This document shows positions 1 to 32,000 of a stretch of DNA of 32,000 nucleotides, one piece after another. The stretch's first letter is position 1. Each line of letters begins with the position of its first letter. Origin of the DNA: Balneola sp. (lineage in GTDB: Bacteria; Bacteroidota; Rhodothermia; Balneolales; Balneolaceae); the NCBI GenBank assembly GCA_002696035.1, contig NZQV01000020.1, positions 14,202 through 46,201 of the forward strand, read 5' to 3'. Below the pieces are notes generated by a model. It was not told the DNA's origin. It worked only from the letters and a program-made list of their open reading frames with translations, and did not search any database. Position numbers and translations under genes: made by a program.

Positions 1-227
1 CTGTTTTCTTCTTTATTGGCCAGGATGAGGTCGGGCTGCATTTCCACAATTTCCTCCAGCTTTGGATTTTTTGTACCTCCAATGATCTCAGCTTGTTTGA
101 TCTTGTAATTTGGGTGAATGCAAAACCGGGTACGGCCAATTATTTGATCTTTCAGTCCAAGATCGTAAAGCAATTCGGTGAGACTTGGTACCAGAGAAAT
201 AATACGGTGATAGGGAAAGTCAGGCAT
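1..227 (-). CDS. TroA/BtuF-like periplasmic-binding-fold protein (cobalamin/metal-binding family), 5' part only; runs off the window start
   Basis: Not in the ORF track because it is truncated. The reverse complement from ATG 227..225 reads MPDFPYHRIISLVPSLTELLYDLGLKDQIIGRTRFCIHPNYKIKQAEIIGGTKNPKLEEIVEMQPDLILANKEEN and stays open to position 1. The pattern SLVPS.TE.L..LG...G...FC..P......GGTKNP..E.I....PDLI.ANKEEN matches BtuF/helical-backbone receptor N-termini as I remember them. Its ATG overlaps the upstream gene's stop by 8 nt, which suggests operon coupling. Confidence 0.65.
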   Translation of the reverse strand, partial: MPDFPYHRIISLVPSLTELLYDLGLKDQIIGRTRFCIHPNYKIKQAEIIGGTKNPKLEEIVEMQPDLILANKEEN

Positions 228-1074
228 AGCGTTTTATGATGTTTTCGGCCTGGCGACAATAACTTCCGCCAAACAAATTAGCATGCACTAAAATAGGATA
301 GAGGTTATAGACATTAACGCGATCATCAAAACCATCTTCTAAGGGGAATTCAGCATTATAGCCTTCATAGAAGTTGGCAGGAAAGCCTCCAAAAAGACGT
401 GTCATGGCCAGGTCCATTTCACGGTGACCAAAATACAAGGCCGGATCATAAATGGAAGCTTTTCCATTTTGGGTGAACATGTAATTTCCGCTCCAAAGAT
501 CACCATGAAGCAGTGCGGGTTGTTCCTGAGGGAAGATGAGGCCCAATTTCTGGTACATTTTCTCAACGTCTCGTAAGACAGAACGGGTTAGTTTGTCAGA
601 TTCTACGCCCATCTTTATCTGGGGTTCAATGCGCTCGATAGCAAAAAAGTCGGCCCAGTTGGAATGTTTGTTGTTGCTTTGAGGAAGCCGGCCTATGAAG
701 TTATCGTGATCGAGGCCAAAGGAATCGGATGTGTTTTTATGAAGTTTGGCGAGCTCTGCACCAAAATTGAAAGCGGAATTTTGTTGTCCCCCGCCTTCAT
801 CAATCCATTCCAGAACAAGGAAAGAATCCTTCTGTAGAGTAACAGCAGGTACCTGAAGATCCGTATCTGCCGAGGCAAGTAGTTCTAACCCTTTGGCTTC
901 CGTTTCAAACATGGAATCCGGAGCTGAATCATTCCATTTAACGAAAAGGGTTTCATCGGAATCGAGTGATAATTTTGAGGCTTGGTTGATATCTCCGCCA
1001 TGGACAGAGTTGACCTGAGAGATCTTGGCTTTGAGCTCCTCTTGTATGGTTTCTTGAATGTGATCAGGAAGCAT
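220..1074 (-). CDS. fructosamine/ketosamine-3-kinase family protein
   Basis: 284-aa ORF with the family-typical motifs LLHGDLWSGN (catalytic-loop region) and ...IYDPA.YFGHREMDLAM..LFGGF. Its length is typical of the fructosamine kinase family. It lies 3 nt downstream of the LMW phosphatase gene. Confidence 0.9.
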   Translation of the reverse strand: MLPDHIQETIQEELKAKISQVNSVHGGDINQASKLSLDSDETLFVKWNDSAPDSMFETEAKGLELLASADTDLQVPAVTLQKDSFLVLEWIDEGGGQQNSAFNFGAELAKLHKNTSDSFGLDHDNFIGRLPQSNNKHSNWADFFAIERIEPQIKMGVESDKLTRSVLRDVEKMYQKLGLIFPQEQPALLHGDLWSGNYMFTQNGKASIYDPALYFGHREMDLAMTRLFGGFPANFYEGYNAEFPLEDGFDDRVNVYNLYPILVHANLFGGSYCRQAENIIKRYA

Positions 1075-1077
1075 AGA

Positions 1078-1593
1078 TCAATCTTTGATGTGTGGTTTTA
1101 GTTCTTCAAGTAGCGTTTCACAACTGCGATTCAATACCGTAAACACATTTTCGAAGCCTTGCAGTCCGCCATAATAGGGGTCGGGAACTTGACCATCGCC
1201 TGGCTCAGGGTCAAATTCGCGCATCATTTTAATTTTTGACTCAAATCTATTTTTTCGGTCTAATTGTTTGATATTTTTGAAATTCTCAGAATCCATCGGC
1301 AGGATGAGATCAAATTCTTCGAGGTCGGCATAATCAAGCTGCCGTGCTTTAGACGGAAGATGAATGCCGTGCTGATTGGCAGTAGCCTGACTTTTACTAT
1401 TCGCAGACTCCCCAACGTGGTATGCCGCCGTGCCTGCAGAATCGATATAAAAATAATTTTGAAGGCCAGCTTCCTGTACTTTGTGAATAAAAATGCCTTC
1501 AGCAGTAGGGCTTCGGCAAATATTACCAAGACAAACAAATACGAGCTTGTAAGGATTATCCTGAGAAAAAGGTCGTTTATAATCTTCTGACAT
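1078..1593 (-). CDS. low-molecular-weight protein-tyrosine/arsenate-reductase-fold phosphatase (LMW-PTP)
   Basis: Carries the CX5R(S/T) P-loop VCLGNICRSPTAEG near the N-terminus and a DPYY motif near the C-terminus. I moved the start to the ATG at 1593 (MSEDYKRPF...) rather than the track's 1650. The extra 19 aa (MKCLISTANLGSKLIYTKS) are not family-like. Confidence 0.88.
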   Translation of the reverse strand: MSEDYKRPFSQDNPYKLVFVCLGNICRSPTAEGIFIHKVQEAGLQNYFYIDSAGTAAYHVGESANSKSQATANQHGIHLPSKARQLDYADLEEFDLILPMDSENFKNIKQLDRKNRFESKIKMMREFDPEPGDGQVPDPYYGGLQGFENVFTVLNRSCETLLEELKPHIKD

Positions 1594-1757
1594 AGATTTT
1601 GTATAGATTAATTTTGAGCCTAAGTTAGCGGTTGATATCAAGCATTTCACATAATCATCATAAAAGAATAGGAAGTTAACAGAAATGTCTTAGGCCTTAG
1701 GTACAAGTGTTAGATTTTTTTGATTGAAGTGAATACATGGATTTCCATGATATTTTG

Positions 1758-1765
1758 TATATTTG
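1758..1765 (+). promoter_or_regulatory. candidate Bacteroidetes-type -7 promoter box for ileS
   Basis: TATATTTG matches the TAnnTTTG -7 consensus of Bacteroidetes sigma-A promoters. It ends 35 nt upstream of the ileS ATG. No clean -33 TTTG was seen at the expected spacing. Confidence 0.35.
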
Positions 1766-1799
1766 AGGCTTCAAACTATTCGCCTGAACAAAGATTTTT

Positions 1800-4700
1800 A
1801 TGGCAAAAAAATTCGAAGAAATAAAGCAACTAAGTTTTCCTAAATCAGAAGTTGAAACCCTGAATTGGTGGAAGGAGCACAAGATTTTTGAGAAAAGTCT
1901 CAAAACTCGTGAAGATGGCATTCCTTTTACCTTTTATGAAGGTCCTCCAACAGCAAACGGGAAGCCTGGCATCCATCACGTGATGGCGCGCACCGTTAAG
2001 GATATGTTTTGCCGATACAAGACTCTGAAGGGTTTTCGTGTTGAGCGAAAGGCCGGATGGGACACACACGGACTGCCTGTTGAAATTGAAGTTGAGAAGG
2101 AACTTGGGCTTGAAGGTCGCGCACAGGTAGAGGAATATGGCATCGAAAAATATAATGCCAAGTGTCGCGAAAGTGTGCTCAAATACAAGCACTTGTGGGA
2201 CGATCTGACCTCGCGAATGGGATACTGGGTAGATCAGGAAGATCCCTATATCACCTTTGATAATAAGTATATTGAATCGGTTTGGTGGGCGTTCAACAAA
2301 CTGTACAAGAAAGGCCTGGTATATAAAGGCTATAAGATCCAGTGGTATTCTCCGGGAAGCGGAACGGTGCTTTCTTCCCATGAAGTTAGTCTCGGATATA
2401 AAGAGACGCAGGATCCTTCTATTTATGTGAAATTTAAGATGGATGATGAAGATGCTTATTTCCTTGCCTGGACAACTACTCCATGGACCATCGTTTCCAA
2501 CATGGCGCTGGCCGTAAATCCAAATCTGGATTATGTGAAAGTGGCGCATTTTGATGAAACCTTCATCATGGCCAAGGATTGTGTAGAAGATGTGCTTGGG
2601 GAAGAGTATATAATTGAGGAAGAGTTCAAAGGATCCGTTCTTTTGGGTAAGACCTATCAGCCGGTATTCGATTTTGCCTTTGAAGAATTTGATAAATCCC
2701 AGGCATGGCGAGTAATTCCTGCTGATTACGTGACTACTGATGATGGCACCGGTGTAGTTCACACGGCTCCTGCTTTTGGTGCAGATGACTTCGATTCTTG
2801 TCAAAAGGCAGATATCCCGATGTTCAACCCTATTGACCGGGATGGTAAATTTACCGATCAGGCTCCTGATTTTGAAGGGCAATGGTTCAAGGAAGCAGAC
2901 AAAGATATTTCGAGAGCCATCAAAGAAAAAGACCTCATGTTCAGACATGAGACCATGGTGCACAACTATCCATTCGACTGGCGTAAAGGCACTCCTTTGA
3001 TGTCGTACCCGGTGGAATCCTGGTTCATTGAGACGACCAAAGTGAAAGACCGCATGGTTGAACTCAACAAAAAGATCAACTGGAAGCCTGAAAGCACCGG
3101 AAGTGGTCGTTTTGGAACCTGGCTCGAAAATAATGTGGACTGGGCTATTTCCCGTCAGCGTTACTGGGGAACTCCCATTCCGATCTGGGTAAGTGATAAA
3201 GATCCTGAATATGTAGAAGCCATTGGAAGTATGGCAGAACTTCGGGAAAAGGCCGGACTTGAAGAAGACGAAGAGATCGATCTCCACCGCCCGTTTATTG
3301 ATGAACTGACCTGGGAAGGCCCGGATGGAGGAACCATGAGACGTATTCCGGATCTGTTGGATGTTTGGTTCGATTCCGGCGCTATGCCTTTTGCACAGTG
3401 GCATTATCCATTTGATAACGACCACGATTTCCAGGTTAACTACCCCGCTGATTTTATAGCAGAAGGCGTAGATCAAACCCGTGGATGGTTTTACACGCTA
3501 CACGCCCTCGGCACTATGCTGTTCAACGAAGAGGCTTACAAAAATGTAGTCTCCAACGGACTTGTGCTGGATGAGAACGGCGAGAAGATGAGTAAGTCAA
3601 AAGGAAATTCTGTTGATCCTTTTGAAGTGATCCAGGAGTTTGGAGCCGATACCGTTCGCTGGTATATGATGAGTAATTCGTCTCCCTGGGATAATCTCAA
3701 ATTCAGCCACGATGGACTGAAAGAAGTTCAACGGAAGTTTTTTAATACCATCATCAACACCTATTCATTCTTTGCAATGTATGCGAACATTGATGGATTT
3801 AACTATTCCGGAACGGCTATTCCAAACGCAGATCGTCCCGAAATTGACAAATGGGTGATCTCCAGACTCAATTCTACCGTAAAAGTGGTTGAGGAGCATT
3901 TCGAAGATTACGAGCCTACCAAAGCTGCCCGCGAGCTGGAGAATTTTGTAGAAGAACTCAGTAACTGGTACGTTCGCCGAAACCGACGTCGTTTCTGGAA
4001 AGAAGGAAACACGCTGGATAAAACGGCAGCTTATCAAACATTGTACGAATGCCTGAACAGTTTAAGTAAGATGATCAGCCCGATCGCTCCTTTTGTGGGG
4101 GAATGGCTGTATCAAAAACTGAATAAGGTGACCGGTCATGATGAGGAATCAGTGCATCTGTCTTTTTTCCCAACCGTGGAAGAGACGGCCATCAACAAGG
4201 CGCTTGAACACAAAATGGATATGGCACGATTGATATCATATGTTGTACTGCGTATCCGAAACCAGATCGAGATGAATGTCCGGCAACCACTGGCGCGAAT
4301 TATTCTTCCGATCAAAGATGAGAGCGAGCGACAGGCCATTGAATCGGTTCGGGATATCATCTTGGAAGAGGTGAACGTTAAAGATATCCAGTTTGTGGAT
4401 GACGACTCCGGTATTGTTCGTAAATCTGCGAAGCCGAATTACCCGGTTCTTGGAAAGCGACTTGGTTCTAAAATGAAGGCTGTTGCTGCCAAAGTAAATC
4501 AGTTAGATACCGATCAGATCACGCAGTTTGAAAAAGAAGGATTTATAGATCTGGATGTAGACGATGAAACCATCCGTATTGATTCGGAAGGACTTGAGAT
4601 CATCCGCACCGGGCTGGAAGGCTGGACCGTAGAAACCGAGCGTGGACTAAGCGTGGCGGTGGATACTGACCTCAGCGAAGAGCTCATTCAGGAAGGAATT

Positions 4701-4955
4701 GCCCGCGAATTTGTGAACCGTGTGCAGAACATGCGTAAGGAAGCCGATTTTGAAGTGACCGACCGTATTTCCATTGGGTTCACCGGTTCCGATAAGATCA
4801 AAGAGGCGGTGGTTTCAATGAGTGAATACATCAAAAAAGAAACGCTGGCTGAAGAAATTCAGATCAAAGAACTTGAAGTCGCTGACTTCACAAAAACCTG
4901 GGAGATCGGTGATGAAAAATGCACCATTTCCATCCGAAGAAATATTAATTCATAA
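1800..4955 (+). CDS. ileS: isoleucine--tRNA ligase (class I, long type-2 form)
   Basis: 1051-aa ORF with the class I HIGH-type motif (PPTANGKPGIHHVMART), KMSKS (EKMSKSKGN), an editing-domain insertion (TTTPWT) and WFYTLHA / WISRQRYWG signatures. Confidence 0.97.
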   Translation: MAKKFEEIKQLSFPKSEVETLNWWKEHKIFEKSLKTREDGIPFTFYEGPPTANGKPGIHHVMARTVKDMFCRYKTLKGFRVERKAGWDTHGLPVEIEVEKELGLEGRAQVEEYGIEKYNAKCRESVLKYKHLWDDLTSRMGYWVDQEDPYITFDNKYIESVWWAFNKLYKKGLVYKGYKIQWYSPGSGTVLSSHEVSLGYKETQDPSIYVKFKMDDEDAYFLAWTTTPWTIVSNMALAVNPNLDYVKVAHFDETFIMAKDCVEDVLGEEYIIEEEFKGSVLLGKTYQPVFDFAFEEFDKSQAWRVIPADYVTTDDGTGVVHTAPAFGADDFDSCQKADIPMFNPIDRDGKFTDQAPDFEGQWFKEADKDISRAIKEKDLMFRHETMVHNYPFDWRKGTPLMSYPVESWFIETTKVKDRMVELNKKINWKPESTGSGRFGTWLENNVDWAISRQRYWGTPIPIWVSDKDPEYVEAIGSMAELREKAGLEEDEEIDLHRPFIDELTWEGPDGGTMRRIPDLLDVWFDSGAMPFAQWHYPFDNDHDFQVNYPADFIAEGVDQTRGWFYTLHALGTMLFNEEAYKNVVSNGLVLDENGEKMSKSKGNSVDPFEVIQEFGADTVRWYMMSNSSPWDNLKFSHDGLKEVQRKFFNTIINTYSFFAMYANIDGFNYSGTAIPNADRPEIDKWVISRLNSTVKVVEEHFEDYEPTKAARELENFVEELSNWYVRRNRRRFWKEGNTLDKTAAYQTLYECLNSLSKMISPIAPFVGEWLYQKLNKVTGHDEESVHLSFFPTVEETAINKALEHKMDMARLISYVVLRIRNQIEMNVRQPLARIILPIKDESERQAIESVRDIILEEVNVKDIQFVDDDSGIVRKSAKPNYPVLGKRLGSKMKAVAAKVNQLDTDQITQFEKEGFIDLDVDDETIRIDSEGLEIIRTGLEGWTVETERGLSVAVDTDLSEELIQEGIAREFVNRVQNMRKEADFEVTDRISIGFTGSDKIKEAVVSMSEYIKKETLAEEIQIKELEVADFTKTWEIGDEKCTISIRRNINS

Positions 4956-4965
4956 CTTAGCAGCT

Positions 4966-5367
4966 ATGGCTACAGAAGAATCAAAAAACGACGAAAGAGT
5001 TTCGCCTTATAGTGATGAAGAGCTGGAGTATTTCCGTGAGATCATCATCAAGAAAATGGAAGATGCCGAAGAAGAGTTAAATGCTCTGCAACGTACGCTG
5101 CGTGAAAGTATGGAAAACGCTTCGGACGAATCTGCCTATTCTTATCATATGGCAGATGCCGGTACAGATGCTCAGGAGCGTGAAAAAACGTACATGCTTT
5201 TTAATCGCACCCGTAAATTTCTCAAGTATCTGGATGATGCACTCAATCGAATTGATAATAAAACGTATGGCGTTTGCAAAGTGACCGGGAAAAAAATCTC
5301 CAAAGGTCGGCTTGAAGCAGTGCCTCATACGCAGTTAAGCATTGATGCGAAACTGAAACGACGATAA
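4966..5367 (+). CDS. DksA/TraR-family regulator-like protein (zinc-finger cysteines largely absent)
   Basis: 133 aa starting at ATG 4966 (MATEESKND...). It has a coiled-coil region (EELEYFREIIIKKMEDAEEELNALQ), an acidic tip region (MADAGTDAQERE) and a C-terminal YGVCKVTGKKISKGRLEAVPHTQLSIDAK. Its position between ileS and lspA is the usual FCB-group synteny. The track's longer ORF (from 4822) overlaps ileS out of frame and was trimmed. Confidence 0.85.
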   Translation: MATEESKNDERVSPYSDEELEYFREIIIKKMEDAEEELNALQRTLRESMENASDESAYSYHMADAGTDAQEREKTYMLFNRTRKFLKYLDDALNRIDNKTYGVCKVTGKKISKGRLEAVPHTQLSIDAKLKRR

Positions 5368-5377
5368 ATTCCGTAAT

Positions 5378-5977
5378 TTGAATTCCAGAAAGCTTCAGGC
5401 ATTATTTGTGCCGGCCTTTATTGTGCTGGTGCTCGATCAGCTATCGAAATGGTGGATCCGAACGTCACCCGAGTGGCAGAATACGACCATTATAGATGGT
5501 TGGCTGCAATTCTATTTCACCAAAAATCCCGGCATGGCCATGGGGATAGATATTCTGTCTACGCCAGCCATAAGTGTGGTTGCCATTTTAGCCGTTACGG
5601 GAATCCTGATCTACATCCTCCGGAATATTGAAGAAGCCAATATGGGCTATTTGATCTGCATGGGCCTAGTTTTAGGAGGCGCTTTTGGGAATATAGCAGA
5701 CCGCCTTTTTATGGCCATCATTATGGATTATGGAGGAGTATTGGAAGGACATGTGGTCGACTTCATTTATTTCTCTCTCCAAATTAACGACTGGACTGTT
5801 TTCCCCTACATTTTTAATGTGGCCGATGTAGCTATTTCTTGTTCAATTATTACGCTGCTTATTTTTAACAAACGCTTTTTTGTTCACCATGATGTAGAGG
5901 TGGAAAAAGATGAGAGTGCGTTAAATGAATTAGAAGAAACAGACAAGCCTCCTTCTTCATTAGATAATAAACTTTAA
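5378..5977 (+). CDS. lspA: lipoprotein signal peptidase (signal peptidase II)
   Basis: 199 aa with four hydrophobic segments. It has the family motifs GGAFGNIADRL and FNVADVAISCS, which carry the catalytic Asp residues. The start is TTG at 5378 and is uncertain by a few codons. Confidence 0.9.
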   Translation: MNSRKLQALFVPAFIVLVLDQLSKWWIRTSPEWQNTTIIDGWLQFYFTKNPGMAMGIDILSTPAISVVAILAVTGILIYILRNIEEANMGYLICMGLVLGGAFGNIADRLFMAIIMDYGGVLEGHVVDFIYFSLQINDWTVFPYIFNVADVAISCSIITLLIFNKRFFVHHDVEVEKDESALNELEETDKPPSSLDNKL

Positions 5978-6012
5978 AAGAGCTTTTTCGGGCTTTACTT
6001 AGTACTTAGTTT

Positions 6013-7203
6013 CTAACTATTCTCTTCGCCTTCGAAAGGATAATTCTGGGTAGAAAAGTCGAAATTATCTTTGATGGCAACCTGATCTACGATCTCCAGC
6101 CCAAAACTCTTGATCCCAATTCTCTTGACGGGATTATTGGTCATTAACTTGAGTTTTCGAATTCCGAGTGAGCGTAGTATTTGAGCTCCAACACCATAAT
6201 CGCGGGTATCACTTCTGGGGGTGATGTCTTCTTCGCTTTCAGTAACGCGTCCCTGTTGTAAAGCCTTCAGGGTTTTAAGTTGGTTGACCAACACCGAACC
6301 TCTTTGGTTTCGGTTCATGTATAAAACCACGCCTTTTCCTTCGCGCTCAACCTGAAGCATAGCCTGGTGCAGTTGCTCACTGGTGTCCTTATTTCTGGCA
6401 CCAAAAATATCACCGATCAGATCAGAGGAGTGAACGCGTGTAAGTACCGGTTCTTCCTTGCTCCAGCTGCCTTTGGTAAGTGCAAGGTGAATATCGCCGG
6501 TAAGTTTTTCTTCGAAAGCGCGTAAGGCAAAATCGCCATACATGGTGGGCAGATTTACATCCATCACTTCCTGTACCAGCGTCTCGTGTTCATTGCGGTA
6601 CGCGATAAGATCTTTAATGGTGATGATCTTCATCTCAAACTCTTTCGCCATCTCTATGAGCTCGGGTACTCGTGCCATCTCTCCATCTTCTTTCATGATC
6701 TCACAGATGATTCCCACGGGTTTCAATCCGGCAAGGCGTGCAAGGTCGATGGCTGCTTCAGTGTGTCCGGCGCGCCTAAGTACGCCCCCTTCAACAGCAA
6801 GCAGCGGGAATACATGTCCCGGCCGGCGAAAATCTACAGGCTTCGAATCATCACTGGCCAGTTCGCGGATGGTATTGGCCCGATCAGCAGCCGAAATTCC
6901 GGTAGTCGTTTGGCGTTTATGGTCTACGGAAATTGTGAAATTTGCTTCATCCGGATCGGCCCCTTCCTGCACCATATGATTCAGGTTTAGCTTGTCGGCT
7001 TTAGCTTTGGTGATAGGTGCGCATACGAGACCACGCCCGTGCGTTACCATCAGATTGATGGCATCGTTGGTCACCTTCTCGGCAGCCATCAGGAAATCGC
7101 CTTCGTTTTCGCGGTCTTCGTCGTCAACTACAATAACGATCTTGCCATTTTTTATGTCTTCAATGGCATCCGGTATGGCATCAAATTGGAATTCCTGACT
7201 CAT
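6013..7203 (-). CDS. ribBA: bifunctional 3,4-dihydroxy-2-butanone-4-phosphate synthase / GTP cyclohydrolase II
   Basis: 396 aa. The N-terminal half has RibB motifs (VVDDEDRENEGD, RAGHTEA). The C-terminal half is RibA-like (YGDF...HSSDLIGDIFG, DYGVGAQILRSLGIRKLKLMTNNP). Confidence 0.95.
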   Translation of the reverse strand: MSQEFQFDAIPDAIEDIKNGKIVIVVDDEDRENEGDFLMAAEKVTNDAINLMVTHGRGLVCAPITKAKADKLNLNHMVQEGADPDEANFTISVDHKRQTTTGISAADRANTIRELASDDSKPVDFRRPGHVFPLLAVEGGVLRRAGHTEAAIDLARLAGLKPVGIICEIMKEDGEMARVPELIEMAKEFEMKIITIKDLIAYRNEHETLVQEVMDVNLPTMYGDFALRAFEEKLTGDIHLALTKGSWSKEEPVLTRVHSSDLIGDIFGARNKDTSEQLHQAMLQVEREGKGVVLYMNRNQRGSVLVNQLKTLKALQQGRVTESEEDITPRSDTRDYGVGAQILRSLGIRKLKLMTNNPVKRIGIKSFGLEIVDQVAIKDNFDFSTQNYPFEGEENS

Positions 7204-7239
7204 AAGTGGGTATTAAATTTACTCAGCATCCGCATGAGT

Positions 7240-7286
7240 TGTCATCCTGAGCGCAGAAGAAACGTTGGTGAGCACTCAGGGTAACA
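7240..7286. repeat. imperfect inverted repeat (REP-like hairpin) between yajC and ribBA
   Basis: The arms are TGTCATCCTGAGCGC (7240..7254) and GCACTCAGGGTAACA (7272..7286). 12 of 15 positions are complementary and all 3 mismatches are transitions. The loop is 17 nt and no U-tract follows on either strand. Confidence 0.4.
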
Positions 7287-7313
7287 ACTTAAATGGATAT
7301 AGATGCCGTATAA

Positions 7314-7631
7314 TTACTTATCCTGTTTATTAGGATTGACATCAGTAATGGCAGATTTAAGCATGCGGATCTTTGTGCCGCTATCTACATCTACCAAAAT
7401 TTCAGTTTCTTCGATCTTGTCCAAGATGCCAATGATTCCTGAAGAGGTAACAATTTTGTCGCCCTTTTTCATTTCCTCGACTTTTTCTTTGATCTCTTTT
7501 TGGCGCTTGCTTTGCGGGCGGATTATAAAGAAATAGAATACAAGAAAAATAGCACCCAGAAACACCAGGTTGATAATGCCGGCGTTGGGGTCGTCAGGGT
7601 TGCCCATCAAAAATAAAGGAAGAAATTGCAT
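7314..7631 (-). CDS. yajC: preprotein translocase subunit YajC
   Basis: 105 aa with a single N-terminal TM segment. This is followed by IIRPQSKRQKE...MKKGDKIVTSSGIIG....E.EILVDVDSGTKIRMLKSAI, the canonical YajC pattern. Confidence 0.9.
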   Translation of the reverse strand: MQFLPLFLMGNPDDPNAGIINLVFLGAIFLVFYFFIIRPQSKRQKEIKEKVEEMKKGDKIVTSSGIIGILDKIEETEILVDVDSGTKIRMLKSAITDVNPNKQDK

Positions 7632-7903
7632 AGTCGTTGTTTGGTATGATTAATTTGTTTTGCGGGGAAAAGATACGAATTCCTGCATTGAAATATGACA
7701 GTAAAGCTTTCGCAGATTTACACCTAAAATTTTACCAGAAGTATCTTTTCAGACTTGACTGAAGGTAGGGGCAGAGACATTGTCCAAAACTCTTAAGTCA
7801 CCACTCGTAAGGTTTGGTAAATTTTGTTTGCCTTGGGGCTCGCTGAAGACTTAAGAGATCTTTGCAATGAAAAAAAGCTAAGGCGACTACCTAAACTGCT
7901 TCT

Positions 7904-7938
7904 CATAAAAAAGGCCGAACCGTACATGGTTCAGCCTT
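7904..7938 (-). terminator. Rho-independent terminator downstream of the Usp gene
   Basis: On the minus strand, AAGGCTGAACC / loop ATGTAC / GGTTCGGCCTT forms an 11-bp stem with one G:U pair. It is followed by TTTTTTAT and begins 28 nt after the Usp stop codon. Confidence 0.6.
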
Positions 7939-7965
7939 AAGTATTGCAGAAAGTACAATCCTGAA

Positions 7966-8877
7966 TTAACTGAAAAGAGATTTCAGGAATTTCTGATGTT
8001 TCTCCTTGTTCTTGAGTATCAGCAGGGGAATTCCGAATGAGTAATACGTCATTTTATCGGTGAAATCATCCCGCAAAATACTGGTGATCTTCTTGGAAGA
8101 TTTCGCTCCTACAGCGATGAGGTCGGCTTGATTCCGAACAGCTTCATCATAGACGTCATCCCCAAGGCGACCTTCTTTATGAAGCGTTAATACAAAATCC
8201 ACATCGTCTGATATGTCAAACTCAGAAATGAACTCATCTTTCTGTTCTTCAATGTGATTCCGGATTTTATTCTTTTCTTCATCCGAAGGCATATAGGGAA
8301 AGAAGTGAGAGGGATATTTAAAGATGTGCTGGGCAATGACATCGCCTCCGGAAGGTTCAACAAATTTTCGCGACATGTTTACGGAGTTAGCTGATTCCTG
8401 AGAAAAGTCGACGGGTGCCAAAATAGTATTCATGGCATATCGACTGTTTTCGGGAACAAATAAGATGGAAGCCGGAACGTATTTTACGATACGGCGGGCA
8501 ATAACGCCTTCTCCCACATACCCTGTTTTCTTACCCATCATGAGTAAGTCAGGATCAAGAGAGTTCATCATTTCAATGATCTGATCGGTCGGACGCCCCT
8601 CCTTGATGATGATACGGGTCTCAATATCATCCCCTTCAAAGTGCTCTTCTACTTTTTCTTTTAACTCCTTCCGGATCACATCCTCAAAATCCTCGTTGGT
8701 ATCAATATCCGGGAAAAGTTCAACCATTTCCTTGGCAACTTTACTGGATTCAATAACATGCAGAAACGAGATTGTTTTCGGCTTAATTACAGATGTTAAA
8801 AATTTAGTGTATCCAACCATGATGTCATCCATTTTGGATAGGTCTAAACAAACAAACCAGTGATCAAAATTCTTCAT
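7966..8877 (-). CDS. universal stress protein family protein (tandem Usp domains)
   Basis: 303 aa made of two Usp-like halves. Each begins with a buried beta-strand motif (HWFVCLDLS... and ILAPVDFSQES...) and ends with a nucleotide-binding-like G-x-x-G region (LLMMGKKTGYVGEG; LIAVGAKSSKK). It lies 13 nt downstream of the BCCT gene, so they are probably co-transcribed. Confidence 0.8.
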   Translation of the reverse strand: MKNFDHWFVCLDLSKMDDIMVGYTKFLTSVIKPKTISFLHVIESSKVAKEMVELFPDIDTNEDFEDVIRKELKEKVEEHFEGDDIETRIIIKEGRPTDQIIEMMNSLDPDLLMMGKKTGYVGEGVIARRIVKYVPASILFVPENSRYAMNTILAPVDFSQESANSVNMSRKFVEPSGGDVIAQHIFKYPSHFFPYMPSDEEKNKIRNHIEEQKDEFISEFDISDDVDFVLTLHKEGRLGDDVYDEAVRNQADLIAVGAKSSKKITSILRDDFTDKMTYYSFGIPLLILKNKEKHQKFLKSLFS

Positions 8878-8890
8878 AGTGGTGTACCTC

Positions 8891-10510
8891 CTAATTATTT
8901 TCTTTTTGGTTTTTGATGGTCTCTTTAACCAGCTTCTTATAGTCTTCGCGCTCTTTGTCTTTTACCAACTCATGTTTTTCGCGGTATTCACGTTTCAATC
9001 CCTGTTGCAGGCTGTAACACATTAACAACAAGATTAGCACGAATGGAAGACCTGTACTGATGGATGCGGTTTGAAGCGCACTTAGTCCTCCACCAATAAG
9101 TAAGATGGCAGCCACAAGTCCCTCTGTTTGAGCCCAGAAAATTCGCTGCCCAACGGGCGCATCCAGTTTACCACCACTGGTGAGACCATCGATCACGAGT
9201 GAGCCGGAATCGGATGAGGTTACAAAGAAGCTCAGAATCAGGACGATAGCGATCACAGAGGTGATCATACCAAGTGGGAACTGTTCGAGGAAGACGAAAA
9301 GAGCGGTAGCCACATTGCTGTTAACAGCATCGCCGATGTTTCCAATTCCTGCCATTTCAAGGCTAATGGCTGAGCCGCCAAAAGCAGACATCCATAAAAA
9401 GGTAATGAGACTCGGAACAATGAGCACACCCAGAACGAATTCTTTGACGGTTCGCCCTTTTGAAATTCGGGCAATAAACATCCCAACATAAGGTGACCAG
9501 GAGATCCACCACGCCCAGTAAAAGATAGTCCAGGAATTTTGCCAGTTTGATTGCGCATACGATTCAGTCCAGAAACTAAAGGTGCTCACGGAGCTTAAAT
9601 AACCACCAAAATTCTGAACAAAAGAATCCATGATGAAAATAGTTGGTCCAACAAATATCATGAAGATCAGAAATAGTGCGGCGATCCGGACATTCAATTC
9701 ACTTAAAACCCGAACCCCTTTATCAATTCCCAAAACCACAGAAACAGTTGCAACCCCGGTAATGGCTACAATAATACCGACCTGCAGGTAGATGTTATCG
9801 GGCAGGCCAAAAACGTGATCGAGGCCGGCACTTACCTGAAGTACGCCGAGTCCCAGTGATGTAGCAAGGCCAAATAAAGTGGCTAAAACAGCGAGGATGT
9901 CAATAACATCGCCCATCCAGCCTTTGATGCGGTCTCCGATCAGGGGGTAGAAAACTGAACGGAATGAAAGCGGAAGCCCGCGGTTAAAAGCAAAGAAACC
10001 AAGGGACAGACCCACTACGGCATAAATAGCCCAGGCATGAAAACCCCAGTGAAGGTAGGTTAAATTCATGGCTTGCTGAGCGGCTTCAACGGATTCAGCA
10101 TCTGCCATTGGGGGAGATAAAAAATGAAAAATAGGTTCGGCCACCGACCAGAACATGATCCCGATTCCCATACCTGCACTAAACAACATGGCAAACCAGG
10201 CGAGGGTACTAAAGTCGGTTTCCGCATCATCTCCCCCCAAACGGATACTGCCAAACCGGCTAAATGCGATATACAGCGAAAAGACGATAAATACATTCAC
10301 AGCTATAACAAAAAGCCAGCCGGCGTTATTTGTGATCGTTGATTGAATAGTGCTAAACAGTTCTTCAGCCCGATCACCAAGTAACAATGTGCTAACGATC
10401 ATGGCCGTTATTAAAATTACCGACGGCCAAAAAACGGGTTTATGTATATCAAAATATTTATTAATGCCTGTCTTTTTTGCAGGCTCTTTTTCTTCTCCAC
10501 GTATTGCCAT
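8891..10510 (-). CDS. BCCT-family (betaine/carnitine/choline) osmolyte transporter
   Basis: 539 aa and polytopic. It has the BCCT signature region WTIFYWAWWISWSPYVGMFIARISKGRTVKEF plus GMGIGIMFWSVAEP. Confidence 0.93.
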   Translation of the reverse strand: MAIRGEEKEPAKKTGINKYFDIHKPVFWPSVILITAMIVSTLLLGDRAEELFSTIQSTITNNAGWLFVIAVNVFIVFSLYIAFSRFGSIRLGGDDAETDFSTLAWFAMLFSAGMGIGIMFWSVAEPIFHFLSPPMADAESVEAAQQAMNLTYLHWGFHAWAIYAVVGLSLGFFAFNRGLPLSFRSVFYPLIGDRIKGWMGDVIDILAVLATLFGLATSLGLGVLQVSAGLDHVFGLPDNIYLQVGIIVAITGVATVSVVLGIDKGVRVLSELNVRIAALFLIFMIFVGPTIFIMDSFVQNFGGYLSSVSTFSFWTESYAQSNWQNSWTIFYWAWWISWSPYVGMFIARISKGRTVKEFVLGVLIVPSLITFLWMSAFGGSAISLEMAGIGNIGDAVNSNVATALFVFLEQFPLGMITSVIAIVLILSFFVTSSDSGSLVIDGLTSGGKLDAPVGQRIFWAQTEGLVAAILLIGGGLSALQTASISTGLPFVLILLLMCYSLQQGLKREYREKHELVKDKEREDYKKLVKETIKNQKENN

Positions 10511-10887
10511 AATCGTGTCTTTAAGAGGTTAAAATTAACTACTTATAAAACAGATTCAGGTTTGTATTAGAGCGCAACTTTATAACAAGAACAATTATCC
10601 CGAATTGTGTATCGATGGGTTGATCAAAACATAAACTACCATCATTAATTTAAGTTTTGTGCAGAACTACAGTATACAAAGAAATTACCTAGGCTATAAT
10701 TCCATATGCAATGATTAATTTTTTACTTAAGCCTATATGCATTTTAATTAATAATCTTTTTTAAAGACAGCACATTGTGAACTTCTGGCAAGGGGTTAAG
10801 GAGCAGAAATATGGTATCTAACGGTAAGAGTTGAAGTTTTGAATTGAATAGTGTTAATTCAGTTCGAATTAAGGGGTTATATATACA

Positions 10888-11895
10888 ATGCTGACTAAAA
10901 CGTTGATTCAAGCTTTACAAGGGGATGAACGCGCAACAGATCAATTGTGCATCCAGTTTCGGTATATAGCCGTTGCTTATCTGCGGTCTAAAGCTAAATC
11001 CAAAGACTTTTTGCTAGATCATTTATACAAGAATATTGATGACCTGGCATTGGACTGTATTGCCGATCTATTTGGAAGGTCAAATCAATGTCTGCAAAGT
11101 ATTGAGGCATTTTTAACCCTTGACCAGATCAAAGAAATGAGTGAAAGTGAGGTTCAAACAAAAGTTCGTCAACTTATTTTTAGTAAAGTAAATGATGGAC
11201 TGTATCAGAACTTCCAAAAATTGGATCCATCACTATCCCGAATAATTCGAAACCTGAAAAGAACGCTTGATGAGGATAAGGTCGCGGGACTAAACTATGA
11301 TCCAAGATCAGGTGAGATAGTAATTTCAGGTGAGAACCATTCCCTTCCGAATATGCCGGATGAAATTCTGGAGATCAAGATTTCCGCAAGGTTTTCTGAG
11401 ATCAAGAACAGTGTTGATGCGATCAAGGCACTTGCTTTTATAATCAGAGAAGCTGAAGAATACTCATCCAAAATAAAATTGGTCAATTTTGCTGTACTAC
11501 TGAGGAAAGTTTCTGCATACCGGCTTGAAAATGAAGTGGAGAACCTGACCTTGAAAGCGGGTGAGGAATACGATAGAACACATCTGAAAAAGATCCTGAC
11601 TGAATGTATAGCTACGGAAAGGATACATCTGCAAAAAACGTATGTGGAATCAAAAAAAGTAGATAAGAACCTTTTTGAAAAATATATGAGGGCAACCGAA
11701 AAGATATTAATAGCAGAATTTATTTCTGCATTGCCCCGGGAAGGATACTTTGAACATGTTGAATACTATCTGCCGGAATTAGATTATGGGAGATATAGAG
11801 CCGGGCACCGCCAAATTTTCGAATATATAGTGAAGAAAGTACGGGAACAGTTTTTAGCCCGAGTCAAAAAAGCAAAAAATTTCAGCAATACATAG
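10888..11895 (+). CDS. hypothetical protein with a sigma-70 region-2-like N-terminus (function unknown)
   Basis: 335-aa ORF with no competing frame and an ATG start after a 377-bp AT-rich intergenic region. The N-terminus LIQALQGDERATDQLCIQFRYIAVAYLRSKAKS...DDLALDCIADLF resembles the opening of ECF sigma factors (LI.RAQ.GD..AF..L...Y......A). The remainder is helical with no motif I recognise. Confidence 0.55.
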   Translation: MLTKTLIQALQGDERATDQLCIQFRYIAVAYLRSKAKSKDFLLDHLYKNIDDLALDCIADLFGRSNQCLQSIEAFLTLDQIKEMSESEVQTKVRQLIFSKVNDGLYQNFQKLDPSLSRIIRNLKRTLDEDKVAGLNYDPRSGEIVISGENHSLPNMPDEILEIKISARFSEIKNSVDAIKALAFIIREAEEYSSKIKLVNFAVLLRKVSAYRLENEVENLTLKAGEEYDRTHLKKILTECIATERIHLQKTYVESKKVDKNLFEKYMRATEKILIAEFISALPREGYFEHVEYYLPELDYGRYRAGHRQIFEYIVKKVREQFLARVKKAKNFSNT

Positions 11896-11947
11896 CTTTG
11901 GTAATGATGCAGTATAAAGTTGAGACAAGAACAATAGAAAGCAGCCT

Positions 11948-12703
11948 TTGAAGAAAATAAGTGAACATAGCATAGAGCAGTATATCAGGTTTTCCGATGA
12001 ATTAAGTTCAGCAAGAAAGCGGGAAATCAAACAAGTGATCGATCAATCAGAAGAACTGCAAGCGACCTATCAGTTTTTGTTGAGCTATTATGAAGAACTG
12101 GACAGGGTTTTCGGGGTGCAACCTTTTGTCTTTCCTTTAAAGCCTCTGCAGCTTAAAGAAAGAAGTGCAGGACCCGTTGTGCTGGCTGCAATGACATCCG
12201 CACAAGAAAGATCGATGCTGCAAACGAGAGTTACATTGGTGTCAGAGGAAAATAATAGGGTGGTAAGAGTCCTCGAAAACGAAAGAGATAACTGTTTGCA
12301 ATTTCATGTTATTTCGGAAAAAGAAGGGCAGAATGAACGGGTGATACTGTCTTTGGTGAAACCAGAGATCGACCTCGTTACCGATGAATTTGGTAAACTG
12401 AAAGGGGTTCGGGATCTGAGTAATATTGATTGGAACTCCATCTATTCCGTGCTTAGGGTGCCGGGTTTAAAATTAGAAATAGATCCTGAATACCACTCTT
12501 TTCCAGTGGCAGATCATTCAAAAGTGCAATTAAGTTTTGATGGCAAAAAGATCGAGATCAGCGTAGCGCATTGTGATAACGATTATTCAAGAATATTACT
12601 GGTTCAAAAGGGATCTACGGAACTTCAGATTGTGACAGCGAATAAAGTTGTATTCAATCTGGAGGCTAACGACAAACCTTTCTCCCTATATTTTTATGAA
12701 TGA
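11948..12703 (+). CDS. hypothetical soluble protein with an anti-sigma-like N-terminal helix (function unknown)
   Basis: 251 aa, with a TTG start as called by the track and no in-frame ATG nearby. The N-terminus IEQYIRFSDELSSARKREIKQVIDQSEELQATYQFL follows the spacing of anti-sigma N-terminal domains (L..YLDGEL...E...VE.HL..C..C...L) but lacks the His/Cys zinc ligands. It has no TM segment and the C-terminal part looks beta-rich. Confidence 0.5.
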   Translation: MKKISEHSIEQYIRFSDELSSARKREIKQVIDQSEELQATYQFLLSYYEELDRVFGVQPFVFPLKPLQLKERSAGPVVLAAMTSAQERSMLQTRVTLVSEENNRVVRVLENERDNCLQFHVISEKEGQNERVILSLVKPEIDLVTDEFGKLKGVRDLSNIDWNSIYSVLRVPGLKLEIDPEYHSFPVADHSKVQLSFDGKKIEISVAHCDNDYSRILLVQKGSTELQIVTANKVVFNLEANDKPFSLYFYE

Positions 12704-12728
12704 CCATTAATGCTTCAGCTTCAACAAA

Positions 12729-14879
12729 TTGGATCCCATTAAAATTGAAAAGCTATTCCACAAAATAATTGCTGATATAAAGCGTGCGGGATCTGAGCGG
12801 GTACAACTTTTCTTTATTCATGAATTTATTCTGGCACTCCAAAATAAATACAGGACCTACGACAGCTACCTGATCCAGCTTTTTGAGTTATTCCCTGCCT
12901 TAGAACATCCCCTCCTGTTTACCGGATTGAAACCGGAAGTCTTGAAAGTGGTTATACGGGATTGTGAGGAAGTGATCTCCGAGATCCCCGAGCTGAATGA
13001 AAGTAATGCAAAATTGCTGCGAAAAGTAGACCATTTAAAAGCAGGTTTAGACCAGATTCACGATTGGCTTGGGATCGACGATGAACCCCGTGAAGGGAGT
13101 CATATACCTTCTTTAAAAAGTTCTGAGGAACCAGGCCCGGAAAATGAAAGGAATACCGGAGAAGTTTTTATTCCGGTAGTTGAAGCTTCAGGGAAATTTG
13201 AAGCTAAAGGGCAGCTTCGGAAGCTGAAAGTAGAAGTTGTAGGCGAGTCGGGGTCTGGCCATTTTGAGCTGCGTCCGGTCTTTGGGGTGATAGGTGCACA
13301 AACAGGTGAGCTCGGGAAAAAACCTGCAAAAGCAGCCGGCATTCTGCTTAAAGAACACATCGAAACTCCAAAATTGTGGAAAGGAACTGCGCAGTTTGAA
13401 ATGACGCATACATGGCATGCAGGAAATTCGGCAAATGTAGCTTTATCAGGGTTATTCTATTGTGAGATGTTAAGAGCGGAAAAAAGGAGGGAATATTTTA
13501 GATTGAATCCCGGTATTGCCATCACAGGAGATATCAATGAAAAAGGGGAAGTGGTTGAGGTAGATGGTCCAACTTTAAAGCAAAAAGTTGCTGCAGCATT
13601 TTTTTCATGGGCGCAGGTTCTGGTAGTTCCCTATCAGCAATTTGAGCAAGCAGAAAAGTACATAACCCGGCTGAACAAGGCATATCCAAACCGGAATTTG
13701 GTGCTAAAAGGTATCGGGCATTTACGTGAGCTGTTCTTTGATCGCAGGCTGAGTCTTCATACAAAAACATCCCTGATAGAACATACAGCTCAAAGGTTAT
13801 GGAAAAAGAAATACAGTGCTGTTGCGGTGATAACTATTATCGTCTTGCTGGGCATTATTGGCCGATTGATCTACGGGCCGGTTGACAAGAATCCTGTTTC
13901 CGTGAATTTTGCGGGAGCGTATGCAGTACTGGAAAATAAAAGTGGGTTGAAGGTTGGGAGTATTCATTTTGGAGAAAGAGATATTGATCTGATCAATAAT
14001 ACGAACAGTTCGATTATTGATTTTTATGATATCTCCGGGGATGGTTTGAACGAAGTGATATATGCAAAGAAGCTCGGAAATTATAGCGAAGGTAGTGCAG
14101 TGATAGAGGCACGCTCAGTAACTACAGATACAACATTGTGGAGCACAGAATTCAATTTTGATATTGATTTTCCAAAACAACAAGGCATGGAGAATCTATA
14201 TTTTCACGTATCTGAACTTAAGATTACATCAGATAAAAAGGGTGTCCCAAAATTAATGGTTATGGGTGATGCGGGAGTCTCTTTTCCCGGAATATTAGCC
14301 AAATACGACCTGTTGACTGGAGTGCTGGAAAGCTATTATCTGCATGTTGGCGACCTTGGGGATATGCTTCTGGCCGATATTGATGAGGACGGAGTGGATG
14401 AAGTTCTGATGGTGGGCATCAACAATGCATACTGGATGGCAAGCCTGATCATCCTGGATCTGGATTCCATTTCGGGTCACTCTCCCACCAAAGGAGATTA
14501 CATCCCTGCTAATAGCGATGTATCTTCGGGACAAACATATGTGCTATTCCCAAAAACCATTGTAGGGCAAGCATTCGATCAAATTTACAAATATAACAGT
14601 GGCAGACGAGTAGCCCACCGAAAAGAAAAGCAGATCATTGCTGTGGAAATATTTGATACACCCCGGCAGAATTTTATGGGGGTGGTAAGTCAGGGCTACC
14701 TGATCTATGAATTCGATTACGATCTAAACATCAAAAGCATCATAAGCAGTGATGATTACGATGTAACCGCCCGAAATTTATATGAAGAAGGGCATATCCC
14801 TTTTATACCTGACTATGAATATTGGGAGGGATTTAGGGATTCGGTGTTGGTATGGGGTAGTGGTTTGGGAGATCTATAA
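12729..14879 (+). CDS. bitopic membrane protein: cytoplasmic Lon-type (S16-like) Ser-Lys peptidase domain, TM helix, periplasmic FG-GAP/VCBS-like domain
   Basis: 716 aa with a TTG start. Residues about 145-335 align by eye to the Lon proteolytic domain: WHAGNSANVALSGLF matches DGPSAG.A...AL.S, with Ser234 at nt 13428..13430. IAITGDINEKGEVVEVDGPTLKQKVAAAFFSWAQVLVVP matches VAMTGEITLRG.VLPIGGLKEKLLAA.R.GI..VIIP, with Lys284. There is a single TM helix, AVAVITIIVLLGIIGRLIY (nt 13815..13877). The C-terminal ~330 aa carry DxDxDGxxE-type motifs DISGDGLNEV and DIDEDGVDEV. Confidence 0.6.
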   Translation: MDPIKIEKLFHKIIADIKRAGSERVQLFFIHEFILALQNKYRTYDSYLIQLFELFPALEHPLLFTGLKPEVLKVVIRDCEEVISEIPELNESNAKLLRKVDHLKAGLDQIHDWLGIDDEPREGSHIPSLKSSEEPGPENERNTGEVFIPVVEASGKFEAKGQLRKLKVEVVGESGSGHFELRPVFGVIGAQTGELGKKPAKAAGILLKEHIETPKLWKGTAQFEMTHTWHAGNSANVALSGLFYCEMLRAEKRREYFRLNPGIAITGDINEKGEVVEVDGPTLKQKVAAAFFSWAQVLVVPYQQFEQAEKYITRLNKAYPNRNLVLKGIGHLRELFFDRRLSLHTKTSLIEHTAQRLWKKKYSAVAVITIIVLLGIIGRLIYGPVDKNPVSVNFAGAYAVLENKSGLKVGSIHFGERDIDLINNTNSSIIDFYDISGDGLNEVIYAKKLGNYSEGSAVIEARSVTTDTTLWSTEFNFDIDFPKQQGMENLYFHVSELKITSDKKGVPKLMVMGDAGVSFPGILAKYDLLTGVLESYYLHVGDLGDMLLADIDEDGVDEVLMVGINNAYWMASLIILDLDSISGHSPTKGDYIPANSDVSSGQTYVLFPKTIVGQAFDQIYKYNSGRRVAHRKEKQIIAVEIFDTPRQNFMGVVSQGYLIYEFDYDLNIKSIISSDDYDVTARNLYEEGHIPFIPDYEYWEGFRDSVLVWGSGLGDL

Positions 14880-15077
14880 TTCATTTCACTTTAAAAATGA
14901 TGTTGATCAAATAACCTCAATAAATACTACATACTCATGTGGTGCAATGTGTTGGAAATTTTTTGTACTTAAATACATCTCATATTTGAAGAATGGTTAA
15001 AGACGCTATTCGGGGTCTCATTCATAAGGGGTAAAGAATAATATGGGGGTATAACACTAATTAAATGGGGACATGAT

Positions 15078-18000
15078 ATGTTGGGCAAAAAAAGATACAA
15101 ACTTAGTAAGGTGTGGGCTTTTCTATTCGTTTTGATGGGAATGGGATTAACTGCCAACGCACAAATGGTAACGGGAACTGATACGCTTTTCTATGACACC
15201 GAAACCTCATCATGGGACTTCTATGATTTTTCACATGCAACAGCTTTTGGGATTGATGATACAGCTTCTTTCGATGCAGATATTCGGGGTAGTAGTAATG
15301 AAGGGGGGAGTTTTGGTAGAGAGTATTCTCCAGAAGTATTGGAGAATCGTCTGTATTTGATTGGGGATGGAGGTCTGGATACAGCAGTTACAGTTCCTGA
15401 ATGGGTTGATGGTTCGCCGTGGGTAAGTGACGCCTGGCAAGCAAATGGAGGCCAACCAATAGTGACAGATCGTCTGTGGGCGATATATACTCAGGAAGGG
15501 ACTTATGCAATTATAGAATTCACTGAAATAGTAAGTGGAAACTATTATGTATTCGATTATAAATACCAAAGCGATGGTTCCAGAAATTTTGAAGAAGCTG
15601 ATTTTGGTGGAGGATCTTCAGGAATCGTAGAAGGATCGGCAACTAGTTCGAGCGGTAGTGGTTTTGATTTTTCAAGAGAAGAGACAGCAGACAATCATGA
15701 TGCCGGAGATTACCTGGTAGATTTTGTTTTTGTAAATAATGAAGGCGTAAATTTTGGGAACGAAGGAAGTGGATCTATTGATAGTACTGGTCGCCGGTTC
15801 CTGTTGTTGGGTGAGGGTAGTATTGATGAAGTTCAGGAAGTTCCTGCTAGAACGGATGCTGAACCGTGGGTTACGGTGTCATACGATGCTACCGGTTATC
15901 AACCCATTTCAGTAGGTCAGCTTTGGGCCGTATATACCCGCGAGGGAAATTATGGGGTCATAGAAATTACCGATCTGCCGGGTGGTGACTTTGGCAGTTC
16001 ATTTAATTTTAACTATAAATACCTGGATGATGGCAGCCGTGATTTTGGGGGAAGTGGAGATACCGGAGATCCGATACCAGATGTGATCACAATTGCTGAA
16101 GCACGGAATCTGGCCCCGGGCGAATTAGTAACCATTAAGGGTATTGTAACAAGTGCGAATAGAATTTATTCCAACATTCAGCAAGATACCGCGGGAATCT
16201 TAACCTACACCCCTTCGGGAGAAAATGTATCCGGTGATTATTTTAATGCCATTGAAAACGGAGATGTTGCTATAGGTGATTCTATAAGGATTACAGCCTA
16301 CCGAGAAGATTTTCAGGGCCAAAAAGAGCTGTTGGATTTTGTGGATTTCAATGTTTTTTCCAGAGGGAATCCTTTACCACAAGCCGAACTGCTTACCCTT
16401 GATGAATTCTTTGCTTCGGGAGATAATTATAACCCGGAGCGGATAAGAGTGAACGATCTTAGCATTCCTGGATCAAGTATTTTTGAAAGCGGGAGAACTT
16501 ATATAGCTGTTGAGAATAGTACTGGTAACAATATACGGTTCATTGTGCCACAAGGGAATAACCTGGCTGGAACGGAGATACCCGCCGTTTTTGAATACGA
16601 GGGTATTGCCGGCTATTCTACGGCTTATAGTTATGGTGCCAATCAGCAGCTTTTGGGACTGGAAGAATTTAATATAATTGAAGTTGAACCCCCCATTCCT
16701 TCAGATTCTACGGCTGCTCCTAATGGCAGTTTTGAGTATTCAAGCTTGGGTGAATTTATGGGAGAATCACCCGGCTGGTTTGCCGATTTTGATGCCGATA
16801 CAGGTGCTATGGGGACATTTGAGATCATTGATACCGAATTTCAGGATGGAGAGAAAGCACTCGAAGTTTCTATAAATAGTGTCCATCCGGAAGCGGATCA
16901 CTGGAGCATTCAAGTAGTGAACGAAAAGTTTAATTTGGTTCCCGGGAATCAGTATGAACTTTCGTTCTGGGCAAAATCAGCACAAAGTGGCGCAGTAATA
17001 GGTGGATTTATTCAAAATCAGGACTACGGTAATTTTGGAACTATCGCACAGGAGGAGTTATCTACATCCTGGACAGAGTATAAGACCACATTTGTAGCAA
17101 ATTCTGGAGATACAATAAGTACCGATGATAGTATTGGCCGTGTGGCTATATATTTGAACTACGAGGCAAATGAAGGCAAGCAGATCTACATTGATAATCT
17201 TCAGGTTAATGAAATTGAAAGCGGACCCATTGAAGGAGATCTTTATGATGGTGCTCTCACTGGAGCTGAAGGGCAAAGTTATTTTCTGCCTCTAAATATT
17301 GAATTGCTCAATGGCGTTCCTTTAGATGCTTTTGAGATCAAGGTAAATTTTGATCTTTCTTTCACAGAAGTTTCACTGGGAGAACAAGAAGGCACCCATG
17401 CTGATTATTTTGATATTGAAACAAATTCACCTGAACCCGGAGTCTTGCTTATTTCTGGAGCTACGGCAAATGGTATAACAGAATCTGGTCCGTTGATGTA
17501 TTTAGAGATAACAGCCCTGAGCTCAGGCACGGGGTCGATCGAAATTACAGACGTTTTCTTTAACGAAACGAGCATCAATGATGCATCTATCTCATTGGAT
17601 TTTGAAACTGGTTTTGTCTGTGGTGATGTAACCGGAGATTTAAATGTATCTGCCACAGATGCCTCATATGTTTTACGGCATACTGTGAAATTGTCTCCGC
17701 AATATCCATTGACCGGGCAGGATTCTACGGCCGCAGATGTAACCGGCAACGGCTGGATCTCAGCCTATGATGCGTCCCAGATTCTAAAGTATAACGTGGG
17801 CATGCCGGCCATTATGAATTGTGCATCTGCACAAGCTAAAATGGCTCCGCTGGCAGTTCAGGTTGACTGGGATTATTGGTCTGAAGGTGATGAGGGCTCT
17901 GAATATTCCGTTCCACTTAGTTTGAACGACCTTGAGGGAGCACTTACTGCGGCTGAAATACAGATCCCAATGACGGAGGGTTTGAAATTCAAGGGGATAA

Positions 18001-18479
18001 ATAACGCTCCGGAAAACTGGCAAGTAACTACGAATGTGAGAGATGGTGTTGCATATGTATCAATGTTTGGAGCAGAAACCGTGGAGTCGGAACTGTTAGG
18101 AGAACTGGCCTTTGAACTCATCGATAAAACTGAAGTTCAAAATATTGAGGGCAGAATTGTGGTGAATGAAAACCCACCGGTTCAACTTGAGAAACTGACA
18201 CTTAATGATCTCCCAAGGGAATTTAAGGTTTCTCAGAATTACCCAAATCCATTCAACCCAACTACCCAGATCAAATACAGTGTTCCGGAGGATGCAAAAG
18301 TTCAGCTTTTTGTATACAATCTGTTAGGGCAGAAAGTGGCAGAATTGGTGAATGAACAGAAATCGCCGGGCCGATATACCGTAAGCTGGGATGCAGGTAA
18401 CAACTCGAGTGGGGTGTACATGTACCGTCTGGTAGCCGGAGAAAATGTGTTCACCAAGAAAATGATGCTAATCAAATAA
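15078..18479 (+). CDS. T9SS-sorted multidomain surface protein (duplicated N-terminal module, OB-fold-like, CBM4/9-like, cohesin-like, dockerin, cohesin-like, T9SS CTD)
   Basis: 1133 aa with a signal peptide [29 protein letters not shown].
- CBM4_9-like segment at 16719..17213 (PNGSFE...WSIQV...[12 protein letters not shown]...IYIDNLQV).
- Cohesin-like segments at 17271..17573 and 17898..18176.
- Two-repeat dockerin at 17619..17801 ([20 protein letters not shown] ... [23 protein letters not shown]).
- T9SS C-terminal domain at 18216..18476 ([19 protein letters not shown]...GVYMYRL..G....TKKMMLIK). Confidence 0.85.
15213..16049 (+). repeat. intragenic duplication: two copies of an uncharacterised module of about 127 aa
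   Basis: Copy A covers aa about 46-172 (...[61 protein letters not shown]...[13 protein letters not shown]). Copy B covers aa about 195-324 (...[62 protein letters not shown]...[13 protein letters not shown]). The similarity is at protein level; the DNA has diverged. Confidence 0.75.
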
Positions 18480-18486
18480 CAGGACG

Positions 18487-20973
18487 ATGAAAAAGATTGC
18501 AGGACTACTATTTATAATTTTTCTTACATCGTATGCTAACCTGGCAATGGGGCAACTCCAAGTCTCGTTGCCAGACCTGGAGATACAGAATGCAGATACC
18601 ACCCTTGAAGTACCAATTACAATTCAAGGACTGGCTCCGGACTCGATCAGCGGCTTTACTTTTGAAGTCACTTTTGATCCCGGGGTAGCCATTGTAACGG
18701 GCCATTCAAAGTCCGGTACCTCATCAGCAGGATTTTCTGTGGTGGGAAATAGTAATTCAGAAACTACGTACAGAGTATCTGGAGCAGGCTCCGATCCAAT
18801 CTATGATAATGGTACTATTCTAAAAATAGAAGTACAGGTAATGGGATCAGGAACTTCTGTACTTGAATTCTCAGAGATCGAGATAAATGAAGGAGAACCG
18901 GCTTTTACATCAAATAATGGAAGCATTACGGTTGGAGGCCTTCCAGGTATTCCTGGTCTGACTTCTCCGGGAAATAACCGCACGGGAATTGCTATCAATA
19001 CAACATTGCATTGGGAATCTGTGCAAGCTGCCAGTAGTTATGAGCTGCAGGTATCGGAGTCTTCAGGTTTTCAAAGTTTGATAGCAGATGAAAGCCTCAC
19101 TTCTGAATCTTTTGCGCTGCAGGGCTTGGATTATACAACAATATATTTTTGGCGGGTTCGGGCCATAAATAGCTCGGGTAGTAGTGACTGGTCGGAGGTA
19201 TTTTCGTTTACCACAAAAGAGGTTCCGCTGCCAGAAGCTCCATCGCTTTCATCTCCTTTGAATGAATCAGAGCAAATTTCTGTCGATGTCATTTTTGATT
19301 GGGAGGAATCCAACTTAGCGGAGCATTATACACTTCAGCTTTCAACTACAACTACCTTTGGATCCGGTTCTCTTACAATTAATGAATCGGTTTCAGAAAC
19401 GACGTATTCAGCAGAAGATCTGAACCATAACACAACCTATTACTGGCGTGTGAAGGCCGAAAATTCAGACGGAGAAAGTGATTGGTCTGATACCTTTTCA
19501 TTCTCCACCATCGTTGAAGCTCCCGGCCTTGCAACACTGATGTTTCCCGCTAATGAAGCCGAAAGCGCAGATACACTTGTCACGCTGGTTTGGGGTGAAG
19601 CTGACAGAGCTGAATCTTATCAGGTGCAGGTGGCCTCAAATAATGATTTCAGTCCTGCTGTTTATGATGGAGAAGTTGCAGATACCGTTTTAAGTATTGG
19701 CGGGTTGAACTTTTCAACGACCTATTACTGGCGGGTAAAATCGCTGAATGCAGGAGGAGAAAGTAATTGGAGCTCAAGAGCTGAATTTACAACCGGAGCT
19801 GCACAAGCGGGTTTGCCAACATTGGCAAGTCCTCAAAACAACGCGACCGGAACCGACACGTCTCTCACTTTTACCTGGAATGCAGGAGAAAATGCGGTTA
19901 GCTACAAAATTCAGGTAGCGAGTGATGTAGAATTCAATTCTGTTGTAAGGGAAGAAAGCAATGTTTCAGGTACTTCCATCACTTTTGATGACTTTGAACA
20001 CGAAGCCCGCTATTATTGGAGGGTGAGAACCAATGCTGAGAATACAACTTCGGGTTGGTCCAGTACCTTCAATTTTACAACACTTGAGAAAGAAAACAAG
20101 CCGCCAGTAGTGGAAAACCCGATGGGAAGTATTTCACTATCAGAAGATTTTGGGAATTCTACCGTGGTTGATCTGAAAACGGTTTTTTCGGATGATCAGA
20201 CATCGCAATTATCATTTGAACTCATCGATTTCACAGAGCAAATATTTACCGCTGTCATTAATGAAAATTCAGAATTGATTTTAACATCGATTGAAGATCA
20301 ATTTGGTAATGCGAAGGTTGTGGTAAGTGCCAGTGATGAAGATGGGGCTACCATTCAAGATACCCTCGATGTAACTATTGATCCTGTAAACGATTTACCC
20401 GAGTTTGTTCAAATTCCCGATACCGTTCGGTTTACCAGCGGGGAAGAATATACCCTTCAATATGGAAACATTGCAGCAGATGTAGAAGATGAGTTCTCAG
20501 ACCTTACCTTCAGTTTTAACATAGAGCCGGAAGAATTAACCTTTGAAGTATCCGTTTCAGCTACTGAGATCACCATTTCTTCATCTGATTTTGTGGGGGA
20601 AGGGGTACTTACTTTCAGTGTGGAAGATTCTGATGGCGGAAGAATTGAGGGAAGTATTGTGTTGGTGGTTGAGACGGGCACTTCATCGGAGTTACAAGAA
20701 ACAGTTCCGGAAGAATTTGTCTTATCTCAGAACTTTCCCAATCCATTCAACCCGACCACCCAAATTCAATATCAGCTGCCCGAAGCTGCTTCGGTCCAGT
20801 TCAGAGTGTTTGATATGACGGGGCGTATCGTTCATGATGCAGGAGTTGAGCGGAGATCAGCCGGTTCGTATACGCTTTCATTCGATGCCGAATCTCTTTC
20901 AAGTGGTATTTATCTCTACCAAATTAAGGCCGGATCATTTAGTGAGACAAAAATCATGACATTGATAAAATAA
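18487..20973 (+). CDS. T9SS-sorted surface protein (N-terminal cohesin-like domain, 4 FN3-like repeats, cadherin-like modules, T9SS CTD)
   Basis: 828 aa, starting 7 nt after the previous gene.
- Signal peptide MKKIAGLLFIIFLTSYANLAMG.
- Cohesin-like domain at aa 24-150 (TLEVPITIQGLAPDSISGFTFEVTFDPGV...GTILKIEVQVMGSGTSVLEFS).
- Four repeats of about 95 aa, each ending YYWRV.A....S.WS..F.F.T.
- Two modules ending in VNDLP-type motifs.
- CTD at 20713..20970 ([19 protein letters not shown]...GIYLYQI.AG.F.ETKIMTLIK). Confidence 0.85.
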   Translation: MKKIAGLLFIIFLTSYANLAMGQLQVSLPDLEIQNADTTLEVPITIQGLAPDSISGFTFEVTFDPGVAIVTGHSKSGTSSAGFSVVGNSNSETTYRVSGAGSDPIYDNGTILKIEVQVMGSGTSVLEFSEIEINEGEPAFTSNNGSITVGGLPGIPGLTSPGNNRTGIAINTTLHWESVQAASSYELQVSESSGFQSLIADESLTSESFALQGLDYTTIYFWRVRAINSSGSSDWSEVFSFTTKEVPLPEAPSLSSPLNESEQISVDVIFDWEESNLAEHYTLQLSTTTTFGSGSLTINESVSETTYSAEDLNHNTTYYWRVKAENSDGESDWSDTFSFSTIVEAPGLATLMFPANEAESADTLVTLVWGEADRAESYQVQVASNNDFSPAVYDGEVADTVLSIGGLNFSTTYYWRVKSLNAGGESNWSSRAEFTTGAAQAGLPTLASPQNNATGTDTSLTFTWNAGENAVSYKIQVASDVEFNSVVREESNVSGTSITFDDFEHEARYYWRVRTNAENTTSGWSSTFNFTTLEKENKPPVVENPMGSISLSEDFGNSTVVDLKTVFSDDQTSQLSFELIDFTEQIFTAVINENSELILTSIEDQFGNAKVVVSASDEDGATIQDTLDVTIDPVNDLPEFVQIPDTVRFTSGEEYTLQYGNIAADVEDEFSDLTFSFNIEPEELTFEVSVSATEITISSSDFVGEGVLTFSVEDSDGGRIEGSIVLVVETGTSSELQETVPEEFVLSQNFPNPFNPTTQIQYQLPEAASVQFRVFDMTGRIVHDAGVERRSAGSYTLSFDAESLSSGIYLYQIKAGSFSETKIMTLIK
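18943..20082 (+). repeat. four tandem FN3-like repeats of about 95 aa (protein-level)
   Basis: The repeat ends are marked by YFWRVRAINSSGSSDWSEVFSFTT, YYWRVKAENSDGESDWSDTFSFST, YYWRVKSLNAGGESNWSSRAEFTT and YYWRVRTNAENTTSGWSSTFNFTT. Each is preceded by a SP.N......V.F.W......Y.LQV motif. Confidence 0.8.
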
Positions 20974-21069
20974 TTTTCAGCAGGTTTTTGGATGTGTAAG
21001 GATTTAAAATGGGTTTTGGGTACAAAGATCTGATTTTACCTCTTTAACCAACAGGAAGTAAAATTGGGG

Positions 21070-21103
21070 AAAAACCACATTCTGAAATGAGTGTGGTTTT
21101 TTT
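21070..21103 (+). terminator. Rho-independent terminator after the T9SS cargo genes
   Basis: AAAAACCACA (21070..21079) pairs with TGTGGTTTTT (21092..21101) across a 12-nt loop, and the T run continues to 21103. It lies 97 nt after the stop at 20973. Confidence 0.6.
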
Positions 21104-21151
21104 ATGAATTCAGCTTAAAATAAATTTTGCTGTCTCAGGAAAAATTTATGG

Positions 21152-21240
21152 AATGTGGATAATTAAATTTATCAGAATTAAAAAATCAATAATAATATTG
21201 TTTTTATCTCTAATTATTTTGATTTGTAAAATGTGGATAA
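21152..21240 (+). promoter_or_regulatory. pair of identical 11-mers AATGTGGATAA, each containing a perfect DnaA-box 9-mer (complement TTATCCACA), in an AT-rich promoter region
   Basis: TGTGGATAA occurs at 21154..21162 and 21232..21240, in the same orientation and 78 bp apart. The second copy ends 71 nt upstream of the ATG at 21312. The 11-nt identity extends to AATGTGGATAA at 21152..21162 and 21230..21240. Confidence 0.5.
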
Positions 21241-21311
21241 CTCTTTTATAATAGGCCTTGATTGATATCATTAATTACAGTAGGCTTTATTAACCATTTA
21301 AAGTATTAGTT

Positions 21312-23123
21312 ATGAATCGGGTACATGTCGGGGTTTTGGTAATAGGGATTCTGCTATCATATTCGGTATCGGGGTTAGCACAGACAACGAGCAATCGGAT
21401 GGCCGCTCCAGATGAAGCTGAGGAAGCTTCAAAGTATGAACAGTACTACGAAGTGATATTAGATCGCTCTTTACGTGAATATTATGATAGGGGAACTTAT
21501 ATCGTTGATGTGAAAGCCATTATCGAACGAGTTATGGTAGCAAAGGGATACGATATGGTAGAATCCCCACCAAATATAGAAATAGAAAACCTGCCTGGAT
21601 TACCTGTAATTCCTCCTAACTTAAGGAATAATCAAAATCAGGATAGTTTAAAGGTTTCTGGTTTTGATTCAAGATATAAGCTTACAGGGCTAAATGTAAA
21701 GGTGCTTGTTGATACATCCTACTCTGAGGAGGATATTGAGTTTATTGAAGAAGCCGCAGCCATGATATCTAATGCTGACTTATTGAGAGGAGATGTTATT
21801 GAAGTAACCGAAAGGGTTTTTCCAGGGATAGAGAGGACTCGTATTCAAACTCAGTCAGAATTGGATACTAATGGCGGCGATATTGAAGAGGCAGAACCTG
21901 AATTAAATAGGTTTTTGGGAATGAATTGGAATGATCCAAAGCAGCTTTTATATGTTATTTTTGGGTTAGGGCTTTTACTTTTTGGTCTTCTGTTATTCTT
22001 GTCTTTTCGAAAGCGCAGACCAACAGAGTTTGATGAAAATAGGACTCGTTATCAGCAACCCCCAGAGTTTAATCCACTATCTCAAGGCAATGAAAATAAT
22101 AATGGAAAAGAGTCAAATGAGGTGCGCGAAATCAATACTGACAAGCAGCAACAGTTTGAAAAGGACAAAATGTACATTACTAATACATGTGTAAGTGAGC
22201 CGCAGATGGTAGCAAATCTTGTTTCAGGTTGGATAGAGGATGATAAAGAGGAAGGTGTAGTACGGGCGGTCCGACAGGTTTATAGCGTTGATCATAAGTT
22301 GTTGAATATTTTAGAAGATCATCTTACTGATGAACAATATAATTCTATACAGTTTGGCCTTTCAAATATTGACTCTATTCCTATTGAAGAAAAAGTAGAG
22401 GAAGTTGCTCAGTTTAAGAAGAGTATACAGGGCATAAAAAAAGAACGTCAAAAGAAAGATTCTGAATCAAACCTGTTCGGTTTCTTAAAACAGCTTACCA
22501 ATCAGCAATTGGTGCATTTGGTTAAAGGGGAGTCAGATGAGATGACTGCAATACTGCTAGCCCAGGTTGCAGGAGAGCGTTCAGGCTATGTGTTGCAAAA
22601 AATGAAGGAACAGAAACGCATTTCGGTTGTCTTAAAAATGGGCAAGATCAACAATATTCCCGTGTCTATATATAAAAGAGTGGCAGCTCATTTTTCTTCG
22701 AAGGCATTGTCAGTATCTGATATGAAATTTGTAGCTGCAGATGGGGTTGAATCTATACTCGCCACTATAGACAGTATGCCAGTGAGCAAGCAGGAGGAGT
22801 TCGTAAATTCAATCGCAGAGCAAGATATAGAATTGGCCAAAAAGATTAGAAAGTACTTTGTAGCTTTCGAAGATATTCCGGATATGGAAGATGACTTATT
22901 GCAAAAAAGCATTGAAAATATTGGCACAGAAGACCTTGTCCCCGCACTTTTTGGAGCTGATAAAGATGTTCAGAAGAAAATACTCCAAGTGCGTCCTAAG
23001 AGAGAGCAACAGCTGATTATTTCAGAATTAAATAATACGAATGAGTTAAGTAAATCTGAAGTAGAGCAAGCCAGAAAAGAATTACTAAAAGTAATCCGAA
23101 ATCATCTAAAAAAAGTAGGCTGA
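21312..23123 (+). CDS. bitopic membrane protein: FliF C-terminal-like periplasmic segment, TM helix, full-length FliG-like cytoplasmic domain (rotor-like fusion)
   Basis: 603 aa.
- N-terminal signal/TM segment VHVGVLVIGILLSYSVSGLAQ.
- Periplasmic LNVKVLVDTSYSEEDIEFIEEAAAMISNADLLRGDVIEVTERVF (nt about 21684..21827). This parallels the Salmonella FliF segment RLSVAVVVN...QIEDLTREAMGF..KRGDTLNVVNSPF, which precedes FliF TM2.
- TM helix LLYVIFGLGLLLFGLLLFLSF (21942..22007).
- Cytoplasmic aa about 296-603, FliG-like: LVHLVKGESDEMTAILLAQVAGERSGYVLQKMKEQKRISVVLKMGKI (M-domain pattern L..EHPQ.IALIL..L....AA.VL..L......V..RIA), AADGVESILATID....QEEFVNSIAEQDIELAKKIRKYFVAFEDI and LLQKSIENIGTEDLVPALFGADKDVQKKILQVRPKREQQLIISEL....ELSKSEVEQARKELLKVIR (C-domain pattern). 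Confidence 0.7.
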   Translation: MNRVHVGVLVIGILLSYSVSGLAQTTSNRMAAPDEAEEASKYEQYYEVILDRSLREYYDRGTYIVDVKAIIERVMVAKGYDMVESPPNIEIENLPGLPVIPPNLRNNQNQDSLKVSGFDSRYKLTGLNVKVLVDTSYSEEDIEFIEEAAAMISNADLLRGDVIEVTERVFPGIERTRIQTQSELDTNGGDIEEAEPELNRFLGMNWNDPKQLLYVIFGLGLLLFGLLLFLSFRKRRPTEFDENRTRYQQPPEFNPLSQGNENNNGKESNEVREINTDKQQQFEKDKMYITNTCVSEPQMVANLVSGWIEDDKEEGVVRAVRQVYSVDHKLLNILEDHLTDEQYNSIQFGLSNIDSIPIEEKVEEVAQFKKSIQGIKKERQKKDSESNLFGFLKQLTNQQLVHLVKGESDEMTAILLAQVAGERSGYVLQKMKEQKRISVVLKMGKINNIPVSIYKRVAAHFSSKALSVSDMKFVAADGVESILATIDSMPVSKQEEFVNSIAEQDIELAKKIRKYFVAFEDIPDMEDDLLQKSIENIGTEDLVPALFGADKDVQKKILQVRPKREQQLIISELNNTNELSKSEVEQARKELLKVIRNHLKKVG

Positions 23124-23127
23124 TAAG

Positions 23128-24219
23128 ATGAGAATATTTCTGCTAATAATGTTAATGGTGATTGGATTCCTTCAGCCGGGGCAAGCACAAAAAGAACTAA
23201 GGGAAGCTGAAAGGCGTGCTGAAACTTATATGATGAGTCGGATATCAGATCAATTAAGTACAGAGTTGAGTGATCTTCCAATAAATATCAGGCGAATGGC
23301 AATTTATAAGATAAATTATAACAGTAATAGATTTAGCAATGAGTCGATCGCTTTTATAAAAGGGGAAATCGAAACTGTATTTAAGGAGCATTCGCCAGTC
23401 TCAGTCATCTCACCACCTGAATTGGACCCGACTGATAAACTCAAAATTGTTGGGACAGATTCAACTTTGAAATTGATGAACATAAAAGGCCGCTCCTTAG
23501 CAGACATGTCACCTGAATTATTGGAAAGTGTTGCCAATAAATATTTATTAAGTGGACTTGCTGAGCTTACTTTGCAACGCCATTTTACAGAAGGGTTAGT
23601 AGTACAAATTCGAATTATGAGTCCTCAATCTCGTGAAATCGTATGGACGAGAAGTATAGTCGCATATCCCGTAGGAATTCAGGAAAAAGATAATACCGGA
23701 AAAAATGTGGTCATAAGGTTTGGAACCACGGTAATGAGTAATGAATTTTATACCAATCCTATCGCATCAAATATTGAGAACTCAGTCGAAACCTCCTCTT
23801 TAAATTACAATTTTAACTTTGGGTATCGTCAGTCATTCAATGAAGAGAATAGTGGATATCTTGGGTTTTATACAGGCTTTAATATTATTCGGTCAAATGC
23901 GAGTGAGGAGTTTGAGGCTGACTTTTGGGAATTGGGCATTTCTTTTGACCAGGCAATTTCTATGAAAAATGAACAGATTAATGACTATCGGGTAATGCTT
24001 GGTGTTGATTCCTCAGTTTGGTTGGCTATGGGAGATAACAAAGGTAACCTTATTACATTTAACCCCTCTTTAATATTGAATATGACCAAAAATATAGGCT
24101 TTGAATTATATGGTCAATACTTTTTAGGTGATCGGGCATTTACAAGTGATGATGTAAGTAGTAACACATACACATATGGACAATTTGGATATGGAGTGAA
24201 AGCCTATGTACAATTTTAA
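23128..24219 (+). CDS. secreted protein, probable outer-membrane beta-barrel with an N-terminal alpha/beta periplasmic module
   Basis: 363 aa, starting 4 nt after the previous stop. It has a signal peptide MRIFLLIMLMVIGFLQPGQAQ. The C-terminal half has alternating aromatic/polar beta-strand patterns (LNYNFNFGYRQSF, GYLGFYTGFNII, IGFELYGQYFLG) and the terminal ...YGVKAYVQF, where the C-terminal Phe is typical of BAM substrates. The N-terminal part (RRMAIYKINYN...GLAELTLQRHFTEGLVVQIRIMSPQSREIVW) loosely recalls FlgO/CsgG/LpoB-type modules, but this is a weak inference. Confidence 0.55.
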   Translation: MRIFLLIMLMVIGFLQPGQAQKELREAERRAETYMMSRISDQLSTELSDLPINIRRMAIYKINYNSNRFSNESIAFIKGEIETVFKEHSPVSVISPPELDPTDKLKIVGTDSTLKLMNIKGRSLADMSPELLESVANKYLLSGLAELTLQRHFTEGLVVQIRIMSPQSREIVWTRSIVAYPVGIQEKDNTGKNVVIRFGTTVMSNEFYTNPIASNIENSVETSSLNYNFNFGYRQSFNEENSGYLGFYTGFNIIRSNASEEFEADFWELGISFDQAISMKNEQINDYRVMLGVDSSVWLAMGDNKGNLITFNPSLILNMTKNIGFELYGQYFLGDRAFTSDDVSSNTYTYGQFGYGVKAYVQF

Positions 24220-24832
24220 AGAATTATCAACCTGTTTAATATTGATTTTTTTGGCTCAATCTTGTGCACCTACTGAGAGAGGTATCTCTGAGGGAGGAGG
24301 ACAATATTATACACTGGATGAGCTGCGTCAATTAGATCAGATTACTGAAGAAAAAAATGATAAAGTTATTCTGAACTACAAAAATGAAAGTTCGGGAATA
24401 CAAATTCGTCTTGATCCAGAAAAGGATGAATTTTTTCTAGACCTGAAAGGAATGCAACCGGCAGAAAAAGATACTGTTATAATTGCGGACTCGACACTCA
24501 TCGAAAACCGTGAAAGAGATATTCAAACAGTACTTTCTAAATTCAGAAATGCTCAGGATCTATTTTACCTGGAAGAATATACAGAAGCCTTGAGGTTGCT
24601 AAATGAAACACTCCAAATTGCTGAAACAGCAGATGCATACGCTCTCAAAGGAACCATTCATTTTATGATGGGTAATCAAAATGCAACCCGTGAAAATTGG
24701 AATCGTGCAGTCCAGATCAATCCTGACTTGCCTATACCAAGTATTCCGGAGCTCGAAACTATTATTGAAGATATTAAGCAGGAAGAAGGTATAGAGCCTT
24801 CAGCTGAAGATCAGGAACAAGAAGAACAGTAA
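24206..24832 (+). CDS. probable lipoprotein with a TPR repeat and an acidic C-terminal tail
   Basis: 208 aa, overlapping the previous gene by 14 nt. The signal sequence has a lipobox-like LIFLAQSC. A TPR-like segment reads YLEEYTEALRLLNETLQIAETADAYALKGTIHFMMGNQNATRENWNRAVQINPD. The C-terminus is EEGIEPSAEDQEQEEQ. Confidence 0.6.
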   Translation: MYNFKELSTCLILIFLAQSCAPTERGISEGGGQYYTLDELRQLDQITEEKNDKVILNYKNESSGIQIRLDPEKDEFFLDLKGMQPAEKDTVIIADSTLIENRERDIQTVLSKFRNAQDLFYLEEYTEALRLLNETLQIAETADAYALKGTIHFMMGNQNATRENWNRAVQINPDLPIPSIPELETIIEDIKQEEGIEPSAEDQEQEEQ

Positions 24833-24846
24833 GAGGAGATCAATTA

Positions 24847-25677
24847 ATGAGGTTATCGTTAACGAACATTTTTGGGGTATTATTTAGTATAGGGATTTTG
24901 GTTTTTGGGATATTAGAGGTGACTGGAGCTACATCTTATATAGAATCTATTCCTATACTTTCCGATTATCAATTTTTAAATATTCCAAGTCTATTTATTG
25001 TGATGGGAGGGGTTTTGAATGCTGTCTTTATAACGTATCAACCTCGTTATGTAGGTAAGGCATTTTTGAGTTTATTCTATTTTTTTAGTCAGGCTAAAAC
25101 CAATTCTAAAGCTTTAGAGAATGATCTGGATAATATTCTGGAATGGAATGAGCAGATCCGTGATAACCGGGTTCAGGCATTATCTAAATTTGAAGAAGAG
25201 CATCAGGACGAGATCGAGGGGTTTTTATTTTCTTTGATAAGTACGAATTATAACAATGAAGAAATTCGTGATTTTGGCTCTAATAATATCGAAGAACAAT
25301 ATTTTCGTAAAATGGTTGTGGTTGATGTGCTTAGGGCAATGGGCGGTGCAGCACCCTCATTCGGGATGTTTGGTACATTATTCGGACTAGTGGTTATGTT
25401 GGGCGAACTTGATAACCCATCAGCTATGGGGCCTGGACTTGCCGCTGCCCTGATCACCACGCTGTATGGAATTGCCTTGGCTAGATTCATTTTCTATCCG
25501 ATGGCAGAAAAACTTAAAAACATAGCGCAGATGAATAAATTTAGGGAGTACTTTATTTTAGAAGGTATACTCCTTATCAATGAGAAAAAGTCATCATTCT
25601 ATATTAAAGATAAAATGAAGACATATTTACAAAGAGATTTTAAAAGAGAAGAAGAGTTAGAGCTGCAAGGGGTATAA
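24847..25677 (+). CDS. MotA/PomA-type (4-TM) proton/ion channel stator subunit
   Basis: 276 aa. Two N-terminal TM segments are followed by a cytoplasmic loop of about 100 aa. Next comes GGAAPSFGMFGTLFGLVVMLGELDNPSAMGPGLAAALITTLYGIALARFIFYPMAEKL, the MotA_ExbB core, with both conserved prolines in the positions of E. coli MotA P173 and P222. Confidence 0.85.
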   Translation: MRLSLTNIFGVLFSIGILVFGILEVTGATSYIESIPILSDYQFLNIPSLFIVMGGVLNAVFITYQPRYVGKAFLSLFYFFSQAKTNSKALENDLDNILEWNEQIRDNRVQALSKFEEEHQDEIEGFLFSLISTNYNNEEIRDFGSNNIEEQYFRKMVVVDVLRAMGGAAPSFGMFGTLFGLVVMLGELDNPSAMGPGLAAALITTLYGIALARFIFYPMAEKLKNIAQMNKFREYFILEGILLINEKKSSFYIKDKMKTYLQRDFKREEELELQGV

Positions 25678-25678
25678 C

Positions 25679-26362
25679 GTGAAGCGCAATGGAGGTTTAG
25701 GCCGGAACTCAAATAATGATCGCAATGTCCATGAAGAAGATCTGGAGTGGCTTCTTACTTACAGCGATATGATAACTCTGTTGTTGGCTTTTTTTGCAGT
25801 TCTAATCGCAGTTTCCCACGTAGATATAAATCTTTGGGAACAGATGAAACAGGGACTTCGCTCTGAAGTAAGTAAACAGGAAAATGTTCGGACTCCCCTG
25901 GCTGAGGTTAAGAAAGATCTGGATGAGAGATTGGCTTCAGAACGTGAAGCTAACCTTGTGGATATAACACTCGGCCGTGAAGGAATTAAACTATTCTTTA
26001 ATAGCAGTTCATTCTACAATTCTGGGGAAGCTGAGTTATTACCTACTGGGCAAAATATCATTGATATTGTGACCGAGGCGATGAGTGACTTGGGATACTA
26101 TCAATTTAGAATTGATGTGGAAGGCCATACTGATAATGTTCCTATTAGCACTGCTCGGTACCCGTCTAACTGGGAGCTTTCAGTGGCACGGGCTTCGGAA
26201 ATCGTGAAGTACTTTATTGAGGAGGGAATTGAAGGAGACCGTTTGAAAGCTTCTGGGTATGCAGACACTCAACCAGTTGTGCCGCACGTGGATGAAGATG
26301 GTAATGATATCATCGAGAACCGAGCACTAAACCGGCGTATAGTAATTAGGATTTATTACTGA
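25679..26362 (+). CDS. MotB/OmpA-family stator anchor subunit
   Basis: 227 aa, with a GTG start 1 nt after the motA-like stop. The N-terminal WLLTYSDMITLLLAFFAVL carries the conserved channel Asp (MotB D32 equivalent). The C-terminal OmpA-like peptidoglycan-binding domain reads GHTDNVPI........SNWELSVARASEIVKYF...GI...RL.ASGYADTQPV......NRALNRRIVIRI. Confidence 0.85.
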   Translation: MKRNGGLGRNSNNDRNVHEEDLEWLLTYSDMITLLLAFFAVLIAVSHVDINLWEQMKQGLRSEVSKQENVRTPLAEVKKDLDERLASEREANLVDITLGREGIKLFFNSSSFYNSGEAELLPTGQNIIDIVTEAMSDLGYYQFRIDVEGHTDNVPISTARYPSNWELSVARASEIVKYFIEEGIEGDRLKASGYADTQPVVPHVDEDGNDIIENRALNRRIVIRIYY

Positions 26363-28479
26363 TCCTCTGAATAAAACTTCTTCCCTTCCTTTGCATGATC
26401 AATCAAAATCTGAGCAGGCTTGAACCGGGGACCAAACTTTTCAGTAAAGTCATTTAGTTGATCAACTACATTCTGAACTCCGGTTTGATCGATATATCGG
26501 AAAGGCCCTCCCAGAAATGGCGGAAAGCCGAGGCCGAGGATCGCTCCAAGATCTCCATCGTCCGGGGACTTCAGGATGCCTTCTTCCAAACACCACGCTG
26601 CCTCATTGATCATGGTAAGAGCAATACGCTGTTGGGCAGTTTTGGTATCCGGATCTGTGCGATCTTGTCCTCCAAAATGATCATAGATCGCAGTGTTCAC
26701 TTTCTTGTCGTCATCTTCGGAATATAAATACATGCCCTTATCATTCTTTCTGCCTTTATAACCGGCATCCAGTAATTCCTGAGCACGATTATCTGTATTC
26801 GCCCCGCGCTCAGCAAATACGGGCGACATCGTTTCTGCCACGTGAGCGCCCACATCAATGCCTACTTCATCGAAAAGAGCCATAGGGCCGACCGGAAAGC
26901 CAAAATCCTTCATGATCTTATCCAGGAACTCGATAGATGCTCCTTCTTCCAGTAGTTTCAGTGCTTCGTTCATGTAAGGAGCCAGAATTCGGGTGGTGTA
27001 AAATCCGGGCCCGTCTTTCACCACGATCACATTCTTGCCCTGATTCACCCCAACCTGATAGGCCGTTTGCGTCACCCAGTCAGCAGTTTTGTCGGTGGTA
27101 ATGATCTCGAGCAACGGCATTTTCTGAACCGGAGAGAAGTAATGCATTCCAATGATATTTTCTGGTCGGTTGGCGCCCTCCGCAATTTTCGAGATCGGCA
27201 GTGAAGAAGTGTTGGAGGCGAAAATGCAGTCATCGCCGGTATTTTTCTCGATCTCCTGAACAATGTTCTGCTTCAGCTCCAGATCTTCAAACACAGCTTC
27301 TATGACCAGGTCAACAGCACCGAATCCTTCATAAGAATCCGTTCCGGTAACTTTACTCATGGTGTTGTCACGTTCAAACTCGGAAGTGATCTTTTTATTT
27401 ACCTTGTCATTCAGCGATTTCCAGATCTCTTTTTCGCCCTGGGCGGCATTATCTATATCCTGATCTTTTAGGAGCACGCGATAATCTCCTTTATTCACGC
27501 TGACATCCGCGATTCCGGAACCCATTAATCCTGCCCCCAGCACGCCGATCCGCTGTACTTTTTTTACCATATCGGGATCAGGTACTTTTTTAGATGCATT
27601 CATCCCAAAGAATAGATTCACCAGGTTGCGGGATTCCTGTGTGGCTCCCAACTCACCAAAAAGAACCGTTTCTTTTTCAAGTCCCTTTTCAAGCCCGTTT
27701 TTATAGCCATATTTAACGGCATCCAATATTTTGGGGTGAGCCGGATAATTGCCTCTTGTCTTAGACAGGGCTTTTTTACGAGCCTGCGAAAAAATAATGG
27801 TTCTGCCCAGTGGATTTCCTTCCAGCACTTTGTGTAAAAAGGGCCTCTTATCTTTACGGTCAAATTTCCCGTCCGCAATTTTATGGACTCCTTTGATGGC
27901 CGCTTTTTCGATAGCATCTTTATGCGTTACTTCATCTACTAACCCCATTTTTCGTGCCTGACGGACATACATATTTTTCCCGGTGAGCATATAAGGAAGG
28001 GCATTTTGGATACCGATGAGCCGTGGCAAGCGCTGAGTGCCACCAGTTCCGGGAAGGAGGCCCAGTTTAACTTCAGGCAGGGCAAAAACGGTATCAGAGC
28101 TATCGGAACAGGCTCGGTAATGACAAGCGAGGGAAAGTTCCAGTCCTCCTCCCATGCAGCTTCCATGAACGGCCACGGCTATTGGTTTTTTGAAATCAGC
28201 AATACGATTGAGGATCTCGTGTCCTTTTTTGCTAAGCTGTTCAATTTCCTCTGCAGTATCCCGCTCCTGAAACATGTCGATATCTGCACCTGCTATAAAA
28301 TTATCTTTTTTCCCGGAGATCAGAACAGCTCCTTTCAGGTCGTTATCAGATTCCAGTTTATCCAGAAAGGCTGAAAATTCTTCAATGAGATCTTCATTCA
28401 GTTTGTTCACTTTCTCACCGGGAAGATCAAGCGTGAGTATGGCAACAGATTCTTTTTGGGAAATATTAAGGTAGCTCAT
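26356..28479 (-). CDS. multifunctional fatty-acid oxidation protein (enoyl-CoA hydratase / 3-hydroxyacyl-CoA dehydrogenase), FadJ/FadB type
   Basis: 707 aa. The N-terminal crotonase fold has FIAGADI and HGSCMGGGLELSLACH. The NAD-binding motif is IGVLGAGLMGSGIA. It also has the C-terminal 3-hydroxyacyl-CoA dehydrogenase helical repeats. It lies downstream of the thiolase gene, which is fadI-fadJ-like order. Confidence 0.93.
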   Translation of the reverse strand: MSYLNISQKESVAILTLDLPGEKVNKLNEDLIEEFSAFLDKLESDNDLKGAVLISGKKDNFIAGADIDMFQERDTAEEIEQLSKKGHEILNRIADFKKPIAVAVHGSCMGGGLELSLACHYRACSDSSDTVFALPEVKLGLLPGTGGTQRLPRLIGIQNALPYMLTGKNMYVRQARKMGLVDEVTHKDAIEKAAIKGVHKIADGKFDRKDKRPFLHKVLEGNPLGRTIIFSQARKKALSKTRGNYPAHPKILDAVKYGYKNGLEKGLEKETVLFGELGATQESRNLVNLFFGMNASKKVPDPDMVKKVQRIGVLGAGLMGSGIADVSVNKGDYRVLLKDQDIDNAAQGEKEIWKSLNDKVNKKITSEFERDNTMSKVTGTDSYEGFGAVDLVIEAVFEDLELKQNIVQEIEKNTGDDCIFASNTSSLPISKIAEGANRPENIIGMHYFSPVQKMPLLEIITTDKTADWVTQTAYQVGVNQGKNVIVVKDGPGFYTTRILAPYMNEALKLLEEGASIEFLDKIMKDFGFPVGPMALFDEVGIDVGAHVAETMSPVFAERGANTDNRAQELLDAGYKGRKNDKGMYLYSEDDDKKVNTAIYDHFGGQDRTDPDTKTAQQRIALTMINEAAWCLEEGILKSPDDGDLGAILGLGFPPFLGGPFRYIDQTGVQNVVDQLNDFTEKFGPRFKPAQILIDHAKEGKKFYSEDQ

Positions 28480-28516
28480 ATCAAAAAATTAAGGAGTGAA
28501 ATTTCAAAATCAGCGT

Positions 28517-29821
28517 CTAATTCGGATATCGTTCAAGCACAACAGCATGTCCTTGTCCGCCAGCTGCGCATGCAGAGACCATGGCAAATTCTCCGTCTTC
28601 ACGAATAAGCCGGTTTGCAGCTGTGGTAACAAGACGAACACCGGTTGCCCCAAACGGATGCCCAAGCGATAAAGAGCCGCCGAGGAGATTCAGTTTATCC
28701 ATCGGGATCTCACCTGCTTTTTTGTCTTGTTGAAGTGATTCTCTGGCAAATGTATCTGAATTTAAAGCGGTCAATACCGATAAAACTTGTCCGGCAAAAG
28801 CCTCATGCAATTCAAAAACATCAATATCATTCAAAGACAAATCCATTGCATTTAGTGCTTTCGGGATGGCATAAGCAGGACCCAATAACAGTTCTTCGCC
28901 TGGATCCTGAGATACAAAATTGTATTCCCTGATATAGGCTTTTGGTTTCAGCCCAAGTTCCAGTGCGGTTTGCTCCTCCATGATAAATGAAGCCGAAGCG
29001 CCATCGGTCAGAAACGAAGAATTTCCGGCAGTCACGGTTCCATGCGGCTTGATGAAAGCCGGACGAAGTTTACCCAATTTTTCTAAAGACGTATCCTCAC
29101 GAAATCCGTTATCATTTTTAACAACATCAAATTTTGGGGGAATTTTAGCGGGAATGAGTTCTTGATCGAGCACCCCTTCATTCGTTGCTTTTGCAGCCAG
29201 TTGATGAGATCGTAACGCATATTCATCCTGATCTTCACGGCTTACTCCAAAACGAGCTGCCATTCGGTCGGCACTTTCTCCCATTACTTCTCCGGTTGAA
29301 AATTCAGCGATAGCGGGGAGTTCCGGAAGAAAATCTTTGAGCCCAAGTCCTTTGAAGAACTTCAGGAAATCGAGAGGTGATTTGTATTTACGTGCTGCTA
29401 ATACTTTTTGTCGGAATTTCTTTTTGAACCTCACAGGGATATCAGACATGGTTTCTGTTCCTCCTGCTAATATGATCTTCGCCTGTCCTGAGCGGATCAG
29501 GTCGACTCCGCTGGTAATAGCCTGGTTGGAAGAGATGCAGGCCATGGTGGTAGTGAATGCCGGAACCGAATTCGGGATTCCTGCACCAAGCGCACTTTCC
29601 CGGGCTACATTACTCGTCTTTACTTCCTGTATCACCGTTCCCATGATCACGCGATCGATGGTGGCTGGATCAACAGCATTTCGGGCGATCAATCCTTCGA
29701 TGGCCATCCGTCCCAGGTCATAAGCCATCAGGTCGTTGTAATTGGTCCCCGATCTTTGAAAAGGAATTCGGCAGCCGTCCACAAGTACGGCATTGTAAGT
29801 CTGTTTTTTTGATTCACTCAT
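28517..29821 (-). CDS. acetyl-CoA C-acyltransferase (3-ketoacyl-CoA thiolase), FadA/FadI type
   Basis: 434 aa. It has the thiolase active-site regions TTMACISSNQA (Cys nucleophile), NLLGGSLSLGHPFGATG (His) and the C-terminal CAAGGQG (Cys base). Confidence 0.93.
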   Translation of the reverse strand: MSESKKQTYNAVLVDGCRIPFQRSGTNYNDLMAYDLGRMAIEGLIARNAVDPATIDRVIMGTVIQEVKTSNVARESALGAGIPNSVPAFTTTMACISSNQAITSGVDLIRSGQAKIILAGGTETMSDIPVRFKKKFRQKVLAARKYKSPLDFLKFFKGLGLKDFLPELPAIAEFSTGEVMGESADRMAARFGVSREDQDEYALRSHQLAAKATNEGVLDQELIPAKIPPKFDVVKNDNGFREDTSLEKLGKLRPAFIKPHGTVTAGNSSFLTDGASASFIMEEQTALELGLKPKAYIREYNFVSQDPGEELLLGPAYAIPKALNAMDLSLNDIDVFELHEAFAGQVLSVLTALNSDTFARESLQQDKKAGEIPMDKLNLLGGSLSLGHPFGATGVRLVTTAANRLIREDGEFAMVSACAAGGQGHAVVLERYPN

Positions 29822-29930
29822 AATGCTCGGCTCATTGAAATAAGAATTGACATATAGGACCCATAAAATGTAAAAAGAAAAGGTAAGTTAACAGTGTTAA
29901 CCAATAAATCAATAAATGTGCTTATTTTTC

Positions 29931-29961
29931 TTTGCCGGAGTTATAAATGTTCTTATATTTG
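29931..29961 (+). promoter_or_regulatory. Bacteroidetes-type promoter for tRNA-Val
   Basis: TTTG (29931..29934), 19 nt, then TATATTTG (29954..29961). This fits TTTG-N19-21-TAnnTTTG. The -7 box ends 18 nt before the mature tRNA 5' end. Confidence 0.5.
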
Positions 29962-29979
29962 TCGCCCTTCGAACAAGTA

Positions 29980-30054
29980 GGGCGATTAGCTCAGTTGGTT
30001 CAGAGCACCTCGTTTACACCGAGGGGGTCGGGGGTTCGAGTCCCTCATCGCCCA
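29980..30054 (+). tRNA. tRNA-Val (anticodon TAC)
   Basis: 75 nt, folding by hand into a cloverleaf.
- Acceptor stem GGGCGAT/ATCGCCC plus discriminator A.
- D stem GCTC/GAGC.
- Anticodon stem CCTCG/CGAGG with loop TT-TAC-AC.
- 5-nt variable loop.
- T arm GGGGG-TTCGAGT-CCCTC.
The 3' CCA is not encoded. Confidence 0.93.
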
Positions 30055-30056
30055 CA

Positions 30057-30092
30057 AAAGGCTTCTCAGATTTACTGGGAAGCCTTTTTTAT
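30057..30092 (+). terminator. Rho-independent terminator after tRNA-Val
   Basis: AAAGGCTTC (30057..30065) pairs with GAAGCCTTT (30079..30087) across a 13-nt loop, followed by a T run extending to about 30090. Confidence 0.65.
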
Positions 30093-30143
30093 TTCCACTG
30101 ATTTTCTTATCCGATTTCAAGCCCGGTTTTTATACCTTAGACC

Positions 30144-31292
30144 ATGAGATTATTCAGCACAGCTTTTCTGGTATTTGGGGTGATGGTCGGGTGCTCTTCC
30201 GAAGATCCGTTCTCAGAACTCAAACAAGATGCTCAGCAATTTCAACTTGAGCGTGCCGCCGAGATGGAGTTAATACAAGAGCCGGACTTTTTGATCGGTT
30301 CATACCAAACGGTGAATAATATTGGAAGCGTAGCGGTTGACGAGGCTGGACGGATTTTTGCCGTAAATAGAACCCGCAACCGGATCGAGGTGTATTCTGC
30401 TGAAGGGAGGCCGATTCAAACGCTTGGAAAGAGTGGCAGCGACCCCGGCGAGTTTCGACAACCAGAGCTAATCAAAACGGATAGCAGAAATCTATATGCA
30501 TTCGACAAGAGCTTGCAACGCATTAATGTTTTTTCGCTGGATGATCTGAATGACATTTCAGTTTTAGACCTTTCTGCCAATACATTATTTGAGACTGACT
30601 CAGCCCAGAAAGTGATTCCCTTTACTTTCGAGGTTTTAGGAGAGGGAGAATTGTTGACTGGATTCCGGATCACAAGAACTGCAACAGATCAACGGGAAGT
30701 GTACTATAGAATGAATTTGAAGCCTGACGAAAGTCCTGATCTTAGACTATCGGATGCGGTTTTTGAATTTGAGGGAAATGGCTTGTATGTGGATGATACG
30801 AGGACGACAACGGTGATCATGGAGCTGCCTTACCTGGAGGAAACGCTGATTGCCGCGGGTCAGGATTCTAATTTATTTATGATCAATACGGCAGAGTTTT
30901 TGATATCGAAATATGATCGGGAAGGAAATGCTGCCGGTGCGTTCTACTATCCGATGAAAAAGCAGCGGCTCAATAAAGAAGACGTCCTGAATCTATATAC
31001 CAATGTGCATTACAGGCGTGCAATTCGTGGTGCTGATCTGCCTGATACCTGGCCGGCGGTGGCCAAGATGTTTGTGGACGATAAAGGGCGGATATGGATT
31101 GCCACTATCACGGAAGGTTTGGAAAAATATCGGTGGTATCTGTTAGATAAAGCTGGGAATCCTGTCGGGACATTTAACCTGCAAAGAAAGCAGACTATAG
31201 AAGCAGTGCATAATAATTTCATTTACATAAAAAGGTACAATCCGAATAGCTATTCTCTCGAAATCCGTCGCTTCTACTTTGTCCAAAAATAG
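30144..31292 (+). CDS. lipoprotein, probable 6-bladed beta-propeller (NHL/TolB-like) family
   Basis: 382 aa with a lipoprotein signal MRLFSTAFLVFGVMVGCSSE. It has recurrent blade-like motifs (IGSVAVDEAGRIFAVN, GSDPGEFRQPELIKTDSRNLYAFD, RINVFS, GRIWIAT). The size and layout resemble Bacteroidetes '6-bladed beta-propeller' lipoproteins. The product call is tentative. Confidence 0.5.
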   Translation: MRLFSTAFLVFGVMVGCSSEDPFSELKQDAQQFQLERAAEMELIQEPDFLIGSYQTVNNIGSVAVDEAGRIFAVNRTRNRIEVYSAEGRPIQTLGKSGSDPGEFRQPELIKTDSRNLYAFDKSLQRINVFSLDDLNDISVLDLSANTLFETDSAQKVIPFTFEVLGEGELLTGFRITRTATDQREVYYRMNLKPDESPDLRLSDAVFEFEGNGLYVDDTRTTTVIMELPYLEETLIAAGQDSNLFMINTAEFLISKYDREGNAAGAFYYPMKKQRLNKEDVLNLYTNVHYRRAIRGADLPDTWPAVAKMFVDDKGRIWIATITEGLEKYRWYLLDKAGNPVGTFNLQRKQTIEAVHNNFIYIKRYNPNSYSLEIRRFYFVQK

Positions 31293-31501
31293 TCTTTTTG
31301 AAAGCTTTAGATCTGAAAATGAGCAGAATTATATATTAAATTATACCCATCCATGAGAATTAAAATCAACTTCTTGATGTGTCTATAAAAAGGAGTAAGT
31401 TTATATGAGGTTGTTTTTATAAAAAGTTTTAATGTTGTATTAATGACTGTAATTAATAATTATATTAGTATTAATTATAGGACAAACATAAAATTGAGGC
31501 A

Positions 31502-31753
31502 ATGGATATTAAATTTGTGAAACGCTCGAATGTAAAATCATCAAAGAAAAGGACTTCAAAGTTCAAGCCTCTGCTGGAAGCAATTGAAAAACTGAAGCCG
31601 GGCGGACAGGCTGTTGAGGTTAGCTACTCCAACGAAAAGAACATCAACTCTATGCGTACGGCCGTGTATCAGTTCGGTAAAAAGAACGATATCAAGGTCA
31701 AAAGTCGCCGGGATGCGGATAATAAAAAGATCTATTTCTATCGCGATAAGTGA
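31502..31753 (+). CDS. hypothetical small basic protein
   Basis: 83-aa Lys/Arg-rich ORF (MDIKFVKRSNVKSSKKRTSKFKPLLEAIEKL...) following a 209-bp very AT-rich spacer. It has no recognisable motif, so it is called on ORF evidence only. Confidence 0.4.
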   Translation: MDIKFVKRSNVKSSKKRTSKFKPLLEAIEKLKPGGQAVEVSYSNEKNINSMRTAVYQFGKKNDIKVKSRRDADNKKIYFYRDK

Positions 31754-32000
31754 TCAGGATTCTTCTACTCCGGCCCACTCAAGATATTTGCTTCGAAGTT
31801 CTTTGATGTGCTCGTCCATAGTTTCTTTTTCCCACCCGGACGTGTCGATAGGTGGATGAATGTGGGCATTGATGGTGCCGCTTTTTGAGAGGAGTGAACC
31901 GCCTAGGCTCAACTCCTGATTTCCTTCAAAGTAAATGGGTACAATCGGAAACCCAAGGTCGATGGCCATATGAAATGCTCCCTTTTTGAAGGGCCCGATC
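31754..32000 (-). CDS. 1-acyl-sn-glycerol-3-phosphate acyltransferase (PlsC/LPLAT family), 3' part only; runs off the window end
   Basis: The minus-strand frame is open from the window end: IGPFKKGAFHMAIDLGFPIVPIYFEGNQ...TINAHIHPPIDTSGW. FKKGAFH.A......IVP is the conserved block III/IV region of PlsC-type acyltransferases. Its stop directly abuts the convergent small ORF. Confidence 0.75.
   Translation of the reverse strand, partial: IGPFKKGAFHMAIDLGFPIVPIYFEGNQELSLGGSLLSKSGTINAHIHPPIDTSGWEKETMDEHIKELRSKYLEWAGVEES

Follow-up and report, generated by a model that had tools for sequence, protein, structure and literature searches.

What do three neighbouring genes of no assigned name do beside the surface-protein genes of Balneola sp.? 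In the 32,000-nt stretch of DNA analysed here (the window), three same-strand ORFs of 335, 251 and 716 aa stand directly 5' of two T9SS cargo genes. A sequence-only reading had taken them for a signalling module made of a sigma-like protein, a soluble anti-sigma-like protein and a membrane Lon-type protease. The protease, the anti-sigma-like partner and the gene-context logic of that reading held up, but the sigma identity of ORF1 did not. We consider it probable that the three genes form a regulated-proteolysis switch of three parts that carries a signal across the inner membrane, in which the membrane sensor-protease ORF3 probably cuts the soluble ORF2 and so frees a regulator.

Gene Organization of the Locus

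All three genes lie on the plus strand: ORF1 (10888–11895, ATG start), ORF2 (11948–12703, TTG start) and ORF3 (12729–14879, TTG start), separated by 52 and 25 nt. The cargo genes, also on the plus strand, begin 198 nt further on (15078–18479, 1133 aa; 18487–20973, 828 aa). Both match Por_Secre_tail (E 1.3e-09 and 3.3e-10, respectively) and also have Cohesin, Dockerin, CBM and fn3 domains in Pfam. No terminator was predicted between ORF3 and the cargo genes. Recomputed coordinates agreed with the layout described earlier, including the 377-bp AT-rich divergent region (10511–10887; GC 0.30 vs. 0.42 in the window), across which a minus-strand BCCT transporter gene is the neighbour. Read on the plus strand, this region contains one sigma-70-like hexamer pair at 10673–10700, and a block at 10829–10879 (AGTTGAA...AATAGTGTTAATTC...AATTAAGGGGTTA) is kept 5' of ORF1 in Gracilimonas relatives (L001, L009 and L007). 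The block is likely the promoter with the ribosome-binding region; it looks like a housekeeping promoter and not an autoregulated ECF promoter, which counts against the switch.

The trio recurs amid varied neighbours in Balneolaceae, Rhodothermales and Ignavibacteria, and also on many metagenome contigs. Between species of Balneola and Gracilimonas, synteny around it is stable. Dozens of loci keep all three genes together, and their association is not due to chance. The proposed linkage to T9SS cargo was found to be enriched and not universal. A CTD-bearing cargo gene is the first gene 3' of the trio in 13 of 31 loci, compared with 4.7% of other genes (Fisher p 7e-8, the loci not being independent), while over half of the loci have no cargo genes after the trio. 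The gap between trio and cargo is 13 nt in L001, and where cargo genes are present they may simply be co-transcribed with the trio.

Two variant loci bear on how the genes work together. At one KSB1 locus, the single case of its kind, a canonical ECF sigma factor (Sigma70_r2 4.8e-10, r4_2 5.7e-16) stands in the place of ORF1, followed by an ORF2-like protein of 177 aa, which has the motif discussed below (GKMAADSE), and by an ORF3-like Lon_C protein. At another locus, L062, an ORF1-family gene precedes a gene for a single-pass protein in which the N-domain of ORF2 (E 7e-10) is joined through a membrane helix to the periplasmic domain of ORF3 (E 4.5e-56); T9SS cargo comes after this fused gene as well. 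The fused context was sequenced once, and a second case, on contig P0118, was inferred from gene sizes alone. The fusion supports the proposed switch as domain-fusion (Rosetta-stone) evidence, and the existence of a protease-free two-gene variant, an ORF1 relative with a membrane anti-sigma-like protein, indicates that the core pair works without the protease. The sigma/anti-sigma logic of the trio is thus backed by two independent contexts, the sigma factor swap in KSB1 and the fused protein of L062.

The Predicted Membrane Protease ORF3

The assignment of ORF3 as a Lon-type Ser-Lys protease is well supported by sequence comparison. Its cytoplasmic part (12729–13811, plus strand) consists of an N-terminal region of approximately aa 1–140, for which no database match was found, and an ATPase-less Lon/S16-type protease domain at about aa 145–345. 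The catalytic dyad is formed by Ser234 (codon 13428–13430) in GxSA and Lys286 (codon 13584–13586) in K..AAFFSW, both invariant in a 39-sequence family alignment. Together with G232 and T/S266-G267, they are kept in all ORF3-like proteins that span the domain, tandem second copies included. In PDB, the family profile scored best with Lon protease 2 (8dvh_A, E 0.0096), in an alignment that matches up the Ser and Lys motifs. Lon_C matches two of the 39 family members and the PADLOC model CARF_LON, the sole match in that defence library, 13 of them; ORF3 itself weakly matches SepM (E 0.042) and LonB (E 0.095) of NCBIfam at aa 257–316. No AAA+ domain was found in ORF3 by Pfam.

ORF3 lacks an N-terminal signal peptide and has a single hydrophobic helix, at aa 362–382 (13812–13874; Kyte-Doolittle 19-residue maximum 2.52). 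The 15 residues before the helix contain four K/R and those after it one, which fits an N-in topology with the protease domain in the cytoplasm. The remainder (13875–14879) is a presumed beta-propeller of FG-GAP/VCBS type, the proposed sensor, assigned through its relatives: FG-GAP_3 occurs in 28/39 and FG-GAP in 14/39 family members, and neither was detected in ORF3 of the window itself at E<=1. The architecture described earlier, a cytoplasmic Lon-type domain tethered by one helix to a periplasmic FG-GAP domain, is supported by the conserved dyad, the Lon profile match, the K/R bias and the FG-GAP matches in relatives.

The Anti-Sigma-Like Partner ORF2

In the AF2 model of ORF2 (pLDDT 70), a three-helix N-terminal domain (aa 6–51) is followed by a linker of low confidence and then by two beta-sandwich domains of Ig/FnIII-like type; Foldseek returned generic Ig/FN3 matches only. 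The protein is predicted to be soluble, with no hydrophobic segment. It lacks His/Cys zinc ligands where anti-sigma factors have them, and ORF2 itself gave no match in Pfam or PDB. Its N-domain aligns with relatives from L027, L029 and L062, which keep HxxxCxxC at the aligned position, and Pfam zf-HC2 weakly matches two of them there (L029, E 0.01; L062, E 0.051). This homology bears out the earlier description of an anti-sigma-like opening without zinc ligands or a membrane segment, and ORF2 as an anti-sigma-type protein is well supported at the sequence level. In ECF biology, HxxxCxxC-type anti-sigma domains are known to partner sigma-2/sigma-4 domains.

The linker carries an LAA-x-S/T motif (L79-A80-A81-M82-T83, codons at 12182–12196, plus strand), the proposed cleavage site. 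Of 37 distinct ORF2-like proteins, 36 have the motif. In ORF2 it falls in aa 76–87, where pLDDT is below 50. The fused L062 protein lacks it ahead of the membrane helix.

The Putative Output ORF1

ORF1 is a mostly helical protein, predicted to be soluble with no hydrophobic segment found. Its family is large and unannotated, with 1337 cluster representatives at E<=1e-3, almost all of them 330–350 aa long. The earlier proposal took it for a sigma-like protein and named missing profile support for a sigma fold as a result that would refute it. For ORF1, the profile and fold searches were negative. Pfam scans gave no Sigma70 match in 31 or in 89 family members, PDB profile searches were empty, and in hhalign an alignment of 13 ECF sequences was matched with a probability below 1%. 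A single weak local match to a sigma-4 helix-turn-helix (hhalign probability 7.5%) falls where AF2 models one helix. Foldseek of the AF2 model (pLDDT 81.6) against PDB and BFVD gave no match below E=1, and the few matches whose probability exceeds 0.4 are to lambda Q and to ShbA, which is a sigma factor. From gene context, ORF1 is the proposed sequestered output in the sigma position, most likely a transcription factor acting at the sigma level, its sigma identity being putative.

Two further observations concern ORF1 and its family. By eye, with no statistic attached, the N-terminal 130 aa of ORF1 look sigma-2-like, in that a short helix and a QGD turn precede a long helix and an acidic DDLALDCIADLF helix. 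Orphan relatives of ORF1 adjoin polysaccharide-export clusters.

Comparison with Known Systems

The earlier comparison was with DegS/RseP. In classical pairs of an ECF sigma factor and a single-pass zinc anti-sigma factor (ZAS-type), regulated intramembrane proteolysis proceeds by DegS and RseP acting on RseA, and then by ClpXP. The two-gene relative in L062 has exactly this single-pass anti-sigma layout. The trio, in contrast, has neither a site-1 PDZ protease nor a site-2 M50 metalloprotease, and the anti-sigma-like ORF2 is soluble, whereas those of the classical pairs span the membrane. With sensor and protease in one polypeptide, the cascade of two steps would give way to a single cut. The proteases SepM and YlbL resemble ORF3 in having a stand-alone, membrane-tethered Lon_C-type catalytic domain without an AAA+ module. 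However, in proteases of this type the protease domain lies outside the cytoplasm and PDZ domains are present, while ORF3 is predicted to have its protease domain in the cytoplasm and has an FG-GAP domain on the outside.

A better match, and the closest precedent, is CalpL/CalpT/CalpS, which Rouillon et al. in 2023 reportedly described as a type III CRISPR-associated SAVED-Lon protease, an anti-sigma factor together with a sigma factor that is ECF-like. Both systems have three genes. In each, a sensor domain is fused to a Lon-type Ser-Lys protease that has no ATPase, the soluble anti-sigma-type partner contains an unstructured stretch with an Ala-rich LAA site, and the third member is a sequestered regulator. 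They differ in the sensor, a membrane helix with a periplasmic FG-GAP domain in the trio and a cytoplasmic SAVED domain binding cA4 in CalpL. Moreover, the trio has no CRISPR linkage, ORF2 is unlike CalpT in its short N-terminal clamp and large C-terminal Ig-like part, and ORF1 is unlike CalpS in belonging to a 335-aa family without detectable sigma homology. The ORF3 family profile had no sequence match to CalpL chains in PDB at E<=10. CalpL cuts CalpT within LAAA, exposing an LAA degron and freeing CalpS, and RseA cleavage likewise exposes a C-terminal Ala-Ala degron, VAA (bioRxiv 10.1101/2024.05.08.593097, the latter as cited therein). By analogy, a cut at the LAA motif of ORF2 is proposed to expose a C-terminal ...VVLAA degron.

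Alternative Explanations

The switch may operate as proposed with a non-sigma ORF1, for instance an enzyme, an adaptor or a transcription regulator of another kind; ORF2 would then have recruited its anti-sigma-type domain as a general clamp. We regard this as somewhat unlikely, though a serious contender: every sigma homology test was negative, the length of about 340 aa, twice that of an ECF sigma factor, is constant across >1,000 clusters, and the model is confident yet without a sigma match. On the other side stand the sigma-2/sigma-4 partners known for HxxxCxxC-type domains, the true ECF sigma factor replacing ORF1 in KSB1, the helix pattern seen by eye and the identity of the Foldseek matches above 0.4. 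It is far less probable that ORF3 is a housekeeping protease for membrane or secreted proteins such as T9SS pre-cargo, with ORF1 and ORF2 serving it as chaperones or adaptors, and without any output in transcription. Quality control is a common role of Lon-type proteases, cargo genes are enriched beside the trio and the Ig-like domains of ORF2 could bind unfolded cargo; however, the protease domain is cytoplasmic while cargo folding and sorting are periplasmic, and neither the homology of the ORF2 N-domain to zinc-motif anti-sigma domains, nor the KSB1 swap, nor the protease-free variant fits such a role.

The least probable of these, and in our view very improbable, is an anti-phage or stress abortive module akin to CalpL/CalpT/CalpS, in which a membrane-perturbation sensor would free a growth-arresting ORF1. 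CalpS release arrests growth in E. coli (Smalakyte et al., bioRxiv 10.1101/2024.05.08.593097), and the only defence-library match, CARF_LON, is CRISPR-associated. Nevertheless, the window has the gene content of ordinary chromosome, such as IleRS, LspA, RibBA, BCCT, Usp and genes of fatty-acid oxidation, with no defence or mobile-element genes in Pfam scans of its ORFs of at least 120 aa, and synteny is stable between species. The trio has no SAVED/CARF domain and no cas genes, and its associations are with polysaccharide loci and T9SS cargo, not with defence islands.

The Proposed Switch

In the regulated-proteolysis switch that we favor, the periplasmic domain of ORF3 would sense an envelope or surface cue, while the N-terminal helical domain of ORF2 would keep ORF1 inactive and its beta-sandwich domains would probably dock on ORF3. 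Once switched on, possibly via oligomerisation, ORF3 would cut the disordered ORF2 linker at the conserved LAA, at about A81/M82. The resulting N-terminal fragment would end in a ...VLAA tag that cellular proteases such as ClpXP may recognise, and the released ORF1 would alter the expression of cell-surface genes, the adjacent T9SS cargo included. The cargo genes at 15078–20973 are candidates either for targets of the switch or for co-transcription with the trio. The trio would be a variant of regulated anti-sigma proteolysis with a putative output in ORF1, and looks like a membrane version of the CRISPR-linked CalpL/CalpT/CalpS.

Organization of the Trio and Its Surroundings

Three same-strand genes occupy the positions proposed for them in the sequence-only reading (10888-14879): ORF1, the putative sequestered regulator (10888-11895, + strand, 335 aa), ORF2, a soluble anti-sigma-like protein without a membrane segment (11948-12703, + strand, TTG start, 251 aa), and ORF3, a membrane Lon-type protease (12729-14879, + strand, TTG start, 716 aa). 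The TTG start positions of ORF2 and ORF3 match the N-termini of their homologues. The DNA comes from a Balneola sp. MAG, and proteins identical at 100% to ORF2 and ORF3 carry a Balneola sp. annotation. The gaps are 52 nt between ORF1 and ORF2, 25 nt between ORF2 and ORF3, and 198 nt between ORF3 and the first of two T9SS cargo genes. Upstream of ORF1 lies a 377-bp region of 30% GC, with a divergent BCCT transporter gene on its other side. Just 5' of ORF1, a conserved block (window 10829-10879; AGTTGAA...AATAGTGTTAATTC...AATTAAGGGGTTA) is common to the loci L001, L009 and L007 of relatives and is probably the promoter and ribosome-binding site. No RNA elements were found in the trio region by Rfam, whose sole match in the window was a tRNA gene (29980-30054, + strand).

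The remaining window is ordinary chromosome, including genes for IleRS, LspA, RibBA, Usp and fatty-acid oxidation, and because of this housekeeping context a defence-island reading of the trio was rejected. The Pfam-scanned window ORFs showed neither cas nor SAVED domains, and PDZ and M50 domains were absent from the trio and its neighbours. A five-gene cluster adjoins the trio (window 21312-26362, + strand) in three Balneolaceae genomes, the other two copies being at L009:12491-17665 and L008:4500-7767. The cluster is not part of a flagellar locus. Its products are a 603-aa protein whose aa 398-597 hold the FliG middle and C-terminal domains, a protein of 363 aa that Pfam does not match, a TPR protein, a MotA/ExbB protein and a MotB-plug/OmpA protein. 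This cluster could be an unusual rotor-stator machine.

ORF3, a Probable Membrane-Tethered Lon-Type Protease

ORF3 has a single membrane helix by hydropathy (aa 362-382) and no signal peptide, and aa 1-360 should be cytoplasmic, since basic residues are richer on the N-terminal side of the helix. An alignment of 39 ORF3 sequences shows little or no variation at G232, S234, T266/G267 and K286, and none at all at S234 and K286. The surrounding motifs, WHAGxSANLAL and K.EAAFFSW, mirror the Lon catalytic motifs and align to those of 8dvh_A and 1z0b_A. The window protein itself gave no Pfam match at E<=1. The top PDB match of the family profile was Lon protease 2 (8dvh_A, E 0.0096); Lon_C matched 2 of the 39 family members (best 1.5e-7), and CARF_LON, the sole model matched in the PADLOC defence library, matched 13 (best 1.2e-5). 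FG-GAP or FG-GAP_3 was detected in 28 of the 39. The Ser-Lys dyad is kept in all recovered ORF3-like proteins covering the domain, including tandem second copies and the ~1,000-aa forms of Ignavibacteria.

The architecture first proposed for ORF3 is therefore upheld. No AAA+ or other Pfam domain was detected in aa 1-230 by Pfam scan, in which respect ORF3 is unlike the ATP-dependent proteases LonA and LonB. Judged from its sequence, ORF3 combines an ATPase-less Lon-type protease with a predicted periplasmic FG-GAP domain, one helix joining the two. Tandem duplication of ORF3 is frequent among the relatives (L006, L007, L010, L013, L018, L019, L020, L027 and L048), which suggests hetero-oligomers, or two inputs to one ORF2/ORF1 pair.

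ORF2, a Zinc-Free Anti-Sigma-Like Protein

In the AF2 model of ORF2 (pLDDT 70), aa 6-51 form three N-terminal helices, which a low-confidence linker joins to two beta-sandwich domains. Foldseek comparison of the model with the PDB returned nothing beyond generic Ig/FN3 folds for the beta-sandwich domains, the protein had no match in Pfam, NCBIfam, PADLOC or PDB searches, and the family profile of the N-domain found no match in the PDB. More was learned from aligning the middle gene of the various loci, flanked by an ORF1-like and an ORF3-like gene. The zinc motif HxxxCxxC is kept in the distant members L027 (HLSICDRC) and L029 (HLTQCAEC) and in the homologue L062 (HLKTCSWC), and zf-HC2 scores fall at the motif residues in L029 (E 0.01) and L062 (E 0.051), both sub-threshold. 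Where L027 and L029 have this motif, the window protein reads VIDQSEEL, with V30...S34..L37 at the HxxxCxxC positions, in agreement with the earlier statement that ORF2 has no zinc ligands. Unlike the zinc anti-sigma (ZAS / zf-HC2) domains, the window ORF2 is without HxxxCxxC, and since the homologues L027, L029 and L062 keep it, ORF2 can be regarded as a zinc-free relative.

The most conserved element of the family is a different one, the motif (L/F/Y/M)AA-x-(S/T), which occurs in 36 of 37 distinct ORF2-like proteins. In the window it reads VVLAAMT (aa 77-83) and lies within a segment of pLDDT <50. The nearest precedent is the CRISPR-linked CalpL system, in which CalpL, a sensor-fused Lon protease, cuts its anti-sigma factor CalpT within LAAA, and the cut exposes an LAA end that is a degron for cellular proteases, so that the sigma factor CalpS is freed (bioRxiv 10.1101/2024.05.08.593097). 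The disordered linker, the Lon-type neighbour and the CalpT precedent together make the LAA motif of ORF2 a specific, testable candidate for both cleavage site and degron.

ORF1, a Large Unannotated Family

The ORF1 family comprises 1,337 cluster representatives at E<=1e-3 (clusters drawn at 50% identity), nearly all of 330-350 aa and none of them named. The AF2 model of ORF1 is mostly helical and of good confidence (pLDDT 81.6), and its N-terminal helix pattern gives the impression of sigma region 2. The sequence-only reading had called ORF1 sigma-like, and this did not hold. ORF1 had no match in Pfam, NCBIfam, PADLOC or PDB searches, and profile searches of the PDB with its family gave no sigma match. 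Pfam found neither Sigma70_r2 nor Sigma70_r4/r4_2 at E<=1 in the family (31 and 89 members), while the positive control, the sigma factor of the KSB1 locus (L005), matched both Sigma70_r2 and r4_2. The family was further aligned by hhalign, as a whole and by sub-region and with column-shuffled nulls, with the KSB1 sigma and with a reference alignment of 13 ECF sequences (the KSB1 sigma and 12 plasmid-borne ECF genes); the probability against the ECF alignment was <1%, and no robust signal emerged. One stretch aligned locally with the sigma-4 helix-turn-helix, but AF2 makes it a single helix, and the match was rejected for that reason. Foldseek of the ORF1 model against the PDB and BFVD returned noise, the few matches with probability >0.4 (lambda Q and the ShbA sigma factor) having E above 2. 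ORF1 cannot be classed as a sigma factor, an identity that these searches do not support.

Some ORF1-family genes are orphans, without ORF2 or ORF3 (L063:7001-8287, L064:7001-8125 and L065:5387-6412). These orphans are divergent from polysaccharide export and synthesis clusters (GNVR/ParA Wzc-like, SLBB, Polysacc_synt), and the one in L065 is convergent with the gene of a 2,110-aa Kelch/ASH-repeat protein.

The Trio Across Genomes and Its Variant Arrangements

The interpretation gains its support from comparative gene context. The trio recurs among the Balneolaceae (Gracilimonas and others), the Rhodothermales and the Ignavibacteria and on many metagenome contigs, with varying flanking genes, and chance adjacency of the three genes was rejected in view of this conservation. 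Orphans aside, the gene directly downstream of the ORF1-family gene is always an ORF2-like one, except in L062, where it encodes a single-pass HxxxCxxC protein. In the KSB1 locus, the gene order is a canonical ECF sigma (Sigma70_r2 and r4_2), a 177-aa ORF2-like protein carrying the motif as GKMAADSE, and an ORF3 homologue (Lon_C). No further canonical-sigma contexts of this kind were found in the metagenome scan.

Contig L062 places an ORF1-family gene ahead of the gene of a 481-aa protein, and T9SS cargo genes come after the latter. The ORF2 N-domain is matched by residues 5-59 of this protein (E 7e-10), a stretch that holds HLKTCSWC, and beyond it lie a membrane helix and a match to the ORF3 periplasmic domain (E 4.5e-56); no LAA motif precedes the helix. 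As read from these matches, the L062 protein has a classic single-pass anti-sigma layout made of ORF2 and ORF3 pieces, and the sigma position is taken by the ORF1 family. Judged by gene sizes alone, a second pair of ORF1 and membrane anti-sigma-like protein is suggested on the P0118 contig. Another arrangement is a short 180-aa ORF2-like protein with ORF3 and no adjacent ORF1 or sigma gene (L056:4159-9151 and L061:49-4046). Only secreted proteins or lipoproteins are encoded upstream of this pair, and it is followed by a T9SS cargo of six FG-GAP_3 repeats, the repeat type of the ORF3 sensor domain.

Linkage to T9SS Cargo

Both cargo genes downstream of the trio encode the T9SS C-terminal sorting domain together with cohesin, dockerin, CBM and fn3 modules. 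The linkage of trio and cargo noted earlier stands as an enrichment: in 13 of 31 loci, the first sizeable gene past the last ORF3 copy encodes the T9SS sorting domain, against a background rate of 4.7% among other genes of the same loci (Fisher p 7e-8, the loci not being phylogenetically independent). It does not extend to every genome, and cargo genes are missing after the trio in several relatives. With 13 nt between ORF3 and cargo in L001, co-transcription there is no less likely than separate control. Inspection by eye of the regions upstream of ORF1 and of the cargo genes revealed no common promoter motif, of ECF type or otherwise; all that was seen was conservation within clades and, 5' of ORF1, a housekeeping-like block. 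The combination of cohesin, dockerin, CBM/fn3 and Por_Secre_tail recurs (window 15078-18479 and 18487-20973; L001:12207-20067; L002:12393-17868) and may point to a cellulosome-like assembly on the cell surface that the T9SS exports.

Comparison With Known Systems and Biological Meaning

The trio architecture and its anti-sigma/protease logic are well supported. Like the CalpL system, the trio sets a sensor-fused Lon-type protease beside an anti-sigma-type protein with an LAA motif; unlike it, ORF3 has a membrane helix and FG-GAP in place of a SAVED/CARF sensor, and there is no type III CRISPR linkage. Unlike DegS/RseP, the trio is without a PDZ site-1 or an M50 site-2 protease, and ORF2 is not membrane-spanning. 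The trio is best described as a CalpL-type switch with a membrane sensor, evolutionarily derived from a sigma-position protein and a single-pass anti-sigma-like protein, in which ORF3 would cut ORF2 at the LAA motif, the N-terminal fragment would be degraded and ORF1 would be freed. No description of a trio of membrane Lon/FG-GAP and anti-sigma proteins was found in literature searches.

A further reading, to which we give somewhat less than an even chance, is that ORF1 founds a double-length, RNA-polymerase-directing (sigma-like) class, not recognised before and widespread in Balneolota, Rhodothermota, Ignavibacteria and their relatives. Control would take one of three interchangeable forms: the orphan state, a zinc anti-sigma factor with a single membrane pass, or a single polypeptide that unites a transmembrane sensor with a Lon protease. 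The third form would be the first instance in which one cut by a membrane Lon-type enzyme relays an envelope signal to a sigma-type regulator, and it would govern T9SS surface-protein and polysaccharide loci.

If the mechanism of the membrane-sensor switch holds, the logic of a Lon protease cutting an anti-sigma factor would extend beyond CRISPR defence to general envelope signalling, with one membrane sensor-protease standing in for the two-protease cascade of RseA. Testable handles on it are the predicted catalytic Ser234 and the predicted cleavage site LAA (aa 79-81), and cultured hosts exist in Gracilimonas tropica and G. mengyeensis. Furthermore, three unannotated families would gain a function, ORF1 alone accounting for more than 1,300 clusters at 50% identity, and the switch would offer a clue to how marine Balneolaceae and their relatives regulate T9SS-secreted cohesin/dockerin surface proteins.

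What the first reader, a model, noticed from the sequence alone, without database searches (positions are those of the whole stretch)
21312..26362. Self-contained five-gene rotor/stator-like envelope module without any flagellar context (FliF-C/FliG fusion, OM barrel, TPR lipoprotein, MotA, MotB)
**Layout seen in sequence.** Five same-strand genes are packed with a 4-nt gap, a 14-nt overlap, a 14-nt gap and a 1-nt gap. Upstream they are bounded by a terminator (21070..21103) and a 208-bp AT-rich region. Downstream they are bounded by a convergent fad operon that overlaps the last gene by 7 nt. The unit is therefore complete within the window.

**Gene content.**
1. An inner-membrane protein whose periplasmic part ends in a FliF-C-terminal-like segment and whose cytoplasmic part is a FliG-like N/M/C array.
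2. A signal-peptide protein ending in ...YVQF, with a beta-barrel-like C-terminal half.
3. A lipobox/TPR protein.
4. A 4-TM MotA/PomA-type channel.
5. A MotB with the channel Asp and an OmpA-like peptidoglycan-binding domain.

**Established knowledge.** FliG is the torque acceptor of MotAB stators in flagella. Other 5:2-type motors (ExbBD, TolQR, GldLM/PorLM, AglRQS, ZorAB) do not use FliG.

**Inference.** The window has no export apparatus, rod, hook, switch (fliM/N) or filament genes. A rotor-like and stator pair with its own OM barrel and TPR lipoprotein, without those genes, suggests an ion-driven trans-envelope machine distinct from the known classes. I know of no described system with this composition.
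Basis: partly seen in the sequence, partly recalled or inferred. Interest (0 to 1): 0.9.

Follow-up and report, generated by a model that had tools for sequence, protein, structure and literature searches.

The report
Flagellum-free FliF-FliG rotor/stator envelope module
A five-gene operon in a non-flagellated marine bacterium encodes what looks like the torque-generating core of a flagellar motor (a FliF::FliG fusion plus a MotAB-type ion channel) together with an outer-membrane barrel and a lipoprotein; the same five genes are kept together in at least four bacterial phyla, and I found no published description.

Summary
**Observation.** It is confirmed at the stated coordinates. Five same-strand, tightly packed genes lie between a strong terminator hairpin and a convergent fad gene.

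**Gene content.**
- Gene 1 is a true end-to-end FliF::FliG fusion: signal peptide, a collar-less FliF RBM3-like periplasmic domain, one TM, the FliF C-terminal FliG-binding helix, then FliG N/M/C.
- Genes 4 and 5 are a flagellar-type (PomAB/MotPS-like) stator. They keep the plug, the channel Asp, both channel prolines and the peptidoglycan-binding motifs.
- Gene 2 is a small outer-membrane barrel with a TolB-N/LpoB-like periplasmic domain.
- Gene 3 is a TPR lipoprotein.

**Conservation.** The five genes stay together in about 40 loci from Balneolaceae, Fibrobacterota, Elusimicrobiota, Gammaproteobacteria-labelled MAGs and two MAGs of unknown phylum. Two gene orders occur, the flanks are unrelated, and dN/dS is about 0.01-0.18.

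**Rotor features.** The torque-helix Arg (E. coli R281) is invariant. The FliM-binding motif is degenerate.

**Flagellar context.** No flagellar genes lie nearby. The nearest cultured carrier, Gracilimonas tropica, is described as non-motile and is reported to lack flagellar-assembly genes.

**Literature.** No description was found in the library I searched.

**Best reading.** This is a stand-alone ion-driven rotor/stator machine with envelope partners. Its output is unknown.

The parts
21068..21103 (+). Intrinsic-terminator hairpin of the upstream T9SS-cargo gene. It is the upstream boundary of the module.
   Evidence: 15-bp stem, -19 kcal/mol, z = -5.8, 0 of 200 shuffles fold as well, followed by a U-run.
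21104..21311 (+). AT-rich intergenic region and presumed promoter region. The best sigma-70-like match is at 21224-21252 (TTGTAA-17-TATAAT).
   Evidence: Sequence read. The promoter-like site scores 10/12, but the number of sites in the region is not above shuffles, so this is weak.
21312..23123 (+). Gene 1: FliF(C-terminal third)::FliG fusion, the presumed rotor subunit.
   Evidence: Pfam FliG_M and FliG_C. PDB FliG, E = 6e-15. The family profile aligns as one co-linear domain to E. coli FliF 354-552 plus FliG 1-322, 151 bits. 129 full-length 50%-identity cluster representatives share the architecture.
21312..21383 (+). Gene 1 signal peptide (aa 1-24, ...SGLAQ).
   Evidence: A hydrophobic N-terminus and an invariant Q24 are conserved in 21 homologs. 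This supports the 21312 start over the shorter 574-aa public gene call.
21384..21836 (+). Gene 1 periplasmic domain (aa 25-175): FliF RBM3-like with the beta-collar reduced to a short loop. It carries the family-wide LPGLP and RGD motifs.
   Evidence: The TM-free profile scores 16.0 bits against E. coli FliF (best of 2000 shuffles 7.8) and spans FliF 233-431 with the collar gapped. Weak but repeated Foldseek hits to FliF S-ring structures. Near-invariant P95, G96, G160 and D161 in 134 sequences.
21936..22007 (+). Gene 1 single transmembrane helix (aa 209-232), equivalent to FliF TM2.
   Evidence: Helix 209-232 has pLDDT 68-83. A hydrophobic segment at this position is found in nearly all family members. 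It aligns to FliF TM2.
22197..22256 (+). Gene 1 aa 296-315: counterpart of the extreme C-terminal, FliG-binding helix of FliF.
   Evidence: The linker profile hits E. coli FliF 534-552 (NDPRVVALVIRQWINNDHE) with 12.4 bits, best of 2000 shuffles 9.1.
22257..23120 (+). Gene 1 FliG N/M/C array, including the torque helix (K556, R564, E572).
   Evidence: Foldseek matches full-length FliG over about 320 columns, E = 4e-8. phmmer aligns query 335-597 to Salmonella FliG 53-314. The R281 equivalent is Arg in all sequences with a residue there and in all lineages.
23128..24219 (+). Gene 2: signal-peptide protein with a TolB-N/LpoB/PelC-like periplasmic domain (aa ~30-180) and a small, roughly 8-stranded outer-membrane beta-barrel (aa ~192-363) ending in an invariant Phe.
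   Evidence: AF2 model pLDDT 78, with barrel 10-residue blocks averaging about 70-95. Foldseek hits TolB, LpoB, GNA1162 and PelC for the N-domain, and OmpA-TM, OmpW, Ail and NspA for the barrel. Conserved alignment.
24206..24832 (+). Gene 3: lipoprotein (Cys20 after a hydrophobic leader) with a C-terminal TPR domain.
   Evidence: TPR_1 and TPR_2 hits. The lipobox Cys is invariant across Balneolaceae and Fibrobacterota homologs.
24847..25677 (+). Gene 4: flagellar-type MotA/PomA stator A subunit.
   Evidence: MotA_ExbB. Best NCBIfam hits are MotP and PomA. PDB PomA E = 4e-24. P173 and P222 equivalents in 37/37; PomA T158, T185 and T186 equivalents in 37, 36 and 37 of 37.
25679..26362 (+). Gene 5: MotB/PomB-type stator B subunit with plug, channel Asp and an OmpA-like peptidoglycan-binding domain.
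   Evidence: MotB_plug plus OmpA. Best NCBIfam hits are MotD and MotS. Invariant TYSDMITLL Asp, conserved plug, PSNWELS..RA and NRRI motifs.

Best explanation
The operon encodes a stand-alone, ion-driven rotor/stator machine built from flagellar motor parts but working without a flagellum.

**Shown by computation**
- Gene 1 is co-linear with the C-terminal third of FliF (RBM3 without collar, TM2, FliG-binding helix) fused to a complete FliG.
- Genes 4 and 5 are a flagellar-type (plug-bearing, PomAB-like) stator with all channel and peptidoglycan-anchor residues intact.
- The FliG torque-helix Arg is invariant, while the FliM-binding motif has decayed.
- Gene 2 is an outer-membrane barrel with a periplasmic domain, and gene 3 is a TPR lipoprotein.
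- The five genes are inherited as a unit across several phyla under purifying selection.

**Inferred**
- Gene 1 oligomerises, like FliF RBM3 and engineered FliF-FliG fusions, into an inner-membrane ring with an S-ring-like periplasmic face and a FliG ring on the cytoplasmic face.
- MotA5B2-type units anchored to peptidoglycan dock around the ring and turn it by H+ or Na+ flow, through the conserved torque-helix and MotA-loop interface.
- Genes 2 and 3 form the periplasmic and outer-membrane part. They either scaffold the stators (as MotX/MotY, FlgT or PflA/PflB do in some flagella) or are the load that the rotor's periplasmic face moves.
- The physiological output is unknown. Candidates are movement or organisation of outer-membrane or surface components, or envelope maintenance.
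For: **Anatomy of gene 1**
- Pfam FliG_M and FliG_C above cut-off.
- PDB FliG E = 6e-15, with residue alignment of the torque helix.
- Full-length FliG fold match over about 320 columns.
- The periplasmic profile scores 16.0 bits against E. coli FliF RBM3, versus at most 7.8 in 2000 shuffles.
- The linker matches the FliF C-terminal helix, and the whole-family profile aligns co-linearly to FliF+FliG with 151 bits.

**Stator**
-.

**Interface**
- The R281 equivalent is invariant.
- The MotA E98 equivalent is acidic in most non-Balneolaceae lineages.
- The R90/D289 pair is present in 32/32 Balneolaceae and jointly absent in Fibrobacterota and the two unclassified lineages.

**Envelope partners**
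-.

**Module conservation**
- 36 loci show g1-g2-g3-g4-g5.
- Fibrobacterota, Elusimicrobiota, Gammaproteobacteria (permuted order) and two further MAGs.
- Flanks are unrelated.
- dN/dS is about 0.01-0.18.

**No flagellar context**
-.
- G. tropica is non-motile and lacks KEGG flagellar-assembly genes (PMC5167729, PMC9909488).

**Ring formation by fusions**
- Engineered FliF-FliG fusions assemble into rings (PMC6079021, PMC10941966).
Against: - No experimental data exist.
- Ring formation and rotation are inferred from homology.
- The periplasmic part of the gene 1 model has pLDDT below 50, so the FliF fold matches are weak (E = 0.03-0.1).
- Pfam YscJ_FliF_C did not hit.
- The canonical MotA E98 position is not acidic in Balneolaceae (S, D or N, with acidic residues 2-4 positions later).
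- The R90/D289 co-variation has two exceptions, Elusimicrobiota (I/E) and Gammaproteobacteria (R/A).
- Without FliM and FliN the FliG ring lacks its usual support.
- I could not scan whole genomes for flagellar genes. The Gammaproteobacteria-labelled carriers may well be flagellated.
- No partner or cargo explains what the rotation would do.
Confidence: 0.6

Rival explanations
1. It is a non-rotary (or only locally rotary) trans-envelope energy transducer, analogous to Tol-Pal or TonB. The stator acts on the FliG-like domain of gene 1 to transmit force or a conformational signal across the periplasm to the TolB-N-like domain of gene 2 and the TPR lipoprotein. The purpose would be outer-membrane tethering, remodelling or export.
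For: - The composition parallels Tol-Pal: a MotA/TolQ-like subunit, a MotB/TolR-like subunit with an OmpA/Pal-like domain, an inner-membrane-anchored transducer, a TolB-N-like fold in gene 2, and a CpoB-like TPR protein.
- In one Gammaproteobacteria MAG the module lies next to a Wza/Wzc/Wzy polysaccharide-export locus.
- The PelC-like fold of the gene 2 N-domain.
Against: - The stator is of the flagellar type, with a plug and a PomA-like cytoplasmic domain. It is not TolQR/ExbBD-like: 20 bits against TolQ versus 128 bits against MotP.
- The acceptor is a complete FliG with an invariant torque-helix Arg, fused to a ring-building RBM3 domain. That points to a multimeric rotor rather than a TolA-like rod.
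- The polysaccharide-locus neighbourhood is seen in only one locus.
Confidence: 0.2
2. The operon supplies the fliF, fliG and motAB functions of a conventional flagellum whose other genes are dispersed elsewhere in the genome.
For: - The family Balneolaceae includes members with flagellar genes (Aliifodinibius), and Balneola vulgaris was described as flagellated (PMC9909488, PMC5167729).
- I could not scan the whole genome of this organism.
Against: - Gene 1 lacks FliF TM1, RBM1, RBM2 and most of the beta-collar, which house the export gate and hold the rod.
- The FliM-binding EHPQ-R motif is degenerate: E-S-D-E, and R160 becomes K, S or A.
- G. tropica carries the module, is non-motile and is listed as lacking flagellar-assembly genes (PMC5167729, PMC9909488).
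- The module always travels with an outer-membrane barrel and a TPR lipoprotein, not with flagellar genes, in all 8 loci with Pfam-annotated flanks.
Confidence: 0.05
3. It is a decaying relic of a lost flagellum with no current function.
For: PMC9909488 argues that the Balneolaceae ancestor was flagellated and that genes were progressively lost.
Against: - All five ORFs are intact in about 40 loci from at least four phyla.
- dN/dS is about 0.01-0.18 for every gene.
- The fused architecture is conserved in 129 divergent cluster representatives.
- Two of the five genes have no flagellar counterpart.
Confidence: 0.03
4. It is a Zorya-like anti-phage defence system that uses a MotAB-type motor.
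For: Gene 5 matches the generic ZorB (MotB) models of PADLOC, E = 5e-19.
Against: - Gene 4 has no ZorA hit, and no ZorC, ZorD or ZorE-like genes are present.
- The module is a stable core gene set in essentially all sampled Balneolaceae, with housekeeping flanks. It is not in a variable island.
- No copies on plasmids.
Confidence: 0.03

Closest known systems
Bacterial flagellar motor core (FliF MS-ring, FliG upper C-ring, MotAB/PomAB stator)
   Same: - Gene 1 is homologous and co-linear with FliF RBM3, TM2 and C-terminal helix, plus FliG N/M/C.
- The torque-helix Arg is conserved.
- The stator is of the flagellar (plug-bearing, PomAB-like) type, with the channel Asp, both prolines and the peptidoglycan-binding domain.
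- It probably shares the gear-like torque mechanism.
   Different: - FliF and FliG are one polypeptide.
- A cleavable signal peptide replaces TM1.
- RBM1 and RBM2 are absent, and the beta-collar is reduced to a short loop.
- The FliM-binding motif is degenerate.
- There are no FliM or FliN, export apparatus, rod, hook, filament or chemotaxis genes.
- It is instead always linked to an outer-membrane barrel and a TPR lipoprotein.
- It is found in non-flagellated lineages.
Chlamydiaceae natural FliF-FliG fusion (Bergeron 2016, PMC4768692)
   Same: A natural fusion of a shortened FliF to a FliG-like region, in a non-flagellated bacterium that has only a few flagellar genes.
   Different: According to the paper, the chlamydial protein is about 330 aa, keeps both TMs, has RBM2 plus one unassigned RBM-like region, and carries only a FliG_M-like segment. 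It has no linked MotAB and is proposed to interact with the injectisome. Here the RBM is RBM3-like, the FliG is complete and includes the torque domain, and a stator is co-encoded. I did not compare the sequences directly.
Engineered FliF-FliG full-length fusions of Salmonella and Vibrio (PMC6079021, PMC10941966)
   Same: They show that covalently linked FliF-FliG can assemble into membrane rings at 1:1 stoichiometry.
   Different: They are laboratory constructs of full-length FliF inside a complete flagellar system.
Tol-Pal system (TolQRA, TolB, Pal, CpoB)
   Same: - Overall parts list: a 5:2-type ion channel, an inner-membrane transducer, a TolB-N-like periplasmic fold, an OmpA-like peptidoglycan binder and a TPR protein.
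- A trans-envelope arrangement.
   Different: - The stator is flagellar-type, not TolQR.
- The transducer is a FliF/FliG fusion, not TolA.
- Gene 2 carries an outer-membrane barrel instead of a beta-propeller.
Periplasmic stator scaffolds of high-torque flagella (MotX/MotY T-ring, FlgT/FlgO/FlgP H-ring, PflA/PflB)
   Same: TPR- or Sel1-type proteins and outer-membrane-associated proteins are encoded alongside PomAB-like stators and position them around the rotor. This comparison rests on my own knowledge and on PMC7990780.
   Different: No sequence or fold match of genes 2 or 3 to these proteins was found. Those scaffolds assemble on the flagellar P and L rings, which are absent here.

Membership tests
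FliG (flagellar rotor/switch protein) | FliG_M and FliG_C domains above the Pfam gathering score | tested here: met
   FliG_M 33.6 bits (cut-off 25) and FliG_C 71.8 bits (cut-off 23.3). PDB FliG E = 6e-15.
FliG (flagellar rotor/switch protein) | Scores as an equivalog of fliG (TIGR00207, cut-off 226.7 bits) | tested here: not met
   78.5 bits, covering model positions 105-319 only.
FliG (flagellar rotor/switch protein) | Conserved torque-helix charged residues (E. coli K264, R281, D288, D289, R297) | tested here: inconclusive
   The R281 equivalent is invariant in all lineages. The D289 equivalent is E in Balneolaceae but G, S or A in most other lineages. D288 and R297 are not conserved.
FliG (flagellar rotor/switch protein) | EHPQ-R motif that binds FliM | tested here: not met
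   E is conserved, but HPQ becomes S-D/N-E and R160 becomes K, S or A. No fliM or fliN in any neighbourhood.
FliF (MS-ring protein) | RBM1 and RBM2 (SctJ-homology region, Pfam YscJ_FliF) and two TM helices | tested here: not met
   No YscJ_FliF or YscJ_FliF_C Pfam hit at E <= 1. The periplasmic part is only about 185 aa. The N-terminus is a signal peptide.
FliF (MS-ring protein) | RBM3, TM2 and the C-terminal FliG-binding helix | tested here: met
   Family profiles against E. coli FliF: 16.0 bits over FliF 233-431 (shuffle maximum 7.8), and 12.4 bits over 534-552 (shuffle maximum 9.1). Co-linear 151-bit alignment to FliF+FliG. Weak Foldseek support.
Flagellar stator MotAB/PomAB (FIT type of PMC12505986) | MotA_ExbB domain with both channel prolines; MotB plug, channel Asp and OmpA-like peptidoglycan-binding domain | tested here: met
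   Prolines in 37/37, Asp invariant, plug region conserved.
Flagellar stator MotAB/PomAB (FIT type of PMC12505986) | Reaches an NCBIfam equivalog cut-off for MotA, PomA or MotP, and for MotB, MotS or MotD | tested here: not met
   Best A subunit 128.5 bits against cut-off 394. Best B subunit 157.8 bits against cut-off 283.
Flagellar stator MotAB/PomAB (FIT type of PMC12505986) | Operates within a flagellum (flagellar genes in the genome) | not testable with these tools
   Only +/-10 kb flanks could be read, and none holds flagellar genes. The literature reports absence in G. tropica (PMC9909488).
Zorya anti-phage system | ZorA plus ZorB with ZorC/D or ZorE | tested here: not met
   Only generic ZorB (MotB) hits on gene 5. 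No ZorA hit on gene 4, and nothing on genes 1-3.
Tol-Pal | TolQ and TolR equivalogs, TolA, TolB beta-propeller, Pal lipoprotein | tested here: not met
   TolQ 20 bits against cut-off 221. Gene 2 shares only the TolB N-domain fold and has a barrel, not a propeller.
GldLM/PorLM T9SS motor | GldL and GldM family domains | tested here: not met
   No such Pfam or NCBIfam hits on any of the five proteins. The module also occurs in Elusimicrobiota and Gammaproteobacteria MAGs.

The most novel reading that the evidence does not exclude
The module is a previously unrecognised class of ion-driven rotary envelope machine: a FliF/FliG ring turned by MotAB-type stators, whose mechanical output goes to an outer-membrane barrel/TPR-lipoprotein complex rather than to a flagellar axle. 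It could be either a descendant of the flagellar motor or a surviving relative of the pre-flagellar rotor/stator core. In the second case it would show what 'half a motor' is good for. A further speculative extension is that it underlies unexplained motility reports in Balneola.
Probability: 0.4. Interest if true: 0.95.

Novelty: new variant of a known kind. Interest (0 to 1): 0.85.

Why it matters
**Why a specialist would care**
- FliG has been regarded as the torque acceptor unique to flagella. Other MotAB-family motors (Tol, Ton, Gld/Por, Agl, Zor) use other partners.
- A conserved, self-contained FliF::FliG plus MotAB module in non-flagellated bacteria of several phyla would be a new use of the flagellar torque generator.
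- It bears directly on the question raised in the recent survey of motility loss (PMC12199754): why do about 11% of non-motile species keep a rotor protein?
- It also bears on models of flagellar origin, because it shows a rotor/stator core that functions without the export apparatus.

**Why it is testable**
- It is experimentally tractable. Gracilimonas tropica DSM 19535 and Balneola sp. EhC07 are isolates that carry it.
- Its minimal composition of five proteins could make it an attractive system for reconstituting rotor-stator coupling.

Tried and rejected
**Tools and searches that did not deliver**
- Pfam and NCBIfam gave no FliF hit for gene 1 and nothing for gene 2.
- phmmer of the gene 1 N-terminal half against PDB sequences found nothing.
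- The AF2 model of gene 1 was poor in the periplasmic part (pLDDT below 50), so the FliF fold matches are only suggestive.
The narrower one, A6, found mainly Balneolaceae and some Fibrobacterota.
- The supplement of PMC9909488 lists KO definitions only, not per-genome presence. Absence of flagellar genes in G. tropica therefore rests on that paper's text.
- The literature query with 'second FliG' was swamped by 'second flight'.

**Ideas rejected**
- The three Pfam-less genes upstream (10888-14879) do not belong to the module. They are adjacent only in Gracilimonas.
- The module is not plasmid-borne.
- It is not a defence system.
- A strict R90/D289 co-variation does not hold. It has two exceptions once more lineages are added.
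- Ion specificity (Na+ or H+) could not be decided. The PomA-type Thr residues are also present in the aligned clostridial MotA (PDB 6ysf).

Full report
**1.

Their lengths are 603, 363, 208, 276 and 227 aa. They are separated by a 4-nt gap, a 14-nt overlap, a 14-nt gap and a 1-nt gap. The last gene overlaps the 3' end of a convergent 707-aa ORF by 7 nt. That ORF is a FadB-type enoyl-CoA hydratase/3-hydroxyacyl-CoA dehydrogenase, followed by a thiolase.

Upstream, the sequence 21068-21103 folds into a 15-bp hairpin of -19 kcal/mol (z = -5.8; none of 200 shuffles folds as well), followed by a U-run. This is a credible terminator of the preceding gene, although the consensus scan skipped it. The 208-bp spacer is AT-rich. 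The whole module has lower G+C (0.35-0.39) than its flanks (0.42-0.46).

The remaining large ORFs of the window are housekeeping genes (fructosamine kinase, IleRS, signal peptidase II, RibBA, a BCCT transporter and others), two large T9SS cargo proteins, or have no Pfam match. None is flagellar.

**2. What the five proteins are**

*Gene 1.*
- It has FliG_M and FliG_C above Pfam's gathering scores.
- It matches crystal and cryo-EM FliG sequences at E = 6e-15. One alignment reaches back to residue 53 of Salmonella FliG.
- The AlphaFold model is confident for the cytoplasmic helical domains (pLDDT 75-88). It matches full-length FliG structures over about 320 columns (E = 4e-8), so the N, M and C domains are all present.

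The periplasmic part was modelled poorly, and Pfam gave no FliF hit. I therefore built profiles from a 134-sequence alignment of the family and compared them with E. coli FliF taken from the K-12 record.
- The periplasmic-only profile, without the TM, scores 16.0 bits (E = 1.3e-6 for this single target), against a maximum of 7.8 bits in 2,000 shuffled FliF sequences. Its alignment spans FliF 233-431, which is the RBM3 domain, and most of the beta-collar insertion falls in gaps.
- The profile of the cytoplasmic linker hits the last 19 residues of FliF (NDPRVVALVIRQWINNDHE, opposite gene 1's SEPQMVANLVSGWIEDDKEEG). To my knowledge this is the FliG-binding helix. The score is 12.4 bits, against a shuffle maximum of 9.1.
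- The whole-family profile aligns as one co-linear domain to an artificial concatenation of E. coli FliF and FliG. It covers FliF 354-552 and then FliG 1-322, with 151 bits and E = 2e-48.
- Independent but weak support comes from Foldseek. After the FliG hits it returns some 18 FliF S-ring/RBM3 structures at E = 0.03-0.1.
- A tblastn hit in a Bacillus record also runs from the end of fliF into fliG.

Gene 1 is therefore a signal peptide, then a collar-less RBM3, TM2 and the FliF C-terminal helix, then a complete FliG. The 21312 start is supported by a conserved signal-peptide-like N-terminus in homologs. A public gene call had used a later Met.

*Genes 4 and 5.*
- Both are flagellar-type stator subunits. 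The best NCBIfam matches are MotP and PomA for gene 4, and MotD, MotS and PomB for gene 5. TolQ and ExbB are about 100 bits weaker.
- The best PDB matches are PomA (E = 4e-24), and MotB and PomB.
- Across 37 module copies, both channel prolines are invariant. The PomA T158 and T186 equivalents are invariant and the T185 equivalent is Thr in 36 of 37.
- The MotB channel Asp (TYSDMITLL), the plug region, and the PSNWELS..RA and NRRI peptidoglycan-binding motifs are conserved.
- In the terms of PMC12505986, this is a plug-bearing 'flagellar ion transporter' type, not a generic one.

*Gene 2.*
- It has no family hit but gave a good model (pLDDT 78).
- The model shows a signal peptide and an alpha/beta periplasmic domain that matches the TolB N-domain, the LpoB C-domain, GNA1162 and PelC.
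- A C-terminal barrel of about eight strands follows. It matches the OmpA transmembrane domain, OmpW, Ail and NspA, and ends in an invariant Phe.

*Gene 3.* It has TPR repeats and an invariant Cys after a hydrophobic leader in all homologs examined. It is therefore a lipoprotein.

**3. The module is a conserved evolutionary unit, far beyond this organism**

- **Organism.** The window comes from a Balneolaceae bacterium. The nearest named relative is Gracilimonas tropica, with 72% identity for gene 1.
- **Family size.** An exhaustive profile search found 158 representatives of 50%-identity clusters at E <= 1e-30. Of these, 129 are full-length and nearly all share the layout of signal peptide, 180-280 periplasmic residues, one TM and FliG.
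- **Gene order in named genomes.** A scan of named genomes returned 37 loci. Every one with enough downstream DNA has the order g1-g2-g3-g4-g5, for 36 loci in all. These include four Fibrobacterota MAGs.
- **Other lineages.** Family profiles confirm all five genes in an Elusimicrobiota MAG and in two unclassified MAGs on long contigs. In a Gammaproteobacteria-labelled MAG the order is g4-g5-g2-g3-g1. A 'Pseudomonadota' contig cut at its end shows g3-g1, which is consistent with that second order.
- **Flanks.** They are unrelated between lineages and hold no flagellar genes.
- **Upstream genes.** The three Pfam-less genes that lie upstream in the window are adjacent only in Gracilimonas and are not part of the unit.
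- **Selection.** Pairwise dN/dS is about 0.01-0.18 for all five genes.
- **Mobile elements.** Plasmid records hold only canonical fliG. Defence-system models match only the generic MotB part of gene 5.

**4. Rotor-stator interface**

- Against E. coli FliG, the torque-helix Arg (R281) is Arg in every sequence with a residue at that column and in every lineage examined.
- Its flagellar partner position in MotA (E98) is acidic in most non-Balneolaceae lineages. In Balneolaceae it is S, D or N, with a conserved acidic cluster 2-4 residues later.
- The second pair (MotA R90 with FliG D289) is K/R with E in all 32 Balneolaceae copies compared. Both sides are uncharged in Fibrobacterota and the two unclassified lineages. 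The pair is only half-present in the Elusimicrobiota (I/E) and Gammaproteobacteria (R/A) copies, so the co-variation is suggestive and not clean.
- The FliM-binding EHPQ-R motif is degenerate. This fits the absence of FliM and FliN.

**5. Are the hosts flagellated?**

I could not scan whole genomes, so this rests on two papers.
- PMC5167729 lists all Gracilimonas species as non-motile.
- The comparative analysis in PMC9909488 states that G. tropica DSM 19535, G. amylolytica and the genera Balneola, Fodinibius, Halalkalibaculum and Rhodohalobacter lack flagellar-assembly genes, whereas Aliifodinibius retains an incomplete set.

G. tropica carries the module in a neighbourhood syntenic with the window.

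Independently of the literature, gene 1 lacks RBM1, RBM2 and most of the collar. These are the parts of FliF that accommodate the export gate and the rod. It could therefore not replace FliF in a flagellum.

**6. Most likely mechanism**

- *Shown:* the anatomy, the conservation and the selection described above.
- *Inferred:*
  - Gene 1 assembles, like FliF RBM3 and engineered FliF-FliG fusions (PMC6079021, PMC10941966), into an inner-membrane ring carrying a FliG ring.
  - Peptidoglycan-anchored MotA5B2-type units turn the ring using ion flow.
  - The outer-membrane barrel protein and the TPR lipoprotein either position the stators or are what the rotor's periplasmic face acts on.
- *Candidate contact sites:* across 134 divergent members the only near-invariant periplasmic positions of gene 1 are LPGLP and RGD. 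Gene 2 has an almost invariant stretch (aa 104-126) that is predicted to be disordered.
- *Unknown:* the output of the machine.
- *Confidence:* about 0.6 for a flagellum-independent rotor/stator machine. The main rival (about 0.2) is a Tol-Pal-like, non-rotary force transducer with the same parts. The relic, dispersed-flagellum and defence readings are each at or below 0.05.

**7. Comparison with what is known, and novelty**

- The torque core is homologous to the flagellar motor, but the module fails several membership tests for a flagellar system:
  - none of the fliG, motA or motB equivalog cut-offs is reached;
  - RBM1 and RBM2 are absent;
  - there is no FliM-binding motif;
  - there are no flagellar neighbours.
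- The closest precedent is the chlamydial FliF-FliG fusion (PMC4768692). It has a different RBM content, only a FliG_M-like segment and no linked stator.
- Eight full-text searches found no description of this five-gene set.
- The recent survey PMC12199754 explicitly leaves open why non-motile species keep rotor proteins.
- NCBI annotates gene 1 homologs only as 'FliG C-terminal domain-containing protein'.
- I classify it as a new variant of a known kind: a flagellar-type rotor/stator in a new, self-contained envelope context. I give a substantial chance (about 0.4) that it deserves to be called a new class of rotary machine.

**8. Verdict**

Interest is high (0.85). The finding is real, widely conserved, apparently undescribed, relevant to the origin and reuse of the flagellar motor, and testable in cultured strains.

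Noticed in passing
window 15078-20973: Two large T9SS cargo proteins (Por_Secre_tail with cohesin, dockerin, CBM_4_9 and fn3 domains) sit between the module and three genes that lie directly upstream of the module in G. tropica. This looks like a lineage-specific insertion of a cohesin/dockerin pair in a Balneolaceae genome.
   Followed up: partly
window 10888-14879: Three consecutive ORFs (335, 251 and 716 aa) have no Pfam match. They are conserved and syntenic in G. tropica but absent next to the module in all other loci.
   Followed up: partly
literature; loci L020, L022, L025, L026: PMC5167729 lists Balneola vulgaris as motile by flagella, whereas PMC9909488 states that Balneola genomes lack flagellar-assembly genes. 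Balneola genomes carry the module. The discrepancy is unresolved.
   Followed up: no
L046 5191-18819: In a Gammaproteobacteria-labelled MAG the module is in permuted order (g4-g5-g2-g3-g1). A Sel1/SPOR protein precedes it, and a BBP2_2 barrel plus a Wza/Wzc/Wzy polysaccharide-export cluster follows it.
   Followed up: partly
window 23437-23505 (gene 2 aa 104-126) and 21591-21605 (gene 1 aa 94-98): A nearly invariant stretch of gene 2 is predicted to be disordered (pLDDT below 50). The LPGLP motif of gene 1 is one of only two near-invariant periplasmic motifs across 134 divergent family members. Both are candidate protein-protein contact sites.
   Followed up: no
window 4822-5367: The listed ORF for a DksA/TraR-type zinc-finger protein starts inside the 3' end of the IleRS gene (1800-4955). 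Only its last ~30 residues match the family, so the true start is probably further downstream.
   Followed up: no
window 21312 versus the public gene call: The identical protein in the Tara gene catalogue is called 29 residues shorter (574 aa), which removes the signal peptide. Homolog conservation supports the longer form.
   Followed up: yes

What the first reader, a model, noticed from the sequence alone, without database searches (positions are those of the whole stretch)
21312..23123. Natural FliF(C-terminus)-TM-FliG fusion with a truncated periplasmic part and no EHPQR (FliM-binding) signature
**Seen in sequence.**
- The periplasmic part is only about 190 aa, whereas canonical FliF has roughly 400 or more periplasmic residues with three ring-building motifs.
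- It still retains the block ...LNVKVLVD...IEFIEEAAAMI....LRGDVIEVTERVF directly before the TM helix, as in FliF before TM2.
- After a low-complexity linker of about 60 aa (RPTEFDENRTRYQQPPEFNPLSQGNENNNGKESNE), a FliG-like array follows.
- Where canonical FliG_M has L..EHPQ.IALIL, this protein has LVKGESDEMTAILL, so the EHPQ part of the FliM-binding EHPQR motif is replaced.
- In the C-domain torque-helix region (ILQVRPKREQQLIISELNN), the Arg aligning with the MS.RA Arg is present. The acidic pair is reduced to a single Glu.

**Inference.** This looks like a rotor element that keeps a stator-facing domain but has lost switch-complex coupling. That is consistent with the absence of fliM/fliN nearby. 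Covalent FliF-FliG fusions are known to me only as engineered Salmonella constructs, not as natural genes.
Basis: partly seen in the sequence, partly recalled or inferred. Interest (0 to 1): 0.8.

Follow-up and report, generated by a model that had tools for sequence, protein, structure and literature searches.

The report
Flagellum-free FliF–FliG rotor with MotAB stator
This gene fuses the ring-forming end of the flagellar membrane-ring protein FliF to a complete copy of the rotor protein FliG, and it always sits in a small operon with flagellar-type MotA/MotB stator genes in bacteria whose closest cultured relative has no flagella, so it looks like the core of an undescribed rotary machine built from flagellar motor parts.

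Summary
ORF 21312-23123 (603 aa) is a conserved natural FliF–FliG fusion.

- **Layout:** signal peptide, one periplasmic FliF RBM3/β-collar-like domain, one TM helix, a ~45-aa disordered linker, then a complete FliG (N, M and C domains).
- **Motifs:** the FliM-binding EHPQR motif is lost across the family. The torque-helix Arg (E. coli R281) is basic in 96 of 96 diverse relatives.
it is the first gene of a tight 5-gene operon: fusion, orphan probable outer-membrane protein, TPR lipoprotein, flagellar-type MotA, MotB. All 35 sufficiently long loci from Balneolales and Fibrobacterota keep this order.
- **Paralogue:** the same Balneolaceae chromosomes carry a second, paralogous fusion–MotAB cassette.
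- **Host:** the closest cultured carrier, Gracilimonas tropica, is reported non-motile and lacking flagellar assembly genes.
- **Correction:** natural FliF–FliG fusions are not unknown; Chlamydiaceae have one.

The best reading is a switchless rotor ring turned by MotAB, independent of any flagellum. Its output at the cell envelope is unknown. I found no paper describing it. Rotation, ring formation and function are inferred, not shown.

The parts
21224..21252 (+). Best sigma-70-like promoter match, about 60 bp upstream of the ATG. It is a weak lead only.
   Evidence: TTGTAA-17-TATAAT, 10 of 12 matches. The number of such sites in the region is not above the shuffled expectation.
21312..23123 (+). 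FliF(RBM3/collar)-TM-FliG fusion gene, 603 aa: the proposed rotor subunit.
21312..21380 (+). aa 1-23: N-terminal hydrophobic helix, probably a cleaved Sec signal peptide ending ...GLA|Q.
   Evidence: Hydrophobicity scan. Q24 is invariant in 27 relatives. Cleavage itself is inferred.
21381..21935 (+). aa 24-208: periplasmic domain with FliF RBM3-like alpha-beta-beta-alpha-beta topology. It has two ~20-residue strands (a mini beta-collar), a near-invariant LPGLP loop, and RGD...FP just before the membrane.
   Evidence: - AF2 models.
- The top 18 Foldseek PDB hits are all FliF MS-ring RBM3/collar, E 1e-6 to 4e-5.
- PF08345 is hit weakly in 23 of 27 relatives, and above cut-off in family members P0259, P0230 and P0152.
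- The region aligns to E. coli FliF 367-431.
- Motif conservation across 96 sequences.
21936..22007 (+). aa 209-232: transmembrane helix, followed by RKRR on the cytoplasmic side.
22008..22136 (+). aa 233-275: disordered, unconserved, low-complexity linker.
   Evidence: pLDDT below 50 for residues 237-270. No conservation.
22137..22496 (+). aa 276-395: FliG N-domain equivalent plus the long N-M helix.
   Evidence: - The full-length model aligns to full-length FliG over 308-326 columns: 3hjl, 8wiw, 8umx, 9n49.
- phmmer alignment to Salmonella FliG starts at query residue 335 = FliG residue 53.
- The Pfam FliG_N hit is below cut-off and falls on the M region.
22497..22775 (+). aa 396-488: FliG middle domain. 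ESDE replaces EHPQ, Met443 replaces the motif Arg, and Asp477-Gly478 stands where FliG has Gly-Gly.
   Evidence: FliG_M 4.5e-8, 33.6 bits against a cut-off of 25. Alignments. Family statistics.
22776..23123 (+). aa 489-603 plus stop: FliG C-terminal (stator-facing) domain, with the torque helix VRPKREQQLIISE.
   Evidence: - FliG_C 6.7e-20.
- 1qc7 TM-score 0.82, rmsd 1.8 A; 8ucs_H (FliG_C bound to MotAB) TM-score 0.80.
- R564 is R/K/H in 96 of 96 relatives.
23128..24219 (+). 363-aa orphan protein specific to the cassette. It has a signal peptide, an N-terminal periplasmic domain and a beta-rich C-terminal half ending in a near-invariant Phe. It is a probable outer-membrane beta-barrel protein (inferred).
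   Evidence: - No hits in Pfam, NCBIfam or the PDB sequence search.
- Orthologue in Fibrobacterota at 25% identity, E 7e-17.
- Alignment A4.
- Homologues occur only in cassette-bearing lineages, and all are annotated hypothetical.
24206..24832 (+). 208-aa TPR lipoprotein. Its start overlaps the previous gene by 14 bp.
   Evidence: TPR_1/TPR_2 hits. Cys20 after the hydrophobic stretch is invariant in all orthologues.
24847..25677 (+). MotA/PomA-type stator A subunit, 276 aa.
   Evidence: - MotA_ExbB 3.5e-20.
- NCBIfam MotP/PomA/MotA 2e-37 to 3e-28, against TolQ 4e-4 and ExbB 5e-3.
- PDB PomA 3.7e-24, with no ExbB or TolQ chain at E <= 0.01.
25679..26362 (+). MotB-type stator B subunit, 227 aa. 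It has the TM Asp30, a plug helix and an OmpA-like peptidoglycan-binding domain.
   Evidence: - MotB_plug 1.1e-13 and OmpA 7.8e-15.
- MotD/MotS/MotB 4e-46 to 4e-29.
- The Asp, the plug and NWELS..RA are conserved across orthologues.

Best explanation
**What the gene encodes.** The subunit of a minimal, switchless rotor. After export, and probable signal-peptide cleavage, the periplasmic FliF-RBM3/collar-like domain would oligomerise into a ring on the outer face of the inner membrane. This is inferred by analogy with the MS ring.

**How the parts connect.** A single TM helix and a flexible ~45-residue tether link each ring subunit covalently to a complete FliG. This replaces the non-covalent FliF C-terminus/FliG_N joint of flagella. 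It would place a FliG ring under the membrane.

**How it would be driven.**
- The co-operonic MotA5B2-type stator has an ion-conducting Asp, a plug and a peptidoglycan anchor.
- It would engage the conserved torque helix of FliG_C (R564) and turn the ring using the ion-motive force.
- FliM/FliN and the EHPQR docking motif are absent, so there would be no C-ring lower half and no CheY-type switching.

**Output.** The near-invariant LPGLP loop at the tip of the collar is the most likely output or contact site. The two other operon products, a probable outer-membrane protein and a TPR lipoprotein, are either the driven load or a periplasmic scaffold or bushing.

**Status of each step.**
- Shown: domain homologies, motif states, operon structure, synteny and breadth.
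- Taken from papers: absence of flagella in the closest cultured carrier.
- Inferred: ring formation, rotation, direct FliG_C-MotA contact, and the cellular function.
For: **Identity of the fusion.**
- FliG_M and FliG_C score above Pfam cut-offs, and PDB FliG chains match at 6e-15.
- hhalign against E. coli FliG gives probability 98%, E 2.6e-13.
- The AF2 full-length model has pLDDT 85.6. It aligns to full-length FliG over about 310-326 columns, and to FliG_C at TM-score 0.82.
- The periplasmic domain's top 18 PDB fold hits are all FliF RBM3/collar.
- Family members retrieved by the N-terminal profile pass the PF08345 gathering score.
- The RGD...F block aligns to FliF 367-431.

**A functional module rather than an accident.**
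- The five-gene order is intact in 35 of 35 sufficiently long loci from Balneolales and Fibrobacterota, with unrelated flanks. It is also intact in L042.
- The gaps between successive genes in the window are 4, -14 (an overlap), 14 and 1 bp.
- About 100 clusters at 50% identity keep the whole architecture.
- A paralogous fusion in the same chromosomes again sits next to its own MotA/MotB.

**Stator type.** MotA is far closer to PomA/MotP/MotA than to TolQ/ExbB. MotB has the plug, the Asp and the peptidoglycan-binding motifs.

**Interface residue.** R564 (E. coli R281) is basic in 96 of 96 sequences, whereas the EHPQR positions are not kept.

**Non-flagellar host.**
- G. tropica carries a 72%-identical orthologue with the whole cassette (L003).
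- It is listed as non-motile (PMC5167729).
- It is listed as lacking flagellar-assembly genes (PMC9909488).
- No other flagellar gene is in the window.
Against: - No experiment or oligomer model shows a ring or rotation.
- Fold matches to FliF have modest TM-scores (0.46-0.59 normalised to the target) and large rmsd.
- The window protein's own PF08345 score is 15 bits, below the cut-off of 23.8.
- A narrow N-terminal profile finds no FliF among PDB sequences.
- The classical rotor-stator charge pairs are only partly kept. D288/D289 are S/E and are variable across the family; K264 and R297 are lost. The MotA Arg aligned to PomA R88 is Gln in Fibrobacterota.
- I could not scan whole genomes, so the absence of canonical flagellar genes in carriers rests on two papers about G. 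tropica. Some Balneola species are flagellated.
- In flagella the MS ring's RBM1/2 and the export gate are part of the assembly. Whether RBM3 alone assembles here is untested.
Confidence: 0.6

Rival explanations
1. It is an unusual but genuine flagellar component. On this reading it is the FliF/FliG of the organism's own flagellum, or of a second flagellar system, and MotAB are ordinary flagellar stators.
For: - Every recognisable domain is flagellar.
- Some Balneolaceae (Balneola vulgaris) are flagellated.
- Sources annotate relatives as 'flagellar motor switch protein FliG'.
Against: - There is no RBM1/RBM2 (no PF01514 hit), the parts that surround the export gate in flagella.
- There is no EHPQR motif for FliM.
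- No fliE/H/I/M/N/P/Q/R, flhA/B, rod, hook or filament gene lies in the window or in any of about 40 loci with 10-kb flanks.
- The cassette is present in non-motile G. tropica, which is reported to lack flagellar assembly genes.
- The score against the fliG equivalog model is 78 bits against a cut-off of 227.
Confidence: 0.1
2. The ring is a non-rotating membrane platform. The FliG-like domain merely docks or gates MotAB units, so that ion flow is coupled to an envelope task in the manner of Tol-Pal or ExbBD-TonB. Possible tasks are outer-membrane tethering, peptidoglycan remodelling or signalling. The FliF-like ring would not spin.
For: - The operon includes a TPR lipoprotein and a probable outer-membrane protein. 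This is reminiscent of CpoB and Pal-type partners of 5:2 motors.
- The paralogous cassette's MotB carries a SPOR domain, which is septal-peptidoglycan binding.
- The classical charge pairs are only partly conserved.
Against: - MotA is of the flagellar torque-generating type, not the TolQ/ExbB type.
- The most conserved cytoplasmic stretch is exactly the torque helix.
- No TolA/TonB-like transducer is encoded in the cassette.
- The only known role of an RBM3 ring joined to a FliG ring is as a rotor (established knowledge of the flagellar motor).
Confidence: 0.2
3. It is a decaying remnant of an ancestral flagellar regulon with no present function.
For: A published suggestion that Balneolaceae have progressively lost flagellar genes (PMC9909488). 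[quoted passage not shown]
Against: - The ORF is intact, with full-length conservation across phylum-level distances (26-30% identity in Fibrobacterota) and near-invariant motifs.
- Five-gene synteny is perfect in 35 of 35 loci.
- System-specific partner genes have co-evolved with it.
- A duplicated, diverged second cassette exists.
Confidence: 0.04
4. The cytoplasmic domain is an MgtE_N-type or generic helical repeat rather than FliG, or the MotAB pair belongs to a Zorya-type phage-defence system.
For: MgtE_N gives a weak hit, E 0.0078. MotB matches ZorB models at about 5e-19.
Against: - FliG_C is 17 orders of magnitude better than MgtE_N and is above its cut-off.
- The model aligns end-to-end with full-length FliG.
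- MotA has no ZorA hit, and no other cassette protein hits any PADLOC model.
- MotB matches flagellar MotD/MotS at 4e-46 to 3e-36, far better than ZorB.
Confidence: 0.01

Closest known systems
Flagellar rotor: FliF MS ring plus FliG (E. coli/Salmonella, T. maritima, A. aeolicus)
   Same: - The periplasmic domain has an RBM3/beta-collar-type fold and a shared RGD...F block immediately before the TM helix.
- A complete FliG N-M-C fold is present.
- The torque-helix Arg (R281 equivalent) is conserved.
- A flagellar-type MotAB pair is encoded alongside.
   Different: - One polypeptide instead of two.
- RBM1 and RBM2 are missing, giving about 185 rather than about 400 periplasmic residues.
- Probably one TM helix plus a cleaved signal peptide, instead of two TM helices.
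- EHPQR is lost and Gly-Gly is Asp-Gly.
- There are no FliM/FliN, export apparatus, rod, hook or filament genes.
- It occurs in a lineage whose closest cultured member is non-motile.
Chlamydiaceae FliF-FliG natural fusion (CT719 family; Bergeron 2016, PMC4768692)
   Same: It is a natural covalent FliF-FliG fusion with a shortened periplasmic region, in bacteria without flagella.
   Different: According to the paper, the chlamydial protein is about 330 aa. It keeps an RBM2-like module plus one RBM-like module and carries only a FliG_M-like cytoplasmic domain. It is discussed as a possible injectisome (SctQ) partner. The present protein is 603 aa, keeps RBM3/collar, carries whole FliG including the stator-facing C domain, and is operonic with MotAB. 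A direct sequence relationship between the two was not tested here.
Engineered Salmonella and Vibrio FliF-FliG fusions (e.g. PDB 8z4d/8z4g)
   Same: They have the same covalent order, FliF then FliG. The engineered fusions assemble rings (PMC11481574; listed).
   Different: Those constructs contain full-length FliF with all three RBMs and operate, or assemble, within a normal flagellar context.
Other ion-driven 5:2 motor systems: GldLM/PorLM (T9SS and gliding), TolQR-TolA, ExbBD-TonB, AglRQS, ZorAB
   Same: An inner-membrane ion-driven motor is encoded with envelope partners, in bacteria (the FCB group) known for non-flagellar surface machines.
   Different: Those systems transmit force through a periplasm-spanning B-subunit or a TolA/TonB-type transducer and have no FliG/FliF-type rotor. 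Here the A subunit is of the flagellar PomA/MotA type and its predicted cytoplasmic partner is a FliG ring.
SpoIIIAG and other RBM ring proteins
   Same: RBM fold with an inserted beta-hairpin collar that builds large rings.
   Different: There is no sporulation context. The top fold hits are FliF, not SpoIIIAG, and the domain is fused to FliG.

Membership tests
FliG (flagellar rotor/switch protein) | FliG_C domain (PF01706) above the gathering score | tested here: met
   71.8 bits against a cut-off of 23.3, aa 500-597. 1qc7 TM-score 0.82.
FliG (flagellar rotor/switch protein) | FliG_M domain (PF14841) above the gathering score | tested here: met
   33.6 bits against a cut-off of 25, aa 398-470.
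FliG (flagellar rotor/switch protein) | FliG_N domain present | tested here: inconclusive
   The Pfam FliG_N hit is 23.4 bits, below the cut-off of 25, and lies on the M region. However, the model aligns to full-length FliG over 308-326 columns.
FliG (flagellar rotor/switch protein) | Passes the equivalog model TIGR00207 | tested here: not met
   78.5 bits against a cut-off of 226.7.
FliG (flagellar rotor/switch protein) | EHPQR motif (FliM binding) | tested here: not met
   ESDE replaces EHPQ and Met443 replaces the Arg. Across the family only the Glu is common (74 of 96), and position 443 is always hydrophobic.
FliG (flagellar rotor/switch protein) | Charged torque-helix residues (E. coli K264, R281, D288, D289, R297) | tested here: inconclusive
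   The R281 equivalent is kept (R564; basic in 96 of 96). D288/D289 are S/E, K264 is F and R297 is S.
FliG (flagellar rotor/switch protein) | Separate soluble protein encoded with fliF/fliH/fliM/fliN | tested here: not met
   It is fused to a membrane protein, and no such genes occur in the window or in about 40 related loci.
FliF (MS-ring protein) | RBM1-RBM2 (PF01514 YscJ_FliF) | tested here: not met
   No hit, even at E <= 10. Only about 185 periplasmic residues are present.
FliF (MS-ring protein) | RBM3 with beta-collar (PF08345 region and fold) | tested here: met
   - Fold: the top 18 PDB hits are all FliF RBM3/collar.
- Sequence: sub-threshold in the window protein (15 bits), but consistent in 23 of 27 relatives and above the cut-off in relatives P0259, P0230 and P0152.
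- It aligns to FliF 367-431.
FliF (MS-ring protein) | Two transmembrane helices flanking the periplasmic region | tested here: inconclusive
   Two hydrophobic segments are present. The first ends in a conserved A|Q signal-peptidase-like site, and cleavage was not testable.
FliF (MS-ring protein) | Assembles into a ring of about 33-34 subunits | not testable with these tools
   No multimer prediction or experiment was available.
Flagellar-type MotAB/PomAB stator | A subunit closer to MotA/PomA than to TolQ/ExbB, with a large TM2-TM3 cytoplasmic domain | tested here: met
   MotP/PomA/MotA 2e-37 to 3e-28, against TolQ 4e-4. PomA 3.7e-24 in the PDB. The scores are below the equivalog cut-offs.
Flagellar-type MotAB/PomAB stator | B subunit with TM Asp, plug helix and OmpA-like peptidoglycan-binding domain | tested here: met
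   MotB_plug 1.1e-13 and OmpA 7.8e-15. Asp30 and NWELS..RA are conserved.
Flagellar-type MotAB/PomAB stator | Conserved rotor-facing charges (PomA R88, E96; MotA R90, E98) | tested here: inconclusive
   R105 aligns to PomA R88 in Balneolales but is Gln in Fibrobacterota. E96 aligns to Ser, with Glu residues nearby.
Chlamydial FliF-FliG fusion | About 330 aa, RBM2-like plus RBM, FliG_M-like tail only | tested here: not met
   Architecture compared with the description in PMC4768692. The present protein is 603 aa with RBM3/collar and FliG N-M-C. Sequence relatedness was not tested.
Zorya (ZorAB) defence system | ZorA with a long tail, plus ZorC/D/E-type effectors | tested here: not met
   Only generic MotB-ZorB similarity was found. 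No ZorA or other PADLOC hit.

The most novel reading that the evidence does not exclude
Balneolales, Fibrobacterota and further unnamed metagenomic lineages possess a previously unrecognised, flagellum-independent rotary nanomachine.
- It would be a ring of FliF-RBM3-FliG fusion subunits spun by PomA/MotA-type stators.
- It exists in at least two paralogous versions per genome.
- It would be coupled through its periplasmic collar to dedicated outer-membrane and lipoprotein partners.
- It would be either an exapted, stripped-down flagellar motor or a surviving relative of the pre-flagellar rotor.
- It would be the simplest natural FliG/MotAB motor known.
Probability: 0.5. Interest if true: 0.9.

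Novelty: new variant of a known kind. Interest (0 to 1): 0.8.

Why it matters
- **Non-flagellar use of rotor and stator.** The flagellar rotor-stator pair (FliG with MotAB) has no established use outside the flagellum. A recent survey explicitly asked what rotor proteins do in the 11% of non-motile species that keep them (PMC12199754). This operon gives a concrete, conserved and genetically compact answer to test.
- **A minimal motor.** It would be one rotor gene, two stator genes and two envelope partners, with no switch, export apparatus or filament. That would suit structural and biophysical study of torque generation.
- **Origin of the flagellar motor.** It bears on whether this is a reduced descendant or a relative of a precursor of the flagellar motor.
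- **Missed envelope machines.** It may reveal a new energised envelope function in FCB-group bacteria, including abundant marine Balneolaceae and fibre-degrading Fibrobacterota.
- **Annotation.** These genes should not be counted as evidence of flagella. They are currently labelled 'flagellar motor switch protein FliG' or 'FliG C-terminal domain-containing protein'.

Tried and rejected
- **Narrow profiles found nothing.** A narrow N-terminal profile found no FliF among PDB sequences. The 363-aa protein's profile also found nothing.
- **Taxon names.** Cluster look-ups for the unnamed clades gave almost no organism names.
- **The 363-aa protein.** A profile search for it found only cassette-linked hypothetical proteins with no Pfam domain.
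- **Literature.** Six full-text searches found no description of this cassette. A seventh, on Fibrobacter succinogenes, led to a membrane-proteome paper that mentions only ExbB/TolQ-type clusters. A paper on a Tol-Pal-like system in Bacteroidetes concerns PorE, not this operon.
- **Promoter and terminator scan.** It gave nothing above the shuffled expectation.
- **Upstream genes.** The three ORFs at 10888-14879 and the two T9SS cargo genes were considered as possible members of the system. They were rejected because they are adjacent to the cassette only in Gracilimonas, or only in this window.
- **Rejected readings.** MgtE_N-type repeat, Zorya, and an assembly artefact.


Full report
**1. The observation**

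ORF 21312..23123 (+) is real: 603 aa, ATG start, no frameshift. A hydrophobicity scan gives two hydrophobic segments, at aa ~4-24 and ~209-232, the second followed by RKRR. So about 185 residues face the periplasm and about 370 face the cytoplasm.

Pfam places FliG_M (aa 398-470, 4.5e-8) and FliG_C (aa 500-597, 6.7e-20) above their gathering scores. MgtE_N scores only 0.0078 and is below its cut-off. The fliG equivalog model is matched far below its cut-off, 78 against 227 bits. PDB FliG chains match at 6e-15 to 1e-9.

- EHPQ is ESDE.
- The motif Arg is Met443.
- Gly-Gly is Asp477-Gly478.
- The torque-helix Arg (E. coli R281) is R564.
- D288/D289 are S571/E572.
- K264 is Phe and R297 is Ser.

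The 233-275 linker is unconserved and predicted to be disordered.

**2. Not an artefact, and not rare**

Full-length homologues of 45-72% identity occur on many independent contigs and complete chromosomes of Balneolaceae, including the cultured Gracilimonas tropica.

I searched a profile of the N-terminal 240 residues against 1.84 billion representative proteins. It found 172 proteins at E <= 1e-3. Of the best 150, about 100 have the complete architecture: periplasmic domain, TM helix, then FliG N/M/C. They fall into several deep clades at 17-46% identity to the query.

**3. The periplasmic domain is FliF RBM3 with a short collar**

AlphaFold models give pLDDT 78.5 for aa 1-240 and 85.6 for the full length. 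The topology is:
- helix 33-55;
- a ~20-residue strand, 63-82;
- a loop carrying LPGLP;
- a ~20-residue strand, 113-133;
- helix 139-152;
- strand 162-167;
- then the TM helix.

This is the alpha-beta-beta-alpha-beta ring-building motif with a long inserted hairpin.

The evidence that it derives from FliF:
- Foldseek against the PDB returns FliF MS-ring RBM3/collar chains as all of the top 18 hits, at E 1e-6 to 4e-5. They appear again with the full-length model.
- 23 of 27 close relatives weakly hit Pfam YscJ_FliF_C at the same place, aa 120-168 against profile positions 93-145 of 147.
- More distant family members found by the profile pass that model's gathering score: P0259 at 38 bits, P0230 at 33 bits and P0152 at 27 bits.
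- Both hhalign and a broad family HMM align the block to E. coli FliF 367-431. The match 'KRGDSLNVVNSPF' against 'LRGDVIEVTERVF' lies just before TM2. The conditional E-value is 1e-5 for that single comparison.

RBM1 and RBM2 are absent (no PF01514 hit). TM-scores are modest (0.46-0.59), and a narrow profile does not reach FliF in PDB sequences. The homology therefore rests on the combination of fold, transitive sequence links and the shared motif.

The first hydrophobic segment ends in a conserved ...A|Q (Q24 is invariant). That looks like a signal-peptidase I site. Glutamine after the cleavage site is the rule in Bacteroidetes, though it is not established for the whole FCB group (PMC5837995). 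Cleavage is an inference.

**4. The cytoplasmic part is a whole FliG**

The full-length model aligns to full-length FliG from A. aeolicus (314 columns of 321) and to Salmonella C-ring FliG (308-326 columns). It aligns to T. maritima FliG_C at TM-score 0.82 and rmsd 1.8 A. It aligns to the FliG_C fragment solved in complex with MotAB (8ucs_H) at TM-score 0.80. Residues 276-603 therefore correspond to FliG N, M and C. The covalent tether replaces the FliF C-terminal peptide/FliG_N joint.

Across 96 diverse family members:
- R564 is R (86), K (9) or H (1).
- Position 443 is always hydrophobic.
- The H, P and Q positions of EHPQR are not kept.
- LPGLP, RGD and FP in the periplasmic domain are nearly invariant.

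The torque-helix stretch VRPKREQ.LI is also the best-conserved segment between the two paralogues.

**5. Context: a five-gene operon with a flagellar-type stator**

Downstream on the same strand, and separated from each other by 4, -14 (an overlap), 14 and 1 bp, lie:
- a 363-aa protein with no family hit;
- a 208-aa TPR protein;
- MotA (276 aa);
- MotB (227 aa, with MotB_plug and OmpA domains).

MotA matches MotP/PomA/MotA models at 2e-37 to 3e-28, against TolQ at 4e-4. It matches PomA structures at 3.7e-24, with no ExbB or TolQ chain at E <= 0.01. MotB keeps the TM Asp, the plug and the NWELS..RA peptidoglycan-binding motif.

The TPR protein has an invariant Cys after its hydrophobic leader, so it is a lipoprotein. 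The 363-aa protein has a signal peptide and a beta-rich C-terminal half ending in a near-invariant Phe, which suggests an outer-membrane barrel. Its homologues occur only with the cassette and are all annotated hypothetical.

A scan of GTDB species genomes returned 37 loci. The carriers are:
- Balneolaceae and Balneola;
- G. tropica DSM 19535;
- a Rhodothermia MAG;
- 'Bacteroidota' MAGs;
- four Fibrobacterota MAGs at 26-30% identity.

Every locus long enough (35 of 35) has all five genes in the same order, while the flanks differ. A more distant metagenomic clade has the same cassette (L042).

No cassette protein hits a defence-system model beyond generic MotB-ZorB similarity. No other flagellar or chemotaxis gene is in the window.

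**6. A second, paralogous cassette**

Another clade of the fusion family is 26% identical to the window protein over its full length. It is encoded in the same Balneolaceae chromosomes. CP051242.1, for example, has the window-type cassette at 0.81 Mb and the second type at 2.61 Mb.

There the fusion gene is preceded by about ten small unknown genes (including DUF4900 and DUF4402-like proteins) and a ~1000-aa protein. It is followed by a ~165-aa protein, its own MotA (46% identical to the window MotA), and a MotB with plug, OmpA and SPOR domains.

Keeping a private MotAB next to each fusion paralogue argues strongly for a rotor-stator partnership.

**7. Host biology**

- G. tropica carries a 72%-identical orthologue and the whole cassette (L003).
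- It is tabulated as having no motility (PMC5167729).
- It is tabulated as lacking flagellar-assembly genes in a KEGG comparison (PMC9909488).
- Balneola vulgaris is flagellated, so the family as a whole is mixed.
- I could not scan whole genomes myself.

**8. Mechanism proposed**

- The RBM3/collar domains would form a ring.
- Each subunit would hold a FliG under the membrane.
- Peptidoglycan-anchored MotA5B2 units would push on the FliG_C torque helix and turn the ring.
- Without FliM/FliN and EHPQR, no switch complex could dock.
- The LPGLP collar tip and the two envelope proteins would be the output or the scaffold.

The steps shown here are the homologies, motif states, operon structure, synteny and breadth. 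The non-flagellate phenotype of the closest cultured carrier comes from papers. The inferred steps are ring assembly, rotation, the FliG_C-MotA contact and the biological output.

The weak points are the partial loss of the classical charge pairs and the lack of any oligomer or experimental evidence.

**9. Comparison with what is known**

- **The canonical flagellar rotor.** This is the closest relative. The protein fails membership as a FliG orthologue (equivalog score, EHPQR, context) and as a FliF orthologue (no RBM1/2). It clearly descends from both.
- **Chlamydiaceae.** A natural FliF-FliG fusion is already described there. That protein is about 330 aa, with an RBM2-like part and only a FliG_M-like tail (PMC4768692). 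The fusion as such is therefore not unprecedented.
- **Engineered fusions.** Full-length FliF-FliG fusions assemble rings (PMC11481574). This makes ring assembly by a natural fusion plausible.

No paper I could search describes this cassette. Subscription-only literature is not covered. A 2025 survey notes unexplained rotor proteins in non-motile species (PMC12199754).

**10. Verdict**

The finding is real and more interesting than stated. It is a widespread, conserved, probably flagellum-independent FliF/FliG-MotAB module.

- Novelty: a new variant of a known kind, the flagellar-type rotor-stator motor.
- Confidence in the domain identity: about 0.9.
- Confidence that it works as a MotAB-driven rotor outside a flagellum: about 0.6.

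Noticed in passing
L043 (CP051242.1 2602157-2623947); also L040 and L041: The same Balneolaceae chromosomes carry a second, paralogous fusion-MotAB cassette. Its order is: about 10 small unknown genes (DUF4900, DUF4402-like), a ~1000-aa protein, a fusion paralogue (26% identical to the window protein), a ~165-aa protein, MotA (46% identical to the window MotA), and MotB with plug, OmpA and SPOR domains.
   Followed up: partly
Proteins P0177, P0178, P0247, P0230 and P0254: The FliF-RBM3-like periplasmic domain also occurs without FliG in other architectures. These are LysM-RBM3like-TM proteins of ~310-385 aa (one named from Bacteroidales), an RBM3-like domain plus TPR, and an RBM3-like domain plus cytochrome P460.
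   Followed up: partly
window 15078-20973 (+): Two large type IX secretion cargo proteins (Por_Secre_tail C-terminal domains). One carries a CBM_4_9 and a dockerin domain; the other carries a cohesin domain, four fn3-like repeats and Big_9. They lie between the cassette and the three ORFs that directly precede it in G. tropica.
   Followed up: no
window 10888-14879 (+): Three ORFs (335, 251 and 716 aa) have no Pfam hit. They are conserved immediately upstream of the cassette only in G. tropica (L003 5620-9667). By eye, the first looks sigma-factor-like. The third has a weak Lon/SepM-like stretch, a TM segment and a large C-terminal domain.
   Followed up: partly
window 21312-21398: A public (Tara) gene call for the identical protein (P0001, 574 aa) starts at Met30 and so drops the conserved signal peptide. 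Homologues support the ATG at 21312.
   Followed up: yes
window 1845-3476 (-): A 543-aa ORF lies antisense inside the isoleucyl-tRNA synthetase gene (1800-4955, +). It is most likely a non-coding shadow ORF.
   Followed up: no
window 24847-25677 and the Fibrobacterota orthologues (L032, L034, L036): The MotA Arg that aligns with PomA R88 (E. coli R90) is conserved in Balneolales but is Gln in Fibrobacterota. The FliG-side acidic pair is also variable. The rotor-stator interface may therefore use different contacts from the flagellar one.
   Followed up: partly
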